Shown: in pieces, positions 1 through 64,000 of the stretch | Layout of the letters: every line of letters begins with the position of its first letter | How positions within the stretch are numbered: the stretch's first letter is position 1 | DNA from: an uncultured bacterium | Lineage (GTDB): Bacteria; CSSED10-310; CAZUFC01 | Direction: 5' to 3' | Assembly (NCBI GenBank): GCA_964619725.1 | Contig: CAZUFC010000029.1 | Coordinates: forward strand, 1 to 64,000 | Length of the DNA: 64,000 nt | Made by a program: the position numbers and the translations under genes | Notes under the pieces: generated by a model | Databases searched by the model: none | Told to the model about the DNA's origin: nothing | The model's input: only the letters and a program-made list of their open reading frames with translations

Positions 1-116
1 AATGGGCGGCATCTTTAAACCGGAATCGCCGGCATCTTTGGTCCAGAATATACAGAATTGCATATAATTGCGGGAATCAATTCGCTTGTTAAGCATACCG
101 AGTCGAAGATGCGAAA

Positions 117-454
117 ATGAAAGAAGCGCCTATGTTCATCGATACGTATGAATTTTGTATGTGGATACTGAAAAACATGTCGAACAAAAGGAATATTGTC
201 GACAATTATCTTACAAAAAAGATATCTGTCATGACCATAGAATTGATGGAACATATGACTCCGGCAGTGAAAGGATACAACGTTGAGGAAAATGCGGTCA
301 TTACGGATGAAAAACCGCCGTGCTGAGTGTTCATTTAAGAATGGAGATGGATATGGAGGAATTTGAGTTAAAACGTTATAAGCATGATGTTTCCATGATA
401 AATAATATCGGCCGTCAACTCGGCGGCTGGTTGAAAAGAATAAAAAATGTTTGA
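117..454 (+). pseudogene. avd: DGR accessory variability determinant (Avd-like four-helix bundle), split by a -1 frameshift
   Basis: ORF 117-326 (MKEAPMFIDTYEFCMWIL...) stops early. One extra A in the GAAAAAC run near 308-314 continues it as TAVLSVHLRM...INNIGRQLGGWLKRIKNV* (stop 452-454). IGRxLGGW is the typical Avd C-terminal motif, and a template repeat follows. Confidence 0.8.
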
Positions 455-491
455 GATAAAGGGCGCTGCCGGAAAAAGCTGCGGTCCTGTT

Positions 492-620
492 CGGCCGTTG
501 CGCGGCGGGAGTTTCGACAACGATGTCGACAACCTCGACGTTCGTAACCGTAACTGTAACGATGCCGCTAATCGTAACGACAATGTCGGCTTTCGTGTGT
601 GTCGTGTTCGCCGCCGCCGC
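492..620 (+). ncRNA. DGR template repeat (TR) for a C-type-lectin/FGE-sulfatase-type variable region
   Basis: Translates as RPLRGGSFDNDVDNLDVRNRNCNDAANRNDNVGFRVCR (RGGS...GFR pattern) with 6 AAC and 2 AAT codons. The scaffold codons are almost A-free and the 3' end is GC-only (CGCCGCCGCCGC). Lies directly after avd. Confidence 0.8.
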
Positions 621-755
621 AATACGGTTTATTTTTTTTAACGCAATACGAGACTGTGACGTGACGAAATCGAAAAACGTATCGAAAAAAAAATGTAAAA
701 CGTACAGGCAGCGTCCTGGTACGGGTCATTAAAGACTCGATGCTAAATACCCTTA

Positions 756-798
756 GCCCGTCCGTTCCAGTAGACTTTGGTCGACCGTCCGGACGGGC
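756..798 (+). other. Hairpin in the TR-downstream spacer
   Basis: GCCCGTCCG (756-764) and CGGACGGGC (790-798) form a perfect 9-bp stem, where the structured DGR spacer normally precedes the RT gene. Confidence 0.55.
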
Positions 799-817
799 AT
801 TCCTTGTTTTATATGCC

Positions 818-1293
818 GGCATTGATCAAAAATGCGTCTATTGAGCTGAAGATTTTTCCGAATATCCCATCATTTTGTTTGGATGTCGATCCCGATCCCG
901 CCCCCGATGTCGACCCCGATACCGATCCCGACCCCGATGTCGATCCCGATTTATATCCCGACCCCGATGTCGATCCCGATTTCGATCCCGACCCCGATTT
1001 CGATCCCAACCCCGATTTCGATCCCGATCCCGATCCCGATCCCGACCCCGATCCCGATCCCGACCCCGATTTCGATCGCGACCCCGATCCCGATGTCGAT
1101 CCCGATCCCGATACCGACCCCGATCCCGATCCCGACCCCGATCCCGATACCAATACTGAAATAAACGGCCCTCGGAGGAAAAAACAGCGGTGAATTCGTC
1201 AAACAGATAGTTGTGAGCAAGTATCCTTTTTGAATGGGGATTTCAATCAGTAAAAGGTTTTATGAGAAAGTGCAGCCCGGTATGAGTAGTCCC
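818..1293. mobile_element. MITE-like repeat family B copy with an expanded hexamer array
   Basis: Begins GGCATTGATCAAAAATGCGTC and ends with a degenerate TGATCAGTCCC. The same segments recur near 8546, 26815, 28458, 59940, 60550 (reverse) and 63255. Confidence 0.6.
883..1150. repeat. Degenerate hexamer tandem array (GATCCC/GACCCC/GATACC)
   Basis: About 45 imperfect 6-bp units are directly visible. Confidence 0.95.
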
Positions 1294-1369
1294 AAAATTC
1301 AGTTTCTTTTCGAGAGGTTTAATTTTCAGATGATGGTTTTTGTGACTACAAAGCATTTTATATTCCAGT

Positions 1370-1668
1370 CGTCCCTTCCGTCCCTTTGGTCCCTTAGGTC
1401 CCTTCGTCCCTTTGTCCCTTCGCATCAAGGCCCAAACCCGAATTCAATCAAAGCGTAGTAGCCCCCGATATCGTTCATTTCTTCGTTCAGCGCGGCGACC
1501 CATAATTTCAGTCACTGGATTTCGTTTCGGCCTATATCGGGCCAGGTGAATTCGTTTAGAATGGTAATTTCCGCGTTCCCCGTTCAAACTTTGCCCTGTC
1601 GAAATCCATTTTTAAAGGGACAAAGGGACCAAAGGGACCTAAGGGACGGAAGGGACGGAAGGGACGAC
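1370..1668. repeat. Inverted pair of 9-mer arrays, (GTCCCTTNG)n at 1370-1421 and (AAGGGACNN)n at 1615-1668
   Basis: Directly visible. The same 9-mer array also occurs at about 27312-27372 and 60444-60510. Confidence 0.85.
1425..1590 (-). pseudogene. 3' fragment of a gene carrying the same C-terminal domain as the 795-aa secreted protein
   Basis: Reverse translation ITILNEFTWPDIGRNEIQ*LKLWVAALNEEMNDIGGYYALIEFGFGP* aligns with LNVISPFVWPDTGTESLTGLFFHGAMLNETLDSIVGHYASVEWGYGPF. It has one internal stop and no 5' part. Confidence 0.7.
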
Positions 1669-1769
1669 AGAATTCATTTTGTATGCTTCAGAAATTTCAG
1701 CGCTGCTCCGATATCCTTGTTTCCAGGTTACATTTTTTTTGCAGACTTGAATAATTGTGGAGCTTTTAA

Positions 1770-2032
1770 AATATGATAAAGACAAAACATATCTCCTTGC
1801 AATTACGTATTTCGATTGCGATACCGATACCGCCTTCCCTGGCAAGCTTACAATTACACACGCTTGACACAAGAGTTCGATTGGCTCGATTCTGTACGTT
1901 TGATTTACCATTGCGATGCCGATACCGACCCGGATTCCCGACAGAGGCTGCTTGGGAGCAAAAATAATTGACTGCCGAAATCAGACAGTCAAACGTTTTG
2001 AAAAGAGAGTATAACCCAGGTTTGACCAGTCC
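1770..2032. repeat. Partial family B repeat
   Basis: 1846-1930 matches the reverse complement of about 63388-63475. It ends ...AAACGTTTTGAAAAGAGAGTATAACCCAGGTTTGACCAGTCC, like other family B copies. Confidence 0.7.
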
Positions 2033-2173
2033 AGAAGAATCTGCCGTATCAGGTCGGAGCGTTCCGGCATCGATGACTTGACATGCGGAGCAATGCAGGG
2101 TAATGGATAAGAATGAACCGGCATTGCATTTTGTTATTGTTTTCATAAGGCCTCAAAAAGGAATCAAGGCGTA

Positions 2174-2698
2174 ATGTACGGAAAACGTTTGTCCCGGGAT
2201 GCTTTAATACAGTTATTTCTCTGCAGTCTATTCGTTCTGCACGTCGTCATCAGATTCAGCGGCAGCGATATGACGGACGATGCTTTCATCAGATTCAGAT
2301 ATTGCATTAATCTGGCTCAGGGCAATGGACTGGTATTCAATGCAGGGGAACATACGGAAGGATATTCCAATCTGTTGTGGATATTGATTCTTTATCCTTT
2401 TGCAAAGATGGGTATGGATTTGGCTGCTGTCGCCGGCATAGGGTTTGATATTCCCATGAGAGTCGCCATTTACGATCATGAAGCGCTAAATAAGCGCTAT
2501 CGGTTTTGGGGACGGCTTTTGATGAATTTCCCGGAGAATCCGCAATATGTCCGTGAGGGCGAAACGGTTTTGGTTTACGGCAGGCGCGACCTGACGGAGC
2601 CTGAAAATTTGGAGCAAACAGGTTTTTTTCCTTCGGAAACAATTAATCTAAAAGGGTCCGTATCCCCATTCGACAGAGGCGTAATGTCCGACGATTGA
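2174..2698 (+). pseudogene. Internally deleted GT-C-type membrane glycosyltransferase-like gene
   Basis: The N-terminal helix plus DDAFIRFRY..NL..GNGLVFNAGE..EGYSNLLW is typical of much longer polytopic GT-C proteins. Here only 174 aa remain. Confidence 0.55.
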
Positions 2699-5035
2699 AT
2701 CGAGAGTTTCGTTCAGCATGGCGCCGTGGAAGAAGAGTCCCGTCAGGCTTTCCGTTCCCGTATCGGGCCATACGAAGGGTGATATTACGTTCAGGGTTGA
2801 TGTGCCTGGCGGGATATCCAGGACCTGGAAGTCTATGTCCGGTCGGCCGGGCGGATCGTACAAAGTCCAGGAGGGCCAGAAAAAGTAATTCCGGTAGATA
2901 TCCAGAATAAAGAATACGGGAACCTGGGGCATGAATGTTCCGTCATTGTCCAGGTATCCCTTAAGTTGGAATTCTTCTCCTGGATGCACATAATCGCCGG
3001 ATATTTCAAGGCGGACGCCTGTGGGATGCGTCACGGCAGGCGTCGGCGTCGGGATCGGGGTCATTTCTGCGAATATGCCGGCGCTCAGGTTATAAAATGT
3101 TCCCCCTGCAGACGTTTCCAGTTTCAGGCTTCTTACCATGTATACGTTACGACCCGGCAGGGGATCGGGATCGAAATAACTCGCGTTTTCTGCGGGTTGA
3201 TCATTGATGCGTTCAAAAGAATCGTATATGCTGGATGCCCTGTATATATAATATCCCTGGCCGGCATCGGGCGACGGAGCCCAGGTCAACCTTACGCCGT
3301 TGTTTTCAGGATGCGCCTGCAGACCGGACGGGGGAGCGACGACATGCATTTTAAGCGTCGGATCGCCCATCAGGGCGATGTATATCTGTCTTTGTCCGTC
3401 GCTTACGGTATATTCGTAATTGTTGTTCTGGGATAAACGCGTACTGTAACCGATCGTACGGCCGAGGGCCATGTGGTGGAGATGCCATGAAGGACGGTTC
3501 GCCCAGAAGGAAGCCAGGGCCAGGCCGTTTGATGCGAGGGGAGCGCGCAGGAAGTTGTTCGGTTTGTCCCAGTCGCCGAAGTAACTGCCGTAAAGGCAGG
3601 TGAATACGGTTTGAACGTTCTTTTCGGCAAAATCCCAGGTCGTTCCTACGCCGGCGCAGGAGGTATTGCTGCCTCCGCCGCAACCATAGGACCACAGGTA
3701 ATTTTCCTGTTCAAGCGTACTGAAATAGTCCAGTTCAAATACGGCCCCGGAGCCGCACAGCGCCGTAAAATTCCGCCAGCCGAAAGCGGCGAATGCCAGA
3801 CCGTAATACTCGCCGACATTGTCATCTATGAGTCCCCGTTTTATGGTTGCGACTTCCGCACGTCGAAAGGCAGTATTCCTGTCCAGATATTGTCTTAAAA
3901 GATCGAACTCATCCCCCGAAAATGCCGGCATATCGCTTAAATCCACTCGTCCCACCTGCAATTCGACTTCAGAGGGGAGAAAAGTCTGATCGAATTTTCC
4001 GTCGCCCGGCACGTTGTGATTTTCCGGCCAGAAGGCTGTTGTATTGTTGACCTCGAAATCAGTCCATTCGCCGTCCAGGTCACCGTAGTATAGGTCAGCC
4101 GGCCAGGCGCCCTGATGGTTGCCGTGAACGCCGAGAAGATTCCCCGAATAGGGCGTTGGAATATCACCCAGTAAAAAGAGCGTTTCAATTCCAGGATTAT
4201 CCTGACATGCAGCCATAATCAGCGCCTTGACGTCGGGAACAGTCATACCCGCAGTCACTATTCTGCGTTCAACGCGAAAACCGTCGGCGATCATATCTTT
4301 TTCCAGTCTTTCTATAGGACCGGGCATCTGAGTGGATACCGCCTCTTCAATAAGCAGCAGTGCGCTGCCCCGGTATTCTATCGCAGGATAGCGGATGCCC
4401 GCGAAAACATGCCCGTACTTCGGTGAATCGTAGGGCCCGCCTTCGGCGAGTGTCTCTCCGCTGAAATTTTCCTTCAACGTCCAGGATGTTTCGGGCGGAA
4501 ACGCGTCAAACATTATAAAGACGACCATTTCTCCATCGTCGCCCACGATGAAAGATGTTTCTTCATAAGCGCCGAATTCGCCGCCTGCGGCATAAATCGT
4601 CCCTCCGCTTTTCACTTCATAAAATCCCAGGCCATGCTGACAGCAGATGCCGTCGCCATAGCTGTCGAAGATCGTGAATGTGACTTCTGTGCCCGGAGAA
4701 ACTTGAAGATTCTCTGATATAAAGGTCGGCGTTTTACGGAATGAATATTCGTATGCCTGGCCGACTTCAACATCATAATCAATATAGCCGGTCGCATCGC
4801 CGTTCAAAACTGTTATTGCCGGTCCCCATATCTCTTCCGATTCTGCCTTCCGGAATACACAATATTGCTGAGCATTGGGATCGCCTCGCCAGGTAAATTC
4901 AATATGAGGAGGATGCTCATATGCCGCAGCGTTGATTTCAACAGCATAATCCCGAACTTCTGCGCCTGCGGAAGAATACAGCATAAACAGCAAAATCCCT
5001 GTCAGCAAACAAGCAAATGTCGCTGCTTTTTTCAT
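2648..5035 (-). CDS. Secreted multidomain protein (FN3-like domains, gingipain/C25-like core, PT linker, C-terminal domain)
   Basis: Signal peptide; LFLLGDIP...ADLYYGDLDG...ELQVGRV C25-like motifs; VRLTW...YYIYR FN3-like segment; TPIPTPTP linker; RBS AAGGAG. Confidence 0.7.
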   Translation of the reverse strand: MKKAATFACLLTGILLFMLYSSAGAEVRDYAVEINAAAYEHPPHIEFTWRGDPNAQQYCVFRKAESEEIWGPAITVLNGDATGYIDYDVEVGQAYEYSFRKTPTFISENLQVSPGTEVTFTIFDSYGDGICCQHGLGFYEVKSGGTIYAAGGEFGAYEETSFIVGDDGEMVVFIMFDAFPPETSWTLKENFSGETLAEGGPYDSPKYGHVFAGIRYPAIEYRGSALLLIEEAVSTQMPGPIERLEKDMIADGFRVERRIVTAGMTVPDVKALIMAACQDNPGIETLFLLGDIPTPYSGNLLGVHGNHQGAWPADLYYGDLDGEWTDFEVNNTTAFWPENHNVPGDGKFDQTFLPSEVELQVGRVDLSDMPAFSGDEFDLLRQYLDRNTAFRRAEVATIKRGLIDDNVGEYYGLAFAAFGWRNFTALCGSGAVFELDYFSTLEQENYLWSYGCGGGSNTSCAGVGTTWDFAEKNVQTVFTCLYGSYFGDWDKPNNFLRAPLASNGLALASFWANRPSWHLHHMALGRTIGYSTRLSQNNNYEYTVSDGQRQIYIALMGDPTLKMHVVAPPSGLQAHPENNGVRLTWAPSPDAGQGYYIYRASSIYDSFERINDQPAENASYFDPDPLPGRNVYMVRSLKLETSAGGTFYNLSAGIFAEMTPIPTPTPAVTHPTGVRLEISGDYVHPGEEFQLKGYLDNDGTFMPQVPVFFILDIYRNYFFWPSWTLYDPPGRPDIDFQVLDIPPGTSTLNVISPFVWPDTGTESLTGLFFHGAMLNETLDSIVGHYASVEWGYGPF

Positions 5036-5516
5036 CTTTACTCCTTTGATGAAGCGGCTCCAAAAGAATTACGGTTTTCGGAGCCGTTAACTTGTTGCAA
5101 CTCTTTTCATCAGATGCCGAGTCTTATCAAACGCCCTCATAATGAAACTACAACTTATTGAAAGAAAAGTTCTATTTTGTTTGCTGTCGTGTAACTTTGA
5201 ATTCCAGGACTTTGGGAATGAAATGTCAGAGCTCCTGATTATGACGTCCTGACAGGTTTTGTATGATAAATAGGGGCTAAATCCCTTCACGAGCGGTATA
5301 CGTATCGGGATAAGCTTTACTTTATTACTTTTCAATGTGTTATCTGATGAATCGTTGTCGTTGCAGGAGTGAAGTGCGAAATGATTTTTAAATTTCGCCT
5401 GAATCGGCGTCAAGTATAAATTCGACAACGACAACGATCACGATCACGCCAACGAATACATTTTTAAATTTATTTGTTTTAAATACAATTACTTATTATT
5501 ATACCAATGACGAAGC

Positions 5517-5633
5517 CGCAGGCGGAGGGACTTTGATGACAGATATGCATAATGCTCGCAAAGCTCTGCCGGATAATAAATGCGGCTTGTCCCAAAAAAG
5601 TCCCCCCGCCTGCGGGGGGATTTAGGGGGGGCA
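5517..5633. repeat. REP/MITE-like palindromic element
   Basis: CGCAGGCGGAGGGACTTT (5517-5534) is nearly the reverse complement of AAAGTCCCCCCGCCTGCG (5597-5614), which is itself part of a CCCCCCGC-CT-GCGGGGGG hairpin. Confidence 0.6.
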
Positions 5634-5676
5634 TTCTGAAAATTTCGGAAAACGCTTTGTTCTAATTTTTTAGTTA

Positions 5677-5875
5677 GTGCCTGTCCATAAACTCGATTGT
5701 CGATTCAAAATTTAATGCTGGACAGCCACTTGGGTTTTTGATCCATAAACCGGCGAATTTTTCTTAAGGAAAGGATGGCTAGGATTTGCGAAGGAGGCGA
5801 ATTTATTGTACGTTGACTTAGCCAATACGCATCCTGACGCAGTATTAGGGAAATTCGCCGTTTATGGACAAAAAC
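5677..5875. mobile_element. 200-bp MITE family A, copy 1
   Basis: Terminal inverted repeats GTGCCTGTCCATAAAC and GTTTATGGACAAAAAC. Flanks TAGTTA and TAATTA (one mismatch). Confidence 0.8.
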
Positions 5876-5881
5876 TAATTA

Positions 5882-5933
5882 GTGCCTGTCCACGAACTTG
5901 ATCCTCGATTCAAAATTTAATGCCGGACAGTCA
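5882..5933. mobile_element. 52-bp mini form of MITE family A (left module only)
   Basis: GTGCCTGTCC...GGACAGTCAC, flanked by TAATTA and TAATGA. Confidence 0.7.
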
Positions 5934-6884
5934 CTAATGAATCAGGGATGAGCATTTCCTGTTCCAATTTTTCCTGTATTCATTAAGATCGGCTTTTCCT
6001 GCCGCATACTTTTTATGCCAGTCATTGGGGACAGGCAATGCATCGTAGAATTTTTTCCTTTCCGCTTCAAGCATCATGCGGGGTTTCCCCATAAAATCCG
6101 CTGCGCACAGTATCTTTTTTCCGGCAGTTTCTGATAACTTTTGCAGCCACCGGAGCCCTGCCCTGCAGCGCAGGAGGTGATGGTCCAGAACGACCGTTTT
6201 TATGTTTTGAGCGAGCCGGAGGGCATTTTGATGCGCTTTTTGGAGCTGGGCTTTTGATATTCTATTGGTCAGGTAGATGGGCGGTCCGTCAGAGAATACT
6301 ATGTCGGGAGCCCATTCCAGTATTATCCGGACAGCCTTATCATTCAGCAACTGGTTGTCCGAAGCGTGCACGAAGGATCGGTCAGTATCGGTTATTTTCG
6401 TCATGACGACCGTACCGAGCTTTTCCTTATCGTCGCCGTGCGGAACAGCTTCAGAAAAAGTCAACACGTCGAATTCCCGACCCTCGGCTTCGATATAATC
6501 GATTTTCAACATTCGGGATATGTCGTCGGCTCTTTTTCTTTCCAGACCGCAACGATTTGACTGTTTCCTGGTCCAGAACCGTTTATCGTTATCGAGGTCT
6601 TTAAGTTTGTTCAAAGACAACTGGTAAGGATTTGCATCAGCCAGGGGAACATGATCGCCGTGAAAATGGCTGAAGATTATATCGGTCGCCTGTTTCCACT
6701 TTTCAATGATGACCTCCTGGAGCATCTCATCCGCGGCGGCCTGGCAGGGGTGAGGCAGCAGTCCGTGACGCACATAGCCCAGGGCGATTCCGGGGTCTAT
6801 CAGGATTTTTCTGTCGCCCGTCCGAACGAAACAGCATAATCCTCTGACGCCCAGCGATTCTGTTCCGAGCAGCTCAATTTTCAT
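5934..6884 (-). CDS. MBL-fold metallo-hydrolase (UPF0282-like)
   Basis: ESLGVRG, ILIDPGIALG, SHFHGDH and LDHHLLR motifs. Likely start MKIELLG at 6884, overlapping the upstream stop. Confidence 0.85.
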   Translation of the reverse strand: MKIELLGTESLGVRGLCCFVRTGDRKILIDPGIALGYVRHGLLPHPCQAAADEMLQEVIIEKWKQATDIIFSHFHGDHVPLADANPYQLSLNKLKDLDNDKRFWTRKQSNRCGLERKRADDISRMLKIDYIEAEGREFDVLTFSEAVPHGDDKEKLGTVVMTKITDTDRSFVHASDNQLLNDKAVRIILEWAPDIVFSDGPPIYLTNRISKAQLQKAHQNALRLAQNIKTVVLDHHLLRCRAGLRWLQKLSETAGKKILCAADFMGKPRMMLEAERKKFYDALPVPNDWHKKYAAGKADLNEYRKNWNRKCSSLIH

Positions 6885-7254
6885 TTCTGTTTTTTTCCGC
6901 CCAATGACGTTCTTCTTCAAGCAGATGTTCCAGGAGGTCCTGGAATGTCCAGCCGACGTTCTGTTCGGTCAGTCCGCAGAATATGGGGCGTTCGATGTTC
7001 AGACATGACTGGAAATTCCTCATTACTTTTCCTATCTGTTCGTTGTTGAAACCGAGGAACATCAATATCTTGTTTTTTTCATCGCCGAACAGGGATGCCG
7101 GTCCCTGTTTAAGGATATCAATGATTTTTACCTGTTCTTTCTCCGTAGCGCTGAACAGGATAAGATCGTCTCCGATTAATTCACCGACGAATTTTTTTAT
7201 GTTTTCCGCGTCCTCCTGCGTATACCCGTAAAGCATTATGCCCATAGCTTCCAT
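6874..7254 (-). CDS. DUF3783-like hypothetical protein
   Basis: C-terminal PIFCGLTEQNVGWTFQDLLEHLLEEE pattern. Start placed at MEAMGIMLYGY, just after the upstream stop. Confidence 0.65.
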   Translation of the reverse strand: MEAMGIMLYGYTQEDAENIKKFVGELIGDDLILFSATEKEQVKIIDILKQGPASLFGDEKNKILMFLGFNNEQIGKVMRNFQSCLNIERPIFCGLTEQNVGWTFQDLLEHLLEEERHWAEKNRNEN

Positions 7255-7256
7255 TT

Positions 7257-7553
7257 TTAATACTCCTGTCCGTCTTTCCGGCTTTCCATCTTGTGCATTA
7301 TTTCGCGGGTCTTTCGCTCTTCCCAGTCTTGTCCCAGAAATCGTCCGAAGCCGAAAACGGAGACGCCGTGGGCGATGACGCCGATACCCCAGCCGAGAAG
7401 CGGCCATTTGAACCAATAATATTCAGGACTCGTCATAACGTTGATGATGATCATAAAGAACATCGAGAGAACGAAAACCACAAGATGAACATAGAAACCC
7501 TTGATTTCTTCGACTCTCCTTTTTGCTTTTTCATACAATTCATTTTGTTCCAT
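7257..7553 (-). CDS. 2TM-domain small membrane protein
   Basis: YEKAKRRV..IKGFYVHL...WFKWPLLGWGIG..H...WEERK pattern; RBS AAGGAG. Confidence 0.85.
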   Translation of the reverse strand: MEQNELYEKAKRRVEEIKGFYVHLVVFVLSMFFMIIINVMTSPEYYWFKWPLLGWGIGVIAHGVSVFGFGRFLGQDWEERKTREIMHKMESRKDGQEY

Positions 7554-7736
7554 TTTGACTCCTTTGCCGGAGAAGATTCAAGTTGGAGGCAGCCCTTTCC
7601 GATCATTCTCGATTGTGGAGGGGCAATTTTGAGTATATTCAAATTAAACAGTAAAATAAAGGTTGTTCGACGGGAAAAAGAAATATAGGATTGTAATGCG
7701 GAGGAATGAACAAAATGTTATGAAGGAGAAGGAGAA

Positions 7737-8423
7737 ATGGTAGATAAGGAAAAGCGGATTCGTCAGATGCTGGGATCATTATTCAAGTCGCATCCCTGGC
7801 ATGGAGTAGCGATAGGGGAGGAAGCGCCGGGAAGAATAACGGCCTATATTGAGGTGGTGCCGACCGATACGATGAAATACGAGCTGGATAAAGATACGGG
7901 ACATTTAAAAATAGACCGTCCGCAGAAGTTTTCCAATGTATGTCCCACATTGTACGGTCTGATTCCGCAAACATATTGCGGCGAAAGAACGGCCGAATTC
8001 TGTATGGAGAAAACAGGCCGCAAGGATATCGTTGGCGACAAGGACCCCCTGGATATCTGCGTTCTGACGGAGAAAACGATTACTCACGGCGATCTCCTCC
8101 TTCAGTCCAGGCCCATCGGCGGATTCCGCATGCTTGACGGCAACGAAGCGGATGATAAAATAGTAGCGGTATTACAGGACGACGCGGTTTATGGAAAGAT
8201 AAGAGAAATCGATGAATGCCCGGCCAGGATCATCAACCGGTTGAAACACTATTTTCTGACCTATAAAAACGTTCCGGGAGAAAAACCGTACCTGTGCGAG
8301 ATAACTCACATTTACGGACGCGACGAAGCTTATGAAGTGATCCAAAGAAGCCGCCGGGATTACCGGGAAAGCTTCGGTGACCTGGAAAGCGCCATAGTGA
8401 ACCTGTTGGAATGCGATGAATGA
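7737..8423 (+). CDS. ppa: Inorganic pyrophosphatase (family I)
   Basis: HPWHG, KYELDK, YGLIPQT, GDKDPLD, EADDKI and YFLTYK motifs; strong RBS. Confidence 0.93.
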   Translation: MVDKEKRIRQMLGSLFKSHPWHGVAIGEEAPGRITAYIEVVPTDTMKYELDKDTGHLKIDRPQKFSNVCPTLYGLIPQTYCGERTAEFCMEKTGRKDIVGDKDPLDICVLTEKTITHGDLLLQSRPIGGFRMLDGNEADDKIVAVLQDDAVYGKIREIDECPARIINRLKHYFLTYKNVPGEKPYLCEITHIYGRDEAYEVIQRSRRDYRESFGDLESAIVNLLECDE

Positions 8424-8545
8424 GGGATATAGCCGATAACAATTATAATTCTTGAACAGCGGCTGTTCCTACGCTCTTTCAGAGCTCACTTTACTATCGG
8501 GTTCTACCCTTTCATACAACGCGCCTTCGGCGCTTAAGAAAAAAC

Positions 8546-8912
8546 GGCATTGGGCAAAAATGCGTCTTTTGAAGTTACAATTCTTCCTAATATCCCAACA
8601 TTTCGTTCCGATTGCGATCCCGATGCCGATTCCGATCCTGACCCCGATTACTGAAACAAACTGTCTAGTGTCTGTCCACAAACTCGAATTTCGGTTCAAA
8701 ATTTGATGCTGGACAGCCACTTGGGTTTTTGATCCATAAACGGGCGAATTTATCTTAAGGCAAGGAGGACAAGGATTTACGAGGCAGGGGTAATGCTTAT
8801 GCTTTGACTGAGCAAATCTGCAGACTGACGCAGTATTGGGGAAAATTCGCCGTTTATGGACAAAAACTGTCTAGCGTTTTGAAAGAAGTGTAACTACCGT
8901 TTGATCAGTCCC
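8546..8912. mobile_element. Family B element interrupted by MITE family A
   Basis: GGCATTGGGCAAAAATGCGTC...hexamers...[family A copy]...TTTGATCAGTCCC. Confidence 0.7.
8668..8867. mobile_element. 200-bp MITE family A, copy 2
   Basis: Same terminal repeats; perfect 6-bp duplication TGTCTA at 8662-8667 and 8868-8873. Confidence 0.85.
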
Positions 8913-8924
8913 AATTTTTTTAAT

Positions 8925-10273
8925 GATAAATTAAAGGAAAGGCTTTATACTATAGCTCAGGATTTTTATGACAGTCCTGAAGCAGATATCCCCGAATCTT
9001 GCGGAAGCGAGGCCGAATTATCGGGGCAAACAGTTATTTTAAAAATAGAAAGGTTTCCATGGACGTAATACTGAATTCACAAGCCGAAAAGACGATTGAG
9101 CGAATAAAGGAACAGGGGATAGTTTTGGCGCATCAGGCCACGACCACCCTGAATTACGTCGTTCATTCTGATATTAAAGGCTTGGGTCTTATACACGATG
9201 AAGGCCATATATCCGTAGGATTGATTCTTCATGATACCTTTGCATTTACGGAAGACGGCACGCCGTTAGGCGTATTGGATGCGCAGTGTTGGGTGCGAGA
9301 TGCGAAAGAAGCGGATAAATCGAGGAGAAGAAAAAAACCGCCGATAGAACAAAAAGGGAGCATGAAGTGGTTGCGCAGTTATCATAGAGTCGCTGAGGTT
9401 CAAAAGCAGTGCCCCGATACCATGCTTGTGAGCGTCGGAGACAGTGAATCGGATATATATGAGCTTTTCCTTGAAGCGAAACGTCAGGAAGACGGCCCGC
9501 AACTTCTGGTCAGGTTCGTTAAAGCGTGCAATCGTCTCCCAAAAGAGTGCATGCTTTGGGATATAACGGCACAGAAGCATCCGGCAGGAGTATTGAAAAT
9601 TCATATACCTCAGCGCGGCAACAGAAAAGCGCGAGATGCCCATGCTGAGGTTCGTTTTTCAGAAGTCGAATTGAATCCTGCGAGGGACAGAAAATCATTT
9701 CCTGTCGTAAAAGCCTGGGCAGTTTATGTTATAGAAACAGAACCTCCCCTCAATACAAAACCAGTAGAGTGGATGCTTTTATCTAACGTCAATGTTGAAA
9801 CTCTCGAAGACGCCAAAAAAAGAGTCAAATGGTATTCAAGTCGCTGGGGTATTGATGTTTACCACAGAACTCTTAAGAGCGGCTGCAGGATTAAAAATCG
9901 TCAGTTTGGGTACGCAGATCGCATTGAAACCTGCTTGGGAATCGACATGGCGGATGCCCGGCGAATTTTTCACCTTAGGATGTTGGGAAAAGAAATTCCT
10001 GATGAGTTATGCACGGTTTTCTTAAAAGCTGAAGAATGGAAGGCTTTATATTGTTATGTCAACAAAACTCCATTACCTCCGGATGACCCCCCGACTTTGC
10101 TGGAAGCTGTTATGATGATAGCAGGGATTGGAGGTTACATCGGCGGAAAGAGCGACGGATTCCCGGGAACTAAAGCGCTTTGGAGGGGAATGAAGCTCCT
10201 GGATGACATGACTGAAATGTACGTAATATTAAAGCAAAAAATTGATCCGCATCCCAGGCAACCGGACCCCTGA
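8925..10273 (+). pseudogene. Inactivated IS4-family (IS50/Tn5-like) transposase
   Basis: HDTFAFT..G.PLGVL, VGDSESDIYE, WMLL, Y..RWGIDVYHRTLKSG and GG.IG.KSDG.PG...LWRG motifs. The first catalytic Asp is lost (QATT for QDTT) and the catalytic Glu is Asp. The N-terminus (ERLYTIAQDFYDSPEADIPESCG) lies in another frame at about 8925-9030. Confidence 0.85.
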
Positions 10274-10464
10274 TCTCAAAGGTGTAAGTAGTGTATAATT
10301 GGAGATGTGAACCCCGGTTTTATCAGTCCCTGGCGTCTAACCCGTATTTCTCATACAAAACCTATTACGAGCGTACATATCCCCGCACCTTCAATCCCGG
10401 GTCAAGAGATGGAATCGGCGGGAATCAGAACGCTGTCACTACGATTTTGTATGAGAAATCCGGG

Positions 10465-11532
10465 CTAAAGCGCCGGAGGCGCATTGGTGGTTTTTATTAT
10501 CAATGCGTGTCCGTTTAAATTATGTACCACCAGTTTATCCCGGTCGTTCATGCGTTCTTCGACGTATTTCGTAACACCTGTGCAACCGCAGTATCCGTAA
10601 TCGTCGAAAACTATGACGCCTCCTATCGGCATTTTATCCCATATCCAGTCCACGATTTCTTTTGAGGACTGATAAACGTCGACATCGATATGACAAAGGC
10701 GGAATCGCTTATCGTCGATAAGATGAGCCGTTTCGTCGGGAAAGACCCCTTTGAGTATCCTGACGTTTTTTAATTGAAAAACGTCCTCGACCAGCGACCT
10801 GACAATTTCTGCAGACGTATCGGAATGTTCGCCGCCCCTGTAGTGATTGTCTTTTTCCCCGGCTTTGACTATGCCGTTGAAAGTGTCGCACAGATATACG
10901 TTATCTTTGAATCCGCTCAATTCCGCTTTTTTTGCCAGCAACGCGCCGGTTCCGCCTTTCCAGACACCTATTTCGATCATGGCTCCTTCCAGATGCTTAA
11001 CCTGGTCCACGAGCGTCCATAACTCATAGCAACGATACTTGTCCACGAATGTGTGATTGCGGATCATCCTGTAGGTTTTCTGAAATGATTCGTCGTCGTT
11101 CCAGGGAGCATAAGTGCATGAGGGCTTCAACTCTTCATAGGAACCGTTATCGAATAATTCATAGGCATAAGTGTGATATACGTTGAAATTGTTCGTGTAA
11201 ATCTTGTAATTATCGATCCCCAGGGATTCAAGCTTGCCGACTATCTCCGGCCAGAAATTGGAAGTCACCAGGATGAAATCGAATCGCCCCGAATCCTTTG
11301 CTTCCTCAAGACTGAATATCTTCAGATTGTCCAGAACTCCTATCTTGAATGTATCGATAAAACCCGCAATGTATACGTCTTTTCGGGATGCTTCAATGCT
11401 TCTCCTGACAGCCTTGCCGCCTTCGCCCGCTCCGTAAAGCATAATTTCCGCGCCGCCGGGTATCTCTTCCAGGCGCATGAGGATATTTTCTTCTTTCATG
11501 TTTTTCCTTTCTGTATCGCCGCCTTTTTCCAA
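10465..11532 (-). CDS. TylF/MycF-family O-methyltransferase with an N-terminal Rossmann-like extension
   Basis: EIGVWKGG, LCDTFNG, KGVFPDET, HIDVDVYQS and GGVIVFDDYG motifs; N-terminal YGAGEGG. The start may be 11499. Confidence 0.88.
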   Translation of the reverse strand: MEKGGDTERKNMKEENILMRLEEIPGGAEIMLYGAGEGGKAVRRSIEASRKDVYIAGFIDTFKIGVLDNLKIFSLEEAKDSGRFDFILVTSNFWPEIVGKLESLGIDNYKIYTNNFNVYHTYAYELFDNGSYEELKPSCTYAPWNDDESFQKTYRMIRNHTFVDKYRCYELWTLVDQVKHLEGAMIEIGVWKGGTGALLAKKAELSGFKDNVYLCDTFNGIVKAGEKDNHYRGGEHSDTSAEIVRSLVEDVFQLKNVRILKGVFPDETAHLIDDKRFRLCHIDVDVYQSSKEIVDWIWDKMPIGGVIVFDDYGYCGCTGVTKYVEERMNDRDKLVVHNLNGHALIIKTTNAPPAL

Positions 11533-11705
11533 TGCAGAGAAAAATCAGAATTGAGCAAAAGAATTTCAGTTTTTAAGCTTTTTAATAATTTCGGATGAGT
11601 TGAACAGAAAAAGAATCCCATCCCCTAACCCTGAATAGATTTTAGTTATTTGAATCGAAATGTCAAATGACCCTCAGTCAGGGGGGCAGACTATCTTTTA
11701 AAAGT

Positions 11706-12143
11706 TTAACCGAATCCGACTGTCTCAATGCCTAACAGGTCTCCGGCTTTTTCCATCAATCTATCAGCCGTTGCAAGGAGATTTATGGAATTTAATCTGC
11801 AAACGGCCAGATGCAATGAATCCAATGTCCTGAGAGCGACTTGAGGAAGATGGTCAATAATATTGCAGGCTTCATCACAGATTTCATCCGTCAGAGAATA
11901 ATTAATTATGAATCCGAAAAGCAAGTCTTCTTTGAATAGCGATAATATTTTCATTTCTGTTTCAGGATCAATTTCAGATGCTCTGCGTCTGCGAGCCAAT
12001 AAAGATTTGAATTCAATTTTCGTTACACTGCTGATTGCAATCGGTCCATGCGTCCTTATAAAATTTTCCACTTCATCTGAACCGGACTCGTTAATGTACC
12101 ATTTAGCTAAAGCGCTTGTATCAAAATAACAGATTTTCCTCAA
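11706..12143 (-). CDS. vapC: VapC PIN-domain toxin
   Basis: YFDTSALAKWYINESGS...LRTLDSLHLA...TADR motifs; start overlaps the antitoxin stop. Confidence 0.9.
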   Translation of the reverse strand: MRKICYFDTSALAKWYINESGSDEVENFIRTHGPIAISSVTKIEFKSLLARRRRASEIDPETEMKILSLFKEDLLFGFIINYSLTDEICDEACNIIDHLPQVALRTLDSLHLAVCRLNSINLLATADRLMEKAGDLLGIETVGFG

Positions 12144-12367
12144 CGACTATCACGCTCCTCTCTTATCATCGACTCACTGCTCCGATCCATATAGCGCATG
12201 GATTCTCTCAACTTTTTGTGAGAGGGCATACATTTTTTTGAATTAACAGGCGTGATAACCGCAATAGGTTTTCCCCGTTTCGTTAATTTAATCTCTCCCT
12301 CCTTTTCGAGAATGCGATCCAACTTACCTAATATCTGTCTTGCTTCACGAATGCTGACTTCTTTCAT
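12140..12367 (-). CDS. Phd/YefM-family antitoxin
   Basis: VSIREAR..L..L......GEI.LTKRGKPIAVI pattern, upstream of the PIN toxin. Confidence 0.88.
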   Translation of the reverse strand: MKEVSIREARQILGKLDRILEKEGEIKLTKRGKPIAVITPVNSKKCMPSHKKLRESMRYMDRSSESMIREERDSR

Positions 12368-12508
12368 ATCTTTCTCCCGGAACTGATGCGCCGCAGTGGC
12401 GCTTCAAGTGTAATTGTAGCATAATGGATGGAAAAATAAAAATTTGTTTCGATTATGATTGCGTCGATGTAGAATCAATCTGTTATAAGCGGTATTCCGG
12501 CAATCGTT

Positions 12509-15500
12509 TCATCTGCTGATGGACCATCCGAAGACAGCGGTTGAGGGGCCGGGATCGACGTCGGTTTGAATGGTAACGGTGGAGTTGGTTGTCGTGCTGA
12601 CCCAGTATTTGGATGCGTTTCCGAGGTTGTTTTGCGGCGTGAGTGAGACGGCGTTTTTACCGGGGTTGAAGGGCAGGTGATGATTAAAGGCGACGGAGGA
12701 GCTGCCGTTGGGAACGACGACCTGGCCGTAGCTATGGGTGATCCAGCCCAGGGTGTTTCGGATGACGGAGTTAGCGCCGTGGTTATTGATATTGGCGGAG
12801 ATTCCGGCCTGCAGAAGATTACATCCTATGACCTGGGCATTATCGCAGTTTTCGTCGATTTCGATGCCGTATTTTGATTTATTGCCGTCGCCGTATCGAA
12901 TTTTGGTATTGACGACAGAGCAGTGGTCAGAATTTTCCAGTGATATGCCGTCGCATGTATCGTCCGTTTCAAGTCCGGCGCCGGAAATGAAGCATGCGGC
13001 AACGAGACTGTCGTCGCATGAATTAAGGCGGATAGCGTCAGAATCGATATTTCTCAGGATACAACCGATGATTTTCGCCTGCCCGGTCGTGCTGGAGCTG
13101 GGGGCGATTTGAATGCCGCGATGATGGATATCGGCCAGTTCGCAATTAGTTATGGCGGGTGCAAAGACTCCGGCGATAGAAATGCCGCGTGACCCGGTAT
13201 TGCGGATAAAGCAGCCGGAAATTTTCAGTCCGGTGATTGATCCAGTTCCATATTGGATGTTAATGCCGTCGTTTCCTGCGTCCAGAATCTCTGCCTGCTG
13301 GAGCGACAGTCCGTTAAGCGCACCAGTAATATCACTCACGTTGATGCCGCGCCAGCCGCAGGAGTGAGCGGTATAATTTTTGATGATAATATTGCTCAGA
13401 ACGTCCGAATCATTCAGGTTATAGATTCCTATGCCGTCCTGAAGCGCGGCGACGGCGGTGCAATCGGTGAGAGTGACATTGGAACAATTATCGAAAATCT
13501 CAAATCCTGCTGTGGAATCGAAGGAGCTGCAATGTTCAAGAACCAGGAATTCGCATGATTCGATGAGGAATGAAACGTCTGTGGAGCCGTAGTCGGTGCA
13601 ATGAGATATAGAGCTTTTGACGAGTTCTCTGAAACGGAATGCGTCTTCTGCAGCGTTGCGAACGACGATATTGGAAGCGGAGTAATTGTTTCCGTAACCG
13701 CCTGCTGCAGCAAGCTGAAAGCCTCTTCCGCCGGCGTTGATTATTTCAATATTTTCCACGCGACAAGCGTTGACGCCGTTAACAGAGCATCCGATGTTGC
13801 CGGTATCCTTGATGTAGCCGTTTCTGATAATGAGATTCGATACGTCGCCCACTGTTGTGGCCAGTCCGGCATTGCCGGCATTGATGATTTTGAAGCCGTC
13901 AACTGTAACGTTTTTGACGGGTCCGTCGGCATCGCTCAGGTAAATGCCGGACGAGACTGCATTGTAGACCGCAACGTTGCTCAGGTGGATGTTTTCCAGT
14001 GATTTCAGAGGATCGTCGTTGGTGATTCGGTAACCGCAGCCGTAGCAATCCCTTACGACAGCGTCATTAATGTGAATGTGCCTGGCGTTTCGTGAAACGG
14101 TCACGGCATGATAGGCTGTATTTTCAACGTACAGGTTATTGACAGAGACATGTTGAACGTCGTTGTTGCCCATAGTCAAACCTTTGTTGTCGGTATCACG
14201 GATGAAGACGTTATTCATCAGAACATGACGGATATAGTTGTTCTCATTAGGTTCCAGGTCTATGCCGGCCACGCAGTCGCCGACGGTCCCGTTTTGATGT
14301 TCGATATAGATATTATTCATTTCCAGGCCGTCCGCGCCTGAGACGGTTATTCCGTTTCTGCCGCAATTATATATGTGCAGGTTTTGGAGGAATGTGCCGG
14401 ACGGCGTATCGGAGGCTCCGTTTTCTGCGTCCTGGTGAGCGAGTCCGTCTCCTGCGCAGTTTACGATGTCGGCGTTCAGTACCCTGGCTCTGGTAATGGC
14501 GCCGCTTACGACTATTCCGTGCTGATGCGTGGCGTTCGGATCACTCATGGCTGACCGGTTTCCGTCGAAAACGCCGCCGTTTACGGTTACGTTGTCATAT
14601 TCAATGTTCAATATCCGATGATTATTTCCGCCGTGAGGAATGGCTTTCAAAACGGCGCCCTGAGACAATTCGACGGTGGTGTTCTCTTTCGGCGTAAGAT
14701 AATTATCCGCTCCCCTGGCAGCGACCATGTAAACGCCTGGGGGAATACAGACATGACGGTTTCCTTCGGCGAAAAGCTGCTGGAAAGCGAGCGTATCGTC
14801 CGCCGTTCCGTCGCCACGGGCTCCGAACCACTGGGGATAAAGTAAAGGGGTGTTAGAGAGCGCCGGAACGTCTTCCAGGCTGCAATCGAAGATTTGCTTC
14901 AGGGGTGCAGTGATGCCGCCGGAAAAGGTAGGATAGAATCCGGACCAGGCCAATTTGCCGTAAATGACCGTATGTGCCGTTGTTCCTGTAAAGGAATCAT
15001 TTATGGTTTCATTTACCTCTCCGGGTATCAGGAGATTCAGTCCGTTCGTTTCAGCATGCAGAGCGGCGGCATTGAGTCGTTCTGTAAATGAAGCGCCCGG
15101 AAAAGCCGTGACGTCTGCGCAGCCGACATTGGATTCCGCTTTAACGTAGCCGTTGATTTCGACATTAGAGCCGTCGGTCGTAAAATCGGAACTCTGAGTA
15201 ATTGTACCGTCAGAAGCGCCGTACAGAACCTGGCTTTCCAGCAAACTCAACTGAAATGACGGTCCTGTCGGACCACTCGGGCCCTGGGGTCCAACAGGTC
15301 CGGTTTGACCCGCCGGTCCTGTTTCTCCGGCAGGTCCTGCAACGCCGGTATACCCCTGCGGACCTGGAGGACCGGTCATGCCGGTCGGTCCTGTCGGTCC
15401 TGCCTGCCCCATCACACCGGTCGCTCCTTGAGCTCCCGGAGGTCCGGACGGACCCGTTTCACCCTGGATACCCGTCGCTCCCAACGGCCCTGTATCGCCC

Positions 15501-16018
15501 TGGGGTCCTGCAGGACCGGTCTCACCCTGAGGGCCCGTCAGGCCGTCAGGTTCTCCCGTCCAGCGTCCCGTCGAATCGATAACTTCGCCGTAATTCGAGA
15601 TGCTTACGCTGCGTGGATGTATGTCGAAATCATATACGTCCGCTGCGTTAAATGCCTGGCCGACGCTGGATAGCGGTTGCCGCGGCGTCAGAACTTCTCC
15701 GCCGACCACCGTTTCCAGCCAGAACGCTCCGTCAAAATTGAAAAGAACAGGATCAACCGATCCCAGTTCAATGTGGAATAATCCCTGTTCTACTGATATT
15801 GCGGATTGAGTTTCCGACCATTTCAGTTCGCCGCTGGTTGGATCGTCATAAATCCTGAACGTGAAGTCGTATTGACCTGTTAACGGCTCGCCGTCTGCGT
15901 CAGTTAAATAACCCTGATAATTAATGCGATGCGGTATTGCGCCGTCGCCCGAAACAGAGCGCGGCAACGCCGTAATGCAGGTCAGGACGAGCGCTGTCAG
16001 TACATAAAATTTCATCAT
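12509..16018 (-). CDS. Secreted collagen-repeat and right-handed beta-helix (pectate-lyase/tailspike-like) protein
   Basis: Start MMKFYVL at 16018 after AGGGGAGG; signal peptide; INYQGYLTD domain; about 30 Gly-X-Y triplets; [13 protein letters not shown] motif followed by a long PbH1-like repeat region. Confidence 0.8.
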
Positions 16019-16360
16019 TTCCTCCCCTGTTGAAAAAATATTTTTTGGAGTCGCTTTCAGTATATGGAATGGAAATGAAAAAACAAAATAGAAAAAGTGT
16101 ATTTTTTCGAGGCAAGAGTCTGCAGCGGATGTCAATGAATTTCTGCATAGAGAATCAGGGACGACTGAGAAGACTCAGCGGAGAGATAACCAGGGAAGAT
16201 GCTGAATTGGAAGAAAAATTAAACAGGCGGCATTTTGTTGTCGTTTTTTTTCAGCGGCTGTTAAAAATTTGAACTGCAGTTTTCGCTGGTCAACTGATTC
16301 GATATGACCGCTACCGCTGCGAAGAGGAGCAGCCTCACCGGCGCGGTTTTTGTGAAACCA

Positions 16361-17437
16361 TCAGGAAAGATTGGATGAAATTGTTTTATCTACATATTCT
16401 ATTTCGGCTTGATCTCTTAAGTTTTCGAGATAGTTTCTGACTCTATCATTCTGTTTCTGGTCCTGAAGCATCTTTTTAATCCGTTCGGTGGATTCGGCTA
16501 ACGTCAGCGTTTTTTCTTCTTTTTTATCGGTTACTTTAATCAGGTGGTATCCGAAATTGGTTTCGACTATATCGCTCATCTCGCCGACATCCAGATGAAA
16601 AGCTGTTTCTTCAAACGGCTTGACCATGGCGCCTTTGCCAAAGAATCCCAGATCGCCGCCTTTTGATTTGCTGGGACAATCCGAGTATTGACGGGCCATT
16701 TCCGCGAAATCGGCGCCCCCTTCAATTTTTTCCTTGATTTCTTCCAGCTCGGCCTTCTTTTGCGCTTTATCTTCTTGCTCATTTCCCGTTCTGAGAAGTA
16801 TATGACTCGCCTTGACCTGCGCCGGCTGCTCGAACATCTCCGGTCGACTGTTGTAGAATTCGCTGATGGCTTCCTCTGTAATTTCTTCCGTCGATTCTGT
16901 TTTTTCCGCAACCAGGGTTTCGATTTTCAGGTTCATCCTGATATTTTCCAGCAGTTCATCTTTAGTAATGTTTCTTTGCTGGAGAAATGCCAGGAAGTTT
17001 TCTTCGCTGGGGAACCGGCTCAGGATTTGCTTGTATTGATCCTGGACTTTCGAATCTTCGACTTCAATATTTTCCTGATTCGCTTCCTGCAGGAGAAGAT
17101 TTCTGTTGATCATATTTTCTATCGCCTGGTTCCAGAGTCCGGCTCGCGCATCATTCATCTGGTCTGGAGGTATCTGGTTCTGGAATTGCATCAACAGGTT
17201 CTGCATTTCTTCTTCGACTTCTTTTCGCGTCACCTTCTGGTCGTTTACCAGGGCGATAGTTGAGCTTTCAGGCGCGCTTTCCGCCTGGAAATCTGATGCT
17301 CCGGGAGGTTGATTTTGATCTTCAGAGAAGGAACCGTCGGTTAAGGCGGGTTCCATAGTTTTCTGTTCATCGGCGCATCCGGCTGCAAACAGACAAGCGA
17401 GTAAACTCAGAAACACAATTGCATTAAATTTTTTCAT
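16361..17437 (-). CDS. PpiC/parvulin-type peptidyl-prolyl isomerase lipoprotein (PrsA/SurA-like)
   Basis: Lipobox FAAGC; VKASHIL, F..MARQYSDCPS..KGGDLGFF, F...AF.L..GEMS..VETNFGYHLIK motifs. Confidence 0.92.
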   Translation of the reverse strand: MKKFNAIVFLSLLACLFAAGCADEQKTMEPALTDGSFSEDQNQPPGASDFQAESAPESSTIALVNDQKVTRKEVEEEMQNLLMQFQNQIPPDQMNDARAGLWNQAIENMINRNLLLQEANQENIEVEDSKVQDQYKQILSRFPSEENFLAFLQQRNITKDELLENIRMNLKIETLVAEKTESTEEITEEAISEFYNSRPEMFEQPAQVKASHILLRTGNEQEDKAQKKAELEEIKEKIEGGADFAEMARQYSDCPSKSKGGDLGFFGKGAMVKPFEETAFHLDVGEMSDIVETNFGYHLIKVTDKKEEKTLTLAESTERIKKMLQDQKQNDRVRNYLENLRDQAEIEYVDKTISSNLS

Positions 17438-17734
17438 TTTCGGCCTTCCTTTTTCTTTGACAAAATCGGGGTCGAATGACCCTCACCGCAGAAACTATAC
17501 AGTTTTTCAATGCAATTTAAAAGGGAAGCCTTTGGAAAAGAGACAGAATAGATATAAAGTCTTGTGTTCAAAGGGGCGAACTGGTAAATATTTTTAGATG
17601 TGCAGCGGGTGCGGCGTTGTCTGAAGGGCAGGACGTTCGCCGGTTTGATGATAATGTTGCAGAAGGCCGGCAGAGTCAGGGGAAGATTTTGTATAAGCAT
17701 TAATAATAATCATGGAAAAGAAGGATGCTGAAAA

Positions 17735-18277
17735 ATGAGAATATTGGTTGATATGGATGGAGTTCTGAGTGATTTTGAAAAAGGTTTCATCAGAAGGTGG
17801 AAAGAGAAGCATCCGGATAAGAGAGTCTTTGAGCCTGAGGAGCGGAAAGGTTTCTATATCATCGATCAGTATCCGAAGGAGTGGAAGCCGCTGATAGTAG
17901 AGATAAGGAGCGAACCGGGATTTTTTTACAATCTGGAGCCGGTTCCGGGAGGATTGTCTGCGGTTAGGGAAATGGCGGAGATGGATTGGGAGGTGTTTAT
18001 CTGCAGCAGTCCGATGTTGAGTCACGAGTATTGTGCAACGGAGAAATATCGTTGGGTAGAGAAACATCTTGGAAGGGAATGGAAGAAGAGAGTCATCCTG
18101 ACGAAAGATAAAACAGTCATAAAGGCGAACATATTGATTGACGATCGACCGGATGTAAAGGGTTCTGAGAATCCTCCCTCCTGGGAACATGTTTTATATG
18201 ACAGACCTTATAATCGAGACGTCAAGGGAAAGAGACGTCTAACCTGGAGCGACTGGAAGGAAATCATAGCTTCCTAA
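17735..18277 (+). CDS. 5'(3')-deoxyribonucleotidase (HAD, NT5C family)
   Basis: DMDGVLSDF, EKYRWVEKHL and LIDDRP motifs. Confidence 0.9.
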   Translation: MRILVDMDGVLSDFEKGFIRRWKEKHPDKRVFEPEERKGFYIIDQYPKEWKPLIVEIRSEPGFFYNLEPVPGGLSAVREMAEMDWEVFICSSPMLSHEYCATEKYRWVEKHLGREWKKRVILTKDKTVIKANILIDDRPDVKGSENPPSWEHVLYDRPYNRDVKGKRRLTWSDWKEIIAS

Positions 18278-18306
18278 AAGCGTGTGCATCTGAACGGAAT
18301 TTTACC

Positions 18307-18939
18307 GTGAGCTTCGAAAGACAGGGAATAATTTATGATTATGCAGTTGAAACGGACTGCGGAGAGATGGATATCCTGTGGGCCGGTCAGGAGGATTCTA
18401 TCGCGATATTGATGATTTGCCTTCCAGGGACGCTGAATAGAAACAAAGCGCTTTTAGCCGGAAACAACGAATCTCAGATTGTACGAAAAGCCTGCAGGAA
18501 GGCGGAGCGTTTGGGCGAAAAGTTGAGAGGATATATGAACGGCGGGGCGTGGGAATTTAATGAGACGCCCGATTACCTGCAGTTTAAAACGGAATTTCAA
18601 AAACACGTTCTTTTAACGGAAAGGAAGGTTCCTCCGGGCCGGATAATATCCTATGGAACGCTGGCCGCATGGATAGAAAAGCCGAGGGCGGTTCGAGCCG
18701 TGGGAAGGGCTCTGGCGAAGAACCCTTACCCCATAGTCATACCATGCCATCGTACGGTGAGGGCTGACGGTTCGCTGGGCGGATTCCAGGGCGGAGTTGA
18801 ATTGAAAAGGAAGCTGCTGGAGCGGGAAGGCGTCAGGTTTGATGAGTGTGGAAGGGCGTTGAGAGAACATTTTGTTGAAGAGATAGGGTTGCTTGACCGG
18901 ATATCATCAGCGGGCGGAAAGAACATGAATGATTGTTAA
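18307..18939 (+). CDS. ogt: Methylated-DNA-protein-cysteine methyltransferase
   Basis: RAVGRAL..NP.PIVIPCHR active-site motif and K..LL..EG. Confidence 0.92.
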   Translation: MSFERQGIIYDYAVETDCGEMDILWAGQEDSIAILMICLPGTLNRNKALLAGNNESQIVRKACRKAERLGEKLRGYMNGGAWEFNETPDYLQFKTEFQKHVLLTERKVPPGRIISYGTLAAWIEKPRAVRAVGRALAKNPYPIVIPCHRTVRADGSLGGFQGGVELKRKLLEREGVRFDECGRALREHFVEEIGLLDRISSAGGKNMNDC

Positions 18940-19105
18940 TTCTGAATGCAGCGGTTCTATCATTATGGACGGACGAAGAGGGATTGAACGCAGGTGTCGG
19001 TAAACGCTTGTATTTGATTCATAATTAATTATAATCTGGGATTGAGAATGAGTGATCAGGCATTGAAGAGAAGGAACCTGAAAAATATGACAGCGAGGGG
19101 CAAGG

Positions 19106-20065
19106 ATGAGTTCGTCGAGTTATCAGGAATACAGGAGATTAATTGACGGCGGTCAGGCGATGGAAGCGGCCCGGTTGGCTGAGAATGAGTATATACAGGG
19201 CGGATCGACGAATTCGTTCTGGTTGAATATGAAAGCATCGGCGCTGAACAAAGCCGGTATGCATGAACAGGCGTTAAATACGGCTCAGGAAGCGTTGAAC
19301 ATTCATCCGGGTAATCCCTACAGCGTTTTGGCGGCTGCTGATGCTTTGCGTGAAATGAATCAATACGACGAATCGCTGGAATACTACAGGGAGCTTGTTG
19401 AGAATCCGAAACTGAGAAACGCTGCAGAAATAGGCGTATTAAAATGTATGGCCGGTATGCAAAAGTGGAAAGAGATGCTGGAATTCATCAGCAACTCGAA
19501 TTTACCGCGAACTCAGCAGTTAAAGTGGAGCGTAAAAGCGTTGACGGGTTCAGGCCGCCTGGAGGAAGCTGCGGAAAAGTGCAAGGAATGGCTGAATCTG
19601 AGTCCGGACAATCCTGTTGCACTGTGGGAATTGACGGAAATTGAGGTGCGTCTGCAGGGAATTATTCCGGTTCGCAAACGGATGGGAAGGCTGGCGCGAA
19701 TCCCGTCTCGTCCGCCGATTTACAAGGAGATATATGCGTCGTTATGCCGAAGGACGGGCGAGCAGGAACTGGCTGTGAGGGCATATTCGGAGATGAGTCG
19801 ATCGGGGAGCCGGCCGCGTATCGAGCGCAAAAGGGCGTTTGTGCTGGCTAAATCGGGACGGGAGGATGAGGCGATCCCGTTAATGGAGGAGTTATTGAAG
19901 CAGAATCCGGGCGATGTATATGTGCATTCGGCGTATCAGGCTGCCTGCGGCCGGGTCGGTCGATTGAAGCAAGCGCTTGAATTTTACGAAAATTTATTGA
20001 ATTCTCATCCGGAGCAGAAGAGAATTTATGGTCATATCAAAAGAATAAAGAGCAGAATGGGATAG
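19106..20065 (+). CDS. TPR-repeat protein
   Basis: Repeated A...L...P helical repeats; ends 5 bp before the next gene. Confidence 0.85.
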   Translation: MSSSSYQEYRRLIDGGQAMEAARLAENEYIQGGSTNSFWLNMKASALNKAGMHEQALNTAQEALNIHPGNPYSVLAAADALREMNQYDESLEYYRELVENPKLRNAAEIGVLKCMAGMQKWKEMLEFISNSNLPRTQQLKWSVKALTGSGRLEEAAEKCKEWLNLSPDNPVALWELTEIEVRLQGIIPVRKRMGRLARIPSRPPIYKEIYASLCRRTGEQELAVRAYSEMSRSGSRPRIERKRAFVLAKSGREDEAIPLMEELLKQNPGDVYVHSAYQAACGRVGRLKQALEFYENLLNSHPEQKRIYGHIKRIKSRMG

Positions 20066-20070
20066 AGCGA

Positions 20071-23000
20071 ATGATAGAGTCATTGAAAATCGGAGACGTG
20101 GTTGAAACGCCGCCAGTGCATACGGTCATAAGGCTTGAACAAGGTAAAAAAGAATCAGAAACCATCGCAACAGATTTCGTCTTTACCTCTGAGGTTTTTT
20201 CTCACGTGACGGTATTGTGCGATGCCTTGATGTCCGCTACGGGAAGAGGTTTTTTCCTGCAGGGCGATTTCGGTTCAGGGAAAACTCATTTCCTGGCCGT
20301 CCTGTCAGCCTGGTTGAACAACGCTCCGGGGTCGGAAGTCCTGGAAGAAAAGCATGGCGGATTAAAAAAACTGAAAGAGTCCGGGAAAAAATTTATAACG
20401 GCTGACGTTTCGCTGATCAGATTCCGGTCCGCTACTTTACTCGAAAGGATTATTGTAGAATCCGTTCAAGAGGCGTTGAAGGAAAAACTCAGCCGTCCGG
20501 TGCGCTTGACGCCCCTGGCCGTCTTTCTTGAGGAACTCAAGGAAACGCTTAAGCAGGAAGAACCTGCGATGAGTTTTGCTAAAGAAGCGGGGATAAAGCC
20601 TGAGGAGATTTCGACTTTTATTGAAAAGCGTCCCAGGAAATCTTACACTCTGGGGATCAATGTTTACAGGCAAATGGGTATCGAATCGCCGGAATCGCTG
20701 GTGGAAGAGCGGCATGAGACTTTCCGGAGAATGATGGATGCTGTTCAGGATGCCGGATATGACGGCCTTGTCGTTTTACTGGATGAATTGTCGGAATTTT
20801 TCAGATCGAAACCGGATGCCAGGGCTTTGAACGAAGATGCCCGTACGCTTCAGTTATTCGGAGAACTCACCGCCGAATCGCCGTTATGGATACTCGGAGC
20901 GGTGCAGGAAAGCATAGAACGAACGGGCGATATTGCCCAGGTGACTTTCCGAAAAATCAAAGACCGTTTTCCCGTTAAATTCGCTTTATCTTCGGTGCAT
21001 ATTAAATCATTAATTGAAAAGAGACTCAGGAAATGGAAACCTGCAGCGCAAAGTCATATTCAGGGGATATATGATTATCTGAGGCGTCAATTCGGGTCTT
21101 TTCAGTGGACATTTGAAGATTTTTATGCGGTATATCCGGTTCATCCCTTGACCATTTCATTATTGGACGGATTGAGCGATCTTTTTTCCGTTCACCGGGG
21201 AATAGTGGATTTCGTCCATACCCGGATAGCCGGAGACCCCAGCCGGGGAATCAGGGGGATACTCGACCGTGCCTGTTACGAACTGCTGGGACCGGACAGC
21301 ATTTACGACCATTTTTCACAAAAAATGGCGGAATTTTCCGCATTTCACATATATCCACGGCATATCGTGCCTCATTTGGATGAAACGATAGATCGGATCA
21401 TTGTTGAGGAAGAGGATAGAATGCTTGCCAGACGGATAGTACGGATTCTGGTTCTTTATCAGATTCATCCGACCGAAAAGACGCCGCCCATGCGGGAATT
21501 GACGGAGCTGGCGGCATGCGCCATAGCCGACCAGGACCCTGATTTAAACTATCAATTTGTGAGTGAGGTGATCCTGGACCCGTTATGTCTGGAGAGCAAG
21601 TTCCTGGTGAAGAGGCCCTCGAAGTCCGGCGATCCTCTGGACGCGGCGTATGAAGTGGTATCACGCGAGGACCCGACGAAGAACTTGAAAGCGCGCCTGG
21701 CGCAGGTTGCATCGGATATCCCGGACGACGATACGCGACTTTTGACTTCCGCGCTTTCTGCCTTGCCTGAATCTTCTTCCTGGCCGGGTCCCGCCGTATG
21801 GTCTCAGGGAGTAAGGCGAACTGTCAAATGGCGTCAAAGCGCCCGCGAAGCGTTCGTTTTATTTCTCGATCCTGCTGTTGCCGGCGATGAAGAAGATATC
21901 TTTTCAGATGATAGAATTAATCGAGTCCTTGAAGCGGAAAAGGCTGATTTCAGTGTATTAGTAACTGTAGGCAAAAGCAGTCTTAAAAACCAGAATTGCG
22001 CTGTCTGGCAAATTCCTTTTCCTCCTGGGGAGAAGAACCTGGAAATACTCAAGGAATATTTCGCCGCCAGACAGATATCCGAATCCCTGAAACCGTCGAA
22101 TCCAGCAGAAGCGCCGTTGATTCAACATGTGAAGGAACTGCTGAAACGACTCGAACCTGCGGCTCAGCAGCAGGCCCTGGACCTTTTTTACCAGGGGACC
22201 TTTACGTATCCGGACATAAAGATAGACCCCGTGGTAAAACAGTTGAAAGTTTTTAACCGGATATTGGAAGAAGCGGGGAATCATTTGCTGGAGCTGCGAT
22301 ATCCGGGATTCCGCGAAATAGAACCGAAAAAGGTCGAACCTTTTCCCAGGTTATACCAGAGGCTGCTGGATGAATTCGTTATACCCGGTTCCCTCACGCT
22401 TCGGGAAACGCATGTGCGCGGATTGTCGGATGCCATAGAAGGGCTTGCGAAACCTTTGGGCATGGCTGCAATGAAAGCCGGCAACTATCTGTTTTCTCCT
22501 GACCCGGAATCTCATCCGCTGCTCTCCTATCTGTTCAGTCACATTCGTCCCGGCGGAACCACGGCAACTTCCGAATTGATGCATAAGCTGGAAACCGGCA
22601 AATACGGCGTCCCCAGGAATATGGCCCGTTTCCTCATCGCAGCGCTCGCTCACGGCGGACTCATAACGCTGTTGAAAAACGGAAGGACCATTTCCGTCGA
22701 TTTTCTCCAATTAAATTCAGTGGAAAATGCCGATACTGTCGCTCCCGGCGAATTGATCAACAGGAATGACCGTAACTTCCTGCTGCAGGAATGCACTTTC
22801 CTCGAATCAGTGAAAAAAACGGAAGCTTTCGGACTGCGCAAGCAGAGAGACATATGGCGTGAACTGATTAAATATAAGGAAAAAATGAATAAGATTCTGG
22901 AAGATATGCGGAAGCAGATGGCTTCCATGGAGGATTTTTCCGCGTTTCAAACTTTGGACCGCCAGAGAATTCAATCACTGGTGAGCGGGATGGAGAACGC

Positions 23001-25089
23001 GATAGATGAAATTAAAATTTCCTATACTGCTAGAGACGGCCTGGAGCGGTTCGTCAGGGCCTGGCGCGGTTCAGGCATTACAGCGGATGACGTGGAATAT
23101 ATCCTCAAAACTCACAAGTTCTTCCAGAAATATGCCGCTCAGATTATTTTCATTAACTATTATATACGGCATTCAGCGGTCGAAGCCGCAGCTTCTGAGG
23201 ACGAACAGACGGCCGAATATCGAGAAAAAATTCTTGAGCTTGTGAATGACCTGGAAAAACTGATCCTGGAAGACCAGGTTCCGATGCTTACGGACCTGTT
23301 TGAAAGATACAGAAACCTATACGCCCACTATTATGCAGCCCGGCACAATGAATATTACGGACGCTTTGAGAAAAAAAAGCTGTCGCGCTATGCAGACAGA
23401 GCCCTCAGCCTGCTGGAAAAGCTCGCGTCCGTTGAAACGCTTGATAAGCCGGAGGGATTGGATGCGCTTATACAGGATTTACGCGGCGCGGACAGGAGAA
23501 TTTGCAATAGAAATCTCACGGAAGAATTGATGAGAGCCCCTGTGTGCAGTTGCGATTATGAACCTCAGAAGGATGATACGACGCCGGAAGAGACGCAAAA
23601 ACCCGAGGACCGTATCGAGGGGTTTTTAAATGACTATCTTGATATACTCAAAGGCGCTAAAGTGCGGGAAGCCGTTTCAGCCCGAATTTACGCAGTCGCA
23701 GAAGTCATGCCCGAAAGCGCGGAAAGATTGAAAAGGTTCAGTCGCTTCATTCAAGACCAACATTCCTCCGCAGCCGGCCTGCTTGACGTTCTTGATGACA
23801 TCGTTCTGGATGAAATTTCACGGGCCCTGTCGGGACGCATTAAAATTGAAAGACGCAGTTTTAAATCGCTTGAAAGAAAACTGAGAGGGAGACGTTTAAC
23901 TCCTAATCAATTGTATGACGTATTTAGAGAATGGATATCGCTAGCCCCGGAAGACAGCGTTATTTCAATCGAAGATGTCGGCGCTGCGATTGATGAAGAT
24001 GAAACGCAGACGACAGCTCCGTCAAAAAAAGAGTTTTCCTGGTGGAAAGCCCTTCATCCTGAATTGTTCAGAGAACAGGAACCGAGAGCCGTCAGCGGAT
24101 TAGAAGCCAAGCTGGAGAATACCCTGCCTGTTGCGGAATTCAAAGATGAATTGAAGCGTTTCAACGCTAAACAGCTTTACGATTTTATCCTGAATGAGAA
24201 ATTTCACCTGCATGCCGTCCGTTGCGCCTGGCTTATCTTGGCAGAAAGGGTCCTCGGCGGGGAAGTATTTCCGACCTCAGCAGAGTTTAAATCACAATAC
24301 TATGACAGAGAAAAAGCGGTTCGAATTACGGATCGTCTCACCGCTCTCAAACGGTTCGATACATTGCATCGGCAAAATTTACCCGAAGCCCTGAAAACCC
24401 GGCTTCCGCTGGCAGATATGCTGGTTGATTCCTGGATTACGAACGATCTCAGAAGCACGGTATTGCTCGAACTGCATAAAATCGCCGCCAGGGGAGATGA
24501 ATGGTTGAGTTCGCTGAAAGATGCGGAACCGCTGATCTTGAAAGAATATCCCATAGTATTGATCCTGGACGGCGTTGCTCCGGATGTCTGGCTGCAGGCG
24601 ACGGAGAACCTGGGTCCAAATATGCTGAGGGAATTCGAAATATCCTGGAGACGCTTGACGGTTCCTCCTAAAACCCGGGATGCCCTGGCTGCCATGTTCG
24701 ATTTTACGGGCGATCCGGTCGAAGAGTTTCACGCGCGGGATATTCCCTACGTTAATGTAAAAGGCGATGAAACTTCTAACCTGGAACAGCTTTTGCCCCC
24801 ATATTCGGAAGCGAAGCCCCTGATCATCCGTATTGCCCTGATTGATAAAGAAGCTCATTCAGCGCGCATGAGGTTGCCGGAAATGCCCGCCGTAGTCGCC
24901 AGAGCGCTCGAAAGCGAATTGCCCTTCATGAAAAGACTGGCTGTTTCCAAAAACGTCCCCCTGATCATTACCGCTGACCACGGCATGTCGCTGACGCCCA
25001 AAGGACTGACTCACGGCAAAGGAGGCGTTTACGAAGAAGCTGTATTTCGGGCTGCTTTAAGGTTTTCGACGGGTAAAAAGAAGGACTGA
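20071..25089 (+). CDS. BrxC/DUF6079-like P-loop ATPase fused to a PglZ-like alkaline-phosphatase-fold domain
   Basis: Walker A GDFGSGKTH, Walker B VVLLDELSEF, KIKDRF, YPVHP, C..(x11)PVCSC motif. C-terminal VLILDGV..D.W, IITADHG and HGKG...EE motifs. Confidence 0.72.
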   Translation: MIESLKIGDVVETPPVHTVIRLEQGKKESETIATDFVFTSEVFSHVTVLCDALMSATGRGFFLQGDFGSGKTHFLAVLSAWLNNAPGSEVLEEKHGGLKKLKESGKKFITADVSLIRFRSATLLERIIVESVQEALKEKLSRPVRLTPLAVFLEELKETLKQEEPAMSFAKEAGIKPEEISTFIEKRPRKSYTLGINVYRQMGIESPESLVEERHETFRRMMDAVQDAGYDGLVVLLDELSEFFRSKPDARALNEDARTLQLFGELTAESPLWILGAVQESIERTGDIAQVTFRKIKDRFPVKFALSSVHIKSLIEKRLRKWKPAAQSHIQGIYDYLRRQFGSFQWTFEDFYAVYPVHPLTISLLDGLSDLFSVHRGIVDFVHTRIAGDPSRGIRGILDRACYELLGPDSIYDHFSQKMAEFSAFHIYPRHIVPHLDETIDRIIVEEEDRMLARRIVRILVLYQIHPTEKTPPMRELTELAACAIADQDPDLNYQFVSEVILDPLCLESKFLVKRPSKSGDPLDAAYEVVSREDPTKNLKARLAQVASDIPDDDTRLLTSALSALPESSSWPGPAVWSQGVRRTVKWRQSAREAFVLFLDPAVAGDEEDIFSDDRINRVLEAEKADFSVLVTVGKSSLKNQNCAVWQIPFPPGEKNLEILKEYFAARQISESLKPSNPAEAPLIQHVKELLKRLEPAAQQQALDLFYQGTFTYPDIKIDPVVKQLKVFNRILEEAGNHLLELRYPGFREIEPKKVEPFPRLYQRLLDEFVIPGSLTLRETHVRGLSDAIEGLAKPLGMAAMKAGNYLFSPDPESHPLLSYLFSHIRPGGTTATSELMHKLETGKYGVPRNMARFLIAALAHGGLITLLKNGRTISVDFLQLNSVENADTVAPGELINRNDRNFLLQECTFLESVKKTEAFGLRKQRDIWRELIKYKEKMNKILEDMRKQMASMEDFSAFQTLDRQRIQSLVSGMENAIDEIKISYTARDGLERFVRAWRGSGITADDVEYILKTHKFFQKYAAQIIFINYYIRHSAVEAAASEDEQTAEYREKILELVNDLEKLILEDQVPMLTDLFERYRNLYAHYYAARHNEYYGRFEKKKLSRYADRALSLLEKLASVETLDKPEGLDALIQDLRGADRRICNRNLTEELMRAPVCSCDYEPQKDDTTPEETQKPEDRIEGFLNDYLDILKGAKVREAVSARIYAVAEVMPESAERLKRFSRFIQDQHSSAAGLLDVLDDIVLDEISRALSGRIKIERRSFKSLERKLRGRRLTPNQLYDVFREWISLAPEDSVISIEDVGAAIDEDETQTTAPSKKEFSWWKALHPELFREQEPRAVSGLEAKLENTLPVAEFKDELKRFNAKQLYDFILNEKFHLHAVRCAWLILAERVLGGEVFPTSAEFKSQYYDREKAVRITDRLTALKRFDTLHRQNLPEALKTRLPLADMLVDSWITNDLRSTVLLELHKIAARGDEWLSSLKDAEPLILKEYPIVLILDGVAPDVWLQATENLGPNMLREFEISWRRLTVPPKTRDALAAMFDFTGDPVEEFHARDIPYVNVKGDETSNLEQLLPPYSEAKPLIIRIALIDKEAHSARMRLPEMPAVVARALESELPFMKRLAVSKNVPLIITADHGMSLTPKGLTHGKGGVYEEAVFRAALRFSTGKKKD

Positions 25090-25242
25090 CCAGACGTCGG
25101 CTATGGCGCTGATCTTGTTAACAAACGAGTGACCCTTAATAACCTGCAACCTGACTGATGATTTGCGTATTATCATGAGCGCTCAAGAGCTTGACTTATG
25201 AAGCACAAATGTGCATACTTTTCTTGGAGGGAGGATTGGCGA

Positions 25243-25518
25243 GTGGATATCGGATTTGTTTGGGAAGAAACAAAATATCTTGAGGTTTTAGAAAAGCATA
25301 ATGTCAGATTTTATGAGGTTGTTTCTTCTTTTGATGATGATAACGGATACGAGACGCCTGATCCTGCCGGACATGAAGATCGATGGTTATGGGTTGGAGC
25401 TACGGTCGAAAACCGTATTCTGGCAGTAGTGTATTCCGAAGAGGAACTTCCTCTTTATCGTTTAATAACGGCATTTGATGCTGAGGAGGCATGGCTGAAT
25501 GAATATTACAGAAAATAG
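25243..25518 (+). CDS. brnT: BrnT-family toxin
   Basis: GFVWEE.K......KHNVRF.E....F.D...EDRW..VG....RILAVVY......RLITA pattern. GTG start at 25243 after GGAGG. Confidence 0.85.
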   Translation: MDIGFVWEETKYLEVLEKHNVRFYEVVSSFDDDNGYETPDPAGHEDRWLWVGATVENRILAVVYSEEELPLYRLITAFDAEEAWLNEYYRK

Positions 25519-25813
25519 AAATTTTGATTATCAGGATTACATGAAAAAAAAGACTCCTGAGAGGGATAAAATTCGCAGGGGAAAAGATGAGCGAACTAAG
25601 CGGCGTGAGATGGCGAAAACGCGAATCACCATCCGGATAGACGAAGACATTCTGCATAAATTTAAAGAGCTGACTCCTGCGGGACGAGGATACCAGACTT
25701 TAATCAACCAGGCTCTGAAGGAATGGATAGACGCCCGGAGCGTTAAAGAGCTCATCCGCAAAGAACTACCTGAAATCCTTGATAAAGCCGTTTCATCACG
25801 ATCTCAGCGCTGA
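25499..25813 (+). CDS. brnA: BrnA-family antitoxin
   Basis: KTRITIRIDEDIL..FK......GYQTLINQAL ribbon-helix-helix motif; overlaps the toxin gene. Confidence 0.88.
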   Translation: MNITENRNFDYQDYMKKKTPERDKIRRGKDERTKRREMAKTRITIRIDEDILHKFKELTPAGRGYQTLINQALKEWIDARSVKELIRKELPEILDKAVSSRSQR

Positions 25814-25866
25814 GGAAGTGTTATTATTTCAGAAGGGGTTGCGAAGAAATTGTCTGCAGGGCTGTT

Positions 25867-26658
25867 CTATGCTTTTCGACGGGTAAAAAGAAGGGCTGAC
25901 CATACGTCGTCTATGGAGATGATCTTGTAATCGACTATTCCAACAGCAAGGCCGGTTTTCCTGACGACGGCTTGAGACAAGCCGGATGCGACGCCTGAAG
26001 TTTTTTTGGGCCAGGCTATCCATATGGAGCCGTTATGGTTCAACCCGTTGATCATGGCTTCCAGGCGATCATCAAGGACTTTTTTTGTTAAGGCGAACCA
26101 GATGATTAAATCATGATCGCTTGTGATCTTTCGGACAATCTTTGTTCCTGGGGGAACCGTTCCCAGGTTGCTGATGAACTCATCAGGCGGATTGATGACC
26201 GCTATCGACATATTTTGCTTAATTCCGAGTTTCTTAGGCAACGGAGTTTTAGAATAAGCGGCAAAAACCGAGGAAGGGACGACCGGATTCTCAGGCGCAT
26301 TTTGCATGGCTTCATGAAGCTCTTCGGCTACATTATTCCATGAAGAGAAAACGGCATCCGGCAATAATTCTTTAATTTTAGAAACCTTGGCTGGATCGCC
26401 TCCAACGAAGATAAGGGGAACGAACCGGGTGGCCTTGTAATGTCGCAGGTTCAGGGCGATATCCCGTCCTTGCGAGGGAAGACGTGACAGGTCGATGACG
26501 AAAGCAGCCGGCGGATTTTTTCGGATTTCTTTCAGCAAAGCAGGCGTCACAGCATTATAATCGCATCTGAAACCCGATGCTTCAAGCTTTTCGACGCATT
26601 TTGCCGCTTCACTCTCCTTCCAGTGAATAAGACGGACGTTTTTCATTTTAAAAAGCAA
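25867..26658 (-). CDS. Receiver-like domain fused to a DUF3052-like domain
   Basis: N-terminal VIDLSRLPSQGRD...PLIFVGG; C-terminal L.KKLGIK...IWIAWPKK.SG......GIVDYKI.SID..WSAL.F. Confidence 0.7.
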   Translation of the reverse strand: MLFKMKNVRLIHWKESEAAKCVEKLEASGFRCDYNAVTPALLKEIRKNPPAAFVIDLSRLPSQGRDIALNLRHYKATRFVPLIFVGGDPAKVSKIKELLPDAVFSSWNNVAEELHEAMQNAPENPVVPSSVFAAYSKTPLPKKLGIKQNMSIAVINPPDEFISNLGTVPPGTKIVRKITSDHDLIIWFALTKKVLDDRLEAMINGLNHNGSIWIAWPKKTSGVASGLSQAVVRKTGLAVGIVDYKIISIDDVWSALLFTRRKA

Positions 26659-26813
26659 CCTCCAATCGATGTTTCTTTATCCCGCAATTTTTGCGCAACG
26701 AGACGGATATCTAAGGGGAATCATAAGAGAATTGACTGATTTGTTCAAATGCAGAAGACGGCATCATGCGGAATTTAACGGCGAATCGAACGAATCTGAC
26801 GAATGAGGGGATG

Positions 26814-27375
26814 GATTGATCAAAAATGAGTCTTTTAAGGTTACAATTCTACAGAATATCACATCATTTATAACGGACCTGAGAAAATTGATGTTTGGGC
26901 TGTGACCAGTAAGAAAAACAACCCCCCGATCCGCTAATGCTGAGACTTCGCCTGCGTCTCATCTCAGCATAAGCGTATCTTTCCCCTCTTTTGCTAAGGG
27001 GGATTTCAATACGCCGATTTTTTTGATTGGTTCACTCAGTTAAACGTTTTGAAAAGAGAGTGTAACCCCGGTTTGATCAGTCCCAGGAAATTTTTAGAAT
27101 ATGATCAGGATAACACATATCATCTCGTAGTTATTTTCTTGCGACCCCGATACAAACGGCCCTCGATGAAATAAACAGGGGATTTCAATCAATCAAAGGT
27201 TTTATGAAAAAGTTCAGTCCAGAGATGATCAGTCCCAAAATCCCGTTTATTTTTTGAGACGGTTAATTTTCAGATGCAGGTTTTGTTTAACCTAAAGATT
27301 TTAAATTCCAGTCGTCCCTTCTCTCCCTTAGGTCCCTTAGGTCCTTTAGGTCCCTTTGTCCTTTTGTCCCTTCGT
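26814..27375. repeat. Mosaic of family B segments, a hairpin element and a 9-mer array
   Basis: ATTGATCAAAAATGAGTC at 26815; TGTAACCCCGGTTTGATCAGTCCC at 27061-27084; 27140-27375 parallels 1140-1420; ATGCTGAGA...TCTCAGCAT hairpin at 26937-26970. Confidence 0.7.
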
Positions 27376-27655
27376 TTTTTTTTATCCTTATATCATTAAA
27401 TGCCTACCAGAAAACAATTTGAATAATTTAGCAGTAACTGTCCACAAACGAATTTTTAGTCGGTTCGAAATTTCGCGGATAAGAAAGCAAGCCCGGCATT
27501 GGTAAATGATTAAAGTATTTTTGAAGAATTGATATCTGTGAAATCACGTGAATTTACGCGAAAACAAAGCATCAAGGCAATCGTCTGCCGGTCAGGTCTG
27601 CAATTTGCGTGGACGAACATGCCTTCACTGCCTATAATGGCTGGAAGGAGGAATT

Positions 27656-28219
27656 ATGATGAATGAATTCAAAGAGGTTTCCGTCAATAAAGCTTACCGG
27701 TTGATCAATCATGGTCCGACACTCCTGGTGTCGACCGTTTCAGAGAATAATGAGTATGATATCGCGCCTATCGCCTGGAATTGTCCCGCGCAGAAGGCTC
27801 CGACAAGAATTGCGATTATGGTGGGGAAAAGTCACATGACTTATCAGAACATAGAATCTGCGGGAGAGTTTATCGCGTGCGTTCCTCACGTAAGTCAGGC
27901 GGAGATCGTGATGAAACTGGGCTCCGCGTCGGGAAGGGACGTTGATAAAATCGGGAAATTCGGAGTAGAAACATTTGAAGGATCAAAAGTCAAGGTTAGA
28001 ATCCCGGCGGAATCTATGGGCTATCTGGAATGCAGAGTTGCAGATATCATTCACATGAGCAACACCGGTCTGATTATCGGCGAATGCGTTTACGCTGCAG
28101 CAGGGATAAAAGCGTTTGATGAGCGCGTGTTAACGGAAAATTACGAGGGAAAATCCCTCCATCATCTGGGCGGAAAGACTTTTGCCGTGCCGGACATCCC
28201 TTTTAATGTTTCATCATAA
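27656..28219 (+). CDS. Flavin reductase-like (split-barrel) protein
   Basis: AYRLINHGPT.LVS, GS.SGRD.DK, LECRV and LHHLGG motifs; RBS AGGAGG. Confidence 0.88.
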   Translation: MMNEFKEVSVNKAYRLINHGPTLLVSTVSENNEYDIAPIAWNCPAQKAPTRIAIMVGKSHMTYQNIESAGEFIACVPHVSQAEIVMKLGSASGRDVDKIGKFGVETFEGSKVKVRIPAESMGYLECRVADIIHMSNTGLIIGECVYAAAGIKAFDERVLTENYEGKSLHHLGGKTFAVPDIPFNVSS

Positions 28220-28334
28220 AAGTATTCGGTGTTGCTCAAATAGCCCCTTTCGAGGTTATAATTTTCTCAGCCTTTAACAATAAAGAAGCCTGGAAAATCT
28301 GATAAAAACAAAACGCCTCTCCTCGTCATAATTT

Positions 28335-28610
28335 ATTCCGATACCGACGCCGATAACTAAGCAAACAACTCTTGATGAGAAAACAGCGGTGAGTTCTTCA
28401 GGCAGACATTTGTGGGAGAGGGGCAGTTTATTATGAGGATTTCATCAGTCAAATATTGGCATTGACCAAAAATGCGTTTTTTTAGGTGACAATCTGACAG
28501 AATGACCCGTCATTTTGTTTCGATTTCGATTGCGACCCGATACCGACCCCGGTTACTGAAACGAACCGTCAAAACTTTTTAAAGAAGTGTTAACGCGATT
28601 TGATCAATCT
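28335..28610. repeat. Family B segments, including a compact copy of about 150 bp (28458-28609)
   Basis: GGCATTGACCAAAAATGCG...few hexamers...GATTTGATCAATC. Confidence 0.7.
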
Positions 28611-28642
28611 AGAGATTTTTAACAAAAACAACCGCTAACATT

Positions 28643-29746
28643 TTAGCCGATCTGTTGAGACAGTGACCGGGGCGGATCATAACCGCAGAATTCAGTAATT
28701 TTTCCTTCTCCGATTCTAAATCTGACGAGTGTTTCGGATGCTGGACCGCAGGCAGTGACTTTCTGTAACCATGTTTTTCTGATGGTTTCATTCATGAGGA
28801 ACTGAACTGTTCCATCGAGTGTATGCCGGCTGAAAGCGCCGAGGACAACCGCTTTATTTCCGTCACCGCTTGAATCCCCAAGCCCTTTTGTGTATATTAC
28901 GCTGAAACTTTCTCCGTCTTTGAAATAGCTGGGTTGCTTGCATTCGTAAAAATCTGTTGCGACGCCGTTTACTAGATTTTCTATACCTAAACGTCCATCC
29001 GAGGTATCTCTCAAAAGGGGGCCCTGTTTGAATGCTTTTGGTCTGACGACATAACGGTAGCCTTTTAACATTTTTTCACTTATATTAGCCCATTGAGCTA
29101 CCAGAGATTGGACAAAGGAAACTGCTCCAGGTCCTCCAAGGAACAGCCAGTTCCTGCCGGGATTCAGGTTATGTCCCGATGGATGAATCATGACGACTTG
29201 AAGAGGATTATGGTTGTAAAGGTAGGGATTAAAAAGTTTGAACAGTTTTTGCTGCAAATCGAATGCTGTTTTTAATGTTCTATGATTTACTCCAGCTACT
29301 TCACCGAATTCTTCGAGGGGGATGATAATATCGAGACCGCTAAAGAAAAGTTCATACCAGAATTTACCTTGAAGATTTTCTTCTGAAATCCTTTGAATCA
29401 ATGCATGGAGTGAATTCTGAGCAGTGTATCGGCAAATTTGGAATTCACTCAAATACGAAGGAATCGAAACTTCTTTATGCAAAATTATAGGAAAGACTTT
29501 CTTTCCAAGGCTTTTCGCTAATTTCACTTCAATAGGAATCCAATCTGACCCGATAGAATTTTTGGATAAAACGGGCAGGATAATTGAGCTGGCGACGAGA
29601 TGTTTTATAATTTCCTTATCCCATTGGACGCCTGTTTTTAGATTTCTGTCGTACCAGACCGCTACTCCCTTCTCATTTAATTCCGAATATATATAATCGA
29701 CAAGCGCTCTGTCCTCTGAGCAGTAACTTATGAAAACGTCACTCAT
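28643..29746 (-). CDS. TIR-domain protein with an uncharacterised C-terminal domain
   Basis: DVFISY..ED, GV.VWYD, LSKNSIGSDWIPIEV (putative catalytic Glu) and VFPIIL motifs. Confidence 0.88.
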   Translation of the reverse strand: MSDVFISYCSEDRALVDYIYSELNEKGVAVWYDRNLKTGVQWDKEIIKHLVASSIILPVLSKNSIGSDWIPIEVKLAKSLGKKVFPIILHKEVSIPSYLSEFQICRYTAQNSLHALIQRISEENLQGKFWYELFFSGLDIIIPLEEFGEVAGVNHRTLKTAFDLQQKLFKLFNPYLYNHNPLQVVMIHPSGHNLNPGRNWLFLGGPGAVSFVQSLVAQWANISEKMLKGYRYVVRPKAFKQGPLLRDTSDGRLGIENLVNGVATDFYECKQPSYFKDGESFSVIYTKGLGDSSGDGNKAVVLGAFSRHTLDGTVQFLMNETIRKTWLQKVTACGPASETLVRFRIGEGKITEFCGYDPPRSLSQQIG

Positions 29747-30773
29747 TCTTCATCACTCCCCATATGGCGGTAGCATCGTCATGAACTTTTAATCGAGGGT
29801 ATTTATCCCTGGTTTCATCTTTTAATTCAATGGCTCTCAGACGCCTCAGGTAAATTTTTAAACCTTGTTTCTTTATTATATTACGCATCCAGAGATACCG
29901 TCGTTTTTCCGTTATTTGAGTTTCATCCCATTGAGGTGGTCTTGGGAATCCATCTGTACAGAGCAGGAATTCTGATACGGAATCTAAAGACAGGCTTCCT
30001 GTTTGGATATAGTATTCCATTTGAGGAAGTCCGTTAATAACACCGACCCCAAGGTTTCTGTCTGGTCGGCCTGACTCGTCGATATAATTGTGATAGACGG
30101 CGAGATATTTATTCTTGCTTATTATTTCTGGGGCATTCAAAACATCCGATAAATGATTTGCATGTCTCACTTTTTGCAATTGTCTAGCCAATCTGATCAC
30201 TTTTTCATCATGCTTGCCCATCTGGTTTTCCGTAAGGCACATAAGGTCATCGTCGTCGTTAAAAATCGTTAACTCGGTATCACCAATATGTGCAAATTTC
30301 AGACTATTTTTTTTTATATTCAATTCCACGATTGTAGCAACGCAGACTGGAAGAGCAAGACGAATTAACCGCGGGTCCTGCCTTATAAAACTAAAACCCG
30401 GTTCTTCGCTGAAAAGTCCGTCTGCATAAACCCGTCTAAAAGCAAGATCGATTTCACTTCCCAGGTTTTTATTGGCCTTCAGCATTAATTTGCTTAGAGA
30501 AACAATTTCATTATTGTTTATCTCATTCTCAATAAAAACTTTTGTAAATCTTGCAGCGTATGCGGCAGCCGTAGCCTTATTGCCAAATTTGGCAAATAGT
30601 AATTTGAGTTTGTCAGTGGGGACTCGTTGAGATGCTCCGTCAATGACTCCGAGGTATATAACCGCGCCTTTTTCCACTATAAACCAGGCATCTTCATTGA
30701 CATTATCGTTGCCGGGTGATTTTTTGCTTATTACGGAGATTTTCACCGACTTGTGATCTAATTCACAATGCAT
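29739..30773 (-). CDS. PP2C/PPM-fold phosphatase-like protein
   Basis: NEDA, VIDGAS, AHIGDT, LLCTDGF and HDDAT metal-binding motifs; 8-bp overlap with the TIR gene. Confidence 0.82.
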   Translation of the reverse strand: MHCELDHKSVKISVISKKSPGNDNVNEDAWFIVEKGAVIYLGVIDGASQRVPTDKLKLLFAKFGNKATAAAYAARFTKVFIENEINNNEIVSLSKLMLKANKNLGSEIDLAFRRVYADGLFSEEPGFSFIRQDPRLIRLALPVCVATIVELNIKKNSLKFAHIGDTELTIFNDDDDLMCLTENQMGKHDEKVIRLARQLQKVRHANHLSDVLNAPEIISKNKYLAVYHNYIDESGRPDRNLGVGVINGLPQMEYYIQTGSLSLDSVSEFLLCTDGFPRPPQWDETQITEKRRYLWMRNIIKKQGLKIYLRRLRAIELKDETRDKYPRLKVHDDATAIWGVMKNE

Positions 30774-30907
30774 TTTATTTCCTGTTTTCAGAAGTCAAGG
30801 AATCATTCATTTGATTCTTTCGTTCGGGAGAATGAGAAAAAATTACAATAAAGAATATATCAGTCGCCTGCAGTAGAGTAAAGACAATAATCAGAGTTCA
30901 ACGGGAA

Positions 30908-31945
30908 TTAATACCTTTTCGGTCGTTTCGGATAACTCTGGAACGGCGTTCTCGGTTCGAGGCTGATCCAGTCGGAGGAATCATCGATATTCGAGAGTGA
31001 TCGCAGGAGGTCGAAAGTGAGCCAACGAGACGCGTTTGGATTGGCGGGGTATTCCCACAGTCCGAACGGACCTTGATTTTCTTTGATGAACTTTAACATA
31101 TCGGCTAATCTTTGATCGTTTTTATCGACGCCGATGAGTGCGCAGAGCTTTATGATCAGGGCAGGATCAAAACGGGCATGATAGGTCAGGAACCCCCTGT
31201 ATGGTTCCAGGCCGATTATTCTTGCTGTTTCGAAGCCCAGTGTGTGTTTCTCTTTGGATTCTCTTCCGAGGAGCAGGTCCAGCGCTTTTTGAGCGGAGGG
31301 ACTTTTTTTCAATTCAGGATGGCGGGCCAGGCAGCGCAAGACGGCTGTGGTATTAGATCGGCATCCCCACCGGGAATGCGCCAATTTTCGGTAACCGGCG
31401 ACTCGACCGTAGTTTCCGGATGCGATCCCGGTAGGCCAGGCGCCGTCCGGGAGACTCCGGTTAAGAAGCCACTCGAATGCTTTATCTGTTTCGGGAAGAG
31501 CCGTTTCTCCGCACATGACGAATCCCAGGAGAGGGATAGCGGTCTGAAGCGGAATCATGGAATATCCTTCTTTTGCCTCGTTTTCATCCCTGGAGTATGA
31601 CAGGGGCCAGGAACCGTCCTTGTTCTGTTTGGACAGGAGGTATTGCAGGGCTTTTTCAACAGGCGGGAAGTTTGAGTCGAAGCCGAGATAACCCATGCGA
31701 GTCAGGGCCTGGGCGGTTATGATTATTTTAGAACGATGAAAGCGTGATGCCATGCTTTCGAATGCCCCGTTTTTCTGTTGAAAGGGAATCAGTCGCTTGA
31801 TCAGATTGTCTTCGTAACGGAGTTTTTTCAGTTCTTTTATTTCTTCGTCATGCTCAGGCGATCTATTCATCAAGTCTTTCAGGACGAGACTTCTCAGGCA
31901 GGCCGATGGATCGGTCAAAAGCAGCGGTATTAAATTCATTTTCAT
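30908..31945 (-). CDS. Prenyltransferase/squalene-oxidase-repeat (alpha-alpha toroid) protein
   Basis: QW-like repeats QQKNGAF, YLLSKQNKDGSW, LPDGAW and NQGPFGLW. Confidence 0.75.
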   Translation of the reverse strand: MKMNLIPLLLTDPSACLRSLVLKDLMNRSPEHDEEIKELKKLRYEDNLIKRLIPFQQKNGAFESMASRFHRSKIIITAQALTRMGYLGFDSNFPPVEKALQYLLSKQNKDGSWPLSYSRDENEAKEGYSMIPLQTAIPLLGFVMCGETALPETDKAFEWLLNRSLPDGAWPTGIASGNYGRVAGYRKLAHSRWGCRSNTTAVLRCLARHPELKKSPSAQKALDLLLGRESKEKHTLGFETARIIGLEPYRGFLTYHARFDPALIIKLCALIGVDKNDQRLADMLKFIKENQGPFGLWEYPANPNASRWLTFDLLRSLSNIDDSSDWISLEPRTPFQSYPKRPKRY

Positions 31946-31991
31946 TTGGACTGAAGGATCAAGTTAAATTGAACCAGATCATTTTTCATTT

Positions 31992-34900
31992 TTAGATTAA
32001 ACTCCGTTCAAGCGCCTCCCGAATAAAAGGCGCTGTAGGCGTATTTCCATCGGCCAGCTCTTCAGGCGTTCCCTGAGCGATCAATTTGCCGCCGTCCGGA
32101 CCACCGCCGGGACCCAATTCGACAAGCCAGTCGCATATTGCAAGGAAATGGGGATGATGTTCTATGGCGATGACGGTATGGCCCTGTTCAACGAGACGGT
32201 GCAGCACATCAATTAATTTCTGAATGTCAGAGATATGCTGACCGACAGTCGGTTCATCCAGGATGTAAAGGGTGTCGGGTATGGTTTTACGGCCGAGTTC
32301 GCACGCTATTTTCAAGCGTTGCGCTTCCCCTCCTGAAAGAGCGTAACCGGGTTGGTCCATGACCAGGTAACCGAGTCCTACTTCCCTGGCTGTCGACAGG
32401 GGGCGAGCTATCTGATCTGTTTCGCCGAACAATTCGTAAACCTGGTCCAGGGTCAGACGCGATATTTCCGGCAATGATTTATTTTTTATTTTAATTTGCC
32501 GTATTTCCGGCGGATAACCCGTTCCATCGCATGTTTCGCATGTTTCATACACGTCCGGCAGGAAGCCCATATCCAGTTTTTTTCTGCCGGCGCCCCTGCA
32601 GGCTGAGCACGGCCGGGAAAGTTTACCCATGTCCAGACCCAATGCTTTGGCATCTTCGCTTTCAGCGAACAAACGGCGCAACCGGTTTTGCAGTTTAAGC
32701 TGTTTCGAAGGACTGGTGATGCCTGCTTTAGTCTGATCGATAATGATGACACGGGCCGGAGCTCCTTCTATCGCTCCATGCTTTCCGGGCATCAGGGGTT
32801 CATAAGCTACTGAAGTCGTGTGTTTTCTCGGCGCCAGCGCCCGTCCTATCGTATCGATCAGAAGGGTGCTTTTGCCTGATCCGGATACACCGCAAAGACC
32901 TGTCATTTTTTTCAGTGGGAATCGTAATTCATTTAATCGAAGGTTATTCTCGAAGGCTCTTTTGACGGTCATCCACCGGCGGCATTTCGGGTTCGATTTG
33001 CGGCGTTCAATCGTTATCTCTTTACGAAGCCACCGGGCCGTTGGAGTCTGATATCCATGCATCTGTTCGGGCGTTCCCTGTGCTGCAACGCGTCCGCCTG
33101 CAGCTCCCGCTCCGGGACCCATATCGATGATATGGTCGGCGGACTTAATGAATAGCGGATCATGTTCCACGACGATAACCGTATTATTGTCGTCTCTGAG
33201 TTGTTTCAAGGTATCGAGAAGAGACTCGACTTCAGACGGATGCATGCCTCGAGTCGGTTCGTCCAGAAGCAGGGTGAGAGAAGAGAGTTCGCTGCCCAGG
33301 AATCCGGCCAGTTTTATTCGCTGGGCCTCGCCGGCAGAAAGTTCGGCTGTAAGGCGATCCATGTTCAGATAACCGAGTCCTACCTTCATCAGAAAATTCA
33401 AGCGATTCAGCATCACTGAGATATTTTGACCGATAAGCGGGAGCAGGCGGTCGGGTAAAGGATACTTCTGTATAACATTGAACGCTTCGATCAGTGACAT
33501 CTGTTTTATTTCATGGATATTATAGCCGGCGAATTCAACGGCCAGATATTCAGGACGCAGCCTGGCGCCTTTGCATTCCGGACAGGGAACCGTTTCGGTA
33601 TAAGCGCCTCCTATGTCCCAATCTCTGATAAAACCGTAAAAACCCGGAAATTTGCATTTTCCTTCTTTAACGGTTCCGTTGCGGCTGTGAAAAACGGCCG
33701 TTAAAGGTTCATTATCACCGAAAAGAAAGGCTCGCTGCGCTTCAGGCGTCATTTCGTTCCAGGGAGTAGTATCCGGATTAAAACCGTAACGGCCGGCCAA
33801 TGCCTGGAGCATATCATAGCCCCCGTTGAAAGGTTTACACAAATAACCTTTCGGAAAGAACCCCGGGGAGTGCATGGCGCCTCTGCAGAGCGGTTTGCCG
33901 GGGTTTATGATCAGTTTATCTGGTTTTGGCATTTGAAGCGTCCCGATTCCATGGCATTTCAGGCAGGCTGCGGAGTAATTAACGGGTGAAAAGCGTCTGG
34001 GTTGGGCCGTTTGCGATTGATTTCCGCAACGAGGACATACCCAGGCAGCTTTCCTGGTCATAGCGACATTGCAATTTTCACATTTTTTAATTCCGGCGAA
34101 AGCAAAAATGATTTCGAGATGATGAGACAGCTCTGATGCCGATCCGACTGTCGATCTCCGGTCGAATCTTTTACGTTTTCCTTTGAGGCCCAGGGTGACG
34201 CCGAGTCCCTCAATGGAATCAGCCGGCGCTTCCGGCCCTTCTTTTGTACCCTGTCTTTCGTACAATGACAATGTTTCCAGGTAGCGCCGCATCGCTTCGG
34301 AATACAATACGTCGTCAACCAGGCTGGATTTGCCCGATCCCGATACTCCTGTAACGACCGTCAATGCAGACTTAGGAATATCCACATCGATATTCTTCAG
34401 GTTATGAATACTCGCTTTTCGAATTGAAATGACAGGCGCCGCAGTTCGCGGACGGCGCTTGTTATCCTGTTCTGGAGCAGGCCGAATCTGTTCTTCCTGC
34501 AATAAAGCCTTACCGGTTAATGATTCGTCTGCATACTCCATAAGGTCCCTGGCAGGTCCTACATAGAGCAGGCAGCCCCCCGCGTCGCCCGCTCCAGGAC
34601 CCAGGTCAATCGCCCAGTCAGCCGCACTGATCATGTCCGGATTATGTTCCACTATGACGATGGTCGCTCCCCTGCGGCACAGTTCGTCCAAAACCTTCAG
34701 CAATCCCGATATATCGTGCGGATGTAATCCCGTCGTGGGTTCATCCAGTATCAGCATTCTATCAGCTAATCTTTTCTGATTTAAATAACGGCCTAGTTTT
34801 ATCCGCTGTGATTCTCCTCCGGAAAGAGAAGGAGACGGCTGACCCAAAGGCAGATATCCCAAACCGATGTCACAAAGAGCTTTCAGGATGCGTTCGGCTT

Positions 34901-36914
34901 TTTTCTTTTCTTTTTTATCGAGTTTATCTGTTCGAAGAAACAACTCCCTGGCCTCTGAAACGCTCAATTCATAAAAATCGGCAATGGATAATTCCTTACC
35001 GTTAAAATCAACTTTTTCCGTTAATACCTCATCACTGAACCTTCGTCCTCCACATTCGCTGCATACCAGCCAGTCCGCGGCCAGATAACGCATCCGCACT
35101 TCTACTGAACCCAGTCCCTTGCACACGGGGCAGGCTCCTTCGGGCCTGTTGAATGAAAAATGAGCCGGCGATAGTCCCGTGGAGCCGGAGAACAAATCGC
35201 GTATCAGGTCAGAAAGTTTAGTGTAGGTGGCGGGATTGGATCGGGGATTCTTGCCTATAGGACTCTGGTCCGCTAATAATGGTCTCAGCGCCGGTCCTTC
35301 GAAAGAAATACATCCGACAGGTTTTTTTTTCTTCAAGGAAGCCGTTATGACATCCTCCGCCAGCGTGCTTTTTCCCGCACCGGATACTCCAGTAACAACG
35401 GTGATGTTTTTCAGGGGAATCTTGACGTCGATGTTACGCAAATTTCGCAAGAAGGCGCTTCGAATTATCACGAATTCTTCCGGTTCGGGTCGCTTTTCGG
35501 GGATGGATGCACGCTTTTTTAAACTGAAATACTCTCCCGTCACGGTATCTGATTTCCATAATCCTGCAGGAGAGCCGGCGTACTGTAAACGGCCTCCTTC
35601 TTTTCCAGTGCCGGGACCCAGTTCAACGGCGTAATCAGAGGCTGCTGCGGCTCTTCTGTCATGTTCAACAAAAATGACGGGTCCCTTTAAGCGATGAAAA
35701 ACCGAAATTATCCTGTCGATATTCACCGGATGTAATCCTATGGTCGGTTCATCCAGGACATACAGCATGTCCGATAACCGGCTGGTCAGAATGACGGCCA
35801 GCCTCACACGTTGCGATTCCCCGCGCGAAAGGGTGGGCGAGGGTCTGTCAAGAGTAAGATAATCCAGTCCGACGGAGCGTAAAGCTTCCAACCTCATCGT
35901 TATCTCCAGCAACAGACGATCGGCGGTTTCTGAACAGTCTGAACTTTTGAAAAGACTCAGAATTGTCTTCACATTGCTTCTCAACATGTCCCTGAAGCGC
36001 AGACCCTGCCAGAAAACAGAAGCAGCCGTGGGATGCATTCCTGTCTCGGTACACTTTTCGCACCCCCTGCCACGGCAGTGCGGACAGGCAGTATGAAAAT
36101 ACACGGGGGCCGGTTCGTCGAATAACTCACCGCATTCACTGCATGCCCTTGTATGGGAATAAAGCCGACTTTCACCGGATGTTTTTGCCATTACAGCATT
36201 GGAACCGAGTGACCAGGCTTTTTTTAATTCTTTGCGAAATTCTGCTGCATCGCTGTCCGGTCCGAAACGACCCAATTTAATAAATATACTGTGTTCCCCG
36301 AACGGATTTAAATCTTTATCCTGGAAAGCTTCACCATCTACTTCCAGCGAAGTCGCACCGAATTCCTTCGCTAAGAATCTGATTAATGTGCGATGACTCC
36401 CTTTCACCCGATTGACAAGCGGAGCCATAAGCTGAATGCTTGACTGGGATGAGTCCTTCAATAACCGGACGATAATTTCATCTTCCGTCATCACATTCAC
36501 TGCGGAACCGCATTTTGAGCACAGGCGTTCGCCGAAATGAGAATAAAAAAGCCGTAGAAAAGGATGCAATCCGCAGGCCGTAGCCAATGTAGAATGAGGA
36601 TTCCTGTTCAGAAGGTTCTGACTCAAAGAGACGCTGGGTCTCAGGCCGGTTATGCCTTCCACCTCGGCAGGACTTAAGCGCTTGTCCGCGGAACCCCCGG
36701 AAAATATCTCGTAAAAACGGCGACGCGATTCATGATGCAGAGTGTCGAAAATAAGCGATGTTTTTCCCGAACCGGATATGCCGGTTACGGCCGTCAGTCC
36801 GTCAGGAATATCCAGGCTTACTTCTTTCAGATTATGTTCGCTTGCCTTCCTGATATGTATGGTCATTGGTTCCTGCATCGCGGTTTGGGAATCCTGATGA
36901 TAATCCTTCATCAT
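31992..36914 (-). CDS. uvrA: Double-length UvrA-family ABC ATPase (four ABC domains)
   Basis: Four Walker A motifs (GISGSGKT, GVSGAGKS, GVSGSGKS twice), four signature motifs (LSRGESQR, LSGGESQR, LSAGEAQR, LSGGEAQR), four LDEPT motifs and multiple CxxC. Confidence 0.9.
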   Translation of the reverse strand: MMKDYHQDSQTAMQEPMTIHIRKASEHNLKEVSLDIPDGLTAVTGISGSGKTSLIFDTLHHESRRRFYEIFSGGSADKRLSPAEVEGITGLRPSVSLSQNLLNRNPHSTLATACGLHPFLRLFYSHFGERLCSKCGSAVNVMTEDEIIVRLLKDSSQSSIQLMAPLVNRVKGSHRTLIRFLAKEFGATSLEVDGEAFQDKDLNPFGEHSIFIKLGRFGPDSDAAEFRKELKKAWSLGSNAVMAKTSGESRLYSHTRACSECGELFDEPAPVYFHTACPHCRGRGCEKCTETGMHPTAASVFWQGLRFRDMLRSNVKTILSLFKSSDCSETADRLLLEITMRLEALRSVGLDYLTLDRPSPTLSRGESQRVRLAVILTSRLSDMLYVLDEPTIGLHPVNIDRIISVFHRLKGPVIFVEHDRRAAAASDYAVELGPGTGKEGGRLQYAGSPAGLWKSDTVTGEYFSLKKRASIPEKRPEPEEFVIIRSAFLRNLRNIDVKIPLKNITVVTGVSGAGKSTLAEDVITASLKKKKPVGCISFEGPALRPLLADQSPIGKNPRSNPATYTKLSDLIRDLFSGSTGLSPAHFSFNRPEGACPVCKGLGSVEVRMRYLAADWLVCSECGGRRFSDEVLTEKVDFNGKELSIADFYELSVSEARELFLRTDKLDKKEKKKAERILKALCDIGLGYLPLGQPSPSLSGGESQRIKLGRYLNQKRLADRMLILDEPTTGLHPHDISGLLKVLDELCRRGATIVIVEHNPDMISAADWAIDLGPGAGDAGGCLLYVGPARDLMEYADESLTGKALLQEEQIRPAPEQDNKRRPRTAAPVISIRKASIHNLKNIDVDIPKSALTVVTGVSGSGKSSLVDDVLYSEAMRRYLETLSLYERQGTKEGPEAPADSIEGLGVTLGLKGKRKRFDRRSTVGSASELSHHLEIIFAFAGIKKCENCNVAMTRKAAWVCPRCGNQSQTAQPRRFSPVNYSAACLKCHGIGTLQMPKPDKLIINPGKPLCRGAMHSPGFFPKGYLCKPFNGGYDMLQALAGRYGFNPDTTPWNEMTPEAQRAFLFGDNEPLTAVFHSRNGTVKEGKCKFPGFYGFIRDWDIGGAYTETVPCPECKGARLRPEYLAVEFAGYNIHEIKQMSLIEAFNVIQKYPLPDRLLPLIGQNISVMLNRLNFLMKVGLGYLNMDRLTAELSAGEAQRIKLAGFLGSELSSLTLLLDEPTRGMHPSEVESLLDTLKQLRDDNNTVIVVEHDPLFIKSADHIIDMGPGAGAAGGRVAAQGTPEQMHGYQTPTARWLRKEITIERRKSNPKCRRWMTVKRAFENNLRLNELRFPLKKMTGLCGVSGSGKSTLLIDTIGRALAPRKHTTSVAYEPLMPGKHGAIEGAPARVIIIDQTKAGITSPSKQLKLQNRLRRLFAESEDAKALGLDMGKLSRPCSACRGAGRKKLDMGFLPDVYETCETCDGTGYPPEIRQIKIKNKSLPEISRLTLDQVYELFGETDQIARPLSTAREVGLGYLVMDQPGYALSGGEAQRLKIACELGRKTIPDTLYILDEPTVGQHISDIQKLIDVLHRLVEQGHTVIAIEHHPHFLAICDWLVELGPGGGPDGGKLIAQGTPEELADGNTPTAPFIREALERSLI

Positions 36915-37135
36915 TTTAGCCTTTCGATTTCACATTTTTCAATTATTTGACATTTAAAAAACAAAATAATAGAGTTTTAGATGTCGTATTTTTTTGAATT
37001 CGGCGTCGATCCCCTTGTCGGAATAATTTTGAAACCTGATGATAGAAAAAAATAACATGGGCGGATATGAGTAACTTTTTTGTGTTTGATGTATTTATAA
37101 TGCAATAAAAATAAGCGTTAAAGGCTAGAAGAACC

Positions 37136-39466
37136 GTGAGGAAAAAACTGGGGGAAACAAATGAAAAGCATCGCCTGCTCATAAGGCAGGTGGAACATTT
37201 ATACGTCAATGCGCCGATAGGATTCGCGGCTTCTATGATCAATGCTTTTATACTGGCCGTCATTCAATGGAATGTAATTGATCGAAAGGTGATATTGGTA
37301 TGGTTTGCGAGTCTGGCGTTGACGACGGGCCTCAGGTACTATTTTTATCAAAGGTTTAAAATCAGCGTTCTGGATGAACATAATATAAATCAGCGAAAGA
37401 ATGTTTTCATCGCTGGTATTGCGATCTCGGGAATAATATGGGGCGCCGGCGGGGTTTTATTGTTTTCTGGGGAAGCTGTGGCTCATCAGCTTATTCTGGC
37501 TTTAGTTCTGGGGGGAATGGTTTCCGGCGCTGCATCCGCTTTTTCTGCAGTGTTATTCGCGTTTGCTGCTTTCAGCTTACCCGCTTTATTGCCTATAATC
37601 GTGAAATTTTTGTCTTTGCCGGGCGAAGTGCACAAAGCTATGGGGCTGATGTCTATTTTGTTCGGAGTTTTGACCTTTATGGCAGCCGTTAATATGCATA
37701 AAACGATGAAGAAGGCTTTTCGGCTGCAATTCGAAAACGCAGATTTGGTTCAATATTTATCCAGGGCAAAAAAGCAAGCGGACAAGGTCAATCAGGAGCT
37801 GGAAACGGAGATACAGGAACGAAAGAAAGCTGAGGCGGAGTTGACGGAGCATCAGAAGACGCTTGAAAAAAAGGTATTGGATCGGACGAGAGAATTAAAG
37901 GACATTAATGAAAAACTCAAGGCAAAAATTGAAGATAAGGAGAGGATCGAAAGGGCGCTGAGGGAATCGGAAAAAAAATACAGACTGCTCATCAATCATG
38001 CCGAGGATGCCGTCCTGATAACCAATCAGGGATATATAGAATTCACGAATCCTGCAGCGGAAAGAATCTTCGGGTATTCCGCGGAGGAGCTCAGGAGTAT
38101 CCCTCTAAAATATCTGATTCATCCGGACGATTGTGAGACCGTGAAGAAGCGTAGTTTTTCGGGTGCTGGAAGCGCTGAATCTCCAAAAATATACTCTCTC
38201 AGAATGCTCCATAAATCGGGGAAAGAGGTTTGGGCCGACATTGCTTCCGCTTCGATTTACAGGAAGGGCATGCCCGCGGAACTGAACTTCATCAGGGACA
38301 TTACCGAAAAGAAGCGACTTGAATCGAAAACAGATTTAGTTCAAAGAATGGAGTCAGTCGGAACCCTGGTTGGGGGAATAGCCAATGATTTCAATAACCT
38401 TCTTATGGGGATTCTTGGTTATGTCAGTCTTCTGAAGTACGATCTGATCCATGATCAGAAACTTATGGATAGATTGAACAATATAGAGGAATACGCACAA
38501 AGCGGCGCTAGATTGACCAAACAACTGTCGGGAATGGCCGGCGCCGGTAAACACAGGATTCAGCCAGTAGACGTTAATGAAATAATAGAAAAAACATCTG
38601 AACTTTTTGCCCGGACGAAAAAGCAAATCAGGATCATCAAAAATTTAAAAAATGAAATCGGGTACATTAACGCGGACAGGCGTCAAATCGAACAGGCGCT
38701 GATGGATATTTACGCCGGTATTGCAGAAAGAAAAAATGAAAATGCTGAAATTTCACTGAATACGGAAGTCGTTTCTTTACCACCCGAACAGGCAGAAATG
38801 TATGATGTGGACCCCGGTCGTTTCGTGGTCATTTCAATCGATCACAAAGATCACGGTTTGAGTGAACAAAATATCGAAAATTTCCTGGGAACTCCCGGAA
38901 CGCTCAAACAAAAAGCAAAGACTGCGGGTCTCGGACTAGCTTCAATTTACGGTATAATAAGAAATCATAAAGGTTTCATCAAAATAATGCATGGTGAAAA
39001 ACAGTGCGAGGCGTTCTACATTTATTTGCCTCTGATCGATTACAGCGATGATCTTATGCAGGAGGAAAAGAAACGAATTCAGCCCGGCGCCGGAACTGTT
39101 ATGATCATTGATGATGAAGAGATGATTATCAATGTAGTCGGCAACATGTTGCATAAACTGGGTTTTAAAACGATTGGAGCGCAGAGCGGAAAAGAGGCCA
39201 TACGAATCCTCAGCGAAAAAAAAGATCAAATCGATCTTGTGATTCTGGACGTTATTATGCCCGATATGGATGGAAAACAAACCTGGTTGAATCTCAAAAA
39301 AATTGATCCAGATATTAAAATACTGATTACAAGCGGATTGCATTCTGAAGAAAAACAGCTCGATGATTCTCTGATGAAAAATGAATCCTTTATCCAAAAA
39401 CCGTTCACTATTGAACAATTGTCCGAAAAACTGAATATGAAACTGGAATTTTTCCCGCAGGCTTAA
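37136..39466 (+). CDS. Membrane PAS hybrid histidine-kinase-like protein with a degenerate kinase core and intact receiver
   Basis: Several TM helices, coiled coil, PAS domain (IHPDD...RDITEKK), H-box GGIANDFNNLL lacking the His, receiver IIDDE/ILDVIMPDMDG/QKPF. Confidence 0.85.
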   Translation: MRKKLGETNEKHRLLIRQVEHLYVNAPIGFAASMINAFILAVIQWNVIDRKVILVWFASLALTTGLRYYFYQRFKISVLDEHNINQRKNVFIAGIAISGIIWGAGGVLLFSGEAVAHQLILALVLGGMVSGAASAFSAVLFAFAAFSLPALLPIIVKFLSLPGEVHKAMGLMSILFGVLTFMAAVNMHKTMKKAFRLQFENADLVQYLSRAKKQADKVNQELETEIQERKKAEAELTEHQKTLEKKVLDRTRELKDINEKLKAKIEDKERIERALRESEKKYRLLINHAEDAVLITNQGYIEFTNPAAERIFGYSAEELRSIPLKYLIHPDDCETVKKRSFSGAGSAESPKIYSLRMLHKSGKEVWADIASASIYRKGMPAELNFIRDITEKKRLESKTDLVQRMESVGTLVGGIANDFNNLLMGILGYVSLLKYDLIHDQKLMDRLNNIEEYAQSGARLTKQLSGMAGAGKHRIQPVDVNEIIEKTSELFARTKKQIRIIKNLKNEIGYINADRRQIEQALMDIYAGIAERKNENAEISLNTEVVSLPPEQAEMYDVDPGRFVVISIDHKDHGLSEQNIENFLGTPGTLKQKAKTAGLGLASIYGIIRNHKGFIKIMHGEKQCEAFYIYLPLIDYSDDLMQEEKKRIQPGAGTVMIIDDEEMIINVVGNMLHKLGFKTIGAQSGKEAIRILSEKKDQIDLVILDVIMPDMDGKQTWLNLKKIDPDIKILITSGLHSEEKQLDDSLMKNESFIQKPFTIEQLSEKLNMKLEFFPQA

Positions 39467-40275
39467 CCCTCAGAACTCATTTTTTGCAGCTTCTCGGCAG
39501 GTTCCGAAGAGTTCATTATTATATTGCCGTTTTCCCATAGCGTTCTTTTTTCAATGTTTGCCGATTCGTCGTACGTTATTTCCCAACCATCTTTTACGCC
39601 GTTCAGCCATTGCGCTTCCCGGACAATGTTCCCGGATTCAGAATATTCCCTTTCAAATCCCTGAGCTATGCCGTTTTCCCAATAGATCACCCAATATAAT
39701 TTTCCATTAGGATAACGCCAGGACTCCTTGCCGTGTTTTTTATCCTTTTTGAAATGAATCTCTTTATCATAAGCGTGCGTTTTTTCGTACACTGTTTCAT
39801 AATCCTTGAGGATGGAAATTGAATCTTTCTCCCACAATACTTCTCTTATCTTTTCGCCGTTTTCGTTATAAACCGTCTCCCAACCCTCTTTATAACCGTT
39901 TTCCCAATGAAGCTCGCGCTGAATCGCTCCCGATTCGAAATACTGCTTTTCGGCGCCATGCGCGAAACCCTCCTTCCAGCTAGTTTCCCATTCCACATGT
40001 CCGTTCTGAAAATACCAACTCTCCTTCCCATCCTTCAACTCGCCCGAATAATGTATCTCTTTACGAAGCGATCCATCCTCGTAATACTCCCGTTCCACTC
40101 GAACTTCATCCTCATCCTGCTCAACGGATTCCCCGACATTTTTGCCCCCTGATTCAGAAACTTGCTCGGCAGCTTCTGAGATTTTCGACTCTTTTTCTTC
40201 CCCTTCTTCCGCGAAAATTCCAGGACAAGAAACCATCATTATAACGATCAATAAACATTTTAATTGGCCTGACAT
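39463..40275 (-). CDS. Exported MORN-variant repeat protein (YwqK-like)
   Basis: Signal-like N-terminus and repeated YY.NG......W..G...G units. Confidence 0.8.
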   Translation of the reverse strand: MSGQLKCLLIVIMMVSCPGIFAEEGEEKESKISEAAEQVSESGGKNVGESVEQDEDEVRVEREYYEDGSLRKEIHYSGELKDGKESWYFQNGHVEWETSWKEGFAHGAEKQYFESGAIQRELHWENGYKEGWETVYNENGEKIREVLWEKDSISILKDYETVYEKTHAYDKEIHFKKDKKHGKESWRYPNGKLYWVIYWENGIAQGFEREYSESGNIVREAQWLNGVKDGWEITYDESANIEKRTLWENGNIIMNSSEPAEKLQKMSSEG

Positions 40276-40581
40276 TGAAAACTCCTTCCAACTTGAAAAA
40301 TCCTCACCTGCGCTTCATTCTTATCTTTTAAGTCATATTAAAGTCGTTTGTCAACAGGAATTACTTCCGTTGCTTGTTCGGATTTGCCGTATTTTCGGAT
40401 ATCTTTTGTAGCGAAACAGGATAAAATTTGCTTTATAATCTTGACTTGACGAAATTGAGTCAATAAAATATGAAAGAAGAAAATCTTCTGAGATTCAGAA
40501 TGGGTATGGGTTGCGGCAATTAGGAAGAGCAGATTCGAAAATAAAGGATAAAAAATCCAAGAATGAGTAACAAGCTGCTGA

Positions 40582-41991
40582 ATGATGGATAACGGCAAAA
40601 AATCGAAGAAAGGATTCGGTAGGAGGGAAGCGTTCCGTATCGGTTTGTACGGCAGTGAGAAATTCGTTGCTGTAGTGAAGGGTTATATGCCTGAAGCCCC
40701 ACATCTTGAAGTCAGATCGATAAGCCGGAAAAATTTTTCTCAGTTGCTGGATGGACAATTCAATTTTTATATCATTGAATCTGAACTATATTCGGAAATT
40801 TGCAGGATAGAGAATTTTGCCCTGGAAGATTCATCATTCATAGTTGTGGGGGAAAAAGACGACGTCAGGGCGGCGGTGGAGTGGATTAAGGCCGGCGCCT
40901 GCGATTACTTTTCGATTTCGAATGACAAAGGAGCTATTTCTGAAGCAGCGGCGAAGGAATATGAGAGTTGGCTGAAGAAGATCGATGAACTGAGCCGGAA
41001 TTTTATTTTGTCGGACCGGTTTATCGGTTCAGGTCCGTTTGCTGGGGACCTCAGTCGAACGATAAAGAAGGTGGCGAAACTGCCGGGTTTGACTGTGTTG
41101 CTTCAGGGTGAGACAGGGACGGGCAAGGGTTTGGCTGCCCGGTTGATACACCGTTATTCCGAGAGTGAAGGGGAGCTTGTAGAGATAAATTGTGCCGCGA
41201 TTCCTGAGCAGTTACTGGAATCCGAATTGCTCGGTTATGAGGCCGGTTCTTTCACAGATGCCCGGCAGAGAAAGATCGGACTTCTTGAGCTGGCGGAGAA
41301 GGGATCGGTTTTGCTGGATGAGATAGGCTGCATGCCTTACGAACTGCAGGCTAAGATTTTGAAATGCATTGAAGAAAAGAAATTCCGGCGAATCGGAGGG
41401 CAGCATGAGCTCAAGTTTAATGCCCGCATAATAGCATCGACGAATTCGGATTTGCCCGAGATGGTAAAAAGGGGAAAATTCAGGAAAGACCTTTATTACC
41501 GTCTGAATGTGTTTCCGATTAAGATGAAGGCGTTAAGGGAGAGGCAAGAGGACATTTTTCCGCTGGCCGAACATTTCCTGCAATATTTCAATAAAATTTA
41601 CGGCCTTAAAGTCAAGGGTATAACGGAGAATGCTTTGAGGGGTCTGGAGAAATATGAATGGCCGGGTAATGTGAGGGAATTGAAGCATAAGACGGAGAGG
41701 GCGGTAATATTGCGAGAGGAAGGCATGCTGCAGCCCGGAGATTTCGGTTGGGATGATGAACCCGGCGGCAATAACGGACAAAAAACGATCAGAATAATGT
41801 TAGGACCGGAAGGGATACGATTTGAGGATGCGGAGAGAGAAGTAATCCGCCAGACTCTGGTTCTGGCCAAAGGCAACCGGTCCCGTGCAGCACGGATGCT
41901 CGAAATGCCTCGAAGCAGACTTCTACGAATGATCGACAAGCATAACTTGAAAGAAGAGGGTAAAAACGACAGCAATAAAGAATGGGGATAA
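40582..41991 (+). CDS. Sigma-54-dependent enhancer-binding activator (degenerate receiver, AAA+, Fis HTH)
   Basis: GETGTGKG, INCAAIP..LLESELLG, GSFTDA, LLDEIG, FRKDLYYRLNV, WPGNVREL and GNRSRAARML motifs. Confidence 0.93.
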   Translation: MMDNGKKSKKGFGRREAFRIGLYGSEKFVAVVKGYMPEAPHLEVRSISRKNFSQLLDGQFNFYIIESELYSEICRIENFALEDSSFIVVGEKDDVRAAVEWIKAGACDYFSISNDKGAISEAAAKEYESWLKKIDELSRNFILSDRFIGSGPFAGDLSRTIKKVAKLPGLTVLLQGETGTGKGLAARLIHRYSESEGELVEINCAAIPEQLLESELLGYEAGSFTDARQRKIGLLELAEKGSVLLDEIGCMPYELQAKILKCIEEKKFRRIGGQHELKFNARIIASTNSDLPEMVKRGKFRKDLYYRLNVFPIKMKALRERQEDIFPLAEHFLQYFNKIYGLKVKGITENALRGLEKYEWPGNVRELKHKTERAVILREEGMLQPGDFGWDDEPGGNNGQKTIRIMLGPEGIRFEDAEREVIRQTLVLAKGNRSRAARMLEMPRSRLLRMIDKHNLKEEGKNDSNKEWG

Positions 41992-42047
41992 ATCGAATGA
42001 AACAAACGGCTGATTTTCATATAATTTTCTTTATAGGGAGGCTTCTG

Positions 42048-42566
42048 ATGAATAAAATTTCAAAAGCGTTGCCCGCGGGCTGCGTTCTGTTTTTGATGAT
42101 TTGCGTCGTTTCGGCTCAGTATGCCGAGTTCGAGTATGCCAATGACAATGGAGATTGCTGGTACCACGAGAGATATTTCCCACCTTCTGCGGGCGGTTCA
42201 TTGACCTTGAAAAAAGGTTCATGCCTGACCATTCCCAACGGTTCATTAGGTGAAGGCGTCAGGATATGGGGAGAAGTATGCCGGTTTGATATGAGCGACA
42301 ATATGATTACGGGGATAACATTCGGTCCCGGCGGAACTGCCTTTAATCCGCCCGCGACTTTGACGATCCGCTATTTCGGAGAATTCAAACCGAGTGACCA
42401 AGTCGCCTGTTATTTCTGGGATGAAGAGAATTCCACCTGGGTGATCGTAGACGCATATCACGATGTGGACGATAAATCTTTTCACTTTAAAATACCTCAT
42501 TTTTCTCTTTACGCTGTCTCATCCAATCGGGAAGACCTGGATATAGTATTGGATGAACTTAATTGA
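42048..42566 (+). CDS. Secreted ZU5-like domain protein, copy 1
   Basis: Start MNKISK after GGAGG; signal peptide; GGSL.L..G..L.IP.GSL, FGP.G..F..P..L.I and C-terminal HFSLYAV. Confidence 0.7.
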   Translation: MNKISKALPAGCVLFLMICVVSAQYAEFEYANDNGDCWYHERYFPPSAGGSLTLKKGSCLTIPNGSLGEGVRIWGEVCRFDMSDNMITGITFGPGGTAFNPPATLTIRYFGEFKPSDQVACYFWDEENSTWVIVDAYHDVDDKSFHFKIPHFSLYAVSSNREDLDIVLDELN

Positions 42567-42665
42567 AAAGAGCGGTACGTCTGTCGATTTCGAAAACCGG
42601 CTTCACTGTTTTGAAAGAGACCTAAAACTTGTCAGGGTTTAACAGGCAGATATTCAGGTTTTAAT

Positions 42666-43886
42666 ATGAATTCCGCCAGGACATATTGGACCGACGCCGT
42701 TGGAGAATGGACGGATAAGCTGTGCGGTTCCATGACCGGAGAGAGGAATCACGATGCGATTATAGCTTCAGCCGAATGTCTGAAAAAATTCCTTTTTTAC
42801 AAGAAAACAGGCAAAAAAGTATCTGTCGGTAAAATTCAAGCTGCATTCGACAAAATACCTCTTCATCTTTTACCTCAGCCCATCAGGAAAACAATGGTCA
42901 CAAAAATCGTCAACATTTTAAGCATTCTGGGTTACGGAGAAGAGGCGCTGAAATTTTCGGAGCAACATCAATCTCTTGATTCTGAGATCGCCATTCCTGC
43001 TGACGCTTTGCTGGCGAGATATCAGGGGGAATTGCTAAGGCGGCAGGGAAGGTCTGATGAAGCTTTCCAACTGCAGAAAAAAGCTTATAAAATTTTCAGC
43101 CGATATCAAAAAAAAATTAGTGAAGCACATTGCCTGAACAACATGGGCATCATTTTTTTAGACAAAGGCTCCATTGCTGTTGCAAGAGATTATTTCGAGC
43201 AGGGAATGGATTTAATTGAGCCGTATGACTCGTCTTTTCTGAAGGGACATCTGTTCAATAATCTCGGTATAATCCATTACATTCAGGGCGACCTGGACGC
43301 CGCTGTCTCTCTCCTGAAAAGAAGCCTGGCTTACAGAAAAAAGTCGTATGATTGGCCGGGGACCGCCGAAACTCTTTACAATCAAGCTCTCATTTGCATA
43401 CGAAAAGAGACGCTGAACAGCGCCCTGTCCATGCTTGAGCGCTCCCGGGAAATTGCTGAAAAACTCCTGTTCGCAGAATTAATCGCTCACATTCATGCCG
43501 CGAAAGCGGAAATATATCTGGAAAAGTCGGACCATGAACCGGCAATGGCCTTTTTAAACAATGCCTTCAAGCTTTACAAAAAACAAAAAAACTTTGCCGG
43601 TATAGCAGAGGTTAAAAAATTAAGAGCAAAGGCTCTGATGCAATGCGGAAATTCCGGAGATGCTTTGCCGGAATTGAACGCAGCATTAAAAATACTCAGA
43701 AAAATCAGGTTCAAACTGGGCGAAGCTGAGGCGCTTGAAGTTGAATCTGAAATTATGGGCAGCCTGGGAAATACGAACGAGAGCTTACCCTTGTTGAAAA
43801 AATCTCTGAAGATTTTTCAGCAGATGGGAGCAAAACTGGATATTGCGCGCGTGGAAAGTAAAATCAAATCTTTCCTCCTGGTTTGA
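42666..43886 (+). CDS. Cytoplasmic TPR protein (MalT/TPR_12-like), copy 1
   Basis: Repeated A..LNN.G.I....G....A...... units; no signal peptide or TM segment. Confidence 0.85.
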   Translation: MNSARTYWTDAVGEWTDKLCGSMTGERNHDAIIASAECLKKFLFYKKTGKKVSVGKIQAAFDKIPLHLLPQPIRKTMVTKIVNILSILGYGEEALKFSEQHQSLDSEIAIPADALLARYQGELLRRQGRSDEAFQLQKKAYKIFSRYQKKISEAHCLNNMGIIFLDKGSIAVARDYFEQGMDLIEPYDSSFLKGHLFNNLGIIHYIQGDLDAAVSLLKRSLAYRKKSYDWPGTAETLYNQALICIRKETLNSALSMLERSREIAEKLLFAELIAHIHAAKAEIYLEKSDHEPAMAFLNNAFKLYKKQKNFAGIAEVKKLRAKALMQCGNSGDALPELNAALKILRKIRFKLGEAEALEVESEIMGSLGNTNESLPLLKKSLKIFQQMGAKLDIARVESKIKSFLLV

Positions 43887-44113
43887 ACTGTCCTGTTTCG
43901 CAGCGCCTGCAAAATATTTCGAAAATTCCTGGAAACAATATATTCATATCAGAGCTCTAAAACGAAAAACTGGAATTTATCGAGGGAAGTCCGCAGAGTT
44001 TGTGCGCTGGAAGAGTATATTCCCGGACAGGGATATTATTTACAGGCGGCGATTAAAGTCACAGGAGCCCTTTTTCATGGATAAGGCAGGTCCCGATCTG
44101 TCCGTATCGAATG

Positions 44114-44129
44114 GGGCACGGAAATTGCA
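44114..44129 (+). promoter_or_regulatory. Sigma-54 (-24/-12) promoter
   Basis: GGGCACGGAAATTGCA with exact GG-N10-GC spacing. Confidence 0.75.
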
Positions 44130-44181
44130 TATATAATTTTATCTCAACAACGTTAACGGATTTTTTTTGAAAGGAGTACAT

Positions 44182-44940
44182 ATGAAAAAATCGAAGTTTT
44201 TATGGATTGCGGTTGTGTTGACGTTAGTCAGCGCCTGGTCCGCGCAAGCAGATGATATTGATCTGCCGCAATGTAATTTCCGCGTGGACGTATCTTCATC
44301 AGGGGTGGTCCGATATCATATCGTCATTGAGGATTTTGTGAATATTCACGCCCGTTTTGATGAAAGCGAGGTTCCCTATGTAATATATGACGATGGAACG
44401 GCCTATCTGGTTGTCGAGGCAATGCAGCTCAATGAAGACAATTTTGATATAACCGTTTGCGCTAGTTATCTGGGGTATGAATATTGCGAAAGCGCGACAT
44501 TTCCTTACGGTTCCGGTCATTTGATTTACAATCCTGACGACGGAGGACCGGGAGGCCATCATCATGGACACATGAAGAACCATCATGGAGGAGTGCAAGG
44601 AATTTCAGCCGCGGATGGACAGTATGGAAAGATATTCAGAGCTAAGTTGAAGGTTATGTCGAACAGGGCTAGATATGATTATTCTTTTTTTGAAGAAGGA
44701 GCTGCTTTCTTCCGTGAGTGCGGTGTTCTGGATTGCGTTTATGATGGAATTACATGCGATGACATCATTGACCTCGACATTGCGGATCTGATGGGATACG
44801 AAATAATCGGAGACGTTTATCTGACGGACTTGGTTGACGGTCCGACATTCGGATACGATTTTACGGAACCGGCGTGGGTCGGGAGCGGTCAAATCGAACT
44901 TCCTTTGGGAAATTATATGGCGATTTTCCGATATAATTAG
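44182..44940 (+). CDS. Secreted acidic hypothetical protein with a His-rich linker
   Basis: RBS AAGGAG; signal peptide ending AQA; GGHHHGHMKNHHGG segment. Confidence 0.75.
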   Translation: MKKSKFLWIAVVLTLVSAWSAQADDIDLPQCNFRVDVSSSGVVRYHIVIEDFVNIHARFDESEVPYVIYDDGTAYLVVEAMQLNEDNFDITVCASYLGYEYCESATFPYGSGHLIYNPDDGGPGGHHHGHMKNHHGGVQGISAADGQYGKIFRAKLKVMSNRARYDYSFFEEGAAFFRECGVLDCVYDGITCDDIIDLDIADLMGYEIIGDVYLTDLVDGPTFGYDFTEPAWVGSGQIELPLGNYMAIFRYN

Positions 44941-44959
44941 AGGTTTTTAATTCTGCTGT

Positions 44960-44998
44960 TTCCGGCGCGTTTACGAGGTTTCAGTAAGCGCGCCGGAA
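44960..44998 (+). terminator. Stem-loop after the secreted protein gene
   Basis: TTCCGGCGCG...CGCGCCGGAA inverted repeat; no clear U-tract. Confidence 0.5.
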
Positions 44999-45046
44999 CC
45001 GGCAGTTGTATTCAGAGAGCATTAAAGCGAAACGAAATGAATAATT

Positions 45047-45062
45047 AGGCATAAAAATTGCA
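45047..45062 (+). promoter_or_regulatory. Sigma-54 (-24/-12) promoter
   Basis: AGGCATAAAAATTGCA with GG-N10-GC spacing, just upstream of the ZU5-like copy 2 gene. Confidence 0.7.
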
Positions 45063-45082
45063 GAAAAAATTGGGAGGTTGAA

Positions 45083-45598
45083 GTGATTAAGCGTATTCTA
45101 ACAGTTTTGCAGTTTTTTTTGATAGGGGCGATTGGGTTCAACGTCTACGCTCAGGATTGCGATATAGACTTTTCAACGGATATTGAATGCTGGTACAAGC
45201 AGAGGTATTTTCCGCCGGAGGGCGGAGGAATCCTTGCATTGAACCAGGGGACCAAACTCATCATACCGGGCGGTTCCCTCAATGAAGGAACCGTTTTATG
45301 GGCTGAGGTCTGCCGTTATGATCTGGAGGATAAAACGGTAACGAGTTTTGAATTCGGACCGCCGGGGATTCAATTTAATTCTTCGGTGTCGTTGGTTCTG
45401 AGATATTTCGACTTTCCAGAGGGTCCATCCGATGTCGTGTGCCGGTATTGGGACGAAGAGACGTCGCAGTGGTTATGCGTTCAGGCATATCACGATGAAG
45501 GAACAAAGACGTATGAGTTCAAGATAAGCCACTTTTCATTATATGCGGTTTCGTCCAACAGAGAGGATATGGAGATAGAGCTGTGGGAAGCGGAATGA
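45083..45598 (+). CDS. Secreted ZU5-like domain protein, copy 2
   Basis: Clear paralog of 42048-42566, sharing CWY..RYFPP, EVCR.D, WDEE.S.W, AYHD and HFSLYAVSSNRED. Confidence 0.75.
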   Translation: MIKRILTVLQFFLIGAIGFNVYAQDCDIDFSTDIECWYKQRYFPPEGGGILALNQGTKLIIPGGSLNEGTVLWAEVCRYDLEDKTVTSFEFGPPGIQFNSSVSLVLRYFDFPEGPSDVVCRYWDEETSQWLCVQAYHDEGTKTYEFKISHFSLYAVSSNREDMEIELWEAE

Positions 45599-45625
45599 AG
45601 TCGCTGCGTTTTATACTGAATAGTT

Positions 45626-46858
45626 ATGAGTTCTTTTGAATCATATTGGGATGATCGATTTAATCGATATATTGGACTTTTAAAGGAAAAATCAGTAGAT
45701 GAGTCTGCAGGCGCCGTGACGGTTTCGGCGACTCGTTGCCTGATGAGTTTTCTGGAGTTGCAGGGGAAGCGAAAACCAATGCCGGTCAGCAAACTTATGA
45801 AGTCCGTCCGGGAACTTCCCCTTCAGAATTTACCAGATTCCCAAAAGTATATCCTGCTTTCGATTATAATCAGAAGTCTGACGACTCTGGGACTTGTTCA
45901 CCAGGCTTTGAAGTATTCTTTTGAGCATCAGGCGCCGGACAAAGAGGTCGAAACCAGCTCTGAAGCTTTAATAGCAAGGCTTCAGGGTGACTTGTTGCGA
46001 CAAGCAGGGCATCATGAAGAGGCCTGGAAGTGTCAGCAAAATGCCCTGCGCATCTTCAGCAAGAATAAGAACTCGGTTAATGAGGCTCATTGTTTGAACA
46101 ATCTTGGACTCATTCTGATGGATCAGGGAAATATCATAAAGGCTGAAAAATATTTTTCCGAAAGTCTGGCTCTTCTTAATCGAAGCCTTAAAGTCTGCCG
46201 AGTCAATCCTTTGCTTACAGGACATCTGCATAATAATCTGGGCATTATCGACTCTATTCAGGGAAAATTCGATTCTGCCGCATCACATCTCATGCGCAGC
46301 ATCAATTACCGGGAAAAAGTTCACGACTGGCCCGGCATCGCTGAAAGTTCTTATAACTCGGCGCTGATATTCATCAAAAAAAAAGATTATGATGCGGCAG
46401 TCAGCCTGCTTGATAAATCCGCCGCTATCGCCCAAAAAATCGGAATCAACCTGCTCGTCGCCCATCAGTTGGTCGCTCGCTCTGAAATCTATATGGAAAA
46501 GGATGATTTCAAACCCGCTGAATACTGTCTGAAAAACGCCCAAAAAATTTATAAGGAGCAGGACTTTCTGCTGGGGATCGCTGAGGTTATGAAAGTTGAA
46601 GGCATGCTGTTGATGCGGCGGAAAAATATGAGACAGGCGAAAGCATTATTGCTGAAAGCGTTAAGGCATTATCAGGATGCGAATTTCCAAATGGGCTCGG
46701 CTCAAACTAAAGAACTGCTCGCAGAAATTCACCTGGAAAACAGCGACGGGCGCAAGGCGAAAAAACTCATGAAAGAAGCTGTTGAAGTATTCCAGGTCTT
46801 GAATGCCGCCGAAGAGGTCAGACGGTTACGTACCCGTTTGAAAAACGTAACGGACTGA
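45626..46858 (+). CDS. Cytoplasmic TPR protein, copy 2
   Basis: Paralog of 42666-43886, sharing YW.D, EAHCLNN.G, GHL.NNLGII..IQG and DWPG.AE. Confidence 0.85.
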   Translation: MSSFESYWDDRFNRYIGLLKEKSVDESAGAVTVSATRCLMSFLELQGKRKPMPVSKLMKSVRELPLQNLPDSQKYILLSIIIRSLTTLGLVHQALKYSFEHQAPDKEVETSSEALIARLQGDLLRQAGHHEEAWKCQQNALRIFSKNKNSVNEAHCLNNLGLILMDQGNIIKAEKYFSESLALLNRSLKVCRVNPLLTGHLHNNLGIIDSIQGKFDSAASHLMRSINYREKVHDWPGIAESSYNSALIFIKKKDYDAAVSLLDKSAAIAQKIGINLLVAHQLVARSEIYMEKDDFKPAEYCLKNAQKIYKEQDFLLGIAEVMKVEGMLLMRRKNMRQAKALLLKALRHYQDANFQMGSAQTKELLAEIHLENSDGRKAKKLMKEAVEVFQVLNAAEEVRRLRTRLKNVTD

Positions 46859-47092
46859 TCAGAGCCGGTCAAGCAACGAACTTCGAAACCGGACTCGATT
46901 TTAAGCGCAGGCGCGGGTTCACTTTTGCAGGCCGCTACTGCGCCTGTATACGATCTGTTTTAGTACAGGTTTAATCTTGAGAGCGACGAAAAGTAACCTA
47001 TTTCAGGACAGAACAGGCAAGCAACGGGGTCTGTGGGGTTGAACGAGTGTTAAGGCAGCTATAATTTATTGTAAAAGAAGGATTTAATAAAA

Positions 47093-47108
47093 TGGCATTC
47101 GGATTGCA
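47093..47108 (+). promoter_or_regulatory. Sigma-54 (-24/-12) promoter with no clear downstream gene
   Basis: TGGCATTCGGATTGCA with GG-N10-GC spacing. Confidence 0.6.
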
Positions 47109-47418
47109 TGTCTTCAGTTGGAGAGAGGGAATCCCTGAATGCAGGGAATTTAAACACCCAGGATCATTGGTTCAATGCGAAGCGTCAGCACGAAAAGAGC
47201 AAAAAAAATCAAGGGAGGGCGAATTGCAAGCAGGATCAGCCGATCCCTATAAGGGAAAAGCTGACGCTCGCATGGAACCATTTTTTCATCGCAAGCAGGG
47301 GTGAAATGTGATGAGTCGGGGAGAGGAAGAGTCATTTCCCGACAGAAGTCATCAAATTTTTTAGCGATGATCAGCATGCCTTGTGAGTATTTTTAGAAAA
47401 ATTGGATTTGTGTGGATT

Positions 47419-47892
47419 TTACAGGAATTTTTCTTCCAGTTCTCTAGCAGCTTCGTGCAGACTTTTCCATTGCCTTCTGACGGTGGCCATGGAAACTTCG
47501 CCGTTTTTGACGTTCAGCCTTTCATAGACGGCTTTCACTGACAAGGTTCTGTCTTCTTTGAAGATTTTTTTCAATGCTTTTGCATAGGGTTGGAATTTGA
47601 AAGACTTTTTTGGGCCCCGTTTGTCGAGTTTCAATCCAATCATGCCTTCTTTCGAGTATTTATCAGCATAAGAAGAGATCGTAGTGGGATGGATGCCGAA
47701 TTTTTTGCCGACTTCCTGGTAAGTGCTTGTTTTGCTTTGCACAAGCCTTATCAGTTCATACTTAACGGAAATTTTGTCTTTTTTGTTAATGACGATGGTG
47801 TGGGGTACATGATAGGTGAAATAAATTTTATCCCCTGATTTCGTGATTTCAAACTCAGGACGCTTGAAAAGTTCCCTTTGTTTGTTGCTCAT
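47419..47892 (-). CDS. Helix-turn-helix domain protein
   Basis: YQEVGKKFGIHPTTISSY...Y..EG..GL...KRGPK homeodomain-like HTH plus a second HTH (VSMATVRR). Confidence 0.7.
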   Translation of the reverse strand: MSNKQRELFKRPEFEITKSGDKIYFTYHVPHTIVINKKDKISVKYELIRLVQSKTSTYQEVGKKFGIHPTTISSYADKYSKEGMIGLKLDKRGPKKSFKFQPYAKALKKIFKEDRTLSVKAVYERLNVKNGEVSMATVRRQWKSLHEAARELEEKFL

Positions 47893-47945
47893 CCCAATGA
47901 ACCCGGCGACTAAATGAAGAAAAACGTTGTTGTTAGACTGGACGA

Positions 47946-50900
47946 CTATTTCGTCAGATTTACGATCGCATTTTTAATTTTCTCATATTCCTGAAAACAC
48001 TCTTGAATAAGAACAGGAATTTCGGTGAGGCTTTCTTTGAAATCTTCCCTGTTTTTCCACTCTTTCTCAAGACGATTGCTCCACTCCCTGAGCTCGGCAA
48101 GTTTTTCTTTGAGTCCGGCGATTTTTCCTGATGTTCTCGGATCAACGCCTTTTCTCGATCTCATGGTCAAAGTGTTGATCAGGTTTTTTAAGAAAACGAG
48201 GCGAGTTTCAAAGGGAGCGGACTTAACCAGCCGGGATACGGTAAAATCAAGAAGTTTTTCGTTCCAATCAGATGCGACCAGGTATTCGACGAGATATTCG
48301 AAGGTTCCTTCTTTCTTTTGATTTTCCAATTCATGCAGTTTATCGTGTTTCTTTTTCGGAAGCTCTATTCTTTTTCGCATTTCCAGGAAAGCTTTGCGAT
48401 CAGTTGCGGATAGATAAAAAATCTTGGCCTCATCTTCATCGGATGCGGCTGCAGGAGCGGCTTCAAAATTTTCAAGAGGTTTCAGGGCTTTCTCCGTCAA
48501 TGACTTCAAGTCTTCGACCGTCCTTTTTAAAATTTGATTGGACAGTATAGTCATTTTCTTCAAGTCTTTGGGTATATTATTGATAAGGGCGACATGGGAT
48601 TTAAGTTTTTCCAGGGTACCTTCGATAGGAAGCACCAATTCGCCGACGTCGAGGTACCCGGACTGTCTGGGCAGACGGGGAATTTGTTCGAGAAAGTAGG
48701 CTGCGGCGGCTTTTCGTTCAGGGAAGGCAGTTTTGGATACTTGTTTCAAGAAGACAGTAGTGAAAGAATCGGAATCCTCCATGGTCAGGAATATATCGCT
48801 GAGATTCCTGCCCGCTTCATCAATTTCCGTATTATTATCCGAGGAAAGCGCCCCGGCAAGAGCATCCAGACCCTCTTTCACGGCATCTTCCCATTCGTTT
48901 TTACCCTTGTGCAGTCTGCTCAGATAAAGATGCGGCATGCATGCTTTCGGATTGACGCCTGCAGCGTTTTTGAAAGTTTTCATGGCGAGCTTGGCGCTGC
49001 CGGAATTATGGTAATGAATTGCGAGTTCAAGAACGGATTCGAAGTCGGTAGGATTAATTTCCATTGCTTTCTGCAGGGCTTTCATGGCGGCTTGCTTATC
49101 GTCGACCAATTTGTAAAGTTTTCCCAGATAAGTAAAATAAAGATAATGATGCGTCTCCAGTTCGACCGCTTTTTCCAGATGCTCAATTCCTTTTCGGGCG
49201 TTTACGTTTTTGGATTTTATGCCGGCCATTTCATAATATAAACGTCCGGCCGCATAATGAATGAAAGTTCGAGGATTTTTTTTAGCCAAGAGCGGCTTAA
49301 GGGCTGAAATTCCTGCCTGTAAATAGGATGGGTCAGCCGTTTGCCGGTAAACGTCGAGAACGACGTCCAAAAAGCGTCCGGGTCCCGGCGACAGTGCTTT
49401 CACAGCGCTTTTAAACGCCGTTTTGGCTTCCCTCTTTTTGGCGGGGCCGATGTAATGCAATGCTTTGCCCAAAGTGATCCTTACATCGGGAAGCAGACTA
49501 TGTTTGTCAGGCAACTCCTCATCCAGTTTTTCACAGATGATCTGAGCCGCCCGGAAATCTCCGGCATCAATGAATGCCCTGGCAACGAAAAGCTTATCCT
49601 GAGCTTCCAGTTTTTCATCTTCCAATCGTTTATTTAAAATCGTCGCAGCCTCACGCACCCTTTTTTGACGCGCATACAGCTTACCCAGCCATACCATAGC
49701 CTCGCCGTAACCGAGTTCATAGGACTTTTCAAAAGCCTCCTCAGCCGCCTGATGGCGACCTAATCCGAATTCGCATAAACCCAAATACCACCACCATTCC
49801 GGGTTCTGGGTCAGCAGAGTCTCGCCGCGCTTCAAAACATTCAGGGCGCTCCGGTAATCGCCGTGCCCGTGGAGCTCCTTCGCCAATATCAATAATAAAC
49901 GTTTGCCCTTGTTCCGGGGAATAATGATTTCAATCTGACGGAAAGTTTCATGATAAGCGTCAAGCAGTGAAATGAATTCCTCCAGGTAAACGATCTTGTC
50001 GGAATTCGCTCCGTCCGACTTCAGCAAATCAAGGTAACTCTTCATGGAGTCCATCACTTGTTTAATGTAAGTCTCACCCGATGATTTCCCATCACCTTCC
50101 GTCGACTGCGGCAAGTAAATTCCCGCCTGCTCCGCAGTTCTTAAAACCTCACGAAACAAGACCCTGGTCGGATTCCGCGTGGGTTCCGATTGCGGATCAG
50201 CCCGTAAAAAACGCAGCAGTTCATTCCGCCGCTTTTCAGTCAGCTCGATAAGAAGATCGATTCCTTCTTCAAAATTCGGCTCCAGCTTTAAACATTGAGC
50301 CAGATACTCAAGCGCAAATTGCTCGTTTCCCAGATCGAGATAAAGCGAGGCGGCGCTGAAATAAGCCGTATGATTGTTCTGCTTTAATTGAATCATACGC
50401 TCAATCCATTCCCGCGCCCCTTCCATATCGCCTCGCTGGTAACGAATTCGCGCAATGTGAAAATAACTCTCTGAATCATTCGGGTCCTGGTCCAATATCC
50501 GCTGAAATATCTTTTCTGAGACCTTGTTTTTTCCGGCGTTTAAATATGATTCCCCTATTTCACGCAATTGATCCAGGCTCACTTTGTCCGTTAAATCATA
50601 TTTGCTGATCAAACGCCACAAAACAACATGATAATCGGAAGGAAGCTCCTCCGCCAAACTTACCAGAAACTTCGTGTCCTGCTCGCGCAACGCCTTCTTG
50701 TTCAGAGAAACGAGAATCTTGGCTGCAGCCAGGTATTCGCCGCTCCTGTAATGACAATAAGCTTTTTCCACCAGAAGCATCTCATACGATAGGCCTGACT
50801 TCACGGCTTTGGAAAAACGAGCGACAGCCTTGTCCCAGTTCTTACGGTCTTCCTCTAAAAGACCCAGACAAAACTCGCCCAATCCCTTGTCCAGACTCCG

Positions 50901-51707
50901 GGCACCCTTGGCCGCACGGCTTATTTCACTATGCACCGCCTTATCTTTCATTAACTCCAATATCCGGGCCTTCGCTTTTGCTCTGTCCTTCTCCTGCTTA
51001 ACGATGTCCGGGATCTTCTGATTCCACAGCTCATAATCAATGCTGATGTTGCATATTTCACGAAAAGAAGTTAATCCCCCCTTCTGAGACAATCCCAAAC
51101 GCTTTATCTCATCGCCTATCCATTCGATCAGTTTGGCGCCCAGCTTCGCCTTGCGGCCCGAAAAATCCGATCCTACCATCTCCGAAACCTTGTCGCGCAA
51201 TAATTCTAATTCCTCCGTCTCCTCCTTCTGCACAACTTCTGTCAAATAACGGCGTCCCAACCACTTTAACTTGATCTCCAGGTCCTTATCCTTCAAAGAT
51301 ATCTTCTTCTTTTTCAATACCACGTCGCAAAATGTCAGCCTTTGCTCGGGAGACAGCAATCCAATATGATCCAACAAAGCCGCTATATCCGATTCAGACA
51401 TCGTCGGCTGAAATTTCTCCCGCAACCAGTAAAACCGAAAAGTTCGCGTATAGTCACGTGCTTCAGATTCCGGAAATCGCTCCGCACTCCATTCCGCCAG
51501 CCAGTAAAATAATGCCGAAAACTTCAATCTCGCAAGGTGATGAAGCATCCCTTTGGATTTGAACGCTTTCAATATCTTCTCGTCCGTGATGTTGAACTTC
51601 GCGTACTTCGCAAGATAGCGCTCTTTCACGCGTTGAACCAGGTGAAATTGAAAACTTCCCGGTTCTTCTAAAATGATTTCGTAAACAATAGAGAACAGCT
51701 TCTTCAT
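47946..51707 (-). CDS. Large TPR-repeat protein
   Basis: 1253-aa helical protein with many TPR units, e.g. YLGKLY....D...A..A.QKA..INP. Confidence 0.82.
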   Translation of the reverse strand: MKKLFSIVYEIILEEPGSFQFHLVQRVKERYLAKYAKFNITDEKILKAFKSKGMLHHLARLKFSALFYWLAEWSAERFPESEARDYTRTFRFYWLREKFQPTMSESDIAALLDHIGLLSPEQRLTFCDVVLKKKKISLKDKDLEIKLKWLGRRYLTEVVQKEETEELELLRDKVSEMVGSDFSGRKAKLGAKLIEWIGDEIKRLGLSQKGGLTSFREICNISIDYELWNQKIPDIVKQEKDRAKAKARILELMKDKAVHSEISRAAKGARSLDKGLGEFCLGLLEEDRKNWDKAVARFSKAVKSGLSYEMLLVEKAYCHYRSGEYLAAAKILVSLNKKALREQDTKFLVSLAEELPSDYHVVLWRLISKYDLTDKVSLDQLREIGESYLNAGKNKVSEKIFQRILDQDPNDSESYFHIARIRYQRGDMEGAREWIERMIQLKQNNHTAYFSAASLYLDLGNEQFALEYLAQCLKLEPNFEEGIDLLIELTEKRRNELLRFLRADPQSEPTRNPTRVLFREVLRTAEQAGIYLPQSTEGDGKSSGETYIKQVMDSMKSYLDLLKSDGANSDKIVYLEEFISLLDAYHETFRQIEIIIPRNKGKRLLLILAKELHGHGDYRSALNVLKRGETLLTQNPEWWWYLGLCEFGLGRHQAAEEAFEKSYELGYGEAMVWLGKLYARQKRVREAATILNKRLEDEKLEAQDKLFVARAFIDAGDFRAAQIICEKLDEELPDKHSLLPDVRITLGKALHYIGPAKKREAKTAFKSAVKALSPGPGRFLDVVLDVYRQTADPSYLQAGISALKPLLAKKNPRTFIHYAAGRLYYEMAGIKSKNVNARKGIEHLEKAVELETHHYLYFTYLGKLYKLVDDKQAAMKALQKAMEINPTDFESVLELAIHYHNSGSAKLAMKTFKNAAGVNPKACMPHLYLSRLHKGKNEWEDAVKEGLDALAGALSSDNNTEIDEAGRNLSDIFLTMEDSDSFTTVFLKQVSKTAFPERKAAAAYFLEQIPRLPRQSGYLDVGELVLPIEGTLEKLKSHVALINNIPKDLKKMTILSNQILKRTVEDLKSLTEKALKPLENFEAAPAAASDEDEAKIFYLSATDRKAFLEMRKRIELPKKKHDKLHELENQKKEGTFEYLVEYLVASDWNEKLLDFTVSRLVKSAPFETRLVFLKNLINTLTMRSRKGVDPRTSGKIAGLKEKLAELREWSNRLEKEWKNREDFKESLTEIPVLIQECFQEYEKIKNAIVNLTK

Positions 51708-52060
51708 AAAAGTAATTTCCTGTTAGCGGTTGGCTCCGTTTATCAAAGGAGAAACACGGAAACCCATACTAGCATACTATCCCTTAATTTCAAATATAAA
51801 ATTTTCAGCGCCCTTCAAAGCTTTTCTCTCGTCCGCTTTACTGTTCTCCTCCAGGCGCCGCGCCTTCCCTCCGACACGGCTCCATCGCCCGTTATCCTAA
51901 CCCGTCGGGAATGGCGATACTTTCCTCTTGCCGGCGACTGGATCATACAAGCAAAGCGTTTTGATGCCCGAAGCATCCGCCGGGGTCAATCTTCTGTTTC
52001 GGCCGCAAGTATTCTCAGGATATCCGGCAAAAGAAAATATGAAAAACTGAATGAAAAAAA

Positions 52061-52090
52061 ATTGACAAAGCGGGACTCAGGTATTATCTT
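52061..52090 (+). promoter_or_regulatory. Sigma-70-type dnaK promoter overlapped by a HAIR-like HspR operator
   Basis: TTGACA (52062-52067), 17 bp, TATCTT (52085-52090). ATTGACA-N7-ACTCAGG (52061-52081) resembles the HAIR consensus CTTGAGT-N7-ACTCAAG. Confidence 0.65.
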
Positions 52091-52180
52091 ATTATCGCAC
52101 TCATGATGGTGTCTATCGCGAGTGCACAGGAAAAGCCAACAGGCTTAAAAGCTGAATAATAAACAAACAGGAGGCTAATC

Positions 52181-54127
52181 ATGGGAAAAGTAATAGGAAT
52201 TGATTTGGGAACGACGAATTCCGCGGTAGCGGTTATAGAAGGCGGAGAGCCGTCGATCATCCCGAACTCGGAGGGAGGAAGGACGACGCCTTCAGTGGTG
52301 GGATTTTCGAAGGACGGCAAGCGACTGGTTGGTCAGGTAGCGAAGCGTCAGTCGATCACGAATCCGAGGAACACGGTATTTTCGATCAAGCGATTTATGG
52401 GGAGGCGATATGATGAGGTGCAAGGTGAGATCAAGTTGGTGCCGTTCAGCGTAGTAAAGGCATCGAACGGAGATGCACGTGTGGAGGTAGAGGATAAGCA
52501 GTATTCTCCTCCTGAGATATCGGCAATGATCCTTCAGAAGTTGCGGTCTTCTGCGGAGGATTATTTAGGTCAGAAGGTAGATGAAGCGGTAATAACGGTG
52601 CCTGCGTATTTTAACGACAGTCAGCGTCAGGCGACGAAGGATGCGGGTAAGATAGCGGGATTGAATGTAAAGCGGATCGTGAACGAGCCGACGGCGGCGG
52701 CATTGGCGTATGGCCTGGACAAGAAGAAGGACGAGACGATAGCGGTATATGATTTTGGGGGCGGCACGTTCGACATATCGATATTGGAAGTGGGAGAGGG
52801 TGTAGTGGAAGTAAAGTCGACGAACGGCGACACACATTTAGGCGGGGACGATCTTGATCAGCGAATAATAGATTGGATAGTAGAGGAGTATAAACGAGAC
52901 CAGGGGATTGATTTGGGAGCGGACCAGATGGCATTGCAGCGATTGAAGGAGGCTGCGGAGAAGGCGAAGATGGAGTTGTCGACGGTAACGGAGACGGACA
53001 TCAATCTGCCTTTCATAACGGCGGATGCGGCGGGCCCCAAGCATTTGAACATGAAGTTAAGCCGATCGAAATTCGAGCAACTGGTGGATGATTTAATAGA
53101 CCGGACGAAGGCGCCGTGCATGAAAGCGATAAAGGATGCCGGCATATCGGCGAGTGAGATAGACGAGGTGGTATTAGTCGGCGGATCGACGAGGATACCG
53201 AAGGTTCAGCAGTTAGTGACGGATTTATTTGGAAAGGCGCCTCACAAGGGCGTGAATCCTGACGAGGTAGTGGCGATCGGCGCTGCGGTCCAGGCAGGCG
53301 TTTTGGCCGGCGAAGTAAAGGACGTTTTGTTGCTGGACGTTACTCCGTTGTCGTTGGGGATTGAGACGTTAGGAGGCGTATTCACGAAGCTGATAGAAAG
53401 GAATACGACGATACCGACGCGCAAGAGCGAGATTTTTTCCACTGCGGCGGACAATCAGACACAGGTGGAGATACATGTGGCGCAGGGTGAGAGGCCGATG
53501 ATAAAGGACAACCGAACGCTGGGCCGATTTCATCTGGTGGGAATTCCGCCGGCGCCCCGCGGAATGCCTCAGATAGAAGTAACCTTTGATATAGATGCGA
53601 ATGGAATCGTGAACGTATCGGCGAAGGACCTGGGAACGGGCAAGGAGCAGGCTATAACGATAACGGCATCGAGCGGATTGTCGGAAAATGAGATAAGTAA
53701 TATGGTGAATGAAGCCGAGGAGCATGCTGAGGAGGACAAGAGGTCGAAGGAGCTGATTGATCAGAGGAACAATCTGGACAGTTTGATATACAGTACGGAG
53801 AAGACGTTGGGCGAGCACAGGGAGAAGATACCGATGGCGGAGATTTCCAACATTGAGAAGGCGATAGAGGAAGCGAAGGAGACGTTGAAGACGGACGACC
53901 TGGAGAAGATGAAGCAGGCGGGTGAGAATTTGACGAAGGCTTCTCACAAGCTGGCGGAGATCATGTATCAGGAGGCGCAGCAGCAGTATCAGCAGCAGCA
54001 ACCGGGCGCCGGAGGGGCTGCCGGAGGAGCTGCAGGCGAAGGCGCTGCGGGCGGCCCCGGAACATCTGCCGGAGGCGGAAAAGAGGACGAGGATGTAGTC
54101 GATGCTGAGTATGAAGATGTGGAATAA
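52181..54127 (+). CDS. dnaK: Chaperone DnaK (Hsp70)
   Basis: [35 protein letters not shown] and GVNPDEVVA motifs; C-terminal DAEYEDV. Confidence 0.99.
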
Positions 54128-54267
54128 GCATTGATTTTTCACCTGTTCTGCGGGTTTCGAGAAGAAGAAAATTGCGAACATATGCAGGGATGTTGCAGAA
54201 CGGGAAAGTCTGCTTGCCGCAACGTTCCTGATGTGCTACTAATTTAGAATTGTAAGGAGAGGACTTA

Positions 54268-54298
54268 CCGCCGGCTGTTCCGAGGGTGCGGCCGGCGG
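54268..54298 (+). terminator. GC-rich stem-loop between dnaK and dnaJ
   Basis: CCGCCGGC...GCCGGCGG inverted repeat; no U-tract. Confidence 0.4.
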
Positions 54299-54320
54299 AG
54301 GAGTTCACCGTGAATGTATC

Positions 54321-55469
54321 GTGAAGAGGGATTTTTATGAAATACTGGGAATTCCCAGGAATGCGGACAAGGAGACGATAAGGAAGGCTTATCGCAAATT
54401 AGCGCGACAATACCATCCGGACGTCAATCCTCACGACAAGACTGCCGAGAAGAGATTCAAGGAAATATCGGAGGCTTATAAAATTCTTTCGGACGTTAAG
54501 AGCCGTAGGTTGTACGATCGGTCCGGACATGCTGCATTCAGAAGGATGCGTGAGGATATGAGCGGATCGGGAAGGAAATCGGGCGGATTTGATGTGCGTT
54601 TTAATGCTTCAGAATTTTCGGGCAAAACAGCATCGGAATCGATAAAGAGTATTTTCCGGGAGTTTTTCCGAGACAAGATGAAATCTGAGAAGGCCGGGAA
54701 GAAGGAGCGGGGACGGGACATAACGTATCCGATGGAGATCGATTTTGACCAGATGTATCGGGGCATGACCGCTACGATCAGCATACCGGTGGAGAAGTTT
54801 TGTGCGGCTTGCGGAGGAAAGGGTTTTGAGCCCGGTTCCGTGACAATGCCTTGTCCGGAATGCGGCGGTTCAGGACAGAAATTCGTAACGAAAGGACCTC
54901 TGAAATATGCTGTAACGTGTGAGAGATGCAAAGGTGAGGGCCATGTGCGGGATTCGCTGTGTCAGGCCTGCCGGGGAAAAAGAGTTAGACGCAAGATGGA
55001 AAAGATTCCTGTAAGGATACCGCCGGGAATCGACACGGGTTACAGAATCCAGGCGCCGAAAAAGGGCGAAGCGGGAAAAAACGGCGGTGAGCAGGGTGAT
55101 TTATACATTGTGGTTCGAGTAAAGCCGCATGAATTTTTTTCAAGGAAGGGCGCCAATCTGGAGCTGGAACTGCCTATAACCATTGATGAAGCTGTATTAG
55201 GCGCCCGTATAGACGTGCCGACTCCGGAAGGAAAAGCCAGAATGACTGTGCCTCCGGGAACGCCCAGCGGCAAAGTATTCCGTCTGGCGGGCAAGGGACT
55301 TCCCCGATTAAACAGAGGCGGCCGGGGAGACCTTATGATAAAGGTGGGGATTAATGTTCCGAGCGTTTCTGATGAGGAGTCGCGGCGGTTGATACGGGAA
55401 TTCGCCTATTTGAACAAAGAAAACCCCAGGAAACGTTTTTTTAAAGTTCCGAATTATGCTGCAGAGTGA
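54321..55469 (+). CDS. dnaJ: DnaJ-family co-chaperone (divergent paralog)
   Basis: J domain with HPD, four CxxCxGxG-type repeats, C-terminal domain. Confidence 0.9.
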   Translation: MKRDFYEILGIPRNADKETIRKAYRKLARQYHPDVNPHDKTAEKRFKEISEAYKILSDVKSRRLYDRSGHAAFRRMREDMSGSGRKSGGFDVRFNASEFSGKTASESIKSIFREFFRDKMKSEKAGKKERGRDITYPMEIDFDQMYRGMTATISIPVEKFCAACGGKGFEPGSVTMPCPECGGSGQKFVTKGPLKYAVTCERCKGEGHVRDSLCQACRGKRVRRKMEKIPVRIPPGIDTGYRIQAPKKGEAGKNGGEQGDLYIVVRVKPHEFFSRKGANLELELPITIDEAVLGARIDVPTPEGKARMTVPPGTPSGKVFRLAGKGLPRLNRGGRGDLMIKVGINVPSVSDEESRRLIREFAYLNKENPRKRFFKVPNYAAE

Positions 55470-55472
55470 TCT

Positions 55473-55871
55473 ATGACTTTTGAAGAGAATAAAACGGGAA
55501 AATATACGATCGGAATCATTTCTGAGATGTTGAATGTGCATCCTCAGACGTTAAGGTTGTATGAAAAAAGAGGATTGGTGACGCCTTCGCGGACGAGGGG
55601 CAACACTCGATTATATTCTGATTCTGATGTCGAAAGGATCAAAACCATTATAAGGTTGACTGATGAATTCGGCGTAAACCTTAACGGGGTTGAAATTATT
55701 CTCCGGCTTCATGATAGGATTGAAGCGCTGGAAATGGAGAATGACAGCATGAAGGAGATGATGTGGCAAATGTATGAAACGCTGGTTGAACTGGAAGGAG
55801 AGAAGGCGGCATCCGCTTTGATTCGCGTGCCGTCATCCGTTCCGATTTTCTGTCGTTCGTCAAAGAGTTAA
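55473..55871 (+). CDS. hspR: MerR-family heat-shock repressor HspR
   Basis: YTIG..SEML.VHPQTLRLYE..GLV.PSRT.GNTRLYS..D and GVNL.GVEII motifs; located in the dnaK operon. Confidence 0.9.
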   Translation: MTFEENKTGKYTIGIISEMLNVHPQTLRLYEKRGLVTPSRTRGNTRLYSDSDVERIKTIIRLTDEFGVNLNGVEIILRLHDRIEALEMENDSMKEMMWQMYETLVELEGEKAASALIRVPSSVPIFCRSSKS

Positions 55872-55949
55872 AAAGAGGGTTGAAAAATTATGGAAATTGT
55901 AGAAAATTGAAATATTGGAATTGCTTATCAAAGGAGGATGTGCTTACCG

Positions 55950-57074
55950 GTGGCTGAAAAAAGAGATTATTACGAAATATTGGGAATTCAAAAGAACGCT
56001 TCTGCTGATGAGATCAAAAAGAGTTATCGTCAGATGGCATTACAATATCATCCTGACAGGAATCCCGGCAACAGCGAAGCTGAATTTAGATTTAAAGAAG
56101 CTGCGGAAGCTTATGAAGTATTAAGAGACCAGGAGAAACGGCGCATATATGATCAGTTCGGTCATTCAGGACTTTCCGGACAAGGTTTTCAAGGATTCGG
56201 CGGTATAGAGGACATTTTCAGCGCGTTCGAGGATATATTCGGATTCGACAGTTTCTTCGGAGGACGAAGGACGGGGCGAAGGAGCGCCAGGAGAGGGGCC
56301 GATCTGGCGCAGGAAGTTGAGATTGAATTCATTGAAGCGGCATTTGGAGTAGAAAAGGAAATCGATATTGAAAAACACGAGATATGCGAGACATGCAACG
56401 GCAGCAAGGCTGCTCCGGGAACTTCACCCGAAAGGTGTCCCATGTGCGGCGGATCGGGACAGGTTCGGACGTCTCAGGGATTCTTTACATTAGCGACCAC
56501 CTGTCATCAATGCCGGGGTACCGGCGAAACGATACCTGAACCATGTCCGGACTGCAGCGGCAGCGGAAGGCAAGTCCGTCAGAGCAAATTGAAGGTTAAG
56601 CTTCCTGCAGGCGTAAAGGATTTGGATCAATTGAGGCTGAGAGGACAGGGAGAAGCCGGAATCGGCGGCGGAATGCCCGGCGACCTGTTTTTGCGGATCA
56701 GAGTCAAACCGCATGAATTTTTTAAAAGAGAAGGCAACGACATCGTATGCGAAGTACCCATATCATTTTCGCAGGCGGCGTTAGGCGATGAAATAGAGGC
56801 GCCGACTCTGGAGGGAGTGCATAAGTTGAGCATTCCCAGAGGAACTCAGTCGGGTAAGGAATTTCGCATCAGGGGCGCCGGCGCTTATGATCCCCGCGGA
56901 TACGGCCGAGGCGATCAACTGATCAGAATTAGCCTTAAAACCCCCACCAAGTTAAATGAAAAACAGGAACAGTTATTCCTGCAACTCGCCGATTCTTTTG
57001 GAGAAAAGATCAATCCCAGAAAGAAGGGTTTATTCAACAGGATAAAAGAAACGATCAACGAAATGGTGGAATGA
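55950..57074 (+). CDS. dnaJ: Chaperone DnaJ
   Basis: [16 protein letters not shown] region with DIF motifs, four Zn-finger repeats. Start is GTG 55950 or ATG 55938. Confidence 0.95.
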
Positions 57075-57366
57075 TTACTGAGATAGTTCGTTCATCGAAG
57101 TCGGGATGACAGCGAAGCTTTCGCCGCCGCATCCGCGAAGCGCTTTTCAAACTCGAATGCGCCCGTCCATAAACTCAAATACCGGTTATAATTTTACTGC
57201 AGGCAAGGCGCTGCGGTTTCTGATCCACAAAATCCATGACGGTTACATCTTATGGGGAAACCTCATGAAGAATCAACACCCTTCCTTCAGGCTTCCGGAT
57301 ACGGAACGGCAATATCATGCGGTCTGTCTCAAGCGTTTTATGATGCAACTGAACACATTTTAAGGA

Positions 57367-59193
57367 TCAGAAGAATTCCTTCAGGCGGAATTTGCATTTT
57401 CTCTTTTTTCCGTCTCGCAGGTATTGAATTTTTATTTTCGTATCTTCAGGTGCGGAAAACAATTCTTTTAAGTCATAGAAGCCGTATTCTTCAGCTTTTT
57501 TACCGTTAACTTTTATGATGACGTCGCCTTTGCGTAGATCGCATTTTGAAGCGGGCGTCCGGTCATATACTTTGAAAATTTTAAACTCATCATCTTCTTT
57601 CATAATTTCAAGGCCTGCTTTGTTCACTTTGAACGGGTCATCGAATTTTTCACTGGGAATGAGCCGCAGGCGATTATTCATGTAATCGAAGATGATGCGG
57701 AAACGCGACAGTATTTTGGCTCCGACAGTACCATAACTTTTTCCGATGGAAAGAGCTCCTTTGTCGCCGGTTATAAGGTCAACGGGCATATTGGAGAACT
57801 CGTAGCCGGCCAGTTGGAATTCGTCGGTGCGACTCACATAAACGTCCGATTCGCCGCCGAGCCCGAGAGCAGAAATTTTAAAAGTTTTGCGATCCTTCAG
57901 GAGGTTGTGTTCTTCGACGAAGGGTGCATGGAGATGAAGGCTTCCGTTAGAGCCGGTGTCGAGACGAAACCAGCCTTTATGTCCCTCGAATTCTCCCGGT
58001 ATCTCAAAGAGGTTCATGGATAAACGTCCTTCGGTCCAATCCTCATATTGTTCTGAATCAAAAGTTTGTGTTTCGTAGACGGTTATAGTTTTATCGCTGT
58101 AATTCAAATCTATAACGAAGCGAGAAAAAAGATCGTATCCCAGAATTCCGTCGATACGCATCCCAAGAAAAGGTTCCAGGGGAGAGAAATCGACGCAATA
58201 GGCTTTTCTGGCTTTCAGCTTGAGACCGTTGATATCGATTTGATCGTATTCCACGAAACCGACCTGTTCCATGCCTCCGACTCCGAGGGATTGGATGCCC
58301 GGAGTGGTTTTCAGGCCGAGATCATCGGTCAGGTTTTTTGATAGGATGGTGCCTCCGGCGCCGCTGTCCAAAAGGAAATTTTTGTTTTCAGAACCGTTCA
58401 CAGCGACCTGAAGAATTATATGACCGTCCAGTAATTTAATCGGCGCCTTGATCATTTTCTTTCCCGGCGGAAAAGCATAGTCTTTGACTGATTCGCCGGG
58501 GGGCATAAACAGTTCGTTGGTTAAACGGACGTTAAATTCGCAGGTCTTAAGTTTGAAAACCATAGGGGTGGCGCCGGGAAAATCGATCACCTGACGGCTG
58601 GATTCCGCAACTTTCATGCCGTCTATATTCCTGTAGGAATCATAATGAAGCGTGACATCCATGCCTTCTTCTTCGGTTTCGACACGATTGACCAGGAAGG
58701 ACTCCGCATCGATATAAAATGTCTGTTCTGTCCACTTGCCGTCCTTTTTTTCTTTTACGATCAGAATATACTCAGTCCCTTTTTCTTCGTGTTGATTCTC
58801 TCCGCCGTATTCCAGATTGAGGTCTGGGCCGGGATAAAGATATTCAAACTCCGGCAGAACAGTCGAGGGGCGTGAAGGTTCTTTCTTCTCTTCGACTTTA
58901 GTCTGACCGCCTTCAAGGGTCCAATCCCGATAAAGGTCTCCGCCCTGCACTTTGGACATAATCGGCAGTTTAAATTCGATCCTGTACTCGCCTGGAACGC
59001 GGGACCATTCCTCGAATGTTCCGGCGAATGTAGCGATCGAAATGTCATATAAGGCGTGCTTGGAATGAATTTCCTGTATGCGCTCGCCGCCCAGCGCTTC
59101 CCGGTGCCTGGTCATCAAAGTTTCAAGGTCCATGGCAGAAGCGGTTGAAATCATCAACGTTGTTACGACTAAAAAAATATAAAAAGCTTTCAT
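57367..59193 (-). CDS. Secreted tandem retropepsin-like aspartyl protease with a PDZ domain
   Basis: Signal peptide; FLLDSGA...GILGYD and RLDTGS...GTVG motifs; C-terminal TPA..CDLRKGDVIIKVNG PDZ. Confidence 0.88.
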   Translation of the reverse strand: MKAFYIFLVVTTLMISTASAMDLETLMTRHREALGGERIQEIHSKHALYDISIATFAGTFEEWSRVPGEYRIEFKLPIMSKVQGGDLYRDWTLEGGQTKVEEKKEPSRPSTVLPEFEYLYPGPDLNLEYGGENQHEEKGTEYILIVKEKKDGKWTEQTFYIDAESFLVNRVETEEEGMDVTLHYDSYRNIDGMKVAESSRQVIDFPGATPMVFKLKTCEFNVRLTNELFMPPGESVKDYAFPPGKKMIKAPIKLLDGHIILQVAVNGSENKNFLLDSGAGGTILSKNLTDDLGLKTTPGIQSLGVGGMEQVGFVEYDQIDINGLKLKARKAYCVDFSPLEPFLGMRIDGILGYDLFSRFVIDLNYSDKTITVYETQTFDSEQYEDWTEGRLSMNLFEIPGEFEGHKGWFRLDTGSNGSLHLHAPFVEEHNLLKDRKTFKISALGLGGESDVYVSRTDEFQLAGYEFSNMPVDLITGDKGALSIGKSYGTVGAKILSRFRIIFDYMNNRLRLIPSEKFDDPFKVNKAGLEIMKEDDEFKIFKVYDRTPASKCDLRKGDVIIKVNGKKAEEYGFYDLKELFSAPEDTKIKIQYLRDGKKRKCKFRLKEFF

Positions 59194-59276
59194 TTTTCTC
59201 CTCTTCGCAGCAAAAAAGTTAAAAGCGGCAAAATAATAGTGCTTTTTCCGGACTTTTTCAACAGGTCATTTTAATC

Positions 59277-59425
59277 GCTTTTTTGTCCATAAACGGAGAA
59301 TTTTCCCTAATGCTGCGTCAGGCTAAGGCTTTACTCAGGCAACGGATAAGCAATACCCACTATCTCGCAAATCCTTGCCTTCATTGTCTTAAGAAAAAAT
59401 GGGGACTGATCAAATAGGGGTTACA
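59277..59425. repeat. Reverse partial copy of the family A right module followed by a family B end
   Basis: TTTTTGTCCATAAACGGAGAATTT...CTTAAGAAAAA, then GGGACTGATCAAATAGGGGTTACA. Confidence 0.7.
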
Positions 59426-59441
59426 AATTGTGATCTAGATA

Positions 59442-59641
59442 GTGTCTGTCCACAAACTCGAATCTCGATTCAAAATTTAATGCTGGACAGTCACTGCGGT
59501 TTTTGATCCATAAACGAGCGAATTTTTCTTAAGACAAGGATGGTAATGATTTGCGAGGCAGGGGCGGCGCTTATACTTTGACTGAGCAAATCCGAAGCCT
59601 GACGCAGTATTGGGAAAAATTCGCCGTTTATGGACAAAAAC
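59442..59641. mobile_element. 200-bp MITE family A, copy 3
   Basis: Same terminal repeats; perfect duplication TAGATA at 59436-59441 and 59642-59647. Confidence 0.85.
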
Positions 59642-59660
59642 TAGATAATAAAAAAAACTT

Positions 59661-59799
59661 TCGTGCTCAGCGAAGCGGCGCTTGTGCTCGTAATCGTAAT
59701 AGATCGATTCAAATGATTGCCCTGCTTTGCTTTCAAACGACTGTACAGATCATGCCGATATTTCGATTACGATTACCGCTGCACTGAGCACGAGCACGA
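59661..59799. repeat. Inverted repeat built from CGTGCT/CGTAAT hexamers
   Basis: TCGTGCTCAG...GCTCGTAATCGTAAT pairs with GATTACGATTAC...CTGAGCACGAGCACGA. Confidence 0.65.
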
Positions 59800-59940
59800 A
59801 GGATTTAAACTGAGAAATTGTAACCCTGACAGGGCCATTTTTGATCAGCGCCTATTTCAGGATGCCGGTTAGATTGACGGGGGGCAATGTCTCGTAATAG
59901 ATTTTGTATGAGAGATGCGGGCTAAGCATTCGTTTAGAAT

Positions 59941-60311
59941 TCGAACCCGATACCAACCCCGATCCCGATCCCGACTACGACCCCGATACCGATACCAACC
60001 CCGATCCCGATCCCGACCCCGAACCCGATACCAACCCCGATCCCGATACCGACTACAACCCCGATCCAGATACCGATACCAACCCCGACCCCGATGCCGA
60101 TACCAACCCCGATCCCGATACCGACTACGACCCCGATACCGATACCGACCCCGACCCCGATACCGACTACGACCCCGATACCGACTACGACCCCGATACC
60201 GATACCGACCCCGACCCCGATGCCGATACCAACCCCGACCCCGATACCGACTACGACCCCGATACCGATACCGACCCCGACCTCGACTACGACCCCGACC
60301 CAGATACCGAT
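59941..60311. repeat. Degenerate hexamer tandem array (GATACC/GACCCC/GATCCC/GACTAC) inside a family B element
   Basis: About 60 units are directly visible, followed by family B sequence to about 60510. Confidence 0.95.
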
Positions 60312-60547
60312 TAGCGAAACACTCTGTCAAACGTTTTGAAAGAAGTGCAGCCCGCTATGATGAGTCCTAAAATTCCGTTTCTTTTTTGAGACGTTTAATG
60401 TTCAAATACCGGTTTTGTTTATACGAATGATTTGATATTCCAGTCGTCCCTTCTGTCCTTTAGGTCCCTTAGGTCCCTTAGGTCCCTTTGTCCCTTTATC
60501 TTTGTCACTTTTTTAAATACTTTTGAAGATTTATTTCAGTACATGAT

Positions 60548-60644
60548 CTCAATCGCAATCGCAATCGAAACCCAAAACCGAAACAAAATGATGTGATATT
60601 CCGTCGAATTGTAACCTCAAAAGAAGTATTTTTGATCAACGCCC
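60548..60644. repeat. Reverse-oriented left part of family B
   Basis: Reverse complement of GGCGTTGATCAAAAATACTTCTTTTGAGGTTACAATTC...AATATCACATCATTTTGTTTCG. Confidence 0.7.
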
Positions 60645-60692
60645 ATCGGTGAATGCTTTCGGGTGCACTCTTGCTGCTGAAAAGCCTAATGA

Positions 60693-60892
60693 GCGCCTGT
60701 CCATAGACTCGAATCTCGATTCAAAATTTAATGCTGGACAGCCACTTGGATTTTTGATCCATAAACGGGCGAATTTATCTTAAGGCAAGGAAGGCAAGGA
60801 TTTGCGAGGTAGGGGTATTTATTATACGTTGATTGAGTAAATCCGCAGCCTGACGCAGTACTGGGGAAAATTCGCTGTTTATGGACAAAAAC
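60693..60892. mobile_element. 200-bp MITE family A, copy 4
   Basis: Same terminal repeats; perfect duplication TAATGA at 60687-60692 and 60893-60898. Confidence 0.85.
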
Positions 60893-61309
60893 TAATGAGG
60901 TGGTATTGACGGCAATACCGCCCCTCTTGTTAGCGTGATTCGCTTGATTTCTGGTTTTCCTCATGTCGATTTCGTCATCGTCCTCCGCGTTTACCGCAGG
61001 CCGCAGCGAATCCGTATCGCGATATTTTTTGCATTCGACAATGGGGTCGGAGAGCGCGGTAAAGAAAACGGATACGCTGCGCCCGGCTTCCGGTTCGTAC
61101 ACGATTTTTCGTGTAATATGCACATCTTGTGGCTTAAAAATGTCGGATGATCAGGATACGGAGAATACCTCTTCAGCGGAATTCATCTATCAATATCACT
61201 GACCTGAGTTGAAAGCAAAATCATATTCCTTTGTATTTTTAAACTTTACAGGGCCTTTTCGCGGCGATTCTCCCATTATTGCCTTTTCCAGTTATGTCCT
61301 GGAATTCTA

Positions 61310-61325
61310 TGGCATGACGATTGCG
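61310..61325 (+). promoter_or_regulatory. Sigma-54 (-24/-12) promoter
   Basis: TGGCATGACGATTGCG with GG-N10-GC spacing, about 45 bp before the ATG. Confidence 0.7.
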
Positions 61326-61370
61326 TTTAGTATTTACGGCGTTATAATTTCAATGAATAAGGAGGTTAAG

Positions 61371-62558
61371 ATGAAAGCGCTGATGACGATTTTAATCATT
61401 CTGGGTGTTGCTTCATTTCATCAATGTTATGCCGAGACTTTTCATGTTCCCTCGGAATATACCGGGATTCAGGAAGCGATGGATGCGGCCCAGGACGGCG
61501 ATACGATACTCGTCGCTCCGGGGACTTATCATTCTTCCGTGAATTTTCTGGGCAAGGCAGTTCATTTGTTGAGTTCCGGGGGGCCTGCGGTGACGAAGAT
61601 AATCAGAAACGGAAGCATCGTAAGTTTTTACAATGGTGAGGAACCTGATTCGATATTAAATGGATTTACATTGACGGATCATAACATGTCCGATCCGATT
61701 GGTGCGGTAGTCTGCGATGATGCATCGCCGACGATCATCAACAATGTATTCATCGATTGCCTTTCGGGAGAAAACGGAGCGGGTATAGGAACGTACGGCG
61801 GCTCACCCTCGATCATCAACAACGCATTCATAAATAATGATGCCTTTATGACTGAAGCTTGTATGGGCGGCAGCGGTATTTTTGTGGAAGTGGGGGCTCC
61901 TTTTGTCTTCGGGAATTATTTCAGTGAAAACTATAATTCATACGGTTCAGGGATAATGTGTTGCGCCGACAATTCTGTGATCAGAAACAATATATTCTTC
62001 GATAATGAGTATCAGTCTATCCATGGAGATTATTCATATGCGGAAATATCATTCAACACCTTTGTAAATTTCGGCGTCGGCTGGTGTCCCGGCGCGGCTT
62101 TTGAATTTACAGGCAATATTTTTCATAACTGCTCCACGGAAGATGGACCGGTTGAGGGTAATTTTTACGGTGACCCCTTGTTCGTCACCGGCCCCTGGGG
62201 AGATTTTTATCTCAGTCAGGTCGCTGCGGGGCAAAGCGAGGACAGTCCCTGCCTGAATGCCGGAAGCGAGATGCTTCCTTATGCGGGAACGACGAGAACT
62301 GACCACGTTAAAGACAGAGAAATGTCAGACTATGGGTATCACTATATATACAGGGGATTGTCGACTGTACTCACAAGCGACGATTCCGTGAACGACTTCA
62401 AAATGCCTTCTGAATCTGATTCAGTATCTAAGCGCGTTTATCAATATCCGGTTCTGCGGAATATTCTTCCTTCTGAAATATTCAACAGTTACCCGGAACT
62501 GGCGAACATTGCGCTGATTCCCATTGAAATTTCAGCGTTTGCCGAACGCGGGTTTTAG
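61371..62558 (+). CDS. Secreted right-handed parallel beta-helix protein
   Basis: AAGGAGG RBS then MKALMTIL signal peptide; VPSEY..IQEAMDAA.DGDTILVAPGTY, SP.IINN repeats, DPLFV and SPCLNAG motifs. Confidence 0.85.
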   Translation: MKALMTILIILGVASFHQCYAETFHVPSEYTGIQEAMDAAQDGDTILVAPGTYHSSVNFLGKAVHLLSSGGPAVTKIIRNGSIVSFYNGEEPDSILNGFTLTDHNMSDPIGAVVCDDASPTIINNVFIDCLSGENGAGIGTYGGSPSIINNAFINNDAFMTEACMGGSGIFVEVGAPFVFGNYFSENYNSYGSGIMCCADNSVIRNNIFFDNEYQSIHGDYSYAEISFNTFVNFGVGWCPGAAFEFTGNIFHNCSTEDGPVEGNFYGDPLFVTGPWGDFYLSQVAAGQSEDSPCLNAGSEMLPYAGTTRTDHVKDREMSDYGYHYIYRGLSTVLTSDDSVNDFKMPSESDSVSKRVYQYPVLRNILPSEIFNSYPELANIALIPIEISAFAERGF

Positions 62559-62798
62559 AAAAAATACACCACCCTTGAATTCAAACGGTGGGCGCACGAT
62601 CATTTGCGGGCAAATCCTGAAGGCAGGGATTTAAGGATAGACGAAATAATTAATGCAGCGCCTGTCCGCCGGAGGATATCCCATTGGGGGCCGGTCCTTG
62701 TTAATTCAGTTCATTTTCGATATGCTTGAAGAGTAATAACCGTTACGGCGATTGCCGTTCGGTTCATTTCTTCATGATGTGATAAAAGGAGTTGATGA

Positions 62799-63198
62799 CA
62801 TGGGGCAGAAATATCGTCAGCATGGTTATATGGACGGCGATTGGAAAGGAAAAAGAGGAAGAAAAGATGACGAGGCGGGCGGCGTGGTTTTCGGGTCAAT
62901 GCTGAAAGTCCTGGTTTGCAAAAAATGCAGCGAAAGGAATAAATTCGTTTCAAAAGTGAATCCGGACAGCGTGTGTTCACGTTGCGGAACCTCTCTGCAT
63001 TCCTGTGTTCACTGTAAAAATTACGACAGACAAGCCAAATTCCAATGCAAGAAGCCCATTGAAAACGAAATATCCGAGAAAATGGAGCGAAATGAATGTT
63101 CCTATTTTGATCCCATGCTGAAAGCAGACTCATCCGCAAAAAAACCGATGACAGCGGATGAAGCCAAAAAAGCGCTGGATAAATTGTTTAAGATTTAA
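62799..63198 (+). CDS. Small Cys-rich (zinc-ribbon) hypothetical protein
   Basis: AAGGAG RBS; KYRQHGY, CKKC, CSRCG..LHSC.HC..YD, N.CSYF and ALDKLFK segments. Confidence 0.75.
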
Positions 63199-63254
63199 AA
63201 CCGGCTAAGGATCGCTGCCGCGTTTCAGGACTTCGGCATCAGATTAAGAAAATC

Positions 63255-63546
63255 GGCATTGATCAAATATCGGTATTTTGAAGTTACAATTCGGGCAGTA
63301 CGAAGTCTGCAAAGGCTCGGGAGATATAATAAATTGGGACTGATCAAACCGTGGTTACACTTTTTTCAAAACGTTTGACAGTTTGTTTCGGCGTCGGTAT
63401 CGGCATCGCAATTGTAAATCAAATATTCAGAATGGAGCCAATCGAACTCTTGTGTCACGTGTGTGTAATAGTAGGTTTTTTAAGGGGGATTTCACTCAGT
63501 CAATTTTTTTGCCGGCAAAAGCTGTTACCCCTGTTTGATCAGTCTC
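63255..63546. repeat. Family B segments in mixed orientation
   Basis: GGCATTGATCAAAT at 63256; GGGACTGATCAAACCGTGGTTACAC at 63336; TTTGATCAGTCT at 63534. Confidence 0.7.
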
Positions 63547-63802
63547 CAGAAAATATTTAAAACGTTCCGTCATTTTTTGAATCTTTATTAGAGTGAAGTC
63601 GATTTTGCTGAGGAATTCGTTTAATTATTCGATAATTCAGCAAGAATGGGACTGAAATTTTTTGAATCAGTAAAGGCGGCGTGCTTGATGGACAGAATAA
63701 TGTGAAATATAATGGAGTCACATTACGCGGCATCGGCATAAGCTATGTCGAATCATTTAAAAAGAGGCATCAGGTGAACGGGAGAGCGTAAGGAGGTTGG
63801 AA

Positions 63803-64000
63803 TTGATACACGAATTTGATTCAGTAATTGTGGGAGCGGGCGGCGCCGGGCTTTATGCGGCATTGGAGGCGTCGAAATCCGGAAAAACCTGCGTAATATC
63901 GAAGTTGTATCCTGTAAGGAGTCATACGGGTGCGGCTCAGGGCGGCATAGGCGCTGCGTTGGGCAATATTGAGGAGGACAGCGCTGAGTGGCATGCGTTT
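63803..64000 (+). CDS. sdhA: Succinate dehydrogenase/fumarate reductase flavoprotein subunit, 5' part (runs off the window)
   Basis: Not in the ORF track. TTG start after AAGGAGG gives [24 protein letters not shown]...[23 protein letters not shown], with the FAD-binding motif and the covalent-FAD His motif. Confidence 0.92.

Follow-up and report, generated by a model that had tools for sequence, protein, structure and literature searches.

Immune systems in bacteria, plants and animals have the TIR domain in common as their catalytic core, and how a TIR is kept in its off-state and then activated is the central question for every TIR system. The described bacterial systems closest to the locus reported here are Thoeris, CBASS and Pycsar, SPARTA, the Ser/Thr kinase-FHA-PPM gene sets and type II toxin-antitoxin pairs. 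To these can be added BcTir/BcTpr, reported in a preprint as a two-gene TIR operon with a TPR partner (bioRxiv 10.1101/2023.05.26.542521), and the neighbourhoods combining a kinase, PP2C and vWA that are noted for prokaryotic conflict systems in PMC7159879. In the open-access literature searched, we found no description of a PPM phosphatase controlling a TIR system in bacteria; papers on PP2C, TIR and NADase otherwise comprised plant-immunity reviews only. Here we analyse a 64,000-nucleotide stretch of DNA (hereafter, the window) that carries a gene for a PP2C-like phosphatase followed by a gene for a TIR domain joined to a large C-terminal domain (TIR-CTD).

Both genes are encoded on the minus strand (Table 1), and their coordinates, as well as the 8-bp overlap, agree with those given by an earlier reading made from the sequence alone. 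The shared ATGAGTGA, together spanning the end of one reading frame and the beginning of the next, suggests that the two genes are translationally coupled, and a GGAG-type ribosome-binding site is present ahead of the TIR-CTD start codon. In the 134 bp 5' of the phosphatase gene, eight promoter-like sites were counted, compared with 6.0 expected, which is not significant.

Table 1. Features of the phosphatase and TIR-CTD gene pair and its flanks (window positions)
Feature	Positions	Strand	Basis
134-bp intergenic region 5' of the phosphatase gene; one sigma-70-like consensus match at 30882-30854	30774..30907	-	consensus only
PP2C-like (PPM, Pfam PP2C_2) phosphatase gene, 344 aa	29739..30773	-	ORF, Pfam match, homologues
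8-bp overlap ATGAGTGA, phosphatase stop / TIR-CTD start	29739..29746	-	sequence
TIR-CTD gene, 367 aa	28643..29746	-	ORF; full-length homologues L005:5942-7054 (38%), L047:5971-7125 (33%), P0183 (44%)
TIR domain, residues 1-110	29417..29746	-	Pfam TIR_2, model alignments
Glu73 codon, putative catalytic Glu of the TIR NADase site	29528..29530	-	HMMER alignments
CTD, residues 125-367, unrecognised family	28646..29374	-	alignments
LGGPG motif codons (CTT GGA GGA CCT GGA)	29126..29140	-	identical in each of the five CTD sequences
Two copies of a genome-wide short repeat (CCGATACCGAC[GC]CCG), 3' flank of the pair	28338..28557	+	not a module boundary

The 344-aa protein matches Pfam PP2C_2 (PF13672) with an E-value of 5.2e-6 and 26.6 bits, against a cut-off of 24, and the scores of its homologues for the same model reach 46.4 bits. 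At E ≤ 1e-30, 47 representative homologues were retrieved; a profile built from 40 homologues matches the solved bacterial PPMs 2j82 and 5iti weakly (E 7e-4 to 1e-3), and the nearest ESM Atlas cluster is a PP2C_2 cluster from Chloroflexota. The metal-binding Asp motifs are intact (ED27-28, DG45-46, DG274-275 and DD332-333), with D45, G46, D274, G275 and D332 invariant and E27, D28 and D333 at least 90% conserved across 40 sequences, and with all of these residues present in the window protein. We take the E/D/G residues to be the PPM metal sites on the basis of general knowledge of the fold, complemented by partial alignments to solved PPMs. On these sequence features, the upstream protein is predicted to be a catalytically intact, metal-dependent phosphatase of the PPM/PP2C type. 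The family also contains a specific conserved insert, HNY..E..G...GVGVINGLP (residues ~228-250), in which H228, N229, G235, G242 and G248 are strongly conserved, and in the window's phosphatase Asn replaces the phosphate-binding Arg of the motif G-R-x-N-E-D, at a position that varies in other members, too.

The TIR assignment of the second gene product relies on a Pfam TIR_2 match (E 1.6e-19, residues 4-108) and on an AlphaFold model, with a pLDDT across the TIR of ~61-73. In comparisons with VIA, this model aligns to 4w8h with a Z-score of 17.0 and an rmsd of 2.3 over 119 residues, as well as to the TIR of SARM1 (Z 15.7), MyD88 and ThsB, and its Foldseek matches have E-values from 4e-6 to 1e-4. 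The W...E motif singled out by the sequence-only reading is indeed retained, as W69 and E73 within SDWIPIE, with E73 aligned by HMMER to the Glu of RUN1 (SRWCLDE) and AbTir (DWTNYE). The same position is kept in four aligned TIR-bearing family members and, in a pairwise alignment, in P0005, a protein discussed below. Because the catalytic Glu is present, the TIR-CTD protein should be able to cleave NAD+.

The remainder of the protein does not belong to any family that we could recognise, as had been proposed, with Pfam, NCBIfam and PADLOC yielding no match over residues ~125-367 and the best PDB sequence-profile match being unconvincing (E 0.8). The conserved core of the CTD extends from ~150 to 362 and includes the LFLGGPG stretch remarked on earlier (residues 201-207), with LGGPG (203-207), GYR (229-231), LGIE (253-256), DG (311-312), CG (333-334), ETL (338-340) and PR (359-360) all invariant. 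Two threonines of the CTD, T286 and T339, are likewise unchanged across the five aligned sequences. Structural models, each computed from a 3-sequence alignment, were of low confidence (pLDDT 61.0 for full-length TIR-CTD and 58.7 for the CTD alone), and Foldseek of the low-confidence CTD model against the PDB gave no match at E ≤ 1e-3. In a wide VIA search with this model the best Z-score was 6.7 (BcsB, rmsd 4.2, 146 residues), below the 7-8 that unrelated models typically reach, and the next was 5.0; a few ATP-grasp or ligase chains attained only 2.5-2.7 and were treated as noise. The best ESM Atlas feature score was 0.82, to unnamed clusters. We take the CTD to be a previously undescribed domain, most likely sensory or regulatory. 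A complex prediction for the phosphatase and TIR-CTD, run without controls, scored 0.00 against a mark of 0.32 and reads neither way on binding.

CTD-bearing loci proved to be extremely rare, with five detected across all searches: P0001, which is the window's own TIR-CTD protein, P0153 (= L047), P0183, P0184 and L005. A search of 5.8 billion clusters recovered only the first four of these, two samples of 400 Chloroflexota genomes yielded no further CTD, with only the centre genome matching in each set of 401, and none was found in the metagenome_contigs set, viral contigs, plasmids or phages. DNA context was available for three loci, those of the window and of two Chloroflexota metagenome-assembled genomes (L005 and L047), and in all three TIR-CTD immediately follows, in the same orientation, a PP2C-like gene of clade A, with overlaps of 8 bp in the window and 4 bp in L005 and a gap of ~4 bp in L047. 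The flanks of the three loci are unrelated, and no third gene of the module is conserved among them; a SQHop_cyclase-like gene upstream of the pair in the window (30908-31945) was considered for this role and rejected, being missing from both L005 and L047. Furthermore, P0005 (481 aa) contains PP2C_2 and TIR_2 fused in one chain, with its residues 333-471 aligning to residues 1-134 of the window's TIR-CTD, and P0184 is a CTD-only protein that aligns from window residue 149 onward. Since P0005 and P0184 are each located on one ENA contig, both of 120,096 bp, they probably represent adjacent pieces of a PP2C-TIR-CTD unit. Such shuffling of the gene boundary, from PP2C followed by TIR-CTD to PP2C-TIR followed by CTD, would demonstrate that PP2C, TIR and CTD function as a single machine. 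The co-occurrence of PP2C and TIR holds from the side of TIR-CTD (three of three loci, plus the fusion) and is not strict from the side of the phosphatase, most members of which occur without a TIR. TIR-CTD was not seen without the phosphatase, whereas the phosphatase lacks TIR-CTD in 7 of the 11 informative clade-A rows, an asymmetry typical of an effector and its regulator. Together, gene order, junctions and fusion support the two genes as a functional unit.

The base composition of the pair departs from that of its surroundings. The GC plot confirmed the AT-richness that had been noticed by eye: the GC content of the pair is 0.409, whereas the window averages 0.466 (sd 0.029 for 2131-bp windows), a value as low as that of the pair is reached by only 2.2% of 2131-bp windows, and the lowest-GC windows of the entire stretch map to the pair. 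The GC3 of its two genes is 0.37-0.39, compared with 0.44-0.63 in 25 of the 26 other measured ORFs, the exception being BrnT at 0.34. Outside the window, none of the 13 other genomes searched from this phylum yielded a member of the phosphatase family, which suggests horizontal acquisition of the pair, and in the phosphatase tree (a quick search with SH-aLRT support only) the window's sequence has a long branch and a deviant composition. The pair probably constitutes one module that was transferred horizontally into this genome, and it seems to have moved across phyla, with a composition foreign to the window.

The borders of the acquired segment are not marked by repeats, contrary to the previous description of the genes as bordered by them. 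The sole repeat pair in their vicinity (28338-28358 and 28537-28557) has both copies 3' of the TIR gene, and they belong to a short repeat, CCGATACCGACNCCG, with 154 exact copies genome-wide compared with 0 for the reversed control, and with 28 copies at ≤1 mismatch in the window compared with 0.02 expected. As this repeat is genome-wide and found on one side only, it does not delimit the pair, and a reading of it as the edge of a mobile element was rejected. The two genes are not enclosed by inverted or direct repeats, no tRNA gene is present in the window, and no Rfam match at E ≤ 0.1 was obtained within 24000-33000. A BrxC-like protein (E 3e-24, partial) and a BrnT/BrnA pair are encoded within 8 kb of the module, as judged by Pfam and PADLOC.

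The phosphatase family is much broader than TIR-CTD; it is centred on Chloroflexota, mostly occurs without any TIR and was not found in viral contigs. One locus scan was built on an alignment of 14 closer sequences. The commonest neighbours of the family are sugar-phosphate and nucleotide-sugar enzymes, with PGM/PMM genes in 11/13 and 12/20 loci of two clades. HtrA is found in 6/12 clade-A loci. Other neighbours include NTP_transferase, NAGPA, Amidohydro_2 (fused to PP2C in L009), an ADP-ribosylglycohydrolase (immediately 5' of the phosphatase in 3 loci) and a xylose-isomerase-like TIM barrel, the gene for which overlaps that of a family phosphatase by 4 bp. In a sister clade, a YukD/FHA-TIR gene is found in the flank of 11 of 13 loci and a Pkinase-FHA gene in 3, and a receiver-histidine-kinase query matched in 12, the matches being single-domain receivers where scanned with Pfam. 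The sister-clade FHA-TIR proteins carry Gln at the position of the catalytic Glu, and their link to the phosphatase therefore says nothing on the gating of NADase activity. TIR_2 matches number 27-86 per genome in these Chloroflexota, so that loose nearness to other TIR genes is weak evidence.

How the two proteins might work together can be approached from these observations. We favour, tentatively and at somewhat less than an even chance, a single horizontally acquired module in which the phosphatase gates an NAD+-cleaving TIR-CTD effector through its phosphorylation state. Cleavage by TIR-CTD would deplete NAD+ or else yield a signal derived from ADP-ribose, and the phosphatase would act as the control element that holds TIR-CTD in one phosphorylation state, most likely a dephosphorylated off-state, much like an antidote. 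The TIR would be turned on once this control is lost or overridden, be it by a kinase of the cell or of an invader or because the phosphatase is inhibited or decays, and this would set off a response of the conflict or abortive-infection type. The conflict-type genes nearby, BrnT/BrnA and the BrxC-like ATPase, speak for gating, as do the FHA-TIR and Pkinase-FHA neighbours of the sister clade, which tie the phosphatase family to phosphoprotein signalling around TIR. Against it stand the lack of a kinase gene in the module at any of the three loci, the Asn in place of the G-R-x-N-E-D Arg, the failure of the fold search with low-confidence models to give a convincing match for the CTD, the absence of clear defence islands at the homologous loci and the sugar-phosphate neighbours, which fit a small-molecule substrate or regulation of a phosphohexomutase at least as well. 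A defence role of the pair is plausible. Its fullest form, an undescribed TIR immune module, is a possibility that we regard as rather doubtful: with a PPM phosphatase as the gate, TIR-CTD would be switched by Ser/Thr phosphorylation that is placed on, or sensed via, a new regulatory domain of new fold, and infection would release NAD+ cleavage when a phage kinase, or inhibition or loss of the phosphatase, tips the balance.

The phosphatase might instead act not on the TIR protein but on a phosphorylated sugar or nucleotide of the same pathway, either maturing or destroying a TIR product of the ADP-ribose or 2'-phospho-ADPR type or processing a phosphorylated ligand of the CTD. We consider this unlikely overall and nevertheless a serious rival: phosphosugar and nucleotide-sugar enzymes dominate the family neighbourhoods, the PP2C-Amidohydro_2 (L009) and PP2C-TIR (P0005) fusions look like consecutive catalytic steps, the conserved insert could form a ligand pocket, and the module has no kinase. 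However, the great majority of enzymes with the PPM fold are protein phosphatases, a classic STK/FHA/PPM gene set is present in the sister clade, and an enzyme so common without a TIR is not dedicated to a TIR product. The suggestion of the sequence-only reading, that the phosphatase makes or removes the ligand or modification gating the TIR, would span both this mechanism and gating by phosphorylation. A different kind of alternative, which also seems to us improbable, is that the pair serves filamentous Chloroflexota as a regulatory device of their own, in which phospho-signalling has its output via the TIR in NAD+-linked physiology, development or kin-directed cell death, and that it is a passenger here, with no anti-phage function. 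Such a role would suit a phosphatase family that looks vertically inherited in Chloroflexota and has stable housekeeping neighbours (HtrA in clade A, PMM/PGM operons), the massive TIR expansion in those genomes, a pattern described for multicellular prokaryotes in PMC7159879, and homologous loci that are not recognisable defence islands. It is harder to reconcile with the very patchy occurrence of TIR-CTD (1/401 genomes, the centre genome itself, in each of the two Chloroflexota samples), with cross-phylum transfer and foreign composition, and with the tight gene overlap and the toxin-antitoxin pair and BrxC-like gene nearby; patchiness, transfer, overlap and such neighbours characterise conflict genes more than they do core signalling. 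Finally, TIR genes are so frequent in Chloroflexota that they should now and then adjoin members of any gene family, and the two genes could be neighbours by chance with no functional link. This is highly improbable, considering that three genomes, their flanks unrelated, show a rare CTD family in the same orientation and with tight junctions behind a phosphatase of one and the same clade, that a PP2C-TIR fusion exists, and that the pair appears to have moved together into a phylum otherwise without the phosphatase family.

If the phosphatase does gate the TIR, the TIR repertoire would be extended by a control logic based on phosphorylation and by a new domain for regulation, and if the immune-module reading is true, the locus would provide a bacterial case of phosphorylation-controlled TIR signalling. 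The value of the finding is limited by its extreme rarity (five loci), by the lack of a cultured host and by a function that is inferred throughout.

The pair does not fit Thoeris, CBASS/Pycsar or SPARTA by Pfam and PADLOC scans of its neighbours, which bears out its initial description as a two-gene system unlike those already recognised. The resemblance to Thoeris lies in the TIR_2/ThsB-like domain: PADLOC ThsB models match residues 1-103 (E 1e-9 to 1e-3), the TIR model aligns to ThsB structures 6lhy (Z 14.5) and 8wcf (Z 11.6), and the catalytic Glu is kept. In contrast to Thoeris, no ThsA-like gene (SIR2/SLOG, Macro or TM) adjoins in the three loci by Pfam and PADLOC, and the TIR, partnered by a PPM phosphatase, bears a 240-aa CTD of its own. 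With the TIR-SAVED and TIR-STING effectors of CBASS and the TIR effectors of Pycsar, TIR-CTD shares an N-terminal TIR followed by 200-300 aa that possibly bind a ligand, and the PADLOC SAVED_TIR model matches its TIR part; however, the alignments to structures 7qqk, 6wt7 and 7un8 are confined to the TIR, sequence searches with the CTD revealed neither SAVED nor STING (its fold comparison used low-confidence models), and there is no CD-NTase or pyrimidine cyclase among the neighbours of the three loci. SPARTA, which combines a short pAgo with TIR-APAZ, differs by its Argonaute, which has no counterpart among the window neighbours, and PADLOC Aga_TIR models match the TIR only (residues 3-98). 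The neighbours in L005 and L047 comprise histidine kinases, HtrA, GNAT, adenosine deaminase and further TIR genes, of which PADLOC marks only the TIR genes and the adenosine deaminase, the latter through the ADA part of its CARF_ADA model (three loci overall). BcTir/BcTpr is likewise reported to be a two-gene operon of a TIR protein and a non-TIR partner, that partner being a TPR protein in place of the PPM phosphatase found here, where the TIR is also extended by an additional domain. Type II toxin-antitoxin systems resemble the module in consisting of overlapping genes with a putative regulator 5' and a putative toxic enzyme 3', the latter never found without its partner, whereas the upstream gene here encodes a 344-aa enzyme, widely and independently distributed, rather than a small DNA-binding antitoxin. 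The Ser/Thr kinase-FHA-PPM sets, for their part, share with it a PPM with intact metal motifs, and the sister clade combines FHA-TIR with Pkinase-FHA; the module of the window dispenses with both kinase and FHA, and its predicted output is a catalytic-type TIR joined to an undescribed domain.

The two genes claimed by the sequence-only reading were borne out at their exact coordinates, as was their overlap: the open reading frames share 8 bp (ATGAGTGA), and each start is preceded within a few bases by a purine run of Shine-Dalgarno type. At the domain level, the pair is of the PPM and TIR superfamilies. The phosphatase barely exceeded the threshold of Pfam PP2C_2 (26.6 bits, cut-off 24; E = 5.2e-6) and matched none of the PADLOC models, whereas TIR_2 (E = 1.6e-19) was the sole Pfam match of the partner. 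NCBIfam and PADLOC matches to the latter (ThsB, PDC-S66, Aga_TIR and SAVED_TIR models) were likewise confined to the TIR part, so that the domain behind it (CTD) is indeed unrecognised. Both motifs picked out by eye were found, namely W69 and E73 in SDWIPIE and LFLGGPG at residues 201-207.

Features of the window and of homologous loci (coordinates without a locus name refer to the window)
Feature	Coordinates	Strand	Product	Remarks
PP2C-like phosphatase gene	29739-30773	minus	344 aa	Pfam PP2C_2
TIR-CTD gene	28643-29746	minus	367 aa	Pfam TIR_2 at residues 4-108
TPR protein gene	19106-20065			directly upstream of BrxC-like gene
BrxC-like P-loop protein	20071-25089	plus	1672 aa	partial DUF6079 and BrxC/PglY matches
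BrnT toxin / BrnA antitoxin pair	25198-25813	plus		overlapping genes
SQHop_cyclase-like gene	30908-31945	minus	345 aa	prenyltransferase / squalene-hopene-cyclase-like alpha-alpha toroid; 134 bp upstream of pair
Double-length UvrA-like protein	31992-36914	minus	1640 aa	TIGR00630, 1275 bits
TIR-CTD homologue	L005:5942-7054		371 aa	38% identity; overlaps own phosphatase gene by 4 bp
TIR-CTD homologue	L047:5971-7125		385 aa	33%; start about 4 bp past own phosphatase gene
Adenosine deaminase gene	L005:3793-4938			23 bp upstream of PP2C-like gene
PP2C-like fused to Amidohydro_2	L009:4956-7073			preceded by NAGPA phosphodiester glycosidase and by sugar-transporter-like permease genes
PP2C-like overlapped by Amidohydro_2	L085:2476-4681			preceded by NAGPA phosphodiester glycosidase

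More than 1.8 billion representative proteins (1.84 billion) were searched, yielding 267 relatives of the phosphatase (E ≤ 1e-3), 47 of which also pass E ≤ 1e-30; the majority are 300-350 aa long and aligned end to end at 30-41% identity. Among 40 aligned members, D45, G46, D165, D274, G275 and D332 are invariant, and conservation reaches 90% or more at E27, D28 and D333; we take these residues to be the PPM phosphatase motifs ED, DG, GD, DG and DD, and partial alignments to bacterial PPMs of solved structure (E about 1e-3) support this assignment. A long insert, strongly conserved family-wide, includes H228, N229, G235, G242 and G248 (consensus HNYVDE..G..D...GVGVINGLPE). The nearest ESM Atlas cluster comprises 431 members, mostly Chloroflexota, 35% with PP2C_2, and 42 of the 43 best species-genome loci (L005-L047) carry the titles of Chloroflexota lineages (Anaerolineae, Anaerolineales, Aggregatilineales, Thermoflexus, Ardenticatenia, Chloroflexia and Phototrophicaceae), the lone exception being a Candidatus Buchananbacteria MAG at 25% identity. 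The gene is single-copy in the window's genome, and the family was found in none of 13 other genomes of the same phylum (completeness 60 to 96%).

A single-sequence search with the TIR-CTD protein returned a full-length match to itself alone, and its relatives were recovered next to the phosphatase genes most similar to that of the window, at the Chloroflexota loci L005 and L047. A CTD profile search added P0183 (367 aa, TIR and CTD, 44% overall) and P0184 (243 aa, CTD only). No further CTD was found in metagenome_contigs, viral contigs, plasmids or phages, nor in samples of 400 Chloroflexota genomes from across the phylum and of 400 genomes from across the class of L047's genome, the centre genome being each time the sole match of 401. 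All searches combined, five CTD loci are known, and the phosphatase gene precedes the TIR-CTD gene in all three that have DNA context. The flanks of these three pairs are unrelated: an SQHop_cyclase-like gene and a flavin reductase in the window, adenosine deaminase and a small TIR in L005, HtrA and GNAT in L047. The L005 deaminase matches the deaminase part of PADLOC CARF_ADA (E = 3e-51) and has no CARF domain. P0005 (481 aa) carries PP2C_2 followed by TIR_2 in one chain, its residues 333-471 aligning with residues 1-134 of the window's TIR-CTD protein, and the alignment of P0184 to that protein starts at residue 149. ENA places each of the two on a single contig, 120,096 bp long in both cases, and we infer that the two genes are adjacent on one contig, which would represent a three-domain gene with one interruption or else a shifted gene boundary, PP2C-TIR / CTD versus PP2C / TIR-CTD.

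The phosphatases were placed in a quick maximum-likelihood tree with SH-aLRT support only (53 non-redundant rows; loci scoring 200 bits or more and covering 280 or more profile positions; 7 exact duplicates dropped; P0005 trimmed after residue 330). One clade of 14 (clade A, support 86) contains the window, L005, L047 and P0005, which do not cluster together inside it; the window's row stands on a long branch (1.35) and deviates in amino-acid composition. A TIR partner accompanies 4 of the 14 rows and is missing from 7 (L006, L008, L011, L085, L086, L088 and L009, the last fused to Amidohydro_2), with too little downstream DNA to judge in 3. The anticipated co-occurrence thus held in one direction: the TIR-CTD gene follows a phosphatase gene in all three loci with DNA context, but the phosphatase often occurs without TIR-CTD.

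Flanks fetched for the clades of this tree were searched by phmmer (E ≤ 1e-8). Clade A (12 loci, the window and P0005 apart) showed a divergent HtrA-type protease in 6 loci and NAGPA with Amidohydro_2 in 2. In the sister clade, 11 of 13 loci have an operon-like block of NTP_transferase, PMM, PP2C-like and PGM genes (NTP_transferase itself in 10/13), with ADP-ribosylglycohydrolase directly upstream in 3/13; a YukD/FHA-TIR gene lies on the opposite strand beside a receiver-domain gene in 11/13, and a Pkinase-FHA gene is present in 3/13. A receiver-histidine-kinase query matched in 12/13, the Pfam-scanned examples being single-domain receiver proteins, and the FHA-TIR proteins have Gln at the catalytic Glu position. 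The block, including the opposite-strand genes and an optional ADP-ribosylglycohydrolase gene, was seen in Chloroflexota MAGs at L045:2317-9884, L023, L044, L037, L024 and L019. Of the 20 loci in the third clade, 12 contain PGM/PMM genes and 8 a SnoaL-like gene.

AlphaFold modelling of full-length TIR-CTD from a 3-sequence alignment gave a pLDDT of 61.0. Residues 1-122 of this model matched solved TIR domains (best Z 17.0, rmsd 2.3 over 119 residues; SARM1, MyD88 and ThsB next; Foldseek E 4e-6 to 1e-4). In HMMER alignments, E73 corresponds to the Glu behind the conserved Trp in RPV1, RUN1 and AbTir, which is the catalytic Glu of TIR domains, as the PDB title of a RUN1 E100A mutant supports. 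The CTD alone was modelled as a mixed alpha/beta domain (pLDDT 58.7, pTM 0.64), in which LGGPG is predicted to sit in a strand, Gly-rich loop, helix unit. The proposed Foldseek comparison of the CTD was run and gave no convincing relative; these weak models do not establish a new fold, and a sequence search of the PDB found no relative of the CTD.

The AT-richness judged by eye was confirmed by a GC scan: the pair has a GC of 0.409 where the window averages 0.466 (sd 0.029), and AT content peaks here, with only 2.2% of equal-size windows reaching this value or lower and the minimum falling within the pair. Its GC3 is 0.37-0.39 versus 0.44-0.63 in 25 of 26 other measured ORFs, BrnT being lowest at 0.34. 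The supposed bordering repeats were rejected: the sole repeat pair near the genes (28338 and 28537) lies on one side and consists of copies of a genome-wide repeat, CCGATACCGACNCCG (154 exact copies in the genome, reversed control 0), which connects this contig with the remaining contigs of the genome and thereby speaks against mis-binning. This 15-nt pattern belongs to a short repeat made of 6-nt units (CCGATA/CCGACC...), with window sites at 916-1140 and 59947-60279 plus scattered copies; its tandem arrays overlap listed ORFs at 59869-60370, which therefore may not be genes. About 1 kb of AT-rich sequence at 26659-27655 (GC 0.38-0.43) has no ORF of at least 60 aa and no Rfam match, and contains a 9-nt tandem repeat (27314-27349). 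No tRNA was found in the window, and no Rfam family matched at 24000-33000 (E ≤ 0.1).

Among the surrounding genes, the BrxC-like protein matches PADLOC BrxC over residues 211-364 (E = 3e-24) and NCBIfam BREX_BrxC at 75.9 bits (cut-off 400); its final 400 residues have no Pfam match, and no further BREX gene was seen beside it. The last 300 residues of the UvrA-like protein also match PADLOC mad3 and mad8 models. The SQHop_cyclase-like neighbour has no counterpart in L005 or L047; a TIR and SQHop_cyclase_C fusion is known elsewhere (P0161, a Thaumarchaeota TIR protein by its NCBI name).

TIR_2 matches number 86, 33, 37 and 27 in four Chloroflexota genomes (G041-G044) versus 5 in the window's 9.2-Mb genome, so that loose nearness to a TIR gene weighs little there; strong evidence for a link comes solely from the direct junction, on one strand, with the rare CTD family, and with it chance adjacency of the two genes is very unlikely. 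Tentatively, we lean towards a phosphatase that would gate the TIR effector: the set of kinase, FHA and PPM genes around TIR in related loci suggests that TIR proteins are under phosphoprotein control, with the caveat that the FHA-TIR proteins there have Gln in place of the catalytic Glu. The main rival, in which the substrate of the phosphatase would be a small phosphorylated sugar or nucleotide of the TIR pathway, seems to us rather unlikely; the persistent sugar-phosphate neighbours and the amidohydrolase fusion argue the opposite way, for a small-molecule substrate or for phosphohexomutase control.

A signalling role outside defence is about as improbable as the small-molecule reading. Defence is a plausible role, supported by the rarity, patchiness, probable cross-phylum transfer, foreign composition and tight overlap of the pair, and by its proximity to BrnT/BrnA and the BrxC-like gene; the homologous loci L005 and L047, however, cannot clearly be called defence islands.

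In the open-access full text searched, PP2C was not found with TIR in phage defence or with Thoeris, and in connection with bacterial TIR NADases it came up in plant-immunity reviews only. In the passages that a term search retrieved from a survey of conflict systems of multicellular prokaryotes, PP2C is named once, by a kinase and vWA protein, and is not paired with TIR (PMC7159879). The view that this is not a recognised system stands: the module differs from Thoeris, from CBASS/Pycsar and from SPARTA in the partners that each of them requires, and combines its TIR protein with a PP2C-like phosphatase instead.
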